Source: Yuukianura sp. NJ FZ-2021 (lineage: Eukaryota). Taken from it: a stretch of 64,000 nucleotides of DNA. The number at the start of each line of letters is the position of its first letter. Position 1 is the first letter of the stretch. This document shows positions 1 to 64,000 of the stretch, piece after piece. The stretch covers positions 5,084,001 to 5,148,000 of the forward strand of contig CM102287.1 in assembly GCA_046563655.1 (NCBI GenBank). Reading direction: 5' to 3'. Both the position numbers and the translations under genes were made by a program. Below the pieces are notes generated by a model that did no database searches, was not told the origin of the DNA, and was given only the letters and a program-made list of their open reading frames with translations.

Positions 1-541
1 CTTATGGCAGTCGACTGGGACAGAACGGGTAGTTCGCTTTGCCTCAATTCCTGTCCGCCCTCTTCCTCACTCGACCAAGATGAAATTGAAGTAAAGTGTT
101 GAAGACGCTCTGTTCTACCGTGGAAAAGTACGAAGATCTCCTGGCAGCCTTAGGTTAGGTTAGGGATTTCCTTTTGTCATCTTCGTTTCATCTACACTTG
201 CGGCTGAGAAATGTGTTGGAGACGTGTTTGGAACTTATGTCAGTTCAAGAGAAATTTTTAGATATGAGAAAATATGGGAAACTCAAAATGTTCTAATTTA
301 AATCATTTAATTTAGTACATTAATAATTTATTAAAAAGCCAGGTTCAAATTATTTTTATGTTTTATGGGCTTGGTCTATGGTCGCTAAAGGCGTGGTTTT
401 AAGAATATCCTACTTGACAAAGGTGTTTCCCAACTTCTTCTAACAAAAATACACTTTTACATGAATGAAATTATTACAATTTTAGGGAAATTTTAGGAAG
501 TGAAAATTTTCATTTTTTTTATCAAACGCGATGCGAAGTGA

Positions 542-1463
542 TTAAGCCCAACCAAAGAAAGATTCAACAACTATAGCAACAAATTCAACGGCGATTCCTC
601 CCTCGATCAAAGCCTCTCCAAGTTCAGTAATTTCGGGAAGACGCTTCAAGCGTTGCCATGCAGCGGCCATTTCAGGTTGACGGAGTCGTTGAATGAGAGC
701 GATGGCGGCGGGATCCTCTGATTGGTAAAGTTCAACGGTCAGCACAAACATGTCATTCACTGGAAGAACTTCAAGCAATTCCTCAAGTAGTTTTTGAATT
801 GACCGCCCCAAATTGGCGTCGACAACAAAGGCGACTCCGTTGTTGACGGTGCCATTGTCCTTCAAGTCCCAGCCGAAGAAGGCACGAATCCGATTCAGCG
901 TTTTGTAGATGCTCGTAGCGCCGTTGTCGTAGAACCACTGTGCAAGCTGAAACCGAGAAATACAAAAGGCTTAGGCCAATTCAAGTTTTGCCAATTCAAT
1001 TGCCTTTTTGAAAGTATTTGTATACTATGAACTTACCCGTTGATACTCGGGATCACTAGCCAAGTGCCGAGCGATTGCCTTGCCCTTGGCTCCACGCAAG
1101 TAGCGAAAAACCGCATGGGCGTCCGGATCATTGGCAAGTTTTTGAATCAAAAATTTCGCCAATGGTTCTTTGTCGACGAGGGCAAAAATTCGACCAAAAA
1201 GTTCGCCAATGTCGGGGTTTGAAATTTCAACTGTTTGCAATTCCTTTTCGACTTCATCTGAATCTAAAAGGGATAATTTTTTGCATGTATTTTTTGCAAA
1301 CAATTTTTTTTGCTTTGAATAGATACCTGTTGGAAGCCATACCGTGGCAAATCACTATAAGACTAAACGTTTTGCAAAAATTTTACCTAAATTTACCTTT
1401 CAATGGGCTTGTTGAAACGAATCCAACGCAGATGCAAACGAAAACAAAAATTTGAAAATTCAT
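542..1463 (-). CDS. Secreted insect major-allergen (MA)/protein G12-like protein, 3 exons
   Basis: Signal-peptide exon MNFQIFVFVCICVGFVSTSPLK (ATG 1463). Then ELFGRIFALVDKEPLAKFLIQKLANDPDAHAVFRYLRG...LAQWFYDNGATSIYKTLNRIRAFFGW and a second helical repeat ending VESFFGWA. Resembles the two-repeat Bla g 1/G12 (PF06757) unit. Confidence 0.65.
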
Positions 1464-2052
1464 TTTGTGTTTTAGTTTACTAATTTATAACAATCAAGAT
1501 TTACACTACAAGAAGTAAGCATAAAATGCCCCAAGCTTCAGATTTGAAATGACTACGAATTTTTAATTGCAGCCGAATTTAAAATCAGAAACACCCCAAC
1601 CGCAGTAAATGTTTAATGTTTGTCAGTTTGTCCAAACAAAAGCATAAAAATTTTAAAGTAATCGATTAACGCGAAATAACTAGCACAATGGATGGACACT
1701 AAAATCCATAAAATGAACTGCCAAAAGTATTCGAAATTTTAGAAACAATGGAGTTTTAACCAAATTTATAGCTTTATAAACAAATCCTAACATTTTTGTT
1801 AAAGTTTTTGGAAAAAGTGAGTCAACTAAATTGACTTTCATGCCGCAACCTTTTAATTTTTCAAGCGAAATTTGTGTCATAAAAATATTAAAGTCTCTCT
1901 TTTTTGTGCATCAAAAAGCGTCAAAAAACATGTGGTATTTAATTCAAAATAGTGAGTTTTTTAAACATGTTTTGATTTTTTTTTTAAATGAAATGTCCTT
2001 TTTCGAAAATGACTTTCGAAGTTTTTCGAGGATCATGAACTACCTGAAGTCA

Positions 2053-5000
2053 TCATTCTTCAACTTCCGTCGTTGGAGGAGGTGGTGGATTGAATTCAGA
2101 CACGTTGAAAATGACCGTAAAAATTGTTTCACGAACTTGAATTTCCGTGTAACTTCCAGTGTCGGGGTCAAAGGTCGCCGTCACTGCTGGATTCATAGTT
2201 TCAAATTGTTCCAAATATGCATCCTTGTCAGTTTCTAGAACTTGTCTGTTCACTTCCCACAACTTGATGTACTTTTCCACGGCTCTACACGCTTTTTTGA
2301 GTCCATCGACAACATCTTTTTGAATTGAAACTGACAAGGGGTCAGAGGTCAAAACTTCACTAAATGAAGGAATTACAGTAGTTGGATCATTGAGAAACTG
2401 AATGACGCGTGGAAATGGTCGAATGGCACTACAAATTTTTCCATAAATCCCGGTAATCATTTCCGCAACTTGCATAATTGTTGGACTGAATTCAAATTTG
2501 TCATTTGCACCTCGAATGACATTCAATTTGAAAATTGCCGGCGGCGGACCATGCTCGTCTCCACGAATCGAATTCCGCAAAACTTCCATCGCTCGACGAA
2601 AATTTGTAGTAATGGCTTCTTCAACAATAGAGTCAATTGTGTTCAAATACTTCAGCCACTGGACCTTGACATCTAAAAATTTCAAAAGACAATTTTTTTT
2701 TTACTTTTTTGAAATTTTTTTTGAAATTTGTGCAAAAATTTGTTGGCTAACCTGCACCGTCCTCTCTAAACATTTCAAAAACCGATCGAAGTATGAGCGT
2801 CACATCTTTGTATTTTGTTGCAATTTTCAGAATTGCTTTTTCACGGATCTTGCGTTGAAAATCGTTGAATTCCGAACCTTCGAAAGTTCGTTTTCGGCTC
2901 ATCTTGATCACGAGGTACTTTGTCATACTTTTGACGAGTTTTCCAATTCGGACGTTTGCCAATTTATAGTCGTTCGTAAATCCTTGAACTTTGTTTGCCG
3001 CTTGACGACAATCTTTGATATAAGAATCAGACACATCTGAAGCCCAAGTCAATCGAGTCAATCCAGGATAAACTTTTCGATCCAAAAGTTTGATTCGTTC
3101 TTTAAAAAGTGAGCGTTCTTCAGGGGACAAAGAAGCGACTATTCGATTATAGTCTTTGACCACAAGTAAAACCGTTTCGCGGAGGGAATGAAGACGATCT
3201 CTTTCAGAAAAAACTTGACGAAGAACTTCCGGAACTTTTCGCTCAAGTCGAACCCAAACTGCTGCTTCTGTGATGTGACGGTACAAAATTTTGTCAAAGT
3301 TAACTTCAATCATTCCCGGTTTGAAAGTACTTCGAATCATAAGCGGAATGTCGAGTCTTGAAGTCAAATCCTTTGGTCCTACTTGTTTTAGCCATTCTTC
3401 GTAAAATTGGTTAGAAGATTCTTCCAGGACAGATGTAAGCACTTTGTACTGCGCTACGACATCGTCACCATATCCACAGTCGGGGAGCCACTGAAATCAA
3501 AGTTCGAATTTTGAAAAACCGAAGTCTTCGAAGTTTTTTATGTGTTTTCAAAAAGTGTTTTTAGAACAAACCCAAGCATCCTTGATGCACTGATGACTTG
3601 CATCGAGTCGTCGCTTCATAAATAGCGCCCAAGCTCCTTTGCCAGCCAGCTCGGGATAAGTGAGCGGAAGCGGCAAGAGATTTTGAGCGTGGAGCCGCTT
3701 GACTTGTGCAATTTCTTGTTCAAACATTTTGTAGAGCTTGACGGTGAGCTTGTCGTAGGCACGGATGATACTGTCACGTTGGTAAAACGAGTAAAAACAC
3801 TCGAGTAAAAGTATTCCTTGTTGCAAATTTGAAACAGATTCGAATGAAGTCATCAGTACTGTTTGAATCATCATTTCCATGTCTTTCACAGCCACTTTGA
3901 AAGCGCTCATGTACTGGTGCCACTCGGGATGCCGAACGCTTAAAGCGATTTTGTAGTGAGTAGAGAGAGTGTGAAGTTGCCGATCAAACATTTTCTCAAC
4001 TTCGATCATCACTGTAAGTCACATTAAAGATGATCCAAGCTTTCCCGTTTTCAGAGTTCAAAATTTTAGAAAATTTTGAAAAGTATCTAAAATTCTGAAA
4101 ATTATGTTTCCTGAGCGTACCTTTTGTTAAGTCGGAAGCCTTCGTTCCTGGATAAAGCGGCAAGTCTTCTTGGTTTCCCTGTACACGTCTCGCAAAAAGT
4201 CTTTGACAAGTGCAAACTTCTAGCAAATCGCGAATTCTCTGCACAGAAGCGTCCAAATGTGCAAAAATTTTGTCATATTCCAGAAGCCACGCTGTGTACG
4301 AATTCATGGAATGCATTTTTTGAGCTTCAAAGTACTTTGTACGCCAAAGGAGCAGAAAGTTAAGACATTTTGTAAGATTTTCTTCAGCAGATTCAATATA
4401 TCCGTTGAAGACTTGGTGAACATCGATATTTTGTGTACATTTCATGATGAAAATGTTGCTGAACTTGCGCAGTAGTCCGTTCAGTTTTTCTTTGGTGTTG
4501 TAGTAAGGTGCATTGATCCAAATGACACGAACGACCCAGAAAATAGTCTTGAGTTGTTCTGGAAGATCGTTGATATTCGATTCGTGAATTTTTTCACACA
4601 GTTCACGAAGGGCCCCAAGATAATGCAGATTTGAAATGGCTTCGATTGTGCCTTGAACGATTTCTTGAGAGATTTTAATGAAAGATGGAATGTAAGGAGA
4701 CTTGATGATCTGCATGATGTCACGTACGAGACGTACAGGCCGACTTTGGATCTGCTTCATGAGGTCACTCAAGTCCAAATCTGAAATTTTGAAAGTATTA
4801 TGTTAGGTTACCCGGAAATTTTTTTGAAATTTTTCAATTTTTAGAAAAAAAAAGTTACATTTGTTCTCCCAAAATGCAAGTTCGTCCATGGGCCCCGCCC
4901 AATCTTCTGGATCAATCAGAGTTTGTGCAGCCAGTACTTCTTTGATTTGTTTGTTCCACTGGATAATCGTATCTACAAAAAATGAAATTGTGATTTTTCT

Positions 5001-5297
5001 TTTTTAGAAAAACCTAACCAAAAATTAACGTGTTAGTAAAGGCTAACCTTCCAGACGTGAACAAAGTTCTTTGTCCCGAGACGCAATGTCAATTGGAAGG
5101 TTGATGACTTCCGGTGGAACGACCAGTTTGGTCACTGCATCATGCTGTCTAGGCGGCGGAATTGAACTAGTGCTTTGTCCTAATCCGACTTCTTTTTCTG
5201 GCTCCTTTTCGACAGCACCTTCCATCAAATCGCCCAACAGCTCATCGTCAATCGGAGCAAAATCCAAATCAGCGTCATCCATACTTCCTCCAGGCAT
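2053..5297 (-). CDS. DNAH2: Axonemal dynein heavy chain 2-like, N-terminal tail (DHC_N1) only, about 940 aa
   Basis: Six GT-AG exons (5297-5048, 4972-4859, 4780-4121, 4011-3572, 3490-2752, 2672-2053) total 2823 nt in frame. RDKELCSRLEDTIIQWNKQIKEVL, GPMDELAFW, RVIWINAPYYNTKEKL and PGLTRLTWAS match the DNAH2 tail. Ends PPPPPTTEVEE then TGA TGA. Confidence 0.85.
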
Positions 5298-5552
5298 GAT
5301 TGCGGATATTTAGCTCCTAGATTCAATAAGCTCCTCAGGTCAAAGGTCAGCCAGTTATGGCTTTAGTTTCTCCAAGTAAGTTCACTAGTATACAGTTCTC
5401 GAGAAAAATGAAGAAATCGGAGCGACGTGATCAACTCAGCGACAAAGCAAAATGATTAAGTCGAAGGATTTCAAAATGCCAAAAAATTTTTGGAACGATT
5501 TGAAAACACGATGTTTCGATGTTTGTTCAATATATTTTCTAACGGCCGGGCT

Positions 5553-5566
5553 GTTTCCATGACTAC
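5553..5566 (-). promoter_or_regulatory. RFX X-box-like motif upstream of the DNAH2-like gene
   Basis: GTAGTC-AT-GGAAAC on the minus strand fits RTHNYY-WT-RRNRAC, about 255 bp upstream of the ATG. A forkhead-like TGTTTGT lies at 5520-5526. Confidence 0.45.
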
Positions 5567-5984
5567 AAAAAAAAGCCCCCAAGCACATTCGTCTCACTCG
5601 TCGTCTTGTGAAGAATGTAAATATTTTTGAACAAAAAAAGTTTTTCTAGGGTCAAAGGTCAGAGGTCAAATGGGCACGGGGTCATTTGGGAATACCGTTA
5701 TTGTTCTTACCATTTGACGTCACTAATCCGCGAATGGGGCGAGAAAAGATGTTGCAAACACAAGTCAAAAATTGCACGCGGGAATTTGAATTGAAGCACA
5801 TGACAATTTTGGCTTTGCTGACACAGCCGCAAGCCCAAAAGCAGCATTGCAGAAAGAAGCAAAAGAATTTTAGGATTTAGTAAATAAGATTGAAGTAATT
5901 AATCGTTTTAATTGAGTTTGATTACTTAGTTCATAGTGTTGTACTTTTACTTAGGTTAGTTGTAACGTAGCTCGCCCCGTCAAC

Positions 5985-8159
5985 ATGGTCAAGAAATTCC
6001 TGAGTAAGAAACAATATTTTGATCATTCCATTGGAAAATAGCGTTAGATTTGATTTGGTTCTTGTTGTTTTGCAAGTGTTAATTTTTGTTTTACTTTTCA
6101 GAAAGTAAGTCAAAGCGAGTATCAGCGAAGAAGCGGTATAAGATTGAGCGGAAAGTACGAGAACATAATCGAAAAATTAAGAAAACTGAAAAGGCCAAGG
6201 CACGGATTCATAGTAGGAAGCCGAAGATCATTACAGTACCAGGGGATTGTCCTTTCAAGGAAACAATTCTGCTTGAATCAAAAGCTGTGCGAGAAAAAAT
6301 TAAGCAACGGAAGCAGGCACATAAGGAAGTCGTAAACGCTAATCGTAAGCTGAAAAAAGAAGCACTGGTTGCGGCAAAACGTGGACTGCCGGCTCCTTCC
6401 AAACCTGCCGAAGTTTCGACACAATCCAAGGCAAACACTGAACAACCACAAGCGCCTACAACTGAAGCAAATGCAGTGGCAAGTTTTGAAACGTTGCTGA
6501 AACGAGCACAAGATCGAGGTTATCATTTCGAGAAAGTGGAAGAGGCTAACACCAAGCGGGACCCGAGCCTCAAAGCCTTTTACAAAGAATTTCAACAGGT
6601 ACAACTGCTAGAAAAATGTTGGTATGCTGTGTTGTGTTGGAGCATTGCTCTGATGCTGATCGCTGTTTGTTCCATCGATTTTAGGTCATTGTAGACTCAG
6701 ATGTGATTATTCAAGTACTGGATTCTCGAGATCCTTTGGGAACGCGAAGCGCTGAAGCGGAAGAAGCTGTCAAGGGGCACAGTGACAAGAAGTTGATTTT
6801 GGTCATGAACAAATGTGATTTGGTTCCGATCGATAATTTACAAAACTGGATTTCCTACTTGAAACAAACGTGAGTCAGATATTGATAAGTCATTTCGCCA
6901 TTTTATAATACTCTATTCTAATTCATATCTTAACAAATTAAAGTAACGATGTCAAAAACATTTTTACATTTTGAATGTACAATTTCAGTACGGGATGGTC
7001 TGTACTGCCATTCAAGGCAAATACGCAGAAGCAGAAAGACAGATTTGGCTCTATAAAGTCAGTCAACATGAACAATCAAGCGGGAACAGACACCAAGAAA
7101 ACCGTGGGTATTTCCGACTTATTAGGCCTGTTGGGAACTTGGGCCAGAGGAAGTGCTGGTGGCCTGACTGTTGGAGTAATCGGAATGCCAAATGTTGGAA
7201 AGAGTTCGCTCATCAATTCACTCAAGAGGTCAAAAGCTTGTAATGTTGGAGCAAAGCCTGGTGTTACTCGGTAAGGCATTCTGCATTATCCATAATTAGA
7301 ACTCCGAGAAACTAGATCTTCTTTCCGATTTTTGTTTTCAACTCCTGCTGTATTTTTTTCAGTGCCTGTCAATTGGTTCATTTGGATTCGAAGTTGCGTC
7401 TCATCGATTCTCCTGGAGTGATCTTCTCTAAGGATAAAGGAAACGAAGCCATGAACATTGAAACCATACTGAAGCGTGTTCCAAGGGAAACGCTGATGAA
7501 TCAGTACGGAATTGAGCAATACGGAGACGAAGAACAGTTCCTCTGCTTGATTGCCAAGAAGTTTGGACAGATGAAGAAAGGTGGAGTTCCGAATCCGACT
7601 GCTGCAGAACAGAAGATCATTCATGATTGGAACACGTATGACTTTTTATTTCTATTTTTAAAATCCTTTTTAAAAAAAATCTTGATTCGTGAAATTTGAA
7701 TTTGCTTGCAGTGGAGCCATTAAATTCTTCACCGTTCCGCCTGAACTTCTTTCGACCACGACATCCACCGCCTTCGTTTCGGATCTTGCCGAACCTTTTA
7801 CGCTAGACAACTTCCAACCAACATCACTAACTCCAGATACAGAAATGGAAACTGAAGAAGCAGTACCGGAAGTAGAAATGGAAGAAGAGAAGCCGGTTGG
7901 ACGAATCACAAGAAGTGCAGCCAAGAAATCAGTATCTTTTGCCCTAACTACTGAAGTTCTTGGAAACAAACGACAACTGAGGAGTAAAGCCGCTGCAGCC
8001 GAACCAGTTGTGGGAGTAAGTCCACAAGAAAAATCTAAAATGCTCCACGGTCTCGTCGCCACGAAGAAGCCACTGCTAAAGAAACTTCGTAAAACGAAAA
8101 AGAAAATAGCCAAGCAAGCGTCCAACCTGGCAGATATAATGGAAGACTTTAATTTGTAA
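5985..8159 (+). CDS. GNL3: Nucleostemin/GNL3-family circularly permuted nucleolar GTPase
   Basis: MVKKFLKSKSKRVSAKKRYKIERKVREH (GN3L_Grn1 N-terminus), DSRDPLGTR, G4 NKCD, G1 GMPNVGKSS, G2 PGVT, G3 DSPG, KKGGVPN. Multi-exon. Confidence 0.92.
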
Positions 8160-8264
8160 CTTTTTAGTCTACTTTTTGATTTGTGAAACCGAGATCACTT
8201 TTACTCCTTACTCAAATCTTGTTTTTATCAAAATATTGTTGGATTTGATATAAATGTGAGAAGT

Positions 8265-11200
8265 TTATGTGAAAAAGCCTGCGAATTGTGCTACGGAATC
8301 CGATACGGCCTCCTCTTCGGGTTTTTGACTTGATTTTCTCTCGCGTTGATTTTCTTGAACATCAACATCACTCGAATCACGCAACAGAAAATCAAATTCA
8401 CTTCCAAATGGCGACCCGTCTGAATCGTCGTCATCCACAACTTGTTCCTGCTCTTCTTCGTCGCCTTCTTCACCTTCTTCCATGCCACCATCACCTCCAC
8501 CGCTGCCAGCTTCTTCACGACGTCTGGCAGCATCCAGTATTTCATCGATTTTGTAATCTTCGTCCAAATTCTCCGAAGAAACAGAAGGTTCGTCATGCTT
8601 CAACTTTGAACCCATCTTGCCTTCAAATTCCAAAAATGCAATGTATTCAGCATTCAGTCGTTCCTCCACTTCGGATTCGAGTGCGTAGATTTCCTCTTCA
8701 GTTTTCTAGAATAAAAATTTTGAGATTAGATTTAAGGTATTCCGCTAAAACTTCTGCTAAAAGCTTAGTTATCAATCTTAGCTTACTGTAACTTTCGATT
8801 CCTTCCAGTTCTGATTAATAAGTTCCATTTTCTCGCGTCGTTCGTCAGCCTTTGCAGTCCAATCGCTGATTCGCTTCTCTTCTCGTGTCATCAGTTCCAC
8901 CATGAATGTGTGTTCGGTTTTAGTCGGTTTGTAATAGTATCCAGATAGCAGCATCACAAAAACGTTTCCAGCTGAGTCACTCAAAGCAAGGTATTGTTTC
9001 TTGCCTAACTTCGCCTTCGGAAGTGCCACGTCTGTGGAACATCAAACGAATTTTCATTAACTTCTTATAAATCAGAATAATAAGTGTTATTTGAACAAGT
9101 TTTATACTTGTGATTCTATCCGGAGAAATATCTTGGACCAGCACTGGAGCGTGGCCTTTTTCGGTCAAATCCCAAACTTGTAAACTGCCTTCCCGCGTTC
9201 CGACGAAGAATACGCCGGGCCTTGTGTTTGACCAGCATCCACACCACGGGAACTGGTCGCTTCCAGCCGTTGCCAAGATTGGTTGCTGCAACAGAACCAA
9301 AGTTGGTAAAATTTTCAATTTTTTTCAACATTTCTTATGAGATTGTTTTAAAAATCTCGGTTTTAGTTTCTCCTTGGGCTTACGTTTGTCGTTTCCTTCC
9401 AAATTGAAATTGTCCCGCCGCCAATGACCAGAATCAAGTTGTAGTAAAATGGAGAACGACTGATGGACGTAATTGCACCGTGATGAATTGTTTTGACGTA
9501 CATGTTGTAGAATACTGTAAAAAATCAAAGTTACTCAACTAATTTTGAGATTAACTTTGCCTCAAAATTGTCCAGAAGTTCTTAAGTTTCGTTCATGCCT
9601 CTTTGTCCACCGTCAGGATTGATCGGCCCTTCCTTGTTCCTTAGCCAATCAACGAGAGCAACTTGGCCGGAAATGGTTCCAATGAAAACGGATGACTGGA
9701 CAGACGCAAGCGTATTGAGCAAAGCAGGGGCCTTTTTAATAGTTGGCATAGTTTCGATGTCAATGTCCGCAATACTTGTGGTTGAACCCGACGCGACAGG
9801 ATTAGCCGGATCAACCTGGACACTTTGTCTGTGTTGGGCGACATTGGATTCGGACGGTGGCCGCGGCACTTCGGTTACCGCCAAGTCGGATCCATCTTTT
9901 GCTTGACTTGTGCCACTTCCGACATTGAGGCTGGATCCGGAGTGTAGTGCTTCACGTTGAACCAGTGTATCCAAAGATACTGTTTCACCTAATCCGTGTG
10001 TCAAAGTTTAGAAAAGGAGTTTTTAGCATTATAAAAAGTTGCTTAGCATTTCGTGTTACTTTGACGTGGTTCGCTCAGAGACAAAATGGTGGCTAAGATT
10101 GGTGTGCTTATGCCGTCGTCCATGTCCAAGTAGAACTGTAATGGAATGGAGACATATCATTGACTAATTCAATTAATCAATTACCTAATTAATTAATTAA
10201 GCTAGCTTTAGTTTTCATACCTTGTTCAAGTATTTCCAGTTGTTATTTTCCAAGTGAAGGTAAGCATTTGAGCGGATATCGGAAGCAATGGCATCGAACT
10301 CATCCAATCCAAGTTTTGGTGGCCGAATATCCCAAATCTGGACCGCTCCGTCACCAGCAGTGCTGAAGAACTGATAACTTTTGCCCGCCATGTTTTCAAA
10401 AAGCGTTGCATTCTTCCTGAGCTGTTTAGAAAATAGTTTACTAGACATTTTCTGAAAACGTTCCAAATAATTCTTTTTTAGAAGTTCAATGTGCATTAGT
10501 GCATTGAGTAAATCACCTCTACGTGAGGAGGAAGCCAGCATACGGAAGTGACAACATTTTTGTGACTTTGATCCAGATTGGACAAACCAGCAGGAGCAAT
10601 CAGTGGACAACTGTACTTGTCATCAGTCGTGTCTTTCAGCTTGTCCAGGAACTTCAGATCACCGCTTCCCTTCTCCTTCACTTTCCGTCGTCGATCTTGA
10701 AGACGCGCTCGAAGTTCGACGTACTCTTGTCCAAGATCCCATAAAACTAAAAATGAAATCAAAATTTTGAAAACGAAAGAGAAATCTTCGGAAGCATAAA
10801 CTTTCGAGTGCACTCACCAACTTGGCCATTCGCGCAACCACCTAAATTGGCACACATTCATAACAAAAACATCATTTCAGAGATAATCTTCCATGTTTTA
10901 GCGTTTTTTATAAGTTTTACCACAAATAACTTGAGGGTCGGAGGGATTGATCATGAAAGAGAAAACATCCGAAGGAGCATCAAGCATCAGCTAAAAAACG
11001 AAATCGCATTTAAGTTTTTCTTGCAAATAACTTTTGTGGAAAATCTGAACCTGCGGCCGAGAAGGTTCCTTCATATCCCAAAACAGCACAAAATTCGGAT
11101 CCATCAGCATTTTCGAGTGCAAATCAATCCGCTTGTCAAAAGTGACGTTTTCTGCCAACGATATGACGATGACATCTACAACAAACTTCACATTAGCAAA

Positions 11201-13339
11201 ACTACACAAAGTAATTGACGTTAGTTTTTTTTAGTTACCTTCCAATGTTGGAAAGAAAGTCATCGCGGTGACACAGCGTCCTTTCGAGTATATTGGATCA
11301 GTGTAGACATGGTATTCTTCCAGAACAACCGACTGTTCAGTGTACTCGATGTCATGGCCCTTGAGGGCTGTGAGCCCTTTGTAGTCATCTTTGGCCAAAT
11401 TCATCATTTCGTTTTGCAGCAGAGCACGCTGGAGAGCCTTTGTTTTCTAAACAGGAAAAAAGTTATGCGAATGTCTTGCTAAGCTTCACAAATATTCGAG
11501 CATTGGAAAAGTCAAACCTTCACGAGTCCATCCGCCGCCTTTTGCATGATGATCTTCACAAGTTCTGGATCCAGGAACTGATTTTCGTATTGGCAAATCT
11601 TGTTTCGTTTAAACGAAAATCCTGTTTGAGTTGACGCGACTGTTTTCTGCGGCATCACTTGAACTCCGACGTCCAATTGGGCCATTTCCAGCAGCGGCAG
11701 TTTTGTAGGATCAACGGATTCAAATTGAGAGTAAGCGTTGATATTCCCATCAAAAGGTGTGTCAGTGAATTCAAAAGGACGATTGAAGGCTTCGAGGTAT
11801 CGATACGCATGCATTGTAATCTGAGATTCAATAGCTTGTTTCAAATAAGGCGATTATAATCCATTTTAGATTAATCTACGGTTGCGCGGTTACTCCAGCC
11901 CGAATATTTTTGCAGATTAATCCAGCTGCGAAAATGACAAAAGGCAAGAAGGATTGGACATTCATCAAGCGGTCGGAGAACGTTGAGGAGAGGTCAGAGA
12001 AAGTTATCTAGCGGCTGGAGAACGTCATCGAGCGGTTGGTGAAAGTCATCGAGCGGACAGAGAAAGTCATCGAGCGGTTGGTGAAAGTCATCGAGCGGAC
12101 GGAGAAAGTCATCGAGCGGAAGTGAAAACACGGTCAGAGTGACGATTACGATTAGGGAGCACTCCATAAATGAAATGTTGGAATGTGCGTAGCTTTCTCC
12201 AACCGCTCGATGACTTTCTATGACCGCTAGATGACCTTTACCTACCGCTAGGTGAAGCTCTCTGACCGCTGGATGATTTTCTCTTACCACTCGATGACTT
12301 TCTCCGTCCGCTCGATGACTTTCACCAGCCGCTCGATGACTTTCTCCGATCGCTCGATGTCTTTCTATGACCGCTAGATGACTTTCTCTGACCGCTAGAT
12401 GACTTTACGTGACCGCTCGATGGCTTTCCCTGTCTCGTCGCATGGTTTTCTAAACTTGGAATTTCAGATTAATCTGAAAGAATCCTCCTTTTTGTGGATT
12501 CTTTTTTGGGCGATTATAATCGGAAAAATAATCGGGCTGAAGTAACCGCGCAACCGTAGATTAATCTAAAATGGATTATAATCGCCTTATTTGAAACAAG
12601 CTAATGTATTCATAATTTTTCAACTTTCCTCAAGTATGAAATGCACTGGAAAAATGTTGTTGAACGTAAAACTTACCAAAGGACGCTCAGTATATTTCGC
12701 TTCAAGGTCAACTTCGACTTCACTTCCTTGTGTTCTCCAATTCCGCGGAACAATTGAGGCAAGGTTTCTCAAAAACTCCTGGAAAAATATGAAAAAATGA
12801 TCAAAATTTTCATACTACAAGGTAATTTGAAATGAAATTTTTTAGTTTACTTCATCTTTCTTCCTTGGATCATAAAATTCCTTCTTTACTTTCGGAGGAT
12901 TTATAACTAAGTTGCGTCCTTCCAACGAAGTACAGATGAAGTGCGAACATCCTGTGGACCGCGTTTCGTCAACTCCCACGAGAATTGCAAAATCTGGATA
13001 ATGCTGCAAAAGTCCATAAAAAATTTGTTGAAAATTAAGAATTCCAATTAGATTAACATTTTTTATTGCATGTCATACCGTAAGAGCCTCCCGAATCGGA
13101 TAAAACTCCGACGCTTCGCTGTAAATGTAGATGTGAAGCTTGACCCGTTTGACGCTAATGTATTCATGAGGAGGTTGTCGTTCTTGTAAGTTCGAGATTT
13201 CAAACCAGTCCAGTGTTGTCGGAGTTATGTTGATTCCGACGACTCCCGGAAACGTTGACACGTTGACAAATGGAGTCAAATGAGTCGATGGAACCTCCAC
13301 CACGTTCTTTTCCGCATCGGGAATCGAAGTTTCACTCAT
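8265..13339 (-). CDS. DNAI3: Dynein axonemal intermediate chain 3 (WDR63/IC140), multi-exon WD40 protein
   Basis: LDVGVQVMPQKTVASTQT, ALLQNEMMN, FVLFWDMKEPSRPQLMLDAPSDVF, GGCANGQV-VLWDL, WSNTRPGVFFVGTREGSLQVWDL match WDR63. Long acidic C-terminal tail. Confidence 0.88.
11832..12603. mobile_element. Non-autonomous foldback/MITE DNA transposon (about 770 bp) in a WDR63 intron
   Basis: 63-bp perfect terminal inverted repeats (11832-11894 / 12541-12603), extending to about 80 bp with 2 mismatches. TSD reads as TA, or as AAT (11830-32 / 12603-05). No transposase ORF. Confidence 0.9.
11957..12432. repeat. Two oppositely oriented arrays of a 21-bp unit (GAAAGTCATCGAGCGGNNNNN) inside the MITE
   Basis: 6 clear plus 2 degenerate units at 11957-12124; 11 reverse-complement units at 12202-12432. 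Confidence 0.9.
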
Positions 13340-13568
13340 TTTGAGCCGAGTGTAACCCCAGAAGTGCAAAATTGAAATTCAACCGATGACGATGGATGAT
13401 ACTGAACAATGCTGCAGTATTTTGTCCAACGTTAGTTAAAACTATTGTTGATTGCTCAATCGAAAATCGTCCAGTGTATGTAAAAGAAAACTTGCTTGTG
13501 TTTTTCGAGAGTTTGAGTGAATTATGAAAAAGTTGATCGGTGTTGCTGTACTTCAAAACCTGGATTCC

Positions 13569-13582
13569 GTTGTCACGTTAAC
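13569..13582. promoter_or_regulatory. Imperfect X-box-like motif upstream of WDR63
   Basis: GTTGTC-AC-GTTAAC, 230 bp upstream of the ATG; one good half-site. Confidence 0.3.
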
Positions 13583-13797
13583 TAACTCTCTTTCAAAGCT
13601 GTAACCCTGAAATTCAGTAACTGCTCCCAAAAATTTAACGTCTACTTTCCTGTAATCATGAAAATGAGACGAAGAGTTTGATCGATTGATGACGAAGAGG
13701 CAAGGCAAACACGACAACTTTCAAGCAGAGCTTTCATTAGAGTGCTGTTAATCTAAATAGCGCTACGCATTAAAAATATACATGAAAAAAACTGTGA

Positions 13798-15819
13798 TCA
13801 AACTGTGGTCATGTCCTCGTCGTCTCCGGCTTCGCTTTCCTCATCTTCCGATTCCTCTTCCTCTTCTTCGGAAGTTGTTACGTCTTCGTCGTCAGCTTGT
13901 TCCAGACATTTTGGACAATGACATTCAAACAAATAGTGTTCTCTGAAAAGACATTTGAAAAACGAATGAGTTTAGAAGATGTTGAAGAGTTTTCAAATTT
14001 TGAAGATAACTTACTTCAGGTACTTATTCCTTGCGTAGCGTGATCTTTCCAAGTCGCCAAGATCCAAATACGAAATGGTGATTTCCTCTCCAAGTTGAAT
14101 GTCTCTTCTGGCCACAAGCCCAACGATATGATTCTTGAGTGGGAACTTCACTTCTGTGTTGGCAACACAACTATGATTGACCCAACTTTGCAGCGGGTAG
14201 AGAGCGGAACCTTCGTTATCCAGAAAATGGCCCACATCTAAACAACATACGCCAAAGTTTACAAATGAAAAGTTAGTTCAAAGTGAATTAGAAGTCTTAC
14301 GTGCATCCATTTCAGCATAAATTTGATCGATAGAGTCCATGACAGTTTTCTTTTGGTCTTCATCGATGATAAGCTTCTCTACATTCTCAACCCAAGTTGC
14401 AAATGGGCTGGTCCCAACGCCTTGGCCATTCCGTCCCACCAAAATGAACAAATCCAGGAACGCTTCTGGCGTAAGGAACTAAAAAGTACGAAACTACATT
14501 TAAAAATACTGTAGAAATTGATTTGTTGAGTTGACTACATGAATAGGCTCTACATGAATTGCCAACTTTTAAGAACTTACTGCTTGGATATTTTCAAAAT
14601 CCACCACATTCTTCACCATTTCCCGTAAATTGATTATCCGAACCAAGTGCTCTTCTCCCAGCATTCGATGCACTAATTTTTCATTCTCACTCGTCGATGA
14701 ACTACAGAACTTACAAAATAGTGCAAAATAATCAGACATGGATAAACTAATGCTAGTAACATTGAAATTTTGTATTCAAACGTACTGCCAGAAGTCTATT
14801 TCTCAGTGACCCATCTTCATCAAGATGCAGTCTTACAAGCAACTTCACAAGAAGGAAAATGGAAGCTGTCTCTGGGGGATAATGCATCATTCTGCAAAAG
14901 AAACGCAAGTCTTAGAAATTGCTCATTAAATCACTATATTATTCAATCCGACTACCTCCAATACAAATCCAGCACTTTCTGTGGATGCGTTTCCGGTGGA
15001 TCCTTGGTCCCAATGCATAAAATGGAATGGTACTCAGCCCAAGCTCTAGTTTTACATTCTGCACTACAGTAAAATGCCTACAGCAAACAAAACAAATACA
15101 AAATTAGCAAAAACGTGAGCATTTACGCACTAAACTAAGCTAAGCAGGATTATGGACAGCCATTTTAAAAAGGTTACTAGCTAATCAAATCACCTCGCAA
15201 TTTTCACAAGGGACTACAAGCTCTTTCTTGGTTTCGCAACACTCCGGAAACGGAAGTTGAATTGATGAATTTCCAGTGAGGCGTTGAGCATTCTCTTCCG
15301 CAGTTTCCAAAGCTCTGTAAATAAAAAAAACAGTGTCAGCAGCCATACTTTTGGAGTGAGCAAGTGCTAAAACAGTGTTTTGTACTTAAATTAAGACTTA
15401 CCTCATGCAATATTCACAGGCTTTGTACTTGTACATACAGTTCCAAGCAAATTGGCACGTCACCATTGGAGTGTCCATGAAAACAATTTCTCCTTCGGCA
15501 TAGCTCCTGGTAGCAAACACTCCTTTACCCTATATCATAATCAACTGAAACTGATCGCTTAAAATCAATGAATCTTATTCTAAAAACAAAATTCGAAATC
15601 ATCTTTTACAATCTCTGCATCGACAGTTCGAATTTCAATTCCATCCCAAGAACTGGCGACAGTAGGAATCGTATGAGCGACACCCATAGACGCTGACAGT
15701 CTCCGTTGGTCAGTTTTGACGCTTGATGAACTGTGAGCGTCTTTTGGCAGCATATTAGCGCCACCATCACCAGCTCCAACAGAATTTGGGCCAGGTCCAA
15801 CCATTTTTGTAATTTCCAT
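13798..15819 (-). CDS. SMYD5: SET and MYND domain lysine methyltransferase 5
   Basis: [99 protein letters not shown], acidic tail. Confidence 0.93.
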
Positions 15820-16239
15820 CAGCAGAATCTAAAGATGATGAGGACGCGATGATGTGACGGCAGAATTTATTTCCCACAAATGCAACTGCAACCTGAAAAA
15901 TAACAAAAATTTAGTTTAGTAAAACGGGTAAAATTGATCTTAGTGATTCCCAGACCATTGTACAAGTTAGACTAAAACTAACACATAAGCAACTTACTGG
16001 AACAGCGCGAAAGCAAAAACAGCCTCATTTAAGAGACCACTTTATACAGAAGTGCTTTTCTGTGTGTCTTGTCCCTGGACGAAATAGACATTGACATCTT
16101 GAGCACCTGTCTCTTGTGTATCTCTGTTACCCGGAAAAATTAAGCAAGAGAAAGAGACATAAATAAGAATTGATCCAAGTTATTGATCCGCCTCTTCCTC
16201 TTTTCACGGTCAAAACTTTCCATTGGCCTTGCTAAAATT

Positions 16240-16349
16240 ATGGCCAGCAGAATCCTGACTGTCGGACACTGTTGTTTAGATGACATTTTCCATGTTCTAA
16301 ACTACCCACCGGAAGATGCAACCATTGGCACAAGGACAACACCCAACAG
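16240..16349 (+). CDS. KHK: Alternative, duplicated first coding exon of ketohexokinase
   Basis: MASRILTVGHCCLDDIFHVLNYPPEDATIGTRTTPN is homologous to the KHK N-terminus. Phase-2 donor at 16350 is compatible with the acceptor before 16727. Confidence 0.65.
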
Positions 16350-16560
16350 GTTGGAAAATGTTAATTGAGAAAACTAATCCAACAAATTCAATTTAACCTT
16401 TGAGAGAGATTGGAAGATCCAAAGCATCGCGAAATTTAAACATAAGATTAAAACTCATCTGTAGCAAAGTTCAACGGCAAGGTCATCCTTCTCCTCATCT
16501 TTCTTTTTCATAGTCTTTTTAAAAAAGTAAGCCGAGCATCAAGTTTAAACTAAAATCGAA

Positions 16561-18032
16561 ATGAGCAGAAGCATTCTAGTTGTTGGACTAAATTGTGCAG
16601 ATTGGGTACAGTTCCTTCCGAAATTCCCCCTTGAGGATAGTGACCAAAGGTGAAAGTCAACCAATGTCAAATTTTTGCGGTTTTGGACTTCTAGCCTAAT
16701 TAAAAATTGCCTAATTATTCCTCTAGATGTGTCGATCAGAGCTGGGAAAGAGGCGGAAACGCTTCCAACAGTGCCACTGTCTTGGCAGTACTCGGAGCCG
16801 AAGTTGAGTTTTTAGGAACTCTGGCAGCAGATCATCTTAAAAAGTAAAGCAAACGTTATCCAGATGACCTTTGACCTCAATCACATTCACAACTATGAAC
16901 TCATCATCAAAATTTAGATTCTTCCTAGACGACATGGACTCTTGTGGGATCAAGCGTGACCATTGTCCAATTCTGGAATCCCGCAAAGCTGCCATCTCTT
17001 CCGTCATCTGCAGTCTGGAAACAGGCTCAAGAACAATCATACATTGGGCTGGAGATCTACCGGAACTAACTTATGAACAATTTCAGCAAATTCAACCGGA
17101 TAGTTACAAGTGGATGCATTTCGAGGTATGAGACTTTTATACATATGAATTACAAATCTTCTCCAATGGCCTAGCCTAGCAGTACTCCTTCCAACGATCA
17201 ATCAACGTTTTAGGGTAGAAATGAAGCCGAAGTATTGAAAATGGTCGCCCAAATCCAAGAGTACAACAAGCATTACTTAACGGAATGCGATGAGGATGCT
17301 GCCGACAACATTCCAAACTACAAACGAAAGAAAGTTCCAGTGTCAATTGAGGTTGCTGCAAATTATAAGATTCAAACCAAAGTTACTTACTTACAAGGTT
17401 ACAAAGTTACTTTTCTTTAGTTTAGCCTGACTATTGTTTCAGATTGAAAAACGAATAGAAACGATTTCCGTGCTGCTTCCATACGCAGACGTGGCCTTCA
17501 TTGGTAAAGAACACGCTATGATGAAAGGCGCAAACGATCCTGTAACCGCAGCTAAAATATTTTCGGAGCAGCTTGCTAAGGGGTAAGTACGTAGCTCCGT
17601 TAATCAAATTATTCAGGAAAAATCGTTTCTGGAGGCGGCTTAAACGATGTCTTATGTTTCTCACAGAACTCTAGTAATTTGTCCATGGGGAGACCAAGGA
17701 GCAGCTTTCATGGTTGCAGGAGACTCCATCGACAAAATCAAAAAAGTCGACGCATATCCTCCAGTGAAAATCATTGATTCCCTAGGTAAGTTTTGTTCAA
17801 ATTCTAAGGACATCCTGCTGTGAGAAATACTGCCACTAATTTTCCGGGTTTATTCATACCATGCAATTCAGGAGCCGGAGACACGTTCAATTCAGCGGTT
17901 ATCTATGCCCTAAGCAAAAACATTTCAATAGAAGACAGTGTTCGATTCGGATGCAGAATCGCTGGAGCTAAATTGGGATTACGCGGATTTCGACAAATTG
18001 CTCAACTGCCCTTGGCTGAATATTTGCCTTGA
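16561..18032 (+). CDS. KHK: Ketohexokinase (PfkB family), 7 exons
   Basis: [72 protein letters not shown]. Confidence 0.92.
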
Positions 18033-18572
18033 AACCGAGTCAATAAATGTTCAATTTTTCAGTTCGGTTTGATTTACAAATCAAAAAATCAACTGTCACT
18101 GTCAATCAGTGAATCAAATGAATATGAAGCAGCTAATCCTGATTAGTCTTTACGACGATTTCAAAGACTTACCAAGAACGATACCAATTCTTGTTCCGTG
18201 TGATCAAGGTTAAATTTAAGAACAAAACCCACAGGAACAACACAATTACTAATCGATTGACTACACTAATCACACACAGCGAATTATTTTCACCATGAAA
18301 AACAAACACGTGTTTTGGTTATTCACTCTTTTCATGGGATTTCTGCAATTTCAATTTGCGGAATTTGAATTTTGACACAATTTCCGGTTTCCCGCTTTTT
18401 TCGAAGTTGTTGAGAATCAAAGCGTCACTTTCTTTTTCTGTCTCACTTTCACCAGTTTTGTTAAGTGAAAGTAATCTACTGACTTTACTACTTAGTAACT
18501 CGTATTTGTTGTTGTTTATCTTTTTCTGATGTAATTCAATCATTAAGTTTTAATTGAAATTGTTCTTGTATT

Positions 18573-21500
18573 TTACTCTCCAAAGTAATAGTTCCAATCG
18601 TCTTCTTCTGCCTTGGTCTCCATTTGTTTCTGAACAAGCGTAGCAGAGATCTTGGGTGGACGAGAACGAAAAGCCACCTTTCTCCCTTTCTAAAAAGACA
18701 GTGAAATTTTGAATTATTGAAGATTTAGATTTTGAAATCAAAGCAAATCCGCTATAATAATTTTCGCTACCGCTTGCTTAGCAGGTGCTTTGGCTCTTTC
18801 CAGACTTTTTGCAACACGTTCACTTCTATGCTTGTTTCTAATGGCCTCTTGTTCTCGACGTTCCGTTTCACGACGTTCTTTCTCCAAGCCCTACGAATTT
18901 AAATTAATTTATGAATTTTGAGAAATCATGAAAAAGTTTAATAATTTTCTTACTCGTGATATTTTGACGACGACGTCCGTTGGAATACTTTCCAAATCCT
19001 TAACGACATCCTCAAAGTTCTTTTCAATCGAAGTGAGCATAAGGACGGTAGAGAGATGAGCACTGTTTGTTCCGACACAAGTCTTATACAGTTTGTCCAC
19101 ATGCTTCCGAAGTAATTTCAGCAATTTCTCTTGACTCTTCACATCGTAGTAACCACCAGTAAACATGCTGCGGTAAAAAGGTCAAGATTAGTTAAGAATC
19201 TAAACACAACTTTGTTCAACTTTTGTTCTTTGAAACTCTGTGCTAATTTCAATTCTTACTCGATGAGTAGATTCAATGTTTCGATTTGTTCGTTCGTCTT
19301 CTGCATTTGAATTTCGATATCGTTGATGACGTCTCGCAGACGTCGCGACTTTCCCTCGCTTCCTTTCTGCAAACGAAAGAAAGATGTTGAAGATGTTTTA
19401 ACATTTCACCATCGCAGTTTTCACCTGTCGTAAACAAATTCAGTGAAGTTTTTCCTTACCCGACTTTCACGAATACGGTGCTCCAGCTCTTCCAGTGCTT
19501 CTTCGTTGATTTGGGCGTGTTGAATCAGCGACAAATTTTGCTCCTCCACGTCCACATAAATGTCCAACAGTTGTGAAGGACGAGTGAACACCAGCCCTGA
19601 AAGTTAAAAAAAAAAAGAAGAAGATATCATTTGTAGCGTTTTGCAATTTTTTTTTTCAAATTTTCAATTTTTTTTTTCAAAATTTTACCAGCCAATTCCT
19701 CCTTGTCAGTTCGTTCATCTCCACCGACAAGATTCAGTTCCTGGAGAAGAGCTTGCTCGTCAAATCCATCGTCTTGATCAGCTAAAAACATATAATTGTT
19801 GAATTTTTAACTTTTTATGTAAAACACATTTTAAAAAAAAATGCAAGTTAAAAGATGAACCAGCAGCAGCAAGCATGTTGATAATCGAATTGACCCGAGA
19901 GGCCATTGGAACTTTGAGGCTCTGAGCATGCGCCTCTGCTTGAAGCTTTTGAAGAAACTCAGCACTTTCGGTGTTAGCTAAAGCAGTAAAGCATAATAAA
20001 TTGTGCAAATTAAACAAAAAGTATTACTAAAATGATTTTAGTATCAGTATAATTATTTTTATAGAAATATTTTTACAGCCTGGAGCATTCTTTCTGAACT
20101 GGGATCCAATAAATTCTTTGTTCTTTTCTTTCACAGCCTTTTTCGCTTGCTTGAGCGTCATTCCCTCTCGGAGAAAACCTGCCAAATCTTCTTTGATTTG
20201 TTGTTGACGCTAGGAAAACAAAGTTCAAAAAACAAAAATTCAATAAAAAAGTGCCAAATTTTCAAAAAATTACGCTTTTTTTTAGAAAAAGCTCACCCGC
20301 TCCAATCGGTATTTGTCCTCTTCGTCGCGTCGCATGAGTTCACGAGCCACATTGTCCAGAAACTGCATGTAGAATTTACATTCGCGCAGATTTTCGTTAA
20401 GGGTGGTGATCTCGGATTTCATAGATGAAGTTTCCAAGTTCAAGTTCCGGCTTTGCTCGGTCAAAACGATGTTTTCTTTCAGTTTTTCTTCAGCTCTGAA
20501 ATTCAAGGTCAAAGTTCAAAATTTTGAAGTTGTCAACTGAAAAAAACTTACACTTTGGCAGCTTGGTTCTTAGCATCTTCGGTTTCTCGTAAGAAGACAT
20601 CCAGACTTTCAGCGGCGTAGTTTGACAAGTACTCGTAGTTCTTCAGAGCAATTTCTTCAGCTTCTTCTTGCTCCCTCAACTGTTCAATTGCTTTGCGTCG
20701 TGCGTAAATTCCATACTAAAGAAACATGTAGGCTAGTTTAACCTGAGTTTGAATTGTTACTTAAAGTTAATTGATCTTAAGATTTAGTTAATTTAAAAAA
20801 AGTTAGTCCGTACTCACTTCGCTGTAGAAGATGTCTTTCCGATGCTTTGCATAATTAGCATGAAGCTTCCGCGAAACTTTTTGAATTCTGGTAATGTTCA
20901 AGCCCCTACTAGCTTCCCACATTATGGTGTCGTAGAGGGGGTCATCTAAAAGTTAAAAGTCAAAATTATAGTAAAATCTTTTGAAACTCTAAAATTTTTC
21001 ATAATTTTGAAATATTTGCTTACATGTAATAGCGTTACTCTCCGCAGCCTTGTACGGTTTCACCCGTCGAGTAATTTCTTGTTGAATCAAAGCCATTCCA
21101 TGGAGCTTCTCTTTGCAAGGAATGTTCAGATTTTCCAGTCGTTTCTGTTCCAAAAATAAAAAGAATTTCAAAATTTCAAAATTTTAAAATCCAAAACAGT
21201 TTTTTTCTAGAAAGTTACCTCGAGACGTTCCTCTTCGTGGGCAACCATGAACGCTGGAATGTCGTCTGGAAAGAAAAATGGATTCACGATTTCCTCTTCC
21301 GGCGGCATAACGATCTTAACGTTCTTTCGGATTTCTTCTTTCTTCGGTTTTTCTAGTTTGGCCTTTCGACCTTGACCGATGTTCGGTAAAGCCGGTTCGT
21401 AGTCGGTACAAACTTCAAGGTCAACTGGAGTATACGGTGGGTCGAATCGACGAATCGTCTGGGTACTTGGAAACTGCGTTAAGAGTTTCATGCGCCGGTC

Positions 21501-21899
21501 CTCTGGTAAACTGAGGTCAAAGGTCCTCGTGACCATGTCAGGTAGAGGATACTCAAGTTGTTCCTTGGCAAAGTTCCGTTTTTTCAAGGCCGCTAGAAGA
21601 CGAGCTTGTCGATCGTCAACGACAGAGTCATCTGCGTTTCCATAAAATTTTATAGGCTCCTTCACATCTTCTTGTTCTTCTTCCTCTTCATCTTCTTCTT
21701 CTTCGTCTGGAAAATCAAGTCCTGCGTCAATCTTTGACATGAGGTCATTGTATTGTTCGTAGTCTACGTCCTCATCTTCTTCTTCGTCGCCTTCCTCTTC
21801 TTCATCTTCTTCTCCTTCATTCTGATCACCAACTTCGTCGCCTTCAGCTTTGTGATCGTCGTGTTCATGACCTTTGACCTCAGGATGTCCAGCTTCCAT
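18573..21899 (-). CDS. CFAP100: CFAP100/CCDC37-38 family (DUF4200; MIA complex) ciliary coiled-coil protein with acidic N-terminal extension
   Basis: YGIYARRKAIEQLRE, MKSEITTLNENLRECKFYMQFLD, FTRPSQLLDIYVDVEEQNLSLIQ, MLTSIEKNFE, GRKVAFRSRPP...DWNYYFGE*. Confidence 0.82.
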
Positions 21900-22372
21900 G
21901 ATCGACAGGCGCTGTATTTATATGTTTGTGGGTTTGAACAGAAAAAAAATAGCGTAAAAATAGTGTATGAACTTTTCAAGAACGAAGTTAACAAGTACTT
22001 GAAAAGTTTTAAAATGTGAAACAAGAGAAAGAGAGTAAATTTTCAAATTTTCTTGATCGATTTGAAAAGTTGGACAAAAATTGATCTAACAAACAAATAA
22101 ATGGTCCCTGGGGAAATTATCTTGAAATTCAAAATATTTTTTGAAGAAAAAAAAAGTGTACGTTTTTGCTCGGTGAAATTTTGAAAAAAGTTCCCATCAT
22201 TTGCATCTGCGCTTTGATTTATTTTTGATTTTAAAAAACCATTCACAGTTATTGGAACAGTTTTGAATTTTTGAATCCAAAATTTCAAAATTGGGATTGA
22301 ATAATTTTCAAATAAAACCCTGCTAACATCCATGAACTTAAATTTCTACAATGAACAATGAACAATAGGTTG

Positions 22373-22385
22373 GTTGTCCGATGAC
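22373..22385. promoter_or_regulatory. RFX X-box upstream of CFAP100
   Basis: GTTGTC-C-GATGAC fits GYTRYY-N1-3-RRHRAC, about 475 bp upstream of the ATG (a 5'UTR intron probably intervenes). Confidence 0.45.
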
Positions 22386-23300
22386 ACTGGGGAGTTAATT
22401 GACTTAAGCGTTAATTAGGATTAAGAATTAGTATTAAATTATATTATTAAAAACATATTAAAATATTAATCAGTCATACAGTTCGGTATCGGTAGGCATC
22501 GGTAAGAAAATTCTAGCAGCGTATTTACTGATACACTACAAAAAATTTCTTTTCTAGCTGAAATTCAACTTTGAAATGTTTTTGTTATTTTCAATTCAAA
22601 ATCGCTTAAAAAAGTGTCGTGTAAAATCGATTTCTAGAAAAGAGAAAAAAAGGCGATTGTTGACGATACACTGTTTTAGGGTTTTACGTTAGAACTGGAA
22701 TGATTCGCTGCTGAATTAATACTCAACTCAACTCTTTAAGCTTTGTAATACACCGAGTGTGGAATTTTGAATACGTTTTGAATTATTTTAGAAACCGGTT
22801 GAGCAAATGATTCGGACTTCAGACATAAAAAGTTAAAACGCTTATCCCAATTTGAACAGGAGAGCAAATTACAGTTGGTTTAAATTACAATTAAACTTAA
22901 TTTAACCTACTACGTTTAACAGTTACTGGGAGGCAGTGATTGTTTCAATTTGGTGTAAAACGTAGAAAAATAGGAATAATTACAAAACACTGCAATTTCA
23001 ACTAACTAATTTTTCAAAATCAAGTTCTGAATAAATTCAAACAATGTACTGAAAATGAACACAATCAAACCAGTAGTAGAGAAAATCAATCTCGCCACTT
23101 CCAAGTGTAGACACATTAGGAATTTCTAAACCATCAAAATCGCTTGAGATTTTTAACTTCTGAAATCGCTTTCAATTCGGTAACTAATGTCTTCAAAACC
23201 TCAATTTCTGAAAAACTACCGAAATCCAAAACTGAATCACCCGTAAGAACAAAAACAGACTGGAAGACTATCATTTTAGAACTTACGACACCAAAAACGT

Positions 23301-26300
23301 TTAGCCTGGTGTGAGCAGTTGATAGTTGTCGATAGCAGACCACAAACTTTCGGTATTGTTAACGACGACATCTTGTTGGTCCACAATTTCTGGACCATTG
23401 GTGAACAAACTGAGGGCAGCAAATGGACGATCGTCAACATTCTTTTCATCTTCTACTTCCTCACCTTCTGAATATGAATCTTCATCTTGTCGTTTCCACA
23501 GTATTTGATACCTGGTAATTCCATCAGCATCTACACGTTTTCCAAGGACTTCATACGAATCAAAATCGTTCAAATCATGTTTCTGGCGGCCCACGAAAAG
23601 TTCTGACTTCCTCCGTGTTAAACTTCTAGTTTCAACTTCACTACGCCCAAGGAGAGATGAAGCAATTTGGGCTTCCTTTTCTGTACGAATATGAGAAAAT
23701 ACTTTGAGAGTTTCACTTCGTCGTTCGGTGTGTGTTGTGGGCGATACTGGGAGACATTGGATTCGGTAGTCACCAAACAGAGCTGCTTCGATGAGAGACT
23801 CATTCAGGAGATTTAGAGCAGTTGAGTCCTGTTTTGTTACTGGTTCTGGACGTCGCTCGCTGATACTATTGAAGATTCCTACACGACGGGTAATGTGCAA
23901 TGTGGCTGGAACGCTGTTTCCTGCAGACTTACTTCCAGTTGATTTACTTTGTCGCAGAGATCGACTATTGGCAGTGGTAACTGGTTCAACTTTAGCAGTG
24001 TTGGAATTGGAAGCGACTTGTGATACGACAGCAGAAGCTGATGCTGCTGAGCCCTTAGGTCGTCCAGGACCTCTCTTGCTAACACGCGTATTTTCACTTC
24101 CGTCAATCGATGAGGCTTTTGAAGTTCTCGCGCCTTTTCCTTTTGATTTTTCTTTCTTTGCCTTTTCCTTCTTTGCATCGACGATTCTCTTGTCCTTTGT
24201 AACATCATCGACCGATTTGGAATCAAAATCTTGAGGTTTAGACTTTTCTAGGTTATCCTCAAAGGCTCGTAGTTTCTGAATTTGAAGTGGAGATAAAGGA
24301 GTAATGGCAGCCGACTTGAGAGCAAATCCATGCGGTATTGAACCAGTTCTGATCGGAGACAGGCAGAGAGGAGTTGCACCAGGAGATTTTGTAATGTACG
24401 GTTGTGATCCAGATTTGGATGGAATATTTATCCGCAATTTTAGGGATCCCAACTTATCTTCACCATCTTTATCCGTATCTGGTGTTCCTTCACGGGATTT
24501 CACAGTAGATTTGGCACCCTTCGCAAGAACTTTTTCAACTGTGTGAACAAGTCCTTTGTGAACTGGAACATCTCTCGGCGGCGAGATGGAGAAACTGTCG
24601 GATTTTAGCCGCTTCTTCAGTGCTGGAAGTTTTAGAGGTGAACTAGAAGTTGATGACTTGCTCTTAGGCGAAACTGATCCCTAAAAGACGTTTAGAAATT
24701 TTTAACTTTTGTCATGTACTTTCAGGTAACAGATATTTCGAAGATATGTCATTCCGCTTACCTCAGAATACTTGCGTTTCCTACTAATTTTCTCTAGTAC
24801 CTTGCCCTTTCGATTCGCATTAGCTTCTTGAGACTTCAAATAGTATAAAACAATGCATTAGCCCAAAACAGTAATAAAAATGCAGCGAGAATTCAAATCT
24901 TTTATATTTTATAGTTACCTCGGCTGACTCCAACGTACTAGACCGACTTCTCATAGTGTTTCCGGTTTTCTCTTTCCTGACGTCCGACTTGTAATGGTCA
25001 CTTGATCTGACTGAACTTATCTGCACCACAAAGAAAACGAAATTAAAACAAGGAGGAAAATTGAATTGCGGCAATTCGGCAGTTTAGTTGCACTTACGCT
25101 ACTTATAGTCGAAGATGCTGAAGAGCAACTGCCGCTGTTACTACCAGTAGTTGTAGACGACCCACTTCTAGTTTCTACAGGCATCGGGAATATATCACTC
25201 CGGGTTTCCTCTGTCGCCGTTGTCCAATCAGGTTCCTTCAACGAAAAAAAAAATACTTCTTCAGCATCGGCACGCACTTTTATATTGAGTAGTGCTAATC
25301 TAACGGGAATTCAATAAAGAGCTTGGCTTCAGAAACTTACTAGAGTTGATTCAGTAGTGTCGCTCCTCGAAGTAGTGTCACTGCTGTCCTCCCCTTTGTT
25401 GACTGCTAGCGGAGATGGTGACAAGTCTTTGTTCTTTGTTGAAGCAATGAAACGAAGTAAGTCCGGAGACGGATTGCTAAAAGGCTGTTGTGCAATTGGA
25501 GCACTAGCATTGGTAGATTTTGCAACTGGCTTCTCTCCTTTCACCGCATGTTTCAATACAATTTGTGGACAAATCTTGTCCCTTGAACCCGGAAATTCGG
25601 TTTCCCTGAGTCCCCACAGAGTTGTCTTGAGACGCTGATCTATACTATTTTGAAAACGTTGTGGAGAATTGAGCAGAGCATTGAGGATGAAACGATTTCG
25701 TGCTTCTGCAGGCTGGGACTTGTACTACAATCAAAAAAGCAAAATGTTGTAAAAGTTCGCGATATTTTCGACTACTAAACTTCAGACTATTTTCCGCAGA
25801 GAAACTCCCACCTCCAGAGAGTCGTGTGTTGGAAAACTAAGTTAATAGTTAATCAAGATTTGTTCCCTTTAATCAGCCTATAAAGTACTTATCAGGTACT
25901 GTTCGTTAAAGTGATAATGTTTATGTTGTGTTATAAAAACATAGCGGACATGCCATACCTGTCGAGGTAGATGCAAACTCTCCAAATGTCTCTCCATAAA
26001 CGGTAACATTTCTTTTTCAAAATCAAACATTCGGTGCGTTTGAACTACTGAAAGGCAACTTATGAGCAAGTACGCAATATCACCTGAAAAGCAAAAGAAA
26101 ACATCAATTGAATAATTGAAATAAATTCGAAAAATCAGCTTTGACAAAACCTTACCCCAGTTGCTGATACTCCGTCGAACTGAAAACTTCATCTCCACCT
26201 TCTCACTTGCTTTTTGATTTCCGCACGTCGAACATACCAAATGCCAGAAGCTGTTTTCAAAAAACAGAAAAAACATACACAAAATTAGACGCAGTTAGAT

Positions 26301-27450
26301 CAATTACATTGCCGAATTTACATTTTTATTAGATCCATTGAGTGCTTACGTGTCTCCATTTAGTGGCGTAGGATTGAGGTATAAGCAGGAGATGTGACAC
26401 GGCCTTCCACAGAAATTGCATCCAACACTGTCGAAAGGTTGAACCAATTGTTCACAACTGAAGCAGTAGGGCTCCTTTGTCGATATAATTGAAAACTGAA
26501 TTTGTCTAGGAATCGATACTGCCGAGTGATGTGACGGATTTGAGGGTAACAAAAACCCGGGAGGCGGAGATCCCAGAGGAATCCCAGATTTGTCTCCGGG
26601 TAACTTTCCTTTCACTGCTGTCGGTATCGGACTCTGAAAAAAAGTTTTAATTTTGTAAAAACTTGTTACCCAAACACCTAGTTTTGGGAATTTTGTACGT
26701 AATAGATTCAGAAATTTTTTTAGCCTATCGCAACCGATTACCATGTCCGCTGTTGGCTTGATGGAAAGGTCCGTACTCTTGTTCTTGACACAGCGCCTAC
26801 ACTCGAACTTCCTCAGTTCATTTTGATACAGTTTAGCCTTATTTGCAGTGATACGCTGCAAAAAAAGAGGCGACTTGTTAGCATTCCTGTGTAATTCGAC
26901 AGTAAAGTTCGAGAACTCAGCAAGAAGTAAAGTGAGGTCAGATTTTTTGTTTTGCTTACTCGGTATGCACCACATGAAGTACAAGTTTGTTGGGGACGAG
27001 GTTGCGGTGGTTGTGCTGGCGGTGTAGTCTCAGTTTTCGTTCGTTTGCATTGGACTACTTCAACTTCATCTTCATCATCAAACAACTTCCTCAGCCGCTT
27101 AAACTGGGCCACTTTCTCAGTCCCATCTCCAAATTGTACAAGGCAGCTCCCCCCTCTAACCTGTAAAGTCACATTTATTTCAAAACGTGATTTTTGGTAT
27201 TTATGACATAAAAAAATGAACATGTTGGAATGGGCATGAAATCAAAACTTACTTCGGCCACTGTCCCAAGCATTTGCTGTCCAGTTTCCGTTTGAAAGAA
27301 AACTTCGTCTCCCTCCTGGAACTTTTGGACCGGCAAAGGAGCCGGTTCAGTGGTTGAATCTGGAACGGGCGGGCTCTCCTTTCTATCCTTGACCCTTGAC
27401 GACTCTCCCCGACTTCCACTACTCAACGACTGACGAGACTTGCTTGCCAT
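23301..27450 (-). CDS. Pcl: Polycomblike (PHF1/MTF2/PHF19 family), divergent
   Basis: Domain order: Tudor (FQEGDEVFF...CLVQFGDG), remnant PHD1, PHD2 (YCFSC...CNFCGRPCHISC...LVCSTC), EH winged helix (WGDIAYLLISCL...FDFEKEMLPF...ILNALL), C-terminal chromo-like motif YEVLGKRVDADGITRYQILWK. Confidence 0.8.
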
Positions 27451-28981
27451 GATGTCTTCTCGTCAGTGGTTTAATGGATCCGTGCCAAATCGGTTAGGGG
27501 ACGAAGTAGGGGGAAAATACTTGACGACAAGTCTGGATTCGTCACCTCATGTCTCTGCAAATCCCTCCGAAAGTCCTGGATTTAGACTCATCCGTCATTT
27601 GACACCATACTTTTCAATATAGTGAATCGTCCCACTCCAACATTGACACTGACAGCGTAAATTCACCAAGGAAAACCTAGGAAAGCCAAAAAAGAGAACA
27701 TAATAAAAATAACTTAAATTTCCATTACATTTGAGCAGGTTAATTGAAAATTCCTAATCATAAAGGTAAACCCCAATAAGCCCATACACATGTGTCCTTG
27801 TCCTTGCGCCATAAATTGAAAAACTTTCGCAACACTAACAAACGTACCGTTTTAACCTTCAAGGTCGCACTGGCACGACACTCTCCGATTTCACTACGAG
27901 AATATCGTTACCGCTGTGTAGCTGCAAAATTAAGCCACGAAATACATAAAATAATCAAATAATCCGTAACTTTATGAATTCGTTCGGATCCTCAGAGATC
28001 CACTATAAAATCAAAATCCTGTTTAATAGCACTTAGCAGTTCTCAAACACTGATTCTGCAATTCTGGAATGATTTATGCCGGAAAGATGCCAAAATTAAA
28101 TCTTCTGCTTCCAAAAAGGAGGGAAAACATCTCTTCCGTATGTAAATGTGTCCAGGTGAAGAGGATCAGCAGGTAAGTGACGTAAGTTTTGGCAAACGGA
28201 CAACTTGACTTTGACAAGGTAATCGAATAGTACTATGAATTCAGCCGAATATACTATGATCTTATACGCTACTGTTCACAGTTGTAGTAAGGAGTAAACG
28301 TAAAAACTAAACAAAAAATGAGACGATGACCTTCCGTAAAGCCTTACCAAAAACAAGTATGTAATCGGCGAACAGGAATTCAGAAGATAACAATCAGATG
28401 GTGACGATCGGTGTACCGGTGAACAACGGACATTTCAAAAGTACTTTAACGGTAACGAATCTGTATTTAGTTAGTTGATTAACCTAGCTAACGTTAATTG
28501 GTAACAAAATAACAGACAAAAGATGATTTATGAAGAATTGAGAAGAAACGGATATAAAAAACTTTGATCCGTTTTGAGAAATGAAAAGTTTTGTTTGTTG
28601 ATATTTTTTTTCACTTTCACTTTTTTTTTGAGTCCTTCAAGTGGAGAGACTTCACAAAAGAGGTCACTTCCTTCCGCCTCAACTTCAGTCATTCACCCCA
28701 CGCCACAAAATGTTAATGTTAACTACTTTAATCAACTTCTTAATTACAATTGACGATTAAGCTAAGTTCGTTTGTAACGTTAACTGAAACACGCAGCAGT
28801 AATGTCACTAAAACTAACTCGGGCCCGTCTAGATTGTTTTTAATTTCACTGTCTTCTTTGGCATAAAGTATTTGGAGTTAAGTTCACTTATCGCTGATTA
28901 CCTAAATCGCTGCGGAATTTGCAATTACCCAGCCATCAAATAAAGTAGTTTGCCCACTCCTGGTAGAGTGGTCCACTTATT

Positions 28982-30218
28982 TTAACGAGGACGACAGAGA
29001 CCGTTTATACAACTAGTATCACTAGGGCATGTAGATGGACTTGTTGCAGTTGCAATGGTGCAACCCGCTCCATTAGTAGTGTTATAGATTGGTTGTCCAG
29101 GAATGTTCCCTCCAGGTCCATAGTTACAAACATGAACTCTAGCAACACGATCTTTAAAATGCAACAAAATCATCAAACCTCGACACATTAGATCGGCAAT
29201 GGCTCTTAAGATTAAAGATTCTTTAGATTTAAAAAAAAAATTACCTCGACTCAATCCCCATGACATAAATCCGCATCCAATGAGCCTAGTGCTTGCGGCC
29301 ACCATTTGCGTGTAATGTCCCGCTCTGAGTTGGTAAGTGTACGATGGAACAACGCTTGGATTGAACACGTCCACTTCATTGTACCAACTAAAAAGAGAAA
29401 GTAAACCGACCTTTGACACCGTGAACAATGATTAGCAAAGGTATTAATGAAACAGAGAGACATATTACCTGTTTATTGCCTGGTCCCAGTATAATACGGT
29501 AGTGTTCCTATCGTATAAAAAGCTTCGTACAATGTACCCATACATGTTCTGGCCAACGTAAACGGGATTTGAAGTTTCAGATCTCACCACTGGAAAGTTT
29601 TTCAATCAATCAGTTAAATACTTTCTTTGAACAAAGTTTGATACTTTTTATAACTAAATGTTTACCAGTAACTGATTCATTTCGATTAGCATCCGCCTTG
29701 AACTGACACTGATTGGCCCAAGCTTGAGCTGCTGCTGCAAGGTCACTGCTCCATTCAATATCAATCATACTGCCTGTCCCAGGTTGTCTCCCGGTCAATC
29801 CTCTGGTTTCAAGTCCTTGAAAAAATAAGTTTAAAAAAAAAACTTTGTTAAAAAACAGTATTCTATTATTTTTAAACCTGACATTTGACCTCACCCATTG
29901 CAACTCTCAATCTCAATTCATTGTGACGATTTACAATGAAATTTCGAGTTTCAACATCCATCACAAAGTTAGTATTATGATTTCCAGGATTTCCGCATGC
30001 TGGTCCAACTTGAGTCTGAAATTTCAAACAAAAATTGAGAAAATATTTACACTCTGTGTTATTGTTTAAAACTGAAATTTTACCGGAGAATATCTGCACA
30101 GTGTTCCCTGCTCAGCAAAACGACCGTAAATTGCAGTATTGCAGTAACTTGGATTTTGGGAAAAACTTGTTGGCAAATTGTTAAACAGAATCAAAAAACA
30201 GGCAACAAACACTTTCAT
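28982..30218 (-). CDS. Secreted CAP/SCP (antigen 5/venom allergen-like) protein
   Basis: Signal peptide at ATG 30218; HNELRLRVA, EWSSDLAAAAQAWANQC, VGQN, WYNEV, GHYTQMV, IGCG, VCNYGPGGN; Cys-rich tail. Confidence 0.9.
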
Positions 30219-31268
30219 TGTTGCAGATTTTGATTATGATTTTAGGAATGTTTTAAGCTTTAGTTAATCTCGAAACGTATTTTGGTAATTTGCGGATCGA
30301 ATCATGCATTATATAAGAAAATATTCTGTTCCTGATTCGCATCATCCCTTCCCTGAATTCCAGTTCCAAGAAGATTAAAAACTCAGGGTAAAAACTCCTT
30401 TAGCATTAAATTTCACGCATTAAATTAACAATTAAGTTAGTTAATCACGATGACTAAATTCCAAGAGTCATCTTCCTTGACCTCCACCTTTTTAATACGA
30501 AATTTAACACGAGCGTGCTCTAGATGCTTCAAAATTAACACTCAAAATTGCCAAAAATTCTAAGGATATGCATTTGGAGGCAAATTTTCTAAAGATTGCA
30601 AACAAAGGTCAGGTGAAGGTCAATTGCTGAACACGATCATGAATATTAATCGTAACCGGAAATTAATCAACAAGTATCAAAAGGCTAAATTTTTGTTCTG
30701 ATCCGTTTAATTCCTGTCATTTCAATTAACAACTTAAATTTTAACTAAATAAACCCTCTGCTCTATCTATTTTCTACTACGATTTCCCTTACTTTAATAA
30801 AGTTCTCATGTTTAAGTCTTTTGATTTTGATGGAAAATTAAACTGAGCAGTTAAATTCACACTATGAAAAACTAAATAAATCTGAAAAAAGTAAAGTTAA
30901 GATCAAATCGGAACCACAATTTCCCAAAAGCCAATTCCAATTCCAGTAAATTGATTGTTCACAAAACTATCACCTAACATAGGCGACCTAAGGTTAAGTA
31001 CACCCCAAACTTAACTGAAATCATTCGATCCAACTAAAATTTCAAACTACGTAACTCTAAATATCAAACTAAACGCAGTGTTTTGGTATTCTGGATTATC
31101 CTATGATGGGAAGTACAACGGAGGTCATCAGCTTGTGATATTTAATTGAATTTGGACAATTATTAACGAAAGTGTGAAATAAAAAATTAATTTTTGCCTT
31201 AAATCATTTGTTAGTCGTGTTGTTCTAGTTAAGCCTCTCATCCCCGCTGCTACATGAATTTTGATGAA

Positions 31269-33288
31269 TCAGAATCCAGCATGTGGGTTGCCACCATACA
31301 TTGCTGGAGCTTCAATGTTGTACTTCTGCTTGACTTGAATTTGGACTTCGGCAGCTTTTAGTAAAGAGCTGAGGATCGTCAGTTCTTGGTAAGTTCTTGA
31401 AAATTCAAGGGCCTTCTTAATGGCAGCTTTGGCATTCTCCATGTTTCCAGCCTGCAGTTCCAGGGTTCCAATTGTTTCGTAAATAAACTCATTTCGATCA
31501 TCAATTTTGAGACTGTCGTGCAAAAGTTCCAAAACTTTCTTCAAGTCGTTGTCAATCTGAAACTTGGCAATGGCTTTGTGAACGTAGACAGCAGCATTGG
31601 TTGGATCCAACTTGATCACCTCATCAAACTGTTGAATTGCATCCTGGTACTGGCCAATTTCAGTTAGTATTTGACCGTACAAGTTGAAAACGTCGGGGGA
31701 TTTGTTGAATTTTCGCATGCATCTGGTGAAGTTTTTCATTTTGGATTGCACATCGCCACCAGTCATGACTGCAATACGGTACTCAATGTAGCACTTACTC
31801 GCAGCTGAAAAACAGACATTGACATTAGCAAATTCTTAGGTTAAAACTCATAGAAACTTCAAAAAAAAAAAAAAAAAAAAAAACAATTCTCTTTTTCTTA
31901 CCAGCCAATGCAAATTCAGGTTCAATTTCGTGTGCTTTGTTGATTTGGACGATTGCAGCTTCAAAATCTCCCTTTGTCAGCAAAATCTGGCCTACAAAAG
32001 GAAAAACAACAAAGATGAAACTTTTTTAATAAAGCAATAATTTTAATAAAGCAATAACGTTAATTAAGTGCTGAATGTCTCACCCCTTTGATGGTAAATG
32101 TCAACACAGTCCGGACAAATCTTCTCTGCCCTTTGAAAGTACTCTTCGAACTTATCACTGTCTTGCATTGCCACTTGACAACCCATCTTCACACAGGCAC
32201 TTGCTTTGAGTTCATTTGTGGCAGTCACAGATTCCATGACCTTGGTTAAATCCTCCAGCACTTCATCATGGTATCCCCAAAGGTGCCTAAACGTTCCTCG
32301 GAGAAGGTAAGCTTCATCTAGGTAATTGCTTCCAGGAAACTCAATTTCTTGTGTGCAAAGTTCAATGATTCCCTCATACGTCCGAGCATTAAGTAACTGT
32401 AAGGCCCCTGCAAATCCACCGTACTCCCTAATAGAGTATAAAATAAGAATCAACAGCTGATTTAACATGTTAAGTAACTAAATGAACGCATTACTTGTCT
32501 GGCTCTTGAGCATCGTCACCCACATGACCATTGATGAGAGGCTCAGTCGAGGGGTCGAGCCACCACTTCGTCACAGGGTCACAGTGAAATGAACGCAGGA
32601 AGGAACTAATGGTTTGGTTGGAAGGGAAGCAAGGTTTCTTCAGCTTCATTAGTTTGTCAGCTTGCATAACACCAATAGCTTTCAACACTTCGTCTGCTGC
32701 TTCAATTGAGCTTGGAACTGTAAACGACTCAAGGACACAAACGGCAGTGATGTCTTCTAAGCTTTCATCCATGAACCCCGTCTGACGATATGCCTTGGAC
32801 CTGCGTGCCAGTGCTTTGATGTATCTGGGGTTCAGTTTAAGTGCAGCACTGGATTCGATAATTACTTGAGGCCATTCATTTAGCTTCTCAAACACCGCAG
32901 CTCGATTCTGGTATAAGGCAGCCAAATCGTCTGAAGGAGGTGATTCTGAAATTGCTTGATTGTAAAGGTCAAGCGCCGTTGCAAAATCGGCTTTCTTGAA
33001 GCACTCGTTCCCTTGTTCCTTTAGCCTGACATAACTGGGTCTAACATCCTCTTTCCGTTTCGGGACTCCATCTTCCTGAACTGATTGCTTCTCGTCATTC
33101 TTGGAACTTGATTCAGTTTCACGAGAACTAAAAGCTCCATTCCACCAGCAAACACCGAGTGCTGCAACTGCAATAGGAACTCCAATTGCAAGGCTAAGTT
33201 GAACACCGCGAGGCAACGACGACAGGGAGTACGAGGTAGACGGTGCTGTCGGCCTATCAGTGAACGCGACCGGCTTCGACAGTGACAT
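31269..33288 (-). CDS. TOMM70: Mitochondrial import receptor TOM70
   Basis: N-terminal anchor LSLAIGVPIAVAALGVCWW; clamp TPRs (LKEQGNECF, YQNRAA, YIKALARR); LEDITAVCVLE, LLRGTF, DIYHQRGQ, YETIGTLELQAGN. 4 exons. Confidence 0.92.
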
Positions 33289-34030
33289 AACGGGCCGCAG
33301 TTGTCAAGTGGGGTGAGGTGATGGCCTTCGACGTCAACTCCAACGCTGATTGAGCACAATCTACGAATTACGCGATACTTGATGAATCAACCGCTCGGCC
33401 AGTATGGCTCCACAAATACTGAAAATAAAAATAAAAATCGTATTTCAAAATCTATCCTTAATTGCTCTTTCATGGACTGTTTTTTTTTAAACAGCTGACA
33501 AACTTATTTAGTACGTGTAAGTCAACTTTCGGGCAGGGCTACTACAAAGTCTACTTCTACTTTACAAATCCTTGGTACAATGTTAATGATCGATAATTCT
33601 AGTTAACATAGAGTTAGTAAACTAATCGTAACCATTAAGTAATTGAATATGAAATGGAGTGACGAAATCACCTGATCCCCAGAAGTGAGAGAACTGGACG
33701 AAGATGATTGGAATTGCACTTAAAAAATGTCCCAGGCAGCAGACTATAAAAACAGAAAACAGATACTTCTTAACCTCATAACACGTGAGAAATTCCGCTA
33801 AGTTCGTCAGAAGTGGCTTTGATCACACCTAAACCGCCGAAATTAATTAAATTTGCGTATGTAGGTTATTTGCTAATTAGTTCCGCCAAACTTAAATTTC
33901 ATCTCTCCGATTTGACAAGAAGCTACGCACTTGCACTTTCGATCTTCTACATAGTTGGGCAAATTGAAACAATAAGAATATTTTTGTTTTCATCAATAAT
34001 GGTTTAATTACTAATTAAGTTTAACTTTAT

Positions 34031-35609
34031 GTGCAAAAATTTTTGGATCACTTAAAAAATAACAATTTGTCTTTAAGTGTCAATCAGTTTGGCTGTCGAA
34101 AAAATCATTCGACTGAACAGGCTATGATATACACTGTGGACAATATAAAAAAACAACTGGATTTGGGTAAAGTTTGTTTAATGGTCAGCATAGACCTAAA
34201 AAATGCTTTTCCAACAGTACATAGAGAAAACTTTCTTAAAAAACTGAAAGAACAATTTAAAGTATCCGACTTTTGGTTACGGAGCTATTTCTCGGACAGA
34301 AAACAGTTTGTACAGATTGGTGACACGAAATCTGAAGAGTTGGATAATTTAACAGGTTTGATTCAAGGAAGTGTGTTGGGACCGATTTTCTTCACATTTT
34401 ACATAAATGATTTAGAAAAAGTATTATTGGTATCCAGGCCACAAATTTTTGTGGATGATACAAATCTGATGTTTAATGGAGAGTGGAATGAAAAAATGGC
34501 AGTAAGAGAAGGTGTGAATTCTGAATTACAACGGGTGACTGATTGGATTGATGAAAACTATTTAGTAATAAATAGTGACAAAACTAAAGTCCTTATTTTT
34601 GGAAGTAAAAAACAGTTGGAGATTTTTGGCAATTTTGAAATAATGGTAAATGGCTATGTGATTGAGTCTTCAGAAGAAATCAAAAGTTTGGGATTACTAT
34701 TACAAAAGGATCTGAAATGGGACAAACATATTGACTTGGTAATTAAAAAATGCTACGTCATAATAATCAATGCTTATAAGGTTAGAGAATTTCTAACTGA
34801 AAAAGCTAAAAAAATATTTATGGAAGCGATGGTACAATCAATTCTAAAATATATGTTTGTTCTATACGGACAAACTACGATGAAGAATTTAAAAAAAAGT
34901 CGAAAAAGTAATCAGAACAATGGCGAGATTCGTAACTGGGTTAAAGAAATTTGAACCAGTTGCTGAGGAATTAACAAATAACTTAAAATGGCTTCTTCCA
35001 AAATTCTTTTTTGAGTTTCAAGTTTTGTGTACAACACACAAACTTTTAAATGGAAAGCAAGTGAGTGCATTTGATGACTACTACAAGTACACTTCTGAAG
35101 GGCATAATTACCCGACTTCAAGGTCAATAAAAAACTGTTTAACTTACGACCAAAATAATAAAGGAAAATTTTGGCAAACGACATTCCAAGCACGTTCAAT
35201 TCAGTTATGGAACTCTTTACCCTTAGAAATTACAAAAATCAAGAATTATCAAAAGTTTAAGGACTCAGTTAAAACGATGTTAATTAAGAAGCAAGGACAT
35301 TCATTAGGCATAAGTGACTAGAAATAAGTAATTAATTTATAGGATAAGTTTGTTTGCGGCGTCATTAAATTCTAAGTTAATTTTAAGTGAAATCTTAATT
35401 AAATAAGTCTAAGCTAAGTTAACGAGTAATTTACTTATTATTTTAACATTTTAACAAAACATATTTTGAAATTAAGTTAAGTAAAGACGAGCGACTGATT
35501 AATTCAATTGACAAGATGTAAGACCACTACCGTGGGTATCTTGTCACTGATAATTATTACTGAACAATGACAAGAATAAATTGAATAAAAAAAAAAAAAA
35601 AAAAAAAAA
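34031..35609 (+). mobile_element. 5'-truncated non-LTR retrotransposon (L2/CR1-group LINE), frameshifted RT
   Basis: QFGCRKNHST, IDLKNAF, QGSVLGP, FVDDT, INSDKT, KSLG; C-terminal ARFVTGLKKF...LKWL...LWNSLP. +1 frameshift in an A8 run (34891-34898). 3' hairpin 35509-35546, AATAAA and an A23 tail at 35587-35609. Confidence 0.9.
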
Positions 35610-36123
35610 GTTCAAAATATCCAAAATTTAAACTTCTGTATAACTTATAAACTTTTCCCAGTATTTATCCACCATAATTTATGAGTAGTTCGGATTTGGA
35701 TTAAAAACTGCCTCCGTAATTCGATTCCCATCAGTGAATGTGTTTGGCGTTTTGATTTGTGGCGCCGATTTGTAACGTGCTTGTGCAGCGTTCGTTGAGG
35801 TCAATGACCTCTCGCATTATAAAGCAAGAACTATTCTCCTGAAGTGTCATTCCGCGGTTGTATGTTGAAGTGCGTAGACGTACGTGTCTTCTTTCCGAAA
35901 ATATTTTACTACCTTTACTTGTTTCGTTCAATTAATAAAAAGTTTTAGCTTAATTTTTCATCGTTCGTTCCTGATTACCTATTAGAAAATCGTCCTTGTT
36001 CGGAAAGGTTAACACTTTAAACTAATGAAAACTCAGCAAATTATTGTTCGCAATAAATCTTAAGCCGTGGTATTTGTTGATTTTACAGGTACGAGATAGT
36101 GACTTCCACCGTTTGGTGTCATA

Positions 36124-38263
36124 ATGACCTCTCAAGAAATTAATGTCGATGCCGAGTACTTCCGACTCAAGCGGGAAGGTAATGAGCATTTTCACCGAGG
36201 CGACCTTGTCAAGGCACAGGAGTGCTACCAAAAATCACTTGAATGTCAACCGGAACCACCGCGGGAAGTATTGGGTGTTCTTCATGTCAATCTGGCGACG
36301 ATTTATTCTAAACTACAACCACCCAACTGGTAAGCTCTTGTTAAACTTAGTCTATTTAGGAATATTGTGCTGAATTAAGCTCAATCCACGATTTTGATAC
36401 TCAAATAGGGAGGCAGCAGTGGAGCATTCCAACGTGGCTCTGGAAATCAATCCACAAGATGATCGTGCTTTGTTTGGAAGATATCGAGCACATGATGCTC
36501 TGCGAAAATATGCTGAGGCCCTTGATGACATCACTTCCTGTTGCTGTGTCAAGTTTCACGATGCAATGTATTCTAGAGCTCTGGATATGGCCATTATCAA
36601 AGTGGCTGAAGTGGACGCTGACGTTTTGGTGAAGAATCGTCGCCCAAGTCCTCGATCTCGATACAATCTCAGTGCTTACTTCAAAACGTTTTCATCTGAC
36701 CCAGTAGTTGACTGGTGGAACGGCAAGTTCCCACCCAATTGCGAGCCACTCTGCGTTCTATCAAAAATGTTGGCTGATCAATCACTGGAAGAGAGTGGTG
36801 GCGACGCTGGGGATACCAAAGTCAATCTATCGTAAGCCAATAATCCATAAAAGTTAAGTTAAGCTTAGCAAAGCTGAAGCGAAGCATTAATCATGATTTG
36901 TATTTTTAGCGGTTTCGTCGCAGCAGCATGGGCTCTTCGATGTCAAAATTTCGCAACAATTATGGATCACTGTACTGAAGAATTGCGCAACGAAGAATCC
37001 ATATTCAAAGCGGAGGCTCATCTTCTTCGTGGAACTTTTCGTTATTTGTGGGGATACACCGAAGAAGAGATTTTGGAAGATCTGGAACCAATTGCTGAAG
37101 GGAAAATTCCTGCTTCGGTGGAGATTCGAACGAGTGCACTGATGAAACTTGGTGAATTGTACACTTTGCTCAAGGATCGTCCCAAAACGGCCAGGGCTTT
37201 TTGTCATGCCGAAGGCATCTCTCCGCAAAATCCAGATCCAACTGCTGGTTTCTGCAATGCGATGATGGAAACGGATGAACTCTTTGACGCCTACGCTGAA
37301 ATTCACAAGTCATGTCAAATTGAACCAGTCTTTCCACCACACTGTAAAAAAAAATCGATTCATTTCAGAATCATGACGATTTTTTTCTAATTTCAAAAAC
37401 TAATGATATTTTTATGTTTGGTTTATAGTGGCCATCAAGTGTTTCTTGAGCTTTCGTCTGGACGCGATGAAAGGACTGGCAACGGCTCCAATTGAGGGTT
37501 TGAATCTCTTCGAGAAAAATATAGCCCAGTTTCCAGACTGGTAAGCTTCAAGTTTTCGAAAATCAAAATTTCGGAAAAAGAAAAGCTGAAAAAAAAATTC
37601 ATGACCATATTTTTACATTCTCTGAACAGCGCTGAACTCCACGTTGCCTTTGGTCACTTTTTCAAAGATGTAAGCACAAGCACATTGACATTTCATTGTA
37701 CTACATTGATGTTGCAGAGATTCAAAATAGTTTTCAATTTTTTTTATGAAAATTGCAGCTTCGTGAATCAACAGCAGCTTACATGGAATTTCGCAAAGCG
37801 GCGGTTCTTGAACCTGATAATTTGGGATACTCCGTCAACATGATCATGATGAAATTCGAAACTACTGCCAACATGGAAGGCTGCGTCAAAGAGCTCAACG
37901 TAAGTAACAAAAAATCTTACGGAAATTGCAAGCAAAGTTGAAATTGAAAAGTGAAAAATGTCTATGTTTTGTTTTTAGGAAATTATTGCCAAAGATCCAA
38001 CTTGTGTCAGTGCCTACGAAGCTTTGGCTACACTATACGTCAGCGTTGGACGCAACTTCGAAATTGCATTCTACGCTATTGAAAATGGACTGAAGTTTGC
38101 CAAAGGTCGCCACGACTTTCTCACTTTTGCAATTCTCAAGAAAACTGCCGAAGTACGTCAACGGGTCATGGCAGCCTACCAAGCACATCAGGGAGCAGCG
38201 GCAGGACAAGGACGCTACGATCAATTCCTGGTGAACAGTTTTGATACTGCTACGATGGACTAA
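36124..38263 (+). CDS. Divergent TOM70 paralog lacking the N-terminal membrane anchor
   Basis: LKREGNEHF, ALDDITSCC, FSSDPVVDWW, AHLLRGTFRYLWG, AYEALATL align with the neighbouring TOM70; two intron positions are shared. Confidence 0.8.
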
Positions 38264-39364
38264 AAAGTCAAAATCAATCAAGTCCACAACCAATTACATC
38301 AACAATCAATTCATCAACATACCAATAATCTACAATCCGCTCAAAAATTAGTGAAAAATAACTCCGCTCGGCATAGAAGTGAAGCATTTTTTCAACCGAA
38401 ACTGAAAAATCATGGAATCTGAAACAAAAATTGCACGTAAGTTTATCTTAGTTTTTCTTTAAAAAAAAATTAAAAAATTACGTTTAATCGTTTTCATTTT
38501 CGTGTTTATGCTAAAAGTAAAAAGTGTTTAAAAAATTGTGCCATTTTGTGGTCAGTTTTTGTAGTTTTCCGAAGCATGAAAATCTTTTGTCTGGTGATTA
38601 AAAACCGTGACGGAAAACCTTGATCTTGAGTTGAAGCCAAAAAGGAAAGGGAAAACACCTTAAACACTTCAAAAGTGTGTTAACCAAGTCATATCTTGGT
38701 ACTCTTCCTTTTTTTATGCGTTGAACACATTGTCTTACGTTACTTTGTATGTTAGTCTTAACAATTAAGTGTAGCTACACTAAAACAATTATTATTTTAA
38801 TGCTGCGTTAATCAGGGCGAAGAGTTATGGGTTTCCGAGCTCATAAATCGAAGAGTCAATTAGCTTAAGTCTTCTTCCGCTAAAACACTCACGAATTACA
38901 TTAGTAATTGACAGTTTTTATTGTCATTTCTAAAATAGCACAGAATGTAAAACTAAAAAATGTTGCATGCGTATTCGGTATTGAACTGGAGAAGTTAAGA
39001 AACGAAATGCATCGAGATTGGCGAAAAAATATAACGTTTTGTACATATTTCCTAAGGTTGCTGGACAACCGAATCGTAAATCCTAATTTTAAATTCTAGA
39101 CTTTAAAACTTCCAGTCATTGGACAAACTGTTGTAGAAAAAGGTTTTTTTTTTGTTTACGAACCTTGGTATTTTCAAAATTTTTAAAAAAGACCAGCAGG
39201 AAGTAACCTAAAACAAGAACCGTAAAGTACCACAATTTTGCGCTTGCGTGAAAAAAACAAGGTCAGAAGGTCAAACTATCAATAATTTTTAGCACTATAA
39301 GCAATATGTAAGAAAACGAACATTTGAAATTTTTAAATTTTGAATTTTTTCAAAATTTCAGTCT

Positions 39365-41853
39365 TCAGTTCCTGTAAATTTTGTGTGACCAGCGATGTGC
39401 TGTTGCTGTTGGAGACACAACCGCCGCGACAGGAATTTGTGAAGCATTTGATACAGGAACGACCTTGGATCTGGAAGTTCTGAAGTTCGTCGGAAGAATT
39501 CTCTTGCTGATGGAATCGTAAGTAAGTTTTGGATATTTTTCGTGTTCGGGATCCGGAAGATAGTTTTGGAGATTAGTCGGAAGTGTTCGGTACTTGCTCG
39601 GTTTTACCGGTTTGTTAACCCCCGGTACATCTTCGTAGTTTTTAGCACTGTAGGGCATCCAGTCTACTATTTTTGGATCTTGTCTCAGTCCTGGGCTGTT
39701 ATAGCGGGTATCAAAATTCGGTTGTTGAGATCCAGCTAGAGTGGCTGGCGTATGTTCAACTTGAGAAATAGCTGCAAAAGTTTCGCTGAATCGCTGTTTT
39801 CGTTCATATACCTTCGACGATTTGTCTCTCTCTTGTCGACATTTTTTCCTGGAAGGTTTTGCGCATTGTCTATAGTGTTCCTCCGATTCGCTTCCGGCAG
39901 CAACGTACGGATCTTCGTCGGTGATGGAGTCACGCCGATAGTTGTTCCATTCGGGCCGATTTCGGAATGCGGGTTTGTTCGTATTCGGAGTCCACTGAAG
40001 CAGATTCTGTTGTTGGTCGGATCCTCTCGGCGGCGTTCCGGAAGAAAACCGAAACATGTCATCTTTCGGTCCATAGATGTCCACTGGTGGGTCTCCGATT
40101 ATCGGTGGTGGCTGTCCATATGTACTATGTGGGGGTCCAAAGTTTTGCATTGGTGGGCCAAAGTTCATCGGTATTTGATTTCCCGGTGGAGCTCCACGGT
40201 TTGGAGATCTGGAAGGCGCTGGAGTTCCGGAAATCCATTGATTTGCTGGTCTGGAAGGAGCTGGAGATCCGGAAATCCATTTTGTCCAACCAGGGGTGAC
40301 TGGTGGGCTGGAAGTGGCTGGTGGCAGATAAGTTCGAGGTGGCTGCGTGGGGCCTGGCCAGGAGTCACTTTGTTCTATCACCAGAACTGGACTTTGGTGG
40401 GACTGACGCGGTGGGGCTGGAAGACGCTGCTTTTGGTCTGGAGGTGGCGCTGGAGTGTTCACTGGGCCCCATTCGCTCGCTGGCTGATACCCTCCTGACG
40501 ACGGTTGCTTCGATCCAGAATAATGGCTGTTTTGTTGACCTTTTTGACGTTGGTCGGGTGGTGGCCCACCTTGGTGGGGCTTAGATGGTGGGCCATATGT
40601 GGGTTGTGGTGGACGATTTTGCTGTGGGGGAGTGTTGTGAGCAAGGGGCGGTGGTGGAGACCAAAATGGTGGGCCATAAGAAGATCGCGTGGGTTCCGGT
40701 GTTGGGGGGCCATATTTTGTTGTTACCGCGGAAGTGCTGGTGCGATGATTAAAATCTGGCGGAATCGAAGAAGTAGTTGGCGGCGGGCCTTTTGTCCAAC
40801 CTTGGTTTTGATCCTGTTGATCTTTTGTCCAACCTTGGTTTTGATCCTGTTGATCTTTTGTCCAACCTTGGTTTTGATCCTGTTGATCTTTCGACCATCC
40901 TTGATTTTGATCTTGGTTCTGTTGATTCTTTGACCAACCTTCATTTTGAACTTCATTTTGTTGATCTGTTGTCCAAGCTTGATTTTGGTTTTGTGGAACT
41001 TTTGTCCAAATCTGATCTTGGTTCTGTTGAGCTTTAGGTCTACCCTGGTTTTGTTGACCTTTTGACCAGCCGGGACCCGGTTTTCCCCAATTCGGATCCG
41101 GCTTGCCTGGTTTCCAGCCCTGATCTGTATTTTGATCTTGTTTCCAACCTTGCTGCTGTTTTTGTTGCTGTTGACCTTTTTGAATTTCTGGAGGCGGTGG
41201 GCCATAGATCGGTCCATAACTGATGAAAGCTGGAGCGTACTTTTGCTGCTGTTGACTTTTTGATCTCCCCCTCCCGGGTTTGTCTTTCTTTTGAAACAGT
41301 TTGACCAGAGCCGACGGAACTTGAATGATAATGTTCGTTTTGTCATTGTTCTTACCAGTTCTTCTCTCCTTTGACCTTCCCCGCCCGGACGTCGGTGTTG
41401 CTGTGGCATTCCATAGCGCATGCCCTCGTCCGCTGCCCAGCCCATGTTCCACGGCTGATCTTGTTCCTCTGACGACCTTTTGCTAAATTGCCAAAATCTT
41501 ACGCCCCCTGGTCCACATGCACTGCATCTGGTACCGCTTGATTCCGGGTACCGATCCGGGTACCTCCCTCTGCCACCGATACCTTCTGCAGACCGATCCG
41601 TGTACCTCGGTCCTAAACCTCTTCCCTCTACAGATCGATCCTGGTACCCACTTCCGGTACCCCTTCCTTCTCCAGACCGATCCGGGTACCTATGTCTGGT
41701 ACCGGTACCTTCTTCAGACTGATACCGATATTCCGGGCTGTTTTCACTTTCGTACGAAGCATCCGGTCGGAAGTTGTACACATCGCCTTTGATAAATGGA
41801 GCACTACGCAGAATCAGTTCCAAAACGACAAAACACGTCCAAATGCTTTTCAT
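39365..41853 (-). CDS. Secreted Gln/Pro/Gly-rich low-complexity protein (cuticle/extensin-like), 2 exons
   Basis: Signal-peptide ORF joined to the 695-aa ORF by a predicted 68-nt phase-0 intron 41355-41288 (GTAAG...TTTCAAAAG; REEL|KDKPG). YGPP and TYLPP motifs; WTKDQQDQNQG repeats. Confidence 0.7.
40790..40930. repeat. 33-bp coding tandem repeat (11-aa WTKDQQDQNQG unit)
   Basis: TTTTGTCCAACCTTGGTTTTGATCCTGTTGATC three times perfectly, plus degenerate copies toward 41160. Confidence 0.9.
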
Positions 41854-43336
41854 TTTTTAAAGAAACTAAACAATTTTGACATGGTTGAGACAAAACAGAC
41901 AAAATGCAACTAAATTGCGAAGCCTCCTTGAGTGAAAGTGAAGTCTCAATTTTTTTTACAACTTTTTTGTTTGAAAAAAATAAATTTTATGAAAAATCGA
42001 AATGAAGGTGAGAGGATGAAGCGATGCTTGAAGATGAGGGATGTGGTGTGACCCACTTGTTTTAGGCGGAGTGTTCAAAAGTGAAATGACGACTCCATTG
42101 CGTACAGTTCGTTTCTTTTAAAGACAGACAAGAAAAAAGTGGAAAAAAAGTTTCGTTTTCAAAATATTATGATCATGGGAGTGAAATTTTTTTTATTGCA
42201 TATTTCACTTCACTTTTTAAAAACGTTGGCCAATTTTAGTTAGAAAATAGACACCTTACATTACGGAATGACAAGAAAAGTTGCAGAGTAGGAGTGTGAC
42301 TTGTCATTTCAATTAAAAATTGCAACGTCCAGAGAAATTTTTTATGTGCTGATGGTAATCATATTATTCAAAAACTTTTCTTAATAGTACGTACACATTT
42401 TTCTTTTGAAATTAATGAAACGTACTTTATAAAATTCACGCAGTGAGTGGGTGTAACTGACCATTAGGCATTTAGAGCACTTACTTTAACTAGTTAGGTG
42501 AAACCTTAATTATAATCATTTAAGTGATAACTATGTTTTAGACATTTTGTGAAAACACCGCGGCGGCTTCTGTTCTGCAATTAACGTTTATAACACTTAC
42601 TGCAATAACAGCATAAATACGAATAACAACTCACCGCCTTTCCTAAAGGAATTTTCAAAAATCTCAAAAAACAAAGTGCCGAAAAACAATTGAAAAAACA
42701 TCGCTGTGTTCAAAACAACTTTTACAAAGCTAAACCTTCCTCGTTTTACATTGTAAACGGCAGGATGTGCAAATGACCTTCCGAAACAAGGAAAACATGC
42801 AAATTAAACATCTCCGCAAATAGGTAAATACAATTTTTTTTTAAAATTGTCCAAACTGAATTAAAAAAAAGTTGAACAATGGATTTTTTTTTGAAAATTA
42901 AGTTTTTGACGGAGAGGAAGTTGTTTAAATCGTGCCAAAAGTTCTTCAAAATTTCGAAATATGTCAACTAACATGGTAATTTTTTTTTTGAAAAAAAAAA
43001 ATAATAAAAAACACAGTGCCTTGCCATATTACGTCAATCTGAGATTACCCAACCGAAAAGATTTAGGCAAATATGCCACGCCCAAAAGTCTTTAACTGTT
43101 TACACAGAGCCATTCGTTTATAAAACAAAAAAGTCTTCAGTTTTTCGAAATTTTACAAAAACTGGAGAAAACAAACTTTATAAAATTAAAAAAAAACAAG
43201 TTTTATAAAAACTGGTGGAATTTGGTTTACACTTTTAATGGAGGCTTCTACTTAGAGTTAATCTTCAGTAGGAAAAAGTTGCTAAAAATTACTGTTATTA
43301 GTAAATTCAACTAAAAATTGACACAGCTAACTTAAA

Positions 43337-44719
43337 TTAAAAATTATCAAAGTACTTGTCAAAATGGTCAGTAAATATTTTTGATTCTTGTTGTTTAAAA
43401 AGATGATGGGGATTAGCATTAGCGGAATTGTTGTTGTTGTTTCTGTCAAAATTGGCAACAGAACTAAAGTACTTCGTGTCACCTCCGTTCCTTAACTGTG
43501 GTACAAACGGCGCTTTTGCTTTTCTAGTTAAAATGTCGTTCCAGTTGAACTTTGACCTTGTAAACCACTCGTGATTTTTGAGATCTGCAAATCCATTTGG
43601 CCACTGTCCAAGTCTCCTAGAAGCGTCCACAACCAGTAGTTTTTTGATGAGATCCTTCACTTCTTTAGATGCAAGTCTCGGAGGAGTGTATCTTCCAGAT
43701 ACAATTTTCTCGTAAGTGTCCATTCTACTTTCACTGTAAAATGGAGTTTGTCCCACTACAAATTCATAAATGAGGACACCAAGTGACCAGTAGTCGACTG
43801 CTCGGTTGTAGGATTGACCAGTGACGATTTCAGGAGCCATGTAGTCCTTTGTCCCACATTGTGTCGTGGCGCGTCTATCTTTGCGAAGTCTTTTGGAACA
43901 ACCGAAGTCACCTAACTTCAAGTACCCGTCGGCATCAATGAAAATGTTTTCGGGTTTTAGATCTCGACAAACAAGATCCATGTTATGAAGGTACTCAAGG
44001 GCCAGGATGACCTGTGACACGTAAAACCGAACTTGGGCTTCTCCAAATCCTGAACTAACGGCTTTCTGTCGCTGCAAAAGGTGCCAAGCGTCTCCGCCTG
44101 AAATTATAACAAACACTTTTTACTAACTTTTTAACAAAAAGTTAAAACTTTTTTAGTATTTAGAATTTTGCATTCAAAATTTTTTGGTTTTTGAACTTTT
44201 GAAACACTTACCTGGAAGATACTCCATGAAAAGATAGAGATTGACTGCATCTTGACCTTGAAATTTGAGATTCACTAAAAATGGAAAGTTAACAGCAGCA
44301 AGTATCCGTCGTTCGGTTTCTGCTTTACGAATTTGTTTGTGTTTGAATATAAGTTGTTTTTCTAAAACTTTTAGAACAAAGTAGTTTCCGGAATCATATT
44401 GACGAAGAAGCACTATCGGTCCAAAGCATCCGTTGGCAAGGACTTTCACTTGGAGAAAGTCCGACAATTCAGTGTTTCCGACACGCCCCAATGCCCAAGC
44501 CGTTTCGAAACAAGATTTTGAAAAACGGAGCCATTCTGGTGAACAGAGGTTAACTGAGGTCATGGGGTCACCTTCACTTCCACTGTATCCACTGCTCGTA
44601 AAAGCTGACCCGCCCGAGGCAGTTCTTGTTTGGCTACTTCCAGGAGTTCCGGAGTCAATATCCGAATAACGCAAATCCCTCGCTCTCTGCGATACTTTCT
44701 TCCAAAAACCAATTGCCAT
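43337..44719 (-). CDS. cAMP-dependent protein kinase catalytic-subunit-like AGC kinase, divergent, 2 exons
   Basis: ERRILAAVNFPFLV, NLYLFMEYLPGGD, CRDLKPEN, DFG, CGTKDYMAPE, AVDYWSLGV, KAPFVP, GDTKYF, C-terminal FDNF hydrophobic motif. Confidence 0.85.
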
Positions 44720-44775
44720 ATTTTCATTGGTCAGCGCCAAGGTCTCGGTCGCGGATTTCTCAAAATGTCAATTCC

Positions 44776-45190
44776 AAGGTCACGGATTTTTCTGAAGTCA
44801 AAATTCTACAAAGGTCACTGATGATGTGTCTGCGTTCGGATTTCACAACTTTAGAAAAGTCGAATCCAAGGTCACGGATTTCTGTGAAGATCCCTTACGA
44901 GGTCACGGATTTTTGTGAAGGTCACCTGCGATGTCACGGACTTTTGTAAAGATCACTTACGAGGTGACGGATTCCTCTGAAGGTCACTTGCGAGGTCACG
45001 GATTTCTGTAAAGATCACTTGTCAGTTCACGGATTTCTGTGAAGATGACTTGCGAGGCCACGGATTTTTGTAAAGATCACTTGCGAGGTCACTGTTTTTG
45101 TGAAGAAGATCACTTCCGGGGTCACACCTCTACGAAGCTCAGCTCGTGGCGTGACTGGCTTCGCAAAGGTCAGTTGCGAGGTCACTGGAT
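44776..45190. repeat. 31-bp degenerate minisatellite upstream of the kinase
   Basis: Unit approximately GAGGTCACGGATTTCTGTGAAGATCACTTGC; about 7 regular copies at 44870-45090 plus decayed flanking copies. Confidence 0.8.
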
Positions 45191-47174
45191 TCTCTGTTCA
45201 CCCCAAATAAATTTTCGCATCACCTTCCCCTCACAGATTGACTGCGAATGACATCGACGTCTAGTTGAGTGGTTTGGACAATCAGTTCCGTTTTAATAAG
45301 ACTGTTCATTTCCGGGCTTTTTTTGCTGAAAACTCGATAAGAACGTTATTTGAACTTGCACTTTCGGGATCAAACTGCGATGATTAATTGAAACTAACTT
45401 TGGCACTTATAAGGGGAGTGTAGTTTGCTCTTTGTGACATGACGATCATGACAAAATTCTTTTTAATCCGTTAAGCCTCACTTTTTTTATCTTGATAGGT
45501 ACATACCTAGCACCAGTATTTGCTAAAAGTTGTACTTTAACTAACGATTTTTAGACAACTGGAAGGATGATACTGACCAACTACTAGCGTCACTCCAATT
45601 TATCAAGTAACCTTTAACACCCTAACTTTCACCTTCAAAAACAAAGTTTGTTCAACGTATTTGCACATTCCGGTAATGCGTGTGCTTTTACAATTAGGTT
45701 AAGGTTAAATTTTTTGTTAGAAACAAGTTAAGGTAAGTTGTGATTTAATGCAATATTAAATAAATAAAAAGTTAAGGTAAAAAAATACTTCAAAAGTAGT
45801 AATCACAAGAGAGTGAGTGATAATCTATGAGTAATTACAGTTATAGGTTTAGAATTAACATTCACTTTTTGTTTAGTTAGTGACTTTAGGCTGGGGTTTG
45901 GAAACGTCCAAAAATCGATTTCACGAGAAACGATTTTACTTTTTTGAAATTAAAAGTTTGCGCCAGAGCAAGAGATTGGTTTTGTGCTTTTACGCAGTGG
46001 AAATTCCGTAATAGATGACGTGTGCTGTGTATTTTTAAAGATGAGGTACATACTGAAGGTCTTAGTTGTCAAAATTGCACTGAATGTTGATTAAAATAGA
46101 TTAATCGTTTAGTTTCAAGTACATGTCTCCTGTTTGTATCAAAACAAACCTTTCAATTGACGTCATTCTTTTTAGTAAGGTGAAAACAAATTAGCACTTA
46201 AAAAACTCTTGAAAGTTAGTGAAAACAGAATTCAAGTGATTAAAATGAATGAGCCTATAACTGCGTTCGAAAATATTACTGTGATAAACAACGACCTCGG
46301 AGGGGTCACTAACAGGTTTCTAACTGTTCCGTTGTGTAACAAGTGCTTTGAATATTAGCGCAAATTGGATTTATAGCCAATGCTTTTAGGTTTAGTTAGG
46401 ACAAAATGGCTAACCAAATTCAGTTATTGCGGGAAACAGGGCAGTGATTACTTTTGATTTTTAGTACACATTTAGACTTTCTAGTTTATAATTACTGTCC
46501 CTAAAATTTTAGTTGCGGCAGCCACAAACTTTTAGCCGGTGAGACAATGGCGCTAAAGTGAGAACATTATTCAAAATAAGAAGAATAAAAGGATGAAGTT
46601 AAGGATTAACGACCGTATCGGTGTACCACAGTGTAGCTATTCCGGCCATCTTTTGAGGCTACTTGGCTACAATAAGCGGCTACACTTTAATGGCAACCTT
46701 TGTAGCACGTTTTCGCAACCTATCCTAAGCAGAAGTGGCAACATAAGTTGCCGCATAGTGGCATAGTGTTTCCATCTATTGCAGCCGCAAAGTGGCTACA
46801 AAGTTGACAACTACCGTTGTTCAACTTTACCTCAACCGAATAAAAGGTTAGGTAATTTGATTTATACTTTAGTACATATTTTGTACAAAAGAACAGTGAA
46901 CTACCACCAATTAATTCGTAGTTAATTATAATTAAAATCAGTTTTTAATTGCCTACGCTGAATAGTTCAGCGATAGTCTGTTGTCCTAACCGTAAGCATC
47001 AAACTTATAGAATTTAAAAGTTTTTGTTTCGTCGCTGGGATCGGACTTTCAACGGGATGGGATGATTTTTTAGCTGAATTGTGTTAAAAAAAATTTTTTT
47101 TTTTTAGTAATTAACTAGTGAAGCAGTGGCTAACTAGCACATAAAGAAGGCTGATTTCACAAAATCCACATAAA

Positions 47175-49657
47175 ATGATGACTGACACTGGCGTGGATAA
47201 GGACTTCAACATTGGTTTGCCGAGCCTTAACAAGTGGGAGCAGATTGTTGTTAATCGATTAGTCGCAGATCATGGAATGCATAAGGAAGTTGTGCTCGAT
47301 AAGCTCGCGGAGTGGTTCCAAGCCCTAGAATGCCGATTTTCGGATAATACGGATGGTAAGGTCATGGTGCTCCAAAGTTACTTTAATTTTGGTACTCCAT
47401 TTAATTTGCTCTACTACATATGTGAATTTCATTTTAACGTGGCTTGATTGCTTGGAAATAGTTTCAGATTATGATCCTGAGTCGAAGGTCGTAATAGAAA
47501 TCAAGCACAATTTTGGACGAATTTGGAAGCTTCTGATTTGCTCCGTGCTCATGGCAAAAGACGATGGTATTGCGGAAATACTGTCAGCAGCTGTCGGCGG
47601 TTACACCAAGGCGATTTCTGAGAAACCAACTCTTTTGTCTCTGTTCACAGAAGCTTTAATAGTTGTCTTAGTCGAGGAATGGGCTTGGATCCGTCCAGTA
47701 CTTGATACTATTCCTCCCAGAATTGTGGTAAGCTAGATCCACCGTTGGACACAAAATACCTTACGTTTAGTGAGATTGAAGTTTTTCCTTTTATTATTTT
47801 CATTGTTAGCTGATTAGTCAATTCCTTCGCAGTATCTTTCAAATTCTGTCGGATCATCAGTGGAAAGACGATTATCTCGAGCCATTCCTTGGTACGCTTC
47901 GTGTCCATCTCTTCAATCATCATCCTCCGCCGCCGAGATCCACAAGAGCTGCATCCAAAGTTCCAAAACCTCTTCAGGCTCCTGCAGATTTACAAGTCCG
48001 ATTAGTGGGGTCTATACTTCAGGAATTTCCGAATTCTCATCCCAAGATCTTCAGGTTTCTTTCATTGTTTCTTAGTGAACTAGTTGAGATTGAAAGTAGT
48101 ACATCGGAAAAGTTCGCGGAGATTATTCACCGAAGCATATCTTGTCATTTCTCCAGTCTTTCAAAGAGTTCTACTTGTGATAATATGGAGTCCCTTGAGA
48201 CGTCGTTGCAAGACATTGTAAGTTAAATTGGTTAAAGTTTCCTGTCATCATTTCTACTGTTACATTTTTCCAACGCTTAACCTCTGATTTGTTTTTGGAT
48301 ACTTAGGAATTAGACGACAAAAAAACCGATGGTGATTCCGCAGCGTTCGGTTCGGCTCAAGCTCCTAATCTTGGAGCAACTACGCAAAATCAACAATGTG
48401 ATCTTGATTATCACGAAATCATTGTCCTACTTCGCAGATCCCTGATTCGCATAAAACATGAAAAAATAGGACAAAAGACGGAAAGCATTGTCCAAGAACT
48501 ATTGCAGAAGTAATAATTTCTGGAATTAATGTATTTTAAGCTTAACATTTTACTCGATAATCCGAGTCGTTTAGCTCTTAAGTTTTTATCGTTTTTTTTT
48601 ATTTCAGATTCGAAAAACTTCTGAGTCAATCTGCATCAAGTTCTACAACTGCAGTCACCTCATGCTACAGTACTCCAGTCAGCGTCGCCACTTCAGCAGT
48701 ACTTGTTTTCGGAGCACGAAAACGAAAAATTAAAGTCAGGCCAAAACTGTTACTCAGAGATTCGGCACCAAACGTTCTCGGATTCGGATTCCTTGACACC
48801 AAATGGAGTTCACCATACTTAAGTGATCCTGAGCTTCTAGACCATATTGAAGACAACTACATGAGCTACCTCGTGGAAATTGGTCGCACGGTTGTGCCAT
48901 TAAATGAGAATGTTCCGTCCGAGGGAGTCTGCGATGATGGACCCGTCAGAAAGCAACCGAGAATTTCTGAACATTTAGTTGTGAGACGGAATCTCAACTT
49001 CGTTGTCGGCGCTGAAATGAGAAATGCTGCTGAAATGGTTTCAGTTCACGAGAATGATATCGACAACAATGAAAATCTTATGAAGATCAACTTGTCCCCG
49101 GAACTAATGGATCAAACTTCTGGACTGACATCCAAAGTGTGCTTAGTGGACGGCGGACATAAGGTTATCGAAGTTGTCACGCCGAAGAAGAGGAAGTTCA
49201 ATCCAGAATCATCACACAACGCTGAAATGGTAGCACCAGTTCCAGTTTTCAATCCATCTGTGATTTCAACAATGTTCACCGAAACTACTGGCATATCATT
49301 CACTGCTCCCTCTTTCCCAAAAGAAGTACGCTTTGTTCTTGCAAGTAACCTGGAGCACGGTATGTTTTTCTCTGAGTATTTGGAAATTAATTGCATAATT
49401 CAACCAACCTTTGACAAATCAGAAATCAGAACATGCAATTAGCTAATTGTGAACTATTTCTCGGAATTTCAGAATATGACGATTACGAAAGCTCCGTTGG
49501 ACAACGTCCTGCTGTTCCATTCGATCGAGAACGCGTGCCAAAACGAAGCCTGTTAAAAGCCAAATACAAAACACAAATACCAATTCGACACTGGAAAAAG
49601 AAGGCCGCTGCTGCTGCCACTGCCACAAGTACTCAGATTTCCAACACTGCAAATTGA
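47175..49657 (+). CDS. Uncharacterised multi-exon protein (helical N-half, low-complexity basic C-half)
   Basis: About six exons linked by short GT-AG introns in compatible phases; NLS-like TPKKRKF; no family recognised. Confidence 0.6.
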
Positions 49658-50006
49658 AAATTCGAACTCCTCAACACACAGGTTCTAAACCGATTTTTCT
49701 TTCATTTTTATGTAAGTACGCTCCATTTTTTTTACATTATTAGAATACCATATACGGGATTGTAAAACTTTCCATAAGATACTATTTTTCATAAGCAACG
49801 TCTTTTAGGTTTTAGACTTTCATAACTCTAATTTTCTAGTATTAGGATAAGATTCGTTTAGTTTTTTCAAGATTTTTTTACACGCAAAAACAGAAATTAC
49901 AAAGCGAAAATACGCATCAGTATTGCTAGAAATAAACGTATGCTATCCAAAAAGAGAATCAACTTTTGCACAGATTGTTATGGTTACGAATTCTTTTTCG
50001 TAAAGT

Positions 50007-50019
50007 GTTGTTGGGCAAC
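50007..50019. promoter_or_regulatory. RFX X-box upstream of the lebercilin-like gene
   Basis: GTTGTT-G-GGCAAC fits the consensus, 200 bp upstream of the ATG; second near match ATTGTT-AT-GGTTAC at 49974-49987. Confidence 0.5.
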
Positions 50020-50217
50020 GAATCGCTCCAAAATATTAAAAAAAAAAGTTTATAGCAGCAGCATCATCGCGATAGCATAATAGCGAAGAAAGCGATTTGG
50101 TCATCTTAGCACGGATATGACATAAAACTGTAATACTTAGATTGGATTTAGGATTTTGCATAAAAGTGAACTAATCGACATTTAGCACTCTTCAAATAAT
50201 TGTTTTTTTTTGCAACG

Positions 50218-53200
50218 ATGAATCGTAGAGGTGGACCTATCGGACGCGAAGCAAAGTAAATCCTCAACTCTGTGAAAAATTAATCTTATTTAAAATTTAT
50301 CAGTTTTCTAAATTGCAATTTTTCAATTTCTTCTAGGAACGAAGCTCATCGTCAGCGGTACCATAAAAATGACGATGCTGGCCAGTATGACGAATATGAA
50401 GAACTTGAAGCCGAAGGAGAAGCGACCATTCAATATCAAACGCCCAAAGTGACTTACAGACGGATGAGTTTCAAAGCACGCAGGACACGGGCATCTATTC
50501 ACCAAGGTTCACAGGATTCAAAGGGATTTGAACCGGAAGCTGGTGACCACGGTGATGTTGGGCCACAGTCGCAACGAAGTAAATCTGGTAGAACTACAAT
50601 ACTTGAATCTCAAACTATTAAAAAAATTCCAATGTATTGTGTAACTTTAATTTGTGAAACTGTTCAATGGCATTTAGATACACTCAGATCTTGGATTCCG
50701 AGGGGAGGTCAAAGCAAAATGGGTTCTGTGAGCTCAGTTTCGTTGGAGGTGGAGCTGGAAGATCGGAAAAGTTCAAACTCCGCTAGCAATTTGGCCCTCG
50801 TTCCGTCTCGGAAACATATTGGATCTTATTCGAATCAGCCCAAGAAAACTGTCAGCTCGGTGCAACAACGACTGAACTCTGCAAAAGAGATTCAGATCAA
50901 AGATCTGACTAGCAAAGTTCATCACCTCGAGACAATAATTCAGGTATGATTTTACAAAATGAGAAATCTAGAATGAATAGTGCACTTTTGAAGTCAAGAA
51001 CATCGATGTTTTGATTGATTTTATTTGAACACAGAACTTGACTGCGGAAAACAAGACATTGAAAACTGGATTCAGTCGTCAGGCTGCAGCATTGCAAAAG
51101 TACGAAGGAGAAGAAGCGGATTTGCCGAAGGTGCTGAATTTTCATAAAAGTGAAGTTAAATATTTGCAGCAATCACTACGAAGTGTAAGTTTTCTGAAAA
51201 ATATTCATCTGAAAATATTGTGTTCAATGGAAAACTTTCAAAATGCAAATTACTTTTAATAATTTTTTTTTGAAATTTTGAATTTCAAAGGCACAGCAAT
51301 CCTGTAGGAAGTACGAAGACATGATTCGTGGTTTGAACAAGAAAATTTTGGGACTGGAAGACCAGAATCGGAAACTCAAGAACCTTGTGGATTCAAATGA
51401 CTTGGAAGAGCGAGAAAAGTTACAACGTCGCTTGATTGACACGATTCGTCAGTTGGGCGAAGCTCAACAAACAATTGAAGAACATGGACGGCAATTTGAG
51501 CTTCTCCAGAAAAATCATGTTCATCAATTGGGAACAATACAAGCCAAGTTAAAAGCATCTGACAACAGAGTGTACTCGGCTGAACAGGAGTTGTATCGCC
51601 TCACGGATCTTATTCAAGTTATTTTCCAATTTCAATAGCAATGTTATACTGTTTTGGTTGAAAATTTATAACTTTTGATTGATTTGTGTGCTTACAGCAA
51701 AAAGATCGTGTCATCAGCTACTTGCGAATGAGAAGTCGCGACCGTGGCCTTGAACCTCCGCTGCACCGCAAAGTCATGGAGCAATTTAAGTCGGATTACA
51801 AATATTATTAGTAAGTTTTCCTGCTAAAAACTTTAGAAAAAGTCTCAGTGTCTTGTAGAATTTGATGTTTAGCAACCAATTTTTTGTGTGATTACAGTCA
51901 GGTTGAACAATCTGCAGACTCTGAAGTGTTTACGGACACCCATGTTCAAACTGGTGACGAGAATTATGAATGTCGTAGAAAGAGCAAGAGCACGACGGAG
52001 TTATTTCATGGCACGAAGACAGAGAAATGTCCCGAGAAGGAAATCGACAGAAAAGAAAAACGGGCAATTCATCATTCGAAAACGTTTGAAAATCGTGACG
52101 ACATCGAACGTCCTCAAAGTCCCGGCTCAACTCCTGCGACAATTCCGACAGGAGAGTACTGTTCATCTCCGAAGTCAATGGACAGTCAGTTTTCTGAGGA
52201 AATGCGACAGCATAGTCGAGAGAGAAACTTGGACCAGCCGTGTCCATATTCTGAAGAGGAAGCCGAACCTGATGCTCAGCCTGAATCTGACAACGAAAAG
52301 AACATTCCAAGAGATGTTGACCAAGACGACGACTATGACAGTGAAGCTGAGTTCTTCGGTACTGTGAGACCCATGCAGCATCCGTCAAATATACCCAAGA
52401 GAGGAGCAACTTATGTTCTCTATCGACAAGGCGACAATTATGACCAAAGGATTGACAATGGTTTTTATGTCATGGACGTGGAGCCGTTGGCTTATGACAA
52501 CAACGAAGAACGTGACCAGCATTCGGACCAGGACAGCAGTAGTAGGGGTAATGTCCAAGATGAGGACTCGCCACTGCGCAGTATTGACTACCGAACGTCA
52601 ATTCCGTCTGAACCAACGTACGAGAGACTCCTTGGAACTGGAGATACTGAAACCGATGCTGGACCGGAGATTCACACGCAGACGGAAGACCAAGATGGGA
52701 CAGAGAGTCGAGAATACGCTGATACTGGAACGGCACAAGGAGAATACGACGACCATCGTCAGCATGATGGTGACAGTGACTCAGACGATGACATTCAGTT
52801 GGCTAAGTACTCCGAGGAGGAATTCTACGGCGACAGTTCCGTGGAAAACGAAGTCATAGAATCCGGAATCGAAGGACTTTCATTCTACATCAGCCAATCT
52901 CCCAAAGCATCTTCAAATGTTCCGCACATTCCGCCTGAGGATAAGCAGTATTTTGCTTATTTGAGCAAACCAAGGTGTGTCAAGGCCACTGGAGATCAAT
53001 TAGAGCACGGTTCAGATCAACTGTCTCCTCATGACCTTATCTTCTACCGGTCAACTCCTCGGAATTCCTCTGCAGAAGAAGTAGAAGATCAAGAGGAATT
53101 GGCTACAAACGACGACGGTTTCTACAGAAATTCAAGCTGCCTGTCCAACGCATCCAATTCAACTGCAAACTCTCATAGTTCAATTGCTTTACTTCATGCC

Positions 53201-53548
53201 ATCAGACCGAAAGGACCGACGAAACAATCTCCAGCCAATTCTCGGGAGTACACGGCTGAATCAAGAGAAGTCCCGCCAGTTTCTACTGAAGGTGAACCAA
53301 GATCGGCTGAGGATCAACCGATTGGAAATTGGTACATGGATGACTCAAATACTCACATTACCACCACAAACGTTTTAGAATCGAAAATTGAAAAGCCAGA
53401 TCGAACCCAGCTTCGACATGTTGCCAAGCAACCCATCACTGGAAGTGTCAAGAAGCAACAAGTTCCAGTCAATCCAAGACCTATTGTCAAAAAACCATTG
53501 CCAAAACAATTACCGTCGAAACCAACCAATTCGAAGCGATTCATCTAA
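50218..53548 (+). CDS. Lebercilin (LCA5/LCA5L)-like ciliary coiled-coil protein with long acidic disordered tail
   Basis: VQQRLNSAKEIQIKDL...ENKTLKTGFSRQAAALQKYEGEEADLPKVLNFHKSEV...LEEREKLQRRL matches the Lebercilin domain. ATG 50218 with a phase-2 first intron. Confidence 0.8.
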
Positions 53549-56124
53549 AAAATTGTATGGAAATTTTTAAACAAGATAAGCAGAAATCGCTAATGCATAT
53601 AAAAAATTGTCTTTTTTTCATCCAAAGTGTTTTGCCGTTAATCTAAATTATATACCAAAAATTTACCAATTTTTCAATTTATTTGGTCATGTTGAGTGAA
53701 AATTAAAAAAACGCAATTTAAAATCTGTTTTCAGAATTCAAAGAACGTAGTATGTATTGCGAAAGTTGTTGTGTGCAAAAGCGAAAGTTAACAAACAAGT
53801 AACTGGAAATACTGTGAAGCAGAGTTGTAAACTTGAGTCATAAAGAAAGAGAGGTCAAATTTTACAATGAAAAAAGTGACATTTTAGGTCAAGATCACAA
53901 TTCACCAATGTGCAGAATGAAATGATGATTGATTGATTTTTTTGCAAATCATAAACACATAACATATCCACGCTCTCAGCATTCTACCACCGTTAGCGTT
54001 GCATAAACGGTAGTAACCAGTAACATAACAATGCAAAAGTACAACAATACCGTGTGTCTTCCCTTGCCAATTTCTTATACAAATCACAAGTTCTCGATTG
54101 CCAAAAATGAGCATCAACTTTTTGCAATTTATCAATTTGCATAAACGTTGCCAAATACACCGTTTTTCAAGATCGTTTCATCCCATCATCTTCCGTAGCC
54201 ATGAACAAAACAAATGATCTTCGGCACATGACTGGCCAAGGTCATTCCTTTGTCTCCGAAAATCTATTACCTCCATAAACTAAATCTTAGACAAATTGCA
54301 AATTTAAGAATGTTAATTGTTAAATTTCAATTAATCGTGATTGATCATTCCTAAAGACTTTTACTTTACACTTTTTACTTTTTGAGGGTCAACTGCAACC
54401 ATACATGTCCATTTTGTAAAATTTAGCTTAACCATAATCGAAATGAAGATTATCAAATTCCTGAAAAGGCGAAATTCCAAAATTTGCACTTCCAAAAAGG
54501 AATTTTGCAAACTTTGCAAAAATTTTGAATTTTGGAGACATTGCGTAAATTGTGCACAATTTTGGATGGTGTTTATTTTTAGCTGTAATTGAAAAATTAA
54601 AAGTTAAAATGAGTCATCATTTGAGTAACTTTTAATTTTGAGTTAATCATAATCTATCACGTACTGTTGTGACTAATTGTGTTACTAAACAGCTATGTTT
54701 ACAATTTTTCATTGTTGACAATAATTGCAGTTTAGATTTGCATTTAAATGTGATTAAACAAGACAATTTACAAGACCAACTACAATGGGAATTAAAGTAC
54801 GAGCCCAGAATATTTTAATCGTTTAGAGGTAATGAAAGACTATAATTCATTTACACCTCTCGGCAAAGTAATTCTAATCAATTATTTTATTATAATTATT
54901 ATATAAAATTATTTGTTCCATTGTTACAATTGTCCACTAACCAAGCTAGAGGTGACGTTTGCTCGTTGCACTTTGCAAAAATTTGCCAATATTTTTTGTC
55001 TTTAGAGATCTCAATCATAGTATAAAAAATCTCAAGCCAAAATTAACTGCAACTCTGCAGCTTCTAATCCTATCATTAATCTTCAATTTGCAAATTGATG
55101 TAAGCACGCCTTTTACGTTTGCAATTTTTGCAACACTGCAAAAATGCTACATGCTACAACTAACATCCCGTTTCACTATTATGTACAGGGTCCTACAAGC
55201 ACGTATCTTTTTGTTCTTAATTTATGTGCATAATTTGAAAATAAAATGCAAATATTGATCTCAATTTTGCACGCCAACTAACCTAAATCTTCCGCCAAGC
55301 TGTTAGATTTTTAAAGGCTATTAGATTACCTACCAATTACTGGGCTATGAACTATAATTTTATAATTTTTTATTATTGTTAGGTTAACCTTATGGGTTAA
55401 CCTTTACAACTAATCTGAGGTTATGCAATGATTACCAGGTTAGGTTACGTCTAAATTCTAAATCACATAGTACCTACCTTATTAGAACGTTTTGTAAGGT
55501 CAGACGTCAGAATTTGAAAAGTTGTAACTTTTTGGCATTGATTGAGTTATAAAAGTTATACTTTTAGCAAACTATGGAATTAACGTGAGGTTAGTTTTTA
55601 AAATTAAGTTCGGCTTAGGTTTTTAGGTTTTTAGGCATAACTTTTAAGTTATGTTGAAGATGACTTTTACATGAAGTTATGTTTAACCTTTAGATTAGGT
55701 TAGTTTATAATTTATTTGTGCTACAGTAATAGCTGTTGAATCAGGAACTTGTTCCCTGCCGTCTCGTTGAAGGCTTACGAGAAGCATCAATTAAGTTAAT
55801 TTTTGTGGTTGTTCTTCCCCTTGGTCATTGGAAATTAAGAGACTATTGTTATTCTGTATGATGAGAAGTTAGAAGAACAACTGAAGGTTGATCTGTGGTG
55901 GCCAATTCCCATTGTTCCAAATTCTAATTGTGTATTCTGCTTCTTGTCTCAATAAAAATGAAAACGATGATGGGAGAAGGTGGGGCTGATTTCAAATGGG
56001 CACCACCACAAGCATCAGCAGAGGCCACCAGCCTTGTGACGTCACCCTATTGTTGTTAGGCAACAATTCCACTGCTGACAGATGAAATGGACTCATACTT
56101 GGTAGGAATACTTGTATGACCACC

Positions 56125-56161
56125 TATAAATACTCTCAGGATCTCGTCCAGGGAGTCATTC
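56125..56161 (+). promoter_or_regulatory. TATA box and Inr of cuticle gene 1
   Basis: TATAAATA at 56125 and arthropod Inr-like TCATTC at 56156. Confidence 0.6.
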
Positions 56162-56216
56162 AACAATTTAACTACTCTCAAGTTTGTGAATCAAACAAGA
56201 GTTTCATCTTCACAAA

Positions 56217-57217
56217 ATGATTCAGGTGAGAAGTTGAAAAAATCGGGGATTTTTTGACTTCCTGGATAAAAAATCAGCGATTTTGTTTGGGTTTTGGAAT
56301 TTTTAGGTTGCGGTTTTGTTGGGAGTTTTGGCTGTCGCCAGCGCTGCACCGGGTGCTCCAGTACTTGCAGCATCTCCGGTTGCAGCTTATAGCACTGGAG
56401 TCGTCTCTGGCGCTGCTCCGTTGGCCTATGCCCATGCCCCAGCTATTGCCAAGGTCCACGCTGCTCCAGTGTACGCAGCTGCCCCTGCACCAGTCTACGC
56501 TGCTGCTCCAGCCATCGCCAAAGTAAGTCCAGCCCACGTAAAATCAACATAACCAGACATCAGCGATTGGAAAACTTGAAAAATTTTTTGTCAAAATTTT
56601 ACGACAAAATTTGTTTTTGAAAAGGTTCACGCTGCCCCAGCAGTCTATGCTGCCCCTGCACCTCTCGCCGTTGCCAAAAGTGTGTTGCACAAAATTTTAG
56701 CTTTGTATTGAATTCTGAAATTTCAAAAACTGTTTCTAAAAATTTCGATTTTTAGCCGTCGCCGTCTCTCCCGAGCCATTCGACCCCAACCCACAGTACA
56801 ACTACGGTTACTCAGTTGCTGTAAGTCTGGAAATAGACAAGACCGAAGTTTCATTTTTTGAATTTTTCGAAATTTTGGCTTCAAAATTGGGAATTTCAGG
56901 ACGGTTTGACTGGAGATTCCAAGAACCACCAAGAAACCCGTGATGGAGATATCGTCAAGGGCCAATACTCCCTCGTTGAGCCTGATGGAGCTGTCCGAAC
57001 TGTGACCTACACCTCGGATCCAGTCAACGGATTCAACGCCGTCGTTGACCGAAGTGCTCCAGCCGTCGCCGTTGCCCCAGCAGTCGCCAAGGTCCACGCT
57101 GCTCCAGTCTACGCCGCTGCTCCAGCTCCAGTCTACGCTGCTGCTCCAGCCATTGCCAAAGTACATGCTGCTCCAGCCTACGCTGCAGCTCCAGTTGTCA
57201 AGACCCACCTCATCTAA
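56217..57217 (+). CDS. RR-2 cuticular protein (chitin_bind_4) with AAPA repeats
   Basis: Microexon MIQ, signal peptide, [59 protein letters not shown]. Confidence 0.93.
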
Positions 57218-60200
57218 ATCACCAACCGACCGCCAAAAATGAAGGACGCTGAAATCCGTTGAAATTGAAAAGAATTGAAAACTACTCCGCCTCTTGATTC
57301 TTCTTCCTTTTCGCCTATTTCTGTAAAAACAACTCCCTGTTTAGTCATCTTCGCAATTTTTGTACTTTTGTATATTTATATCTGTGATTTTTATATAAAT
57401 TTCATCACCTTCATGTTACACTTGAACTTGAGCGAAATTTTTATTTCATACTGCATAATGTGGCTAAAATTTTGAAGAAAATGAAACTGCGTGACAAGTG
57501 AAGCTGAAAAATCATAAACCACTCAGAGTCACTCAATTCATCAAAAATTCAAAAAATATGGCAATGATGAAGGTGCGAGTTGCGTAATTAGATCAACAAG
57601 TTTTCATTTTCATTTTATGAACTGAACCTTGTTTACCTTAACTTACGGAAAGACAAAAATTGAAGGAGATTTTTAATTACTATTGCAAATAATTAACGCC
57701 ATAAAAATTTTTAACACAAGGCATGGCTACATTGTTTGAAAATAAATTTTAGTTGAAGTTGCTTTGTAAAACCGATTTTGTATTGAAACTTAGCATTTGA
57801 ACAAAATTTCGGTTTTTCCGTTTTTCATTTTTTGAAAAAATGGAAACTGGTGAATTTGAAATTCAAAATGAATTTGTTTTTTGAAACTCTGTGAAGACAA
57901 GGTTCGATGAAACCTTGTGCTAATTTTGGTTTCAAGTTTAATTTTCTATTGTTCTCGTTATTCTTTTGCATATCTTTTGAATACACAAAAAACATCAAAG
58001 GAAAACATGAAGGTTGAGAGAAATTAGACAATTAACAATGGAGTTATTAGTACACATTTTTCAAGTTACGCCAATTTTCCCCTCCAGACAAATTTTGCAT
58101 GGCTCGTGCGAATTACATTTTTTGCAGAAAAACCATTAAAATGATTTAGAGATTGAGGAAATTGAAGATTTTGAGGAGATCCGTGTCAAATCTTCAATGC
58201 GGAAGAGGATACACAGAGAAGATCAATCGTTTGCTATAAATCATTTATGGACATTTTACTGTGAAATTATGAAAAAAAAAACAATGTCCAGACTCCGGAT
58301 GACCTCTGGCGATAAATCATAAAAATTTTCTAGGTCAAACGACTCTCCAAGTGCAATTAATGAACGTACAGCTTTGTTGTTTTTTGTAAAATTCAATTCA
58401 AGGACAAACTTGAAAAGAAAAATCGAGAAAAATAATTAAAGTTTGTCCTAACTACTCAATTCCGCAATTAAATTTCTATTCTTCTAAAAAATCTTTGTCC
58501 ACCGTTTATAGCTTTGCGACAACAAAACTATGTATAACTTGTCAAAATCATTGAAAAAGTTATATTATAGTGAATAATTTTCATAACTTCTGGTTCAAAT
58601 CAACAAAATTGGAGCATTTCGAATTTGATAACAAATTCCTCAAAACATTTGCTTTTGTGAATTAAAAATCTGCACTTCAGTAGGCGAATTTCTCAATTTT
58701 TTACTACTTTTGCAGCAGTTGAGGAATTTTAAAAAATTATGAAAACTTTTCGTCGAAAAAATTCGAAGTTGTGAACAATTGTGTCGAATTGTCGAATCCG
58801 AAATGTCGAATGTTTGAGAAACTTTTTTGCCAATGCAATGGTGATGGTGAATCAGAATCTTTAAACAAGTGAAATGAATTAGGAATTAGCATTTCGAAAG
58901 AACTCCAAAATGCATCTCTGGGTCAAAATGTCGAAACTGGTGCAACATGCATTTTGAATTACACACATAAAAAATTAGCACAACGCGTCAAATTAATTGA
59001 TCTTGAAATGTGGGAGTTTTGCAAGCCTGTCAGACAAGGCTGTCAGAACCTTAATAGTGAAAGTGAAAATTGCCTTTTAGTAAAATTGAAATTCTAAATC
59101 TACAATCTAAATTTTTGTTAATTTGAGTTGGACTCCACCCTCACGAGTAAACAATTTTCGAGATGACCTCTGCTGAAGCGATCAAAGTCAGAAAAAAGTC
59201 GTGACTTGGAATAATCTATGTAAAAAATGACATGTGGCTTACCTCTTCACACTTCCAATCAATTAAGTCACTCTGAGAACCCACAATCATTTGGAAATTA
59301 TACTCCCCTTATGAAGTGGATCTGAGGTGTCAATCCACTTAACGAGATCAATAATCATCAGAATAACAAATCAAAAATTAAAAAAAATAGGTCACAAGTT
59401 TCAAAAGTAGAGCAAAGTAAAGGTGAGTAAGTCCATTCACGCGTTCTTTTACAAAGGTCTGCAAATGTACATGTTATTTTACATTACACTTTTTTGAATT
59501 TCAAAAAAGAAGTTAAATTTTTAATATTTTTTAGTTTCAGTTTCATTTCCTTTCAATTTTTGTAAAACTTTTCTTCTTATTAACCGTTTTAACAGTTCAG
59601 TTGAATACTACCAGCAAAATTGGCTTTAGTGTTACAAAAGAATAAACATCAATTTCAAAATTTGAATTTTTTTTTTCTAAAAATTTGCAATTTTAAATTT
59701 TTCAATTGAAAAACAACATTTTCAAAAAACTAAAACAAAAAACAATAGTTGGAAGGATGTGGAGCCTCGCGTCTGACTGGCTCCGTTACATTTTTTACAT
59801 CATTTTTGGCAAAACAGAAAACACGGATTCAGATTCTTCACTTTTGGAAATTCTTGATTTTTTTTTGAAATTGCAAAATTTTGTAACAAAATGTAGGTAA
59901 TAAAAATTGGATAATTTGAATAGATTCAATTGCCCACGATCCTTGCATCATCATGCAACCCTGATTATGAGTTCCTCCAAAAGTGAAAATGAAATTGATA
60001 GTGCCGACGGTGACCCAGTAACATTCACACGCCAAAAACACCGCCCCATGTTCATAAATTTCTAAAGCTCAGTCCATAATGGCCTACGGTTTTTTTAATT
60101 TTAAAAGAAGGCGCGGTTCCTTAAAAGTACACATTGTACACACATAGTTACACACCTTATACGTAAATACACGTATCCACTACATAATATGAAACAAAAG

Positions 60201-60413
60201 AAGTCCAATGCCATTTCGTTTTCATTAAGGGTGTGGGAACTCACCCTAACTTTGTTATTCCAACTTTAATTTTTATTGTTGTCTATACACATAACAGAAT
60301 CAATGCCTAGGTCTCTCCTTTTGCCTCCTTTTTCCATTCGCCTCAAAATTTGCACATGATCTCAAAATTCGCGATTGGGAATTGGCGAATGTATTGACGA
60401 AAAAAAAGTTTCC

Positions 60414-60451
60414 TATAAATAGTCAACACTTTGCTGAATTTAATATCAGAC
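60414..60451 (+). promoter_or_regulatory. TATA box and Inr-like element of cuticle gene 2
   Basis: TATAAATA at 60414 and TCAGAC at 60446; similar spacing to gene 1. Confidence 0.55.
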
Positions 60452-60505
60452 AACAACCCCTCATCATCTCAGAAGCAATCAAACCAAAAGCAAACCAGGA
60501 GCATC

Positions 60506-61385
60506 ATGTTCAAGGTGTGTACGAAAAAAGTGGTGCAAAATCTTAGGAGACAAAGATTTGCACATTTGCAAAACCAAAAACACCGGATTTAGACTTAAAA
60601 TTTTGAAAACTAAGTTTTTTTTTCTTTTGCAATTGTTTAGGTAGTACCTTTCTTGGCCTTGTTGGCTGGAGCTTACGCAGCACCACAAGTCTACGCCCAA
60701 CCCGGATTCGCAACATACGCAGCAGCACCAGCAATTGCCAAGGTACACGCTGCCCCAGCAGTCTACGCAGCTCAACCAGCCGTCGTTGCCAAGAGTAAGA
60801 AAATTTCCTGACCTTTGACCTTCATTTGAATTTTGGGTTCAACGGAAACATTTTGAATCAAATTCATTCCTGACTTTATTTTACAGCCGTCGCTGTTGCT
60901 CCTGAGCCATACGATGCCCACCCACAATACAACTACGGCTACTCAGTTTCTGTAAGACTGAATTTCAAAAAATTACTTTTCTGAAAATTTGGAACCTGAA
61001 TTCGAAAAATTTGGAATTTCAGGATGGTTTGACTGGAGACTCCAAGAACCACCAAGAAACCCGTGATGGAGATGTCGTCAAGGGCCAATACTCCCTCGTT
61101 GAGCCCGATGGAGCTGTCCGAACTGTGACCTACACCTCAGATCCAGTCAACGGATTCAACGCCGTCGTTGACCGAAGTGCTCCAGCCGTCGCCGTTGCCC
61201 CAGCAGTCGCCAAGGTCCACGCTGCTCCAGTCTACGCCGCTGCTCCAGCTCCAGTCTACGCTGCTGCTCCAGCCATCGCCAAAGTACATGCTGCTCCAGT
61301 CTACGCTGCAGCTCAACCCGTCCTCAAGACACACCACGCCCATGCTCCAGTCTACGCCAACGCTGCTCCAGCCTACCACTTCTAA
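60506..61385 (+). CDS. RR-2 cuticular protein, tandem paralog
   Basis: Microexon MFK, signal peptide, same RR-2 consensus, AAPVYA repeats. Confidence 0.93.
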
Positions 61386-61640
61386 GTCGCAATTTCAAAG
61401 TCTCCCTTCCAAACCCCTTCACACCTTGATTTAAGTACCTCAAAAGTCTCAACTTCTTCTTTACAAGCTTACTTTTTTGTACTCCTTTTTTGTACTTTTT
61501 GAAATGAAACGCACTTGTTGATCTATGAGAATACGGCTACTTTTATTTACTACATTTCAAAATTCATCAATTTTGAATTAAGGAAGATTTGGTTCAACAA
61601 ATTTTGAAAAAAAAAGAATACTTTTTTTAAAAAGTGAACC

Positions 61641-63125
61641 CTAGTTGATATACTGTTCTCTGCAAACGAAAACAAAGATGCAAGTGAACGCTAGAAAAAC
61701 GGATGGAAACGCAATTCGTGCAATTTTATCGATTCGTCTTGCCTTGATCATTGCGCAAATACGATCTTCCTTTGACGCAGATGAAGCTCTCGAGCATCTT
61801 CCACTTTCAAGCTGCGTTTGGCCAACATCGTTTTGATTTTGCTCCTCTTCATTAGCTACGACACTTCGCTTTGCAAAAATTTGATTCGCTAGCTGTTTTC
61901 GAGCCAGAATCCATGAAATTTTCGACAAATTTCTTACTCCTCTGTTTCTCGATTTTGAATTTGCGCTTGTCTTGACTTTCTTGCTTTTGACATGTGCAGT
62001 TCCAACATACTTTTTCAAGGTCATATGAACAAGAATAGATTCCACAAAAGCCAGAAAAACAAACAATTGACAGATACTTGTAAAGTAGTCCATGGCTTTG
62101 GCATAGGATGCTGCTGGAGACGCTTCGCTGAGACTGTATGCTTGCGTTGACAAAGCCAAAATTGTAGTGACGCCTAGCGACACTCTAGCTTCCGTTGCGG
62201 TCACATCTAACCAAAATGAAGCCCATGATGTTGCGACGAGCAAACCGCAAGGTGAAAATGCTCTCATGACGTAGTAGCCCAATCTGCGCTTGAACGGTAA
62301 ATGTGCTTCCAGTATCGTGTAAATACCACTGAAAGTACTGCGAGAATGTTCTGATTGATAGGGTTGGCCGACATGAAATTTCCGAAGTTGCGTTCTTTGA
62401 CGTTCTTTGACAGTTCCAACTCCGAGGTATGGGTACCATTTCAGAGTGGAATTTGTGGCTGCTTGAGAGTATAAACCGAATCCAACCTCGCAAACACTTT
62501 TGTCGAAGGGATACCATTTGACATCGACATCACACAAGACAACAGTGGAAATACGGCCGTTATACATTGTCGTACCATTTTTGAAAATCCGGATGAATGC
62601 GTTTGATTTGATGTTGGAGTGTAAATAGCCGCTTTTTTCATTGTCTATGAAGATATCCGGAAACCAAATCCGAGAAGTGTCGGAAACAACCAAAACGTTT
62701 GGAATCTTAGCGGATGAATTCAAACTCGGAAGCTTTTCATACTGATGACGTGGATCGTGCCAGAAAACGCGCAGCGTTAGCTGTGCTCCGAGTTCTTCTT
62801 GAATATCATCAAAATAGTTGATACTTCTGAACAAAACTTGAAGAAAAACCGGAAATGGAAGCCGGAACTGTGAATCCGAATCATTACGCCCAGTCGATAC
62901 CGTAGCGCCTTGTACCGGGTTGAGATATCGGTCGTCGGTATTTGGAATTCCCAACGAATAGTGCGGAGGTGGAGTAAATCGGTCGTACCTTTTTTCGTCA
63001 AGAATTTGTTCCAAAATTTCAGCTTCGATTCCTTGATTATGAATCTTTGTGCCCAAAATTTTCGAAAAATAAAAATTGAAAATCACGAGAATTTTCCAAA
63101 AAATTGAAAAAATTTGACTTTTCAT
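61641..63125 (-). CDS. Intronless Cys-loop ligand-gated ion channel subunit (GlyR/GluCl/GABA-R-like), 494 aa
   Basis: WHDPR, IWFPDIFIDNEK, Cys loop CDVDVKWYPFDKSVC, SWASFWLD, ARVSLGVTTIL, SYAKAMD, IDKIARIAFP. Confidence 0.9.
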   Translation of the reverse strand: MKSQIFSIFWKILVIFNFYFSKILGTKIHNQGIEAEILEQILDEKRYDRFTPPPHYSLGIPNTDDRYLNPVQGATVSTGRNDSDSQFRLPFPVFLQVLFRSINYFDDIQEELGAQLTLRVFWHDPRHQYEKLPSLNSSAKIPNVLVVSDTSRIWFPDIFIDNEKSGYLHSNIKSNAFIRIFKNGTTMYNGRISTVVLCDVDVKWYPFDKSVCEVGFGLYSQAATNSTLKWYPYLGVGTVKERQRTQLRKFHVGQPYQSEHSRSTFSGIYTILEAHLPFKRRLGYYVMRAFSPCGLLVATSWASFWLDVTATEARVSLGVTTILALSTQAYSLSEASPAASYAKAMDYFTSICQLFVFLAFVESILVHMTLKKYVGTAHVKSKKVKTSANSKSRNRGVRNLSKISWILARKQLANQIFAKRSVVANEEEQNQNDVGQTQLESGRCSRASSASKEDRICAMIKARRIDKIARIAFPSVFLAFTCIFVFVCREQYIN

Positions 63126-63714
63126 TGTGGAAGTCTAGGTACAGAATGGACGCATTTTCGAACCGATTTGACATTATACGCTGTTGCTCTTTGGAAATCC
63201 TTGAAACTGACGTTAACTGGAACCGTTTAGTTGATCAAACACAATTTTTTGAATAATCTAAAAATTTCTGTCATTTCCACACTTACTATGCAATCATTTG
63301 AAAATCATTTGAAGAATTTTTTTGGACATGAATAGAATAGTCATTTACTATTCTATAGAAATAAAAGAAAACTCTTAACGTAATTTGTCAAGTTGACATG
63401 TAGTAACAGCGCCGAACTGACAACGTGAGCGGTTTGAATTAAACGTCCTCGAATTTCTAATTTCAATTAGAAGAAAGAGTTGCATACAAATTTTTTGTTT
63501 ACGTATTTTGCCATTTTCCTAAATTGCAGACTCTTTGCGAACGTTTTGAAACTTTTTTGTAACTCCGTCTTTACATTGTGAAATGAAACGCACTTGTTGA
63601 TCTGTGAGATACGGCTACTTTTATTTACTACATTTCAAAAATTCACCAATTTTGGATTCAGAAAGATTTGATTCAACTTTGGAAAGAAAAGAATCTTGAA
63701 AAAAAAAGTTTACC

Positions 63715-64000
63715 CTAGCTCACATATTGTTGCAAGCAAACGAAAACAAAGATGCAAGTGAACGCTAGAAAAAGCGCTGGAAACGCAATTCGTGCAATTT
63801 TATCAATTCGTCGTGCCCTGGTCATTGCGTAAATACGATCTCCCTTTGACGCAGATGACGTTCCCGAGGGTCTTGTACTTTCAAGCTGTGCTTGCGCGAT
63901 ATCGCCTCGTTCCAACTCATTAAGTTCGACACTCCGCTTTTCAAAAATTCGATTCGAAACCTCCGCCCGTTTTTGCCTGAGGATCCATAAAATCTTTGCC
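63715..64000 (-). CDS. 3' end of a second, closely related Cys-loop channel subunit (runs off the window)
   Basis: ARRIDKIARIAFPALFLAFTCIFVFVC is nearly identical to the M4 of the first copy; downstream flank 63580-63714 is homologous to 61500-61640. Confidence 0.85.
   Translation of the reverse strand, partial: AKILWILRQKRAEVSNRIFEKRSVELNELERGDIAQAQLESTRPSGTSSASKGDRIYAMTRARRIDKIARIAFPALFLAFTCIFVFVCLQQYVS

What the first reader, a model, noticed from the sequence alone, without database searches (positions are those of the whole stretch)
2053..5297. Intact, motor-less DNAH2 (inner-arm dynein f/I1 beta) gene: a natural tail-only heavy chain
Seen: six exons splice into an undisrupted 940-aa ORF covering only the DNAH2 tail. 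Similarity runs to KDAYLEQFETMNP...YTEI, then a Pro/Glu cap and tandem stops, and an unrelated gene starts about 600 bp further on. No linker, AAA ring or stalk is present. The usual N-terminus appears replaced by a short acidic peptide. Known: DNAH2 is normally over 4000 aa, and in Chlamydomonas motor-less N-terminal fragments of I1 heavy chains still support I1 assembly. Inference: this may be a retained scaffold subunit giving a one-headed dynein f, for example in sensory cilia or modified sperm, rather than a decaying fragment.
Basis: partly seen in the sequence, partly recalled or inferred. Interest (0 to 1): 0.78.

Follow-up and report, generated by a model that had tools for sequence, protein, structure and literature searches.

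The report
Selected tail-only inner-arm dynein gene
An arthropod gene encodes only the anchoring tail of a flagellar inner-arm dynein and is kept intact by selection, but whether the missing motor half is encoded elsewhere in the genome could not be checked.

Summary
Six minus-strand exons (5297..2053) splice through five GT..AG introns (75-109 nt) into a 940-aa ORF that ends in tandem TGA codons. Exons 2-5 cover the whole DHC_N1 tail domain. The class is DNAH2 / I1-beta, not DNAH10.

One correction: homology runs 11 residues past "YTEI", to F923 (window 2107). The suggested CAA|GTTCGT donor therefore lies inside conserved coding sequence. Seventeen non-homologous residues and the stops follow.

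No linker or motor exon exists anywhere in the 64 kb.

New evidence:
- All 18 listed CDS differences between the window and contigs of two studies are synonymous.
- The tail evolves no faster than that of a relative that keeps its linker.
- The break, cap and stops recur in three runs.

So it is not a decaying fragment.

Still open: the window ends 2 kb downstream, no whole genome is held and no RNA run is listed. A distant continuation, a separate motor gene or a full-length paralogue cannot be excluded.

Best reading (about 0.5): a selected, stand-alone, motor-less I1-beta tail protein.

The parts
5048..5297 (-). Exon 1: ATG at 5297, 83 codons plus 1 nt. Acidic N-terminal peptide with no Pfam match.
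4859..4972 (-). Exon 2: start of DHC_N1 (profile positions 7-40).
4121..4780 (-). Exon 3: DHC_N1 43-241. Best solved relative is the Chlamydomonas 1-beta heavy chain (E 7e-26).
3572..4011 (-). Exon 4: DHC_N1 258-403.
2752..3490 (-). Exon 5: DHC_N1 414-562. DNAH2 scores E 1.2e-47 against DNAH10 at 5e-8.
2107..2672 (-). Homologous part of exon 6: the post-DHC_N1 tail segment, equal to DNAH2 residues about 815-1020, ending at F923.
2056..2106 (-). Non-homologous 17-residue cap, NVSEFNPPPPPTTEVEE.
2050..2055 (-). Tandem stop codons TGA TGA.
   Evidence: covered by X2 contig record 11
2131..2139 (-). Rejected because the 11 codons after it are conserved coding sequence.
1938..1943 (-). ATTAAA hexamer 110 nt past the stop, a possible poly(A) signal. 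The motif's meaning is recalled, not tested.
1464..2049 (-). 3' flank. The window's version is a lower-depth haplotype in X1 and X2. X2's major contig diverges from the window below 2031.
542..1463 (-). Downstream same-strand neighbour: a secreted insect-allergen-repeat protein gene.

Best explanation
The locus is a genuine gene that makes a 940-aa (108.8 kDa) protein consisting only of the N-terminal tail of the I1/f inner-arm dynein beta heavy chain (DNAH2 class).

Kept: the complete DHC_N1 region and the roughly 200-residue segment after it.

Missing: the DYH2-5-8 coiled coil, the linker, the AAA ring, the stalk and the C-terminal domain.

The ancestral coding sequence is broken in mid-exon at window 2107. 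Seventeen unrelated codons and two stop codons follow.

Shown: purifying selection has kept the protein intact.

Inferred: it still does what a dynein tail does. It would pair with the alpha heavy chain (DNAH10 class) and the IC140/IC138 intermediate-chain complex and dock at the I1 site of the axoneme, without producing force. That would give a one-headed or regulatory I1/f complex like the engineered Chlamydomonas strain with a motor-less 1-beta chain.

Whether a separate motor-bearing DNAH2 gene also exists in this genome is unknown.
For: 1. Clean six-exon ORF with five GT..AG introns.
2. DNAH2 / 1-beta class. Exon 5 scores E 1.2e-47 (DNAH2) and 1.5e-32 (Chlamydomonas 1-beta) against 5e-8 (DNAH10). 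Exons 3 and 6 agree.
3. Purifying selection. Of the 40 substitution rows shown (355 more not shown), 18 fall in the CDS, and 18 of 18 are synonymous. Sites are 615 synonymous against 2205 nonsynonymous, so chance is about 1e-12 to 6e-9. Ten of the 18 are also carried by X5, a differently labelled organism from a second study. Intron 4 alone holds 9 listed differences in 81 nt. The neighbouring gene, as a control, gives 7 of 7 synonymous.
4. No acceleration relative to P0001, whose ORF continues through the coiled coil and DHC_N2. Over 687 shared columns, 0 of 5 outgroups are significant (p 0.09-0.85).
5. The break plus cap is bridged by contigs in three runs of two studies: X2 record 11 (2031-2336), X1 record 3 (2055-2364) and X5 record 28 (2063-2469), all without gaps. 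X2 record 11 also covers both stops.
6. The only relatives shown that cover this point and have sequence beyond it (P0001, P0003, P0042, 3 of 3) read straight through it. So the end is a DNA-level break, not a conserved intron site.
7. The four GTs between 2115 and the stop (ACG|GTCATT, AAC|GTGTCT, CGT|GTCTGA, GAA|GTTGAA) all lack the -1G/+5G pattern seen in 6 of the 7 donors confirmed here.
8. No dynein similarity in the 2 kb downstream or anywhere else in the 64 kb.
9. The break lies about 20 residues before the coiled-coil domain of relatives.
10. Motor-less 1-beta tails assemble I1 in Chlamydomonas (passages of PMC3031465).
Against: - The window ends 2052 nt beyond the stop. No genome is held and no RNA run is listed, so a long intron, a second gene or a paralogue elsewhere is untested.
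- The product (108.8 kDa) is shorter than the smallest 1-alpha fragment recovered in assembled I1 complexes, about 143 kD. The authors thought that might be the minimum (PMC2156140 section 27). That is a different chain and a different organism.
- The last 46 residues fold with pLDDT under 50 in isolation, on a 10-sequence alignment.
- Summed contig depth is 2-2.5 times the local baseline over parts of the tail in X1. This could reflect a second diverged copy. The tool warns that depth is not copy number.
- No listed contig bridges 2031-2034 with 31 letters on both sides. X2's major contig has a 29-letter loose end there that does not resemble the window's flank (84 of 500 shuffles score as well). 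The neighbourhood beyond 22 nt past the stop is therefore not independently confirmed.
- The presence of DNAH10, IC140 and IC138 in this organism is unknown.
Confidence: 0.5

Rival explanations
1. These six exons are only the 5' part of a full-length DNAH2 gene. The mRNA splices from a weak donor near 2064-2103 (or is trans-spliced) to linker and motor exons beyond the window's left edge, with the allergen-repeat gene nested in a long intron.
For: - The window ends 2 kb downstream, so the sequence beyond it was never seen.
- Purifying selection and the unaccelerated rate fit a full-length gene equally well.
- A GT (AAC|GTGTCT, 2103) sits one codon after homology ends.
- One confirmed donor of this gene (AAT|GTAACT) also lacks both -1G and +5G.
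Against: - The gene's other introns are 75-109 nt. This one would exceed 2.1 kb and contain a same-strand gene with its own start.
- No dynein similarity at 1-2106 at E up to 1.
- The candidate donors are poor.
- Three of 3 relatives covering the point read through it without interruption.
Confidence: 0.2
2. Split gene. Tail and motor are encoded by two separate genes whose products associate non-covalently to rebuild a working beta heavy chain, as in the cytoplasmic dynein of some basidiomycetes.
For: [quoted passage not shown]
- Selection on the tail and the unchanged rate fit this reading.
Against: - No motor gene has been seen; none lies in the 64 kb.
- No axonemal example surfaced in the full-text searches.
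- The break removes the coiled coil and the whole linker, so a new interface would be needed.
Confidence: 0.12
3. Partial duplicate or remnant with no function of its own. A full-length DNAH2 lies elsewhere, or the I1 dynein has been lost, and this fragment is transcribed noise or a young pseudogene.
For: - I1/f heavy chains are reported lost in some arthropod groups, Nematocera and Branchiopoda (passage of PMC5100056), so decay remnants are expected somewhere.
- Excess summed depth over parts of the tail in X1 might be a second copy.
- Database 'tail-only' entries of 865-945 aa turned out to be fragments.
Against: - 18 of 18 listed CDS differences are synonymous, with none nonsynonymous.
- The ORF is intact over 2820 nt with all five introns clean.
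- The same break and cap occur in a second organism at about 3% divergence, without gaps.
- No rate acceleration.
Confidence: 0.1
4. Assembly artefact. A misjoin placed unrelated sequence after a DNAH2 exon.
For: - No listed contig bridges 2031-2034 with 31 letters on both sides.
- The window's 3' flank is a lower-depth haplotype (61-79 against about 200-230).
- X2's major contig diverges from the window below 2031.
Against: The decisive features (homology end at 2107, cap, both stops) lie on the confirmed side. They are contained in single contigs of X1, X2 and X5, covering two studies. A misjoin at 2031 would change the neighbour, not the truncated ORF.
Confidence: 0.04

Closest known systems
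DNAH2 (human 8j07_k9; 9fqr_D0) / Chlamydomonas 1-beta heavy chain DHC10 (8glv_Co) / Drosophila kl-2
   Same: The tail sequence matches. DHC_N1 is complete and the segment after it aligns to DNAH2 residues about 286-1008. The DNAH2 class scores best in 3 of 3 exons tested.
   Different: Those proteins have 4424-4513 residues with coiled coil, linker, six AAA modules, stalk and C-terminal domain. This one stops at the equivalent of about residue 1020 and has a shorter, acidic N-terminus.
Engineered Chlamydomonas 'I1-alpha' strains (ida2 rescued with a 1-beta transgene lacking the motor; Perrone et al. 2000, as cited in PMC3031465)
   Same: A beta heavy chain reduced to its tail. There the tail still assembles with 1-alpha, IC140, IC138 and IC97 at the I1 site (passages).
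   Different: Those are laboratory truncations; this one is natural and selected. The fragment sizes of the 1-beta constructs were not seen, because Perrone 2000 itself was not read. Assembly of the present protein is untested.
Split cytoplasmic dynein DHC1 of Agaricomycota (dhc1/dhc2)
   Same: A natural dynein heavy-chain gene whose tail-encoding part is a separate gene cut before the motor (PMC5100056 passages).
   Different: That is cytoplasmic, not axonemal, and its motor-encoding partner gene is known. Here no partner has been seen.
Motor-less inner-arm heavy-chain genes of Naegleria noted earlier in this scan (e1-670155, e1-669818)
   Same: Described as tail-only dynein genes kept under selection.
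   Different: A different class (DNAH6 type, single-headed), protists, and they retain part of the linker. These are unchecked AI notes and were not tested here.

Membership tests
Dynein heavy chain, I1/f beta class (DNAH2 / DHC6 / IAD-1beta) | N-terminal tail domain DHC_N1 | tested here: met
   Profile positions 7-562 of 562 over exons 2-5. E values: 2e-40, 4e-22 and 1.2e-31. Exon 2 alone scores 23 bits, below the cut-off.
Dynein heavy chain, I1/f beta class (DNAH2 / DHC6 / IAD-1beta) | Closer to DNAH2 / 1-beta than to any other heavy-chain class | tested here: met
   Exon 5: 1.2e-47 (DNAH2) and 1.5e-32 (1-beta), against 5e-8 (DNAH10). Exon 3: 7e-26 (1-beta). Exon 6: 2.8e-17 (DNAH2)..
Dynein heavy chain, I1/f beta class (DNAH2 / DHC6 / IAD-1beta) | DYH2-5-8 coiled coil and linker (DHC_N2) | tested here: not met
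   Present in P0001 (804-920; 991-1396) and P0010. Absent from exon 6 even at E up to 10 and from the whole window.
Dynein heavy chain, I1/f beta class (DNAH2 / DHC6 / IAD-1beta) | AAA+ ring, microtubule-binding stalk and C-terminal domain (the motor) | tested here: not met
   tblastn with three full-length relatives finds nothing beyond their residues 1024-1137. Pfam found no dynein family in 71 of the 112 ORFs of 90 aa or more. I left out 11 ORFs in the locus and 30 that overlap a longer ORF. Only the 64-kb window was searched.
Motor-less heavy-chain tail acting as an I1 scaffold | Co-assembles with the alpha heavy chain and IC140/IC138 and docks on the doublet | not testable with these tools
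   No partner sequences from this organism are available, and no expression or proteome data exist.
Processed or decaying pseudogene | Frame disruptions or relaxed constraint | tested here: not met
   Intact ORF with introns. 18 of 18 listed CDS differences are synonymous. 0 of 5 relative-rate tests are significant.
Split dynein gene (tail gene plus motor gene) | A separate gene encoding the remaining linker and motor | not testable with these tools
   No whole genome is held. None lies in the window.

The most novel reading that the evidence does not exclude
[quoted passage not shown] The tail would serve as a force-less scaffold that still builds the I1 regulatory hub with a single (alpha) head. 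That would be a natural counterpart of the engineered Chlamydomonas motor-domain deletion, and a possible intermediate on the road to the complete I1 loss reported for some insects and crustaceans.
Probability: 0.3. Interest if true: 0.75.

Novelty: new variant of a known kind. Interest (0 to 1): 0.55.

Why it matters
Dynein tails are usually treated as passive anchors for motors. A tail kept under selection without its motor would show that the I1/f scaffold, the docking and signalling platform around IC138, has a function separable from force production in a wild animal and not only in algal mutants. It would also offer a natural system for asking what a one-headed I1 does to sperm beating. 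And it would caution that surveys scoring dynein genes as 'present' or 'absent' can miss such partial survivors.

Tried and rejected
- Whole genome: not held. So the motor could not be sought outside the 64 kb.
- Expression: no RNA holder is listed, so expression is untested.
- Read laying: only short Logan contigs. The four joints listed have sides of 21-24 letters, and a self-BLAST of the flanks found no repeat to explain them, so I treated them as noise. Depth differences cannot be read as copy number. X4 laid only partial, low-identity pieces.
- Donor model: a heuristic intron finder gave 1636 mostly spurious candidates and was dropped. I compared candidate donors by eye with 7 confirmed ones instead.
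- Relatives with the same end:
  - The exhaustive representative search found 95 hits, none above 58% identity.
  - The 865-945-aa hits that seemed to end at the same place are fragments or low-quality models.
  - The metagenome scan gave 1 locus (L001, 42% identity), cut by its contig end.
  - The word-indexed search among proteins of 360-2000 aa gave 1 hit, P0001.
- Lineage placement failed. The Cys-loop channel is at most 31% identical to anything named. The kinase's best hit (70%) is unnamed and all named ones are at most 49%. The Atlas gave no useful taxa.
- The cap as a remnant of the coiled-coil domain: MAFFT placed it there, but Pfam gives no support at E up to 10.
- A 60-nt GT..AG intron removing the cap (2103-2044): the frame then stops again after 20 codons, by my reading. 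Rejected.
- Scan notes for this genome or for look-alike sequence: none.
- The supplementary dynein inventory of PMC5100056 (its figure S10) was not opened. It may say which arthropods lack DHC6.
Full report
WHAT IS THERE

On the minus strand, six exons (5297-5048, 4972-4859, 4780-4121, 4011-3572, 3490-2752, 2672-2053) are joined by five GT..AG introns of 75, 78, 109, 81 and 79 nt. They form a 2823-nt reading frame of 940 codons. It ends in TGA, followed at once by a second TGA.

Pfam places the complete dynein tail domain DHC_N1 (profile positions 7-562 of 562) on exons 2-5. Exons 1 and 6 match no family.

Exon 6 aligns to residues 815-1008 of the 4424-residue DNAH2 and to residues 858-1044 of the Chlamydomonas 1-beta chain.

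The class assignment is firm:
- Exon 5 scores E 1.2e-47 against DNAH2 and 1.5e-32 against 1-beta, but 5e-8 against DNAH10.
- Exon 3 scores best against 1-beta, at 7e-26.

The product would weigh 108.8 kDa. Its first 55 residues are acidic (14 D+E, 3 K+R), and similarity to a fish DNAH2 begins only at that protein's residue 152.

WHERE IT ENDS

Alignment with relatives shows it continues. The window's QVRETIFTVIF lies opposite QGQESIITVIF of P0042 and equivalent stretches of the others. In tblastn, 4 of the 8 relatives that cover this end extend to window 2107 (codon F923); the other four stop at 2134-2140.

The proposed donor CAA|GTTCGT (2137|2136) therefore sits inside conserved coding sequence. 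Using it would delete conserved residues.

After F923 come 17 residues (NVSEFNPPPPPTTEVEE) with no counterpart in relatives. MAFFT's placement of them opposite the start of the coiled-coil domain gets no support from Pfam, even at E up to 10.

In relatives the DYH2-5-8 coiled-coil domain starts about 20 residues after the equivalent point, and the linker (DHC_N2) about 200 residues later. So the protein keeps everything up to the coiled coil and nothing after it.

An AlphaFold model of exon 6 (10-sequence alignment, mean pLDDT 64.9) is helical and reasonably confident to residue 159. It falls below pLDDT 50 for the last 46 residues.

NO MOTOR IN THE WINDOW

Nine relatives, three of them full length (4430, 4665 and 4492 aa), were run by tblastn against all six frames of the 64 kb at E up to 1. 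Every dynein match lies between 2107 and 5132. The two others, at 11653-11853 and 50896-51075, have E 0.029 and 0.89.

A Pfam scan of 71 of the 112 ORFs of 90 aa or more found no dynein family. The 41 left out were 11 in the locus itself and 30 overlapping a longer ORF.

Downstream on the same strand, 590 nt after the stop, an insect-allergen-repeat gene begins with a signal-peptide-like exon at ATG 1463 and ends at 542. Upstream, a GNL3L-type GTPase gene runs the other way from about 5985.

IS THE SEQUENCE REAL?

No whole genome is held. Public runs holding the stretch are DNA only. Four runs come from one sample (organism A) and one from another study (organism B). None is on record as RNA.

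Laid on window 1-8000, their Logan contigs are short. Even so, single contigs contain the end of homology and the cap:
- X2 record 11: 2031-2336, 3 differences, no gaps. It also covers both stops.
- X1 record 3: 2055-2364, 3 differences.
- X5 record 28: 2063-2469, 13 differences, no gaps.

The truncated ORF is therefore not a private error of this assembly, and it is shared by organism B.

What lies further downstream is less secure.
- The window's version of 1409-2034 is matched exactly, but by lower-depth contigs (61-79 against about 200-230).
- No listed contig bridges 2031-2034 with 31 letters on each side.
- X2's major contig carries 29 letters before 2031 that resemble neither the window's flank nor any other place in it (84 of 500 shuffles score as well).

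Haplotypes thus differ from 22 nt past the stop onward. This affects the identity of the neighbour, not the ORF.

IS IT UNDER SELECTION?

One search lists 40 of its 395 substitution rows, the best-supported ones. Eighteen fall in my CDS, and all 18 are synonymous. The CDS has 615 synonymous and 2205 nonsynonymous sites, so chance gives roughly 1e-12 to 6e-9, depending on the neutral synonymous share assumed.

Ten of the 18 are also carried by X5. Nine listed differences fall in the 81-nt intron 4 and two more in intron 1, together with three small indels in intron 1. As a control, the seven listed differences in the neighbouring allergen-repeat gene are also all synonymous, so the tail behaves like an ordinary working gene.

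On a longer time scale I aligned the spliced tail (inside a script) with P0001. P0001 is the closest relative (51% identity) and continues through the coiled coil and linker. With five outgroups and 687 shared columns, the window's lineage shows no excess of unique changes: 66/59, 62/54, 66/48, 52/54 and 60/50, with p from 0.09 to 0.85.

A dead remnant is thus very unlikely.

DOES THE GENE GO ON ELSEWHERE?

This is the main open point. The evidence against a cis-spliced continuation:
- The other introns are 75-109 nt, whereas this one would exceed 2.1 kb and enclose a same-strand gene.
- The four GTs between 2115 and the stop (ACG|GTCATT, AAC|GTGTCT, CGT|GTCTGA, GAA|GTTGAA) are poor beside the seven confirmed donors of this gene and its neighbour, six of which have G at -1.
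- The three relatives shown that cover the point and have sequence beyond it read straight through it. The end of homology therefore looks like a DNA break in an exon, not an old intron.

The evidence for it:
- The window stops 2052 nt beyond the stop codon.
- One GT lies a single codon after F923.
- One confirmed donor (AAT|GTAACT) is itself weak.

I put this rival at about 0.2.

A separately encoded motor (a split gene) has a precedent in the cytoplasmic dynein of Agaricomycota, cut 'before the motor domain' and independently expressed (passages of PMC5100056; listing of PMC4540427). A full-length paralogue elsewhere is also possible. Summed contig depth in X1 is 2-2.5 times the baseline over 2404-3471 and 4540-4806. 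However, I had lowered the likeness threshold to 85, X2 shows a different pattern, and the tool warns that depth is not copy number.

HOW IT PROBABLY WORKS

Shown: a selected protein made only of the I1-beta tail.

Inferred from established knowledge of I1/f: the tail pairs with the alpha heavy chain, binds the IC140/IC138/IC97 and light-chain complex, and docks at the proximal end of the 96-nm repeat. It would not hydrolyse ATP or bind the neighbouring doublet.

In Chlamydomonas, strains whose 1-beta or 1-alpha chain lacks the motor but keeps the tail still assemble all other I1 subunits. Loss of the beta motor greatly slows microtubule sliding (passages of PMC3031465; abstract of PMC2156140).

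A caution: no 1-alpha fragment under about 143 kD was recovered in assembled complexes. The authors thought that might be the minimum (section 27 of PMC2156140). The present protein is 109 kDa. Perrone et al. 2000, which describes the 1-beta constructs, was not read.

CONTEXT

- Gene content points to an arthropod, probably a hexapod: the insect allergen repeat, an insect cuticle protein, and a nearest named dynein relative from a springtail at about 33-36% identity.
- I could not place it more closely, and no relative above 58% identity to exon 6 exists in the libraries searched.
- In Drosophila the DNAH2 orthologue is kl-2, expressed only in testis, and I1/f is absent from chordotonal cilia (passages of PMC6367277). 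A sperm role is therefore likelier than a sensory one.
- Both I1/f heavy chains are reported absent from Nematocera and Branchiopoda (passage of PMC5100056), so arthropods do dismantle this dynein.
- My full-text searches listed no paper describing a natural tail-only axonemal heavy chain. That is a limited search of open-access text.
- Two unchecked notes of this scan describe motor-less inner-arm tails in Naegleria.

VERDICT

- The claim 'not a decaying fragment' is now supported by evidence.
- The claim 'natural tail-only heavy chain giving a one-headed dynein f' remains plausible (about 0.5 for a stand-alone selected product, about 0.3 for the full scaffold story) but unproven, because neither the rest of the genome nor any transcript could be examined.

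Noticed in passing
window 542-1463 (-): Secreted insect-allergen-repeat (PF06757) gene directly downstream of the dynein tail. It has a signal-peptide-like first exon. Seven of 7 listed differences from other contigs are synonymous.
   Followed up: partly
window 1409-2034: The window's 3' flank of the dynein gene is a lower-depth haplotype in X1 and X2 (61-79 against about 200-230). Other contigs leave the window at 1441, 1474 and 2031 into unlike sequence. This points to structural or strong sequence polymorphism between the two genes.
   Followed up: partly
window 2404-3471 and 4540-4806: Summed contig depth in X1 is 2-2.5 times the neighbouring bins, and five contigs overlap position 2951. 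This is unexplained. It could be a second diverged copy, pooled haplotypes or a related organism in the sample.
   Followed up: no
window 5985-8156 (+): GNL3L/nucleostemin-type GTPase gene (GN3L_Grn1, MMR_HSR1), divergently oriented, about 690 nt from the dynein start codon.
   Followed up: no
window 51282-53545 (+): Lebercilin-like (LCA5, ciliary) exon, followed by a 560-aa ORF with no Pfam match. So the organism keeps at least some ciliary genes.
   Followed up: no
window 31272-33303 (-): TPR-repeat gene with weak matches to the TTC21 (IFT139) ARM/TPR domains (E 2e-5 and 2e-4, below the cut-offs). Possibly another cilium-related gene.
   Followed up: no
window 39368-41856 (-): Overlapping 705-aa and 377-aa ORFs with no Pfam match, in the most G+C-rich (49%) and strongly AT-skewed (-0.26) part of the window. 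Probably low-complexity coding sequence.
   Followed up: no
window 34025-34951 (+): Reverse-transcriptase (RVT_1) ORF in an A+T-rich stretch (31% G+C). A retroelement fragment.
   Followed up: no
window 61644-63134 (-): Single-exon Cys-loop ligand-gated channel of 497 aa, only about 31% identical to the nearest named proteins (GluCl-like). A very divergent family member.
   Followed up: partly
window 43340-44767 (-): Divergent PKA-like kinase. Its best relative (70%) is an unnamed metagenome protein and all named hits are at most 49%. This shows the lineage is poorly represented among annotated genomes.
   Followed up: partly
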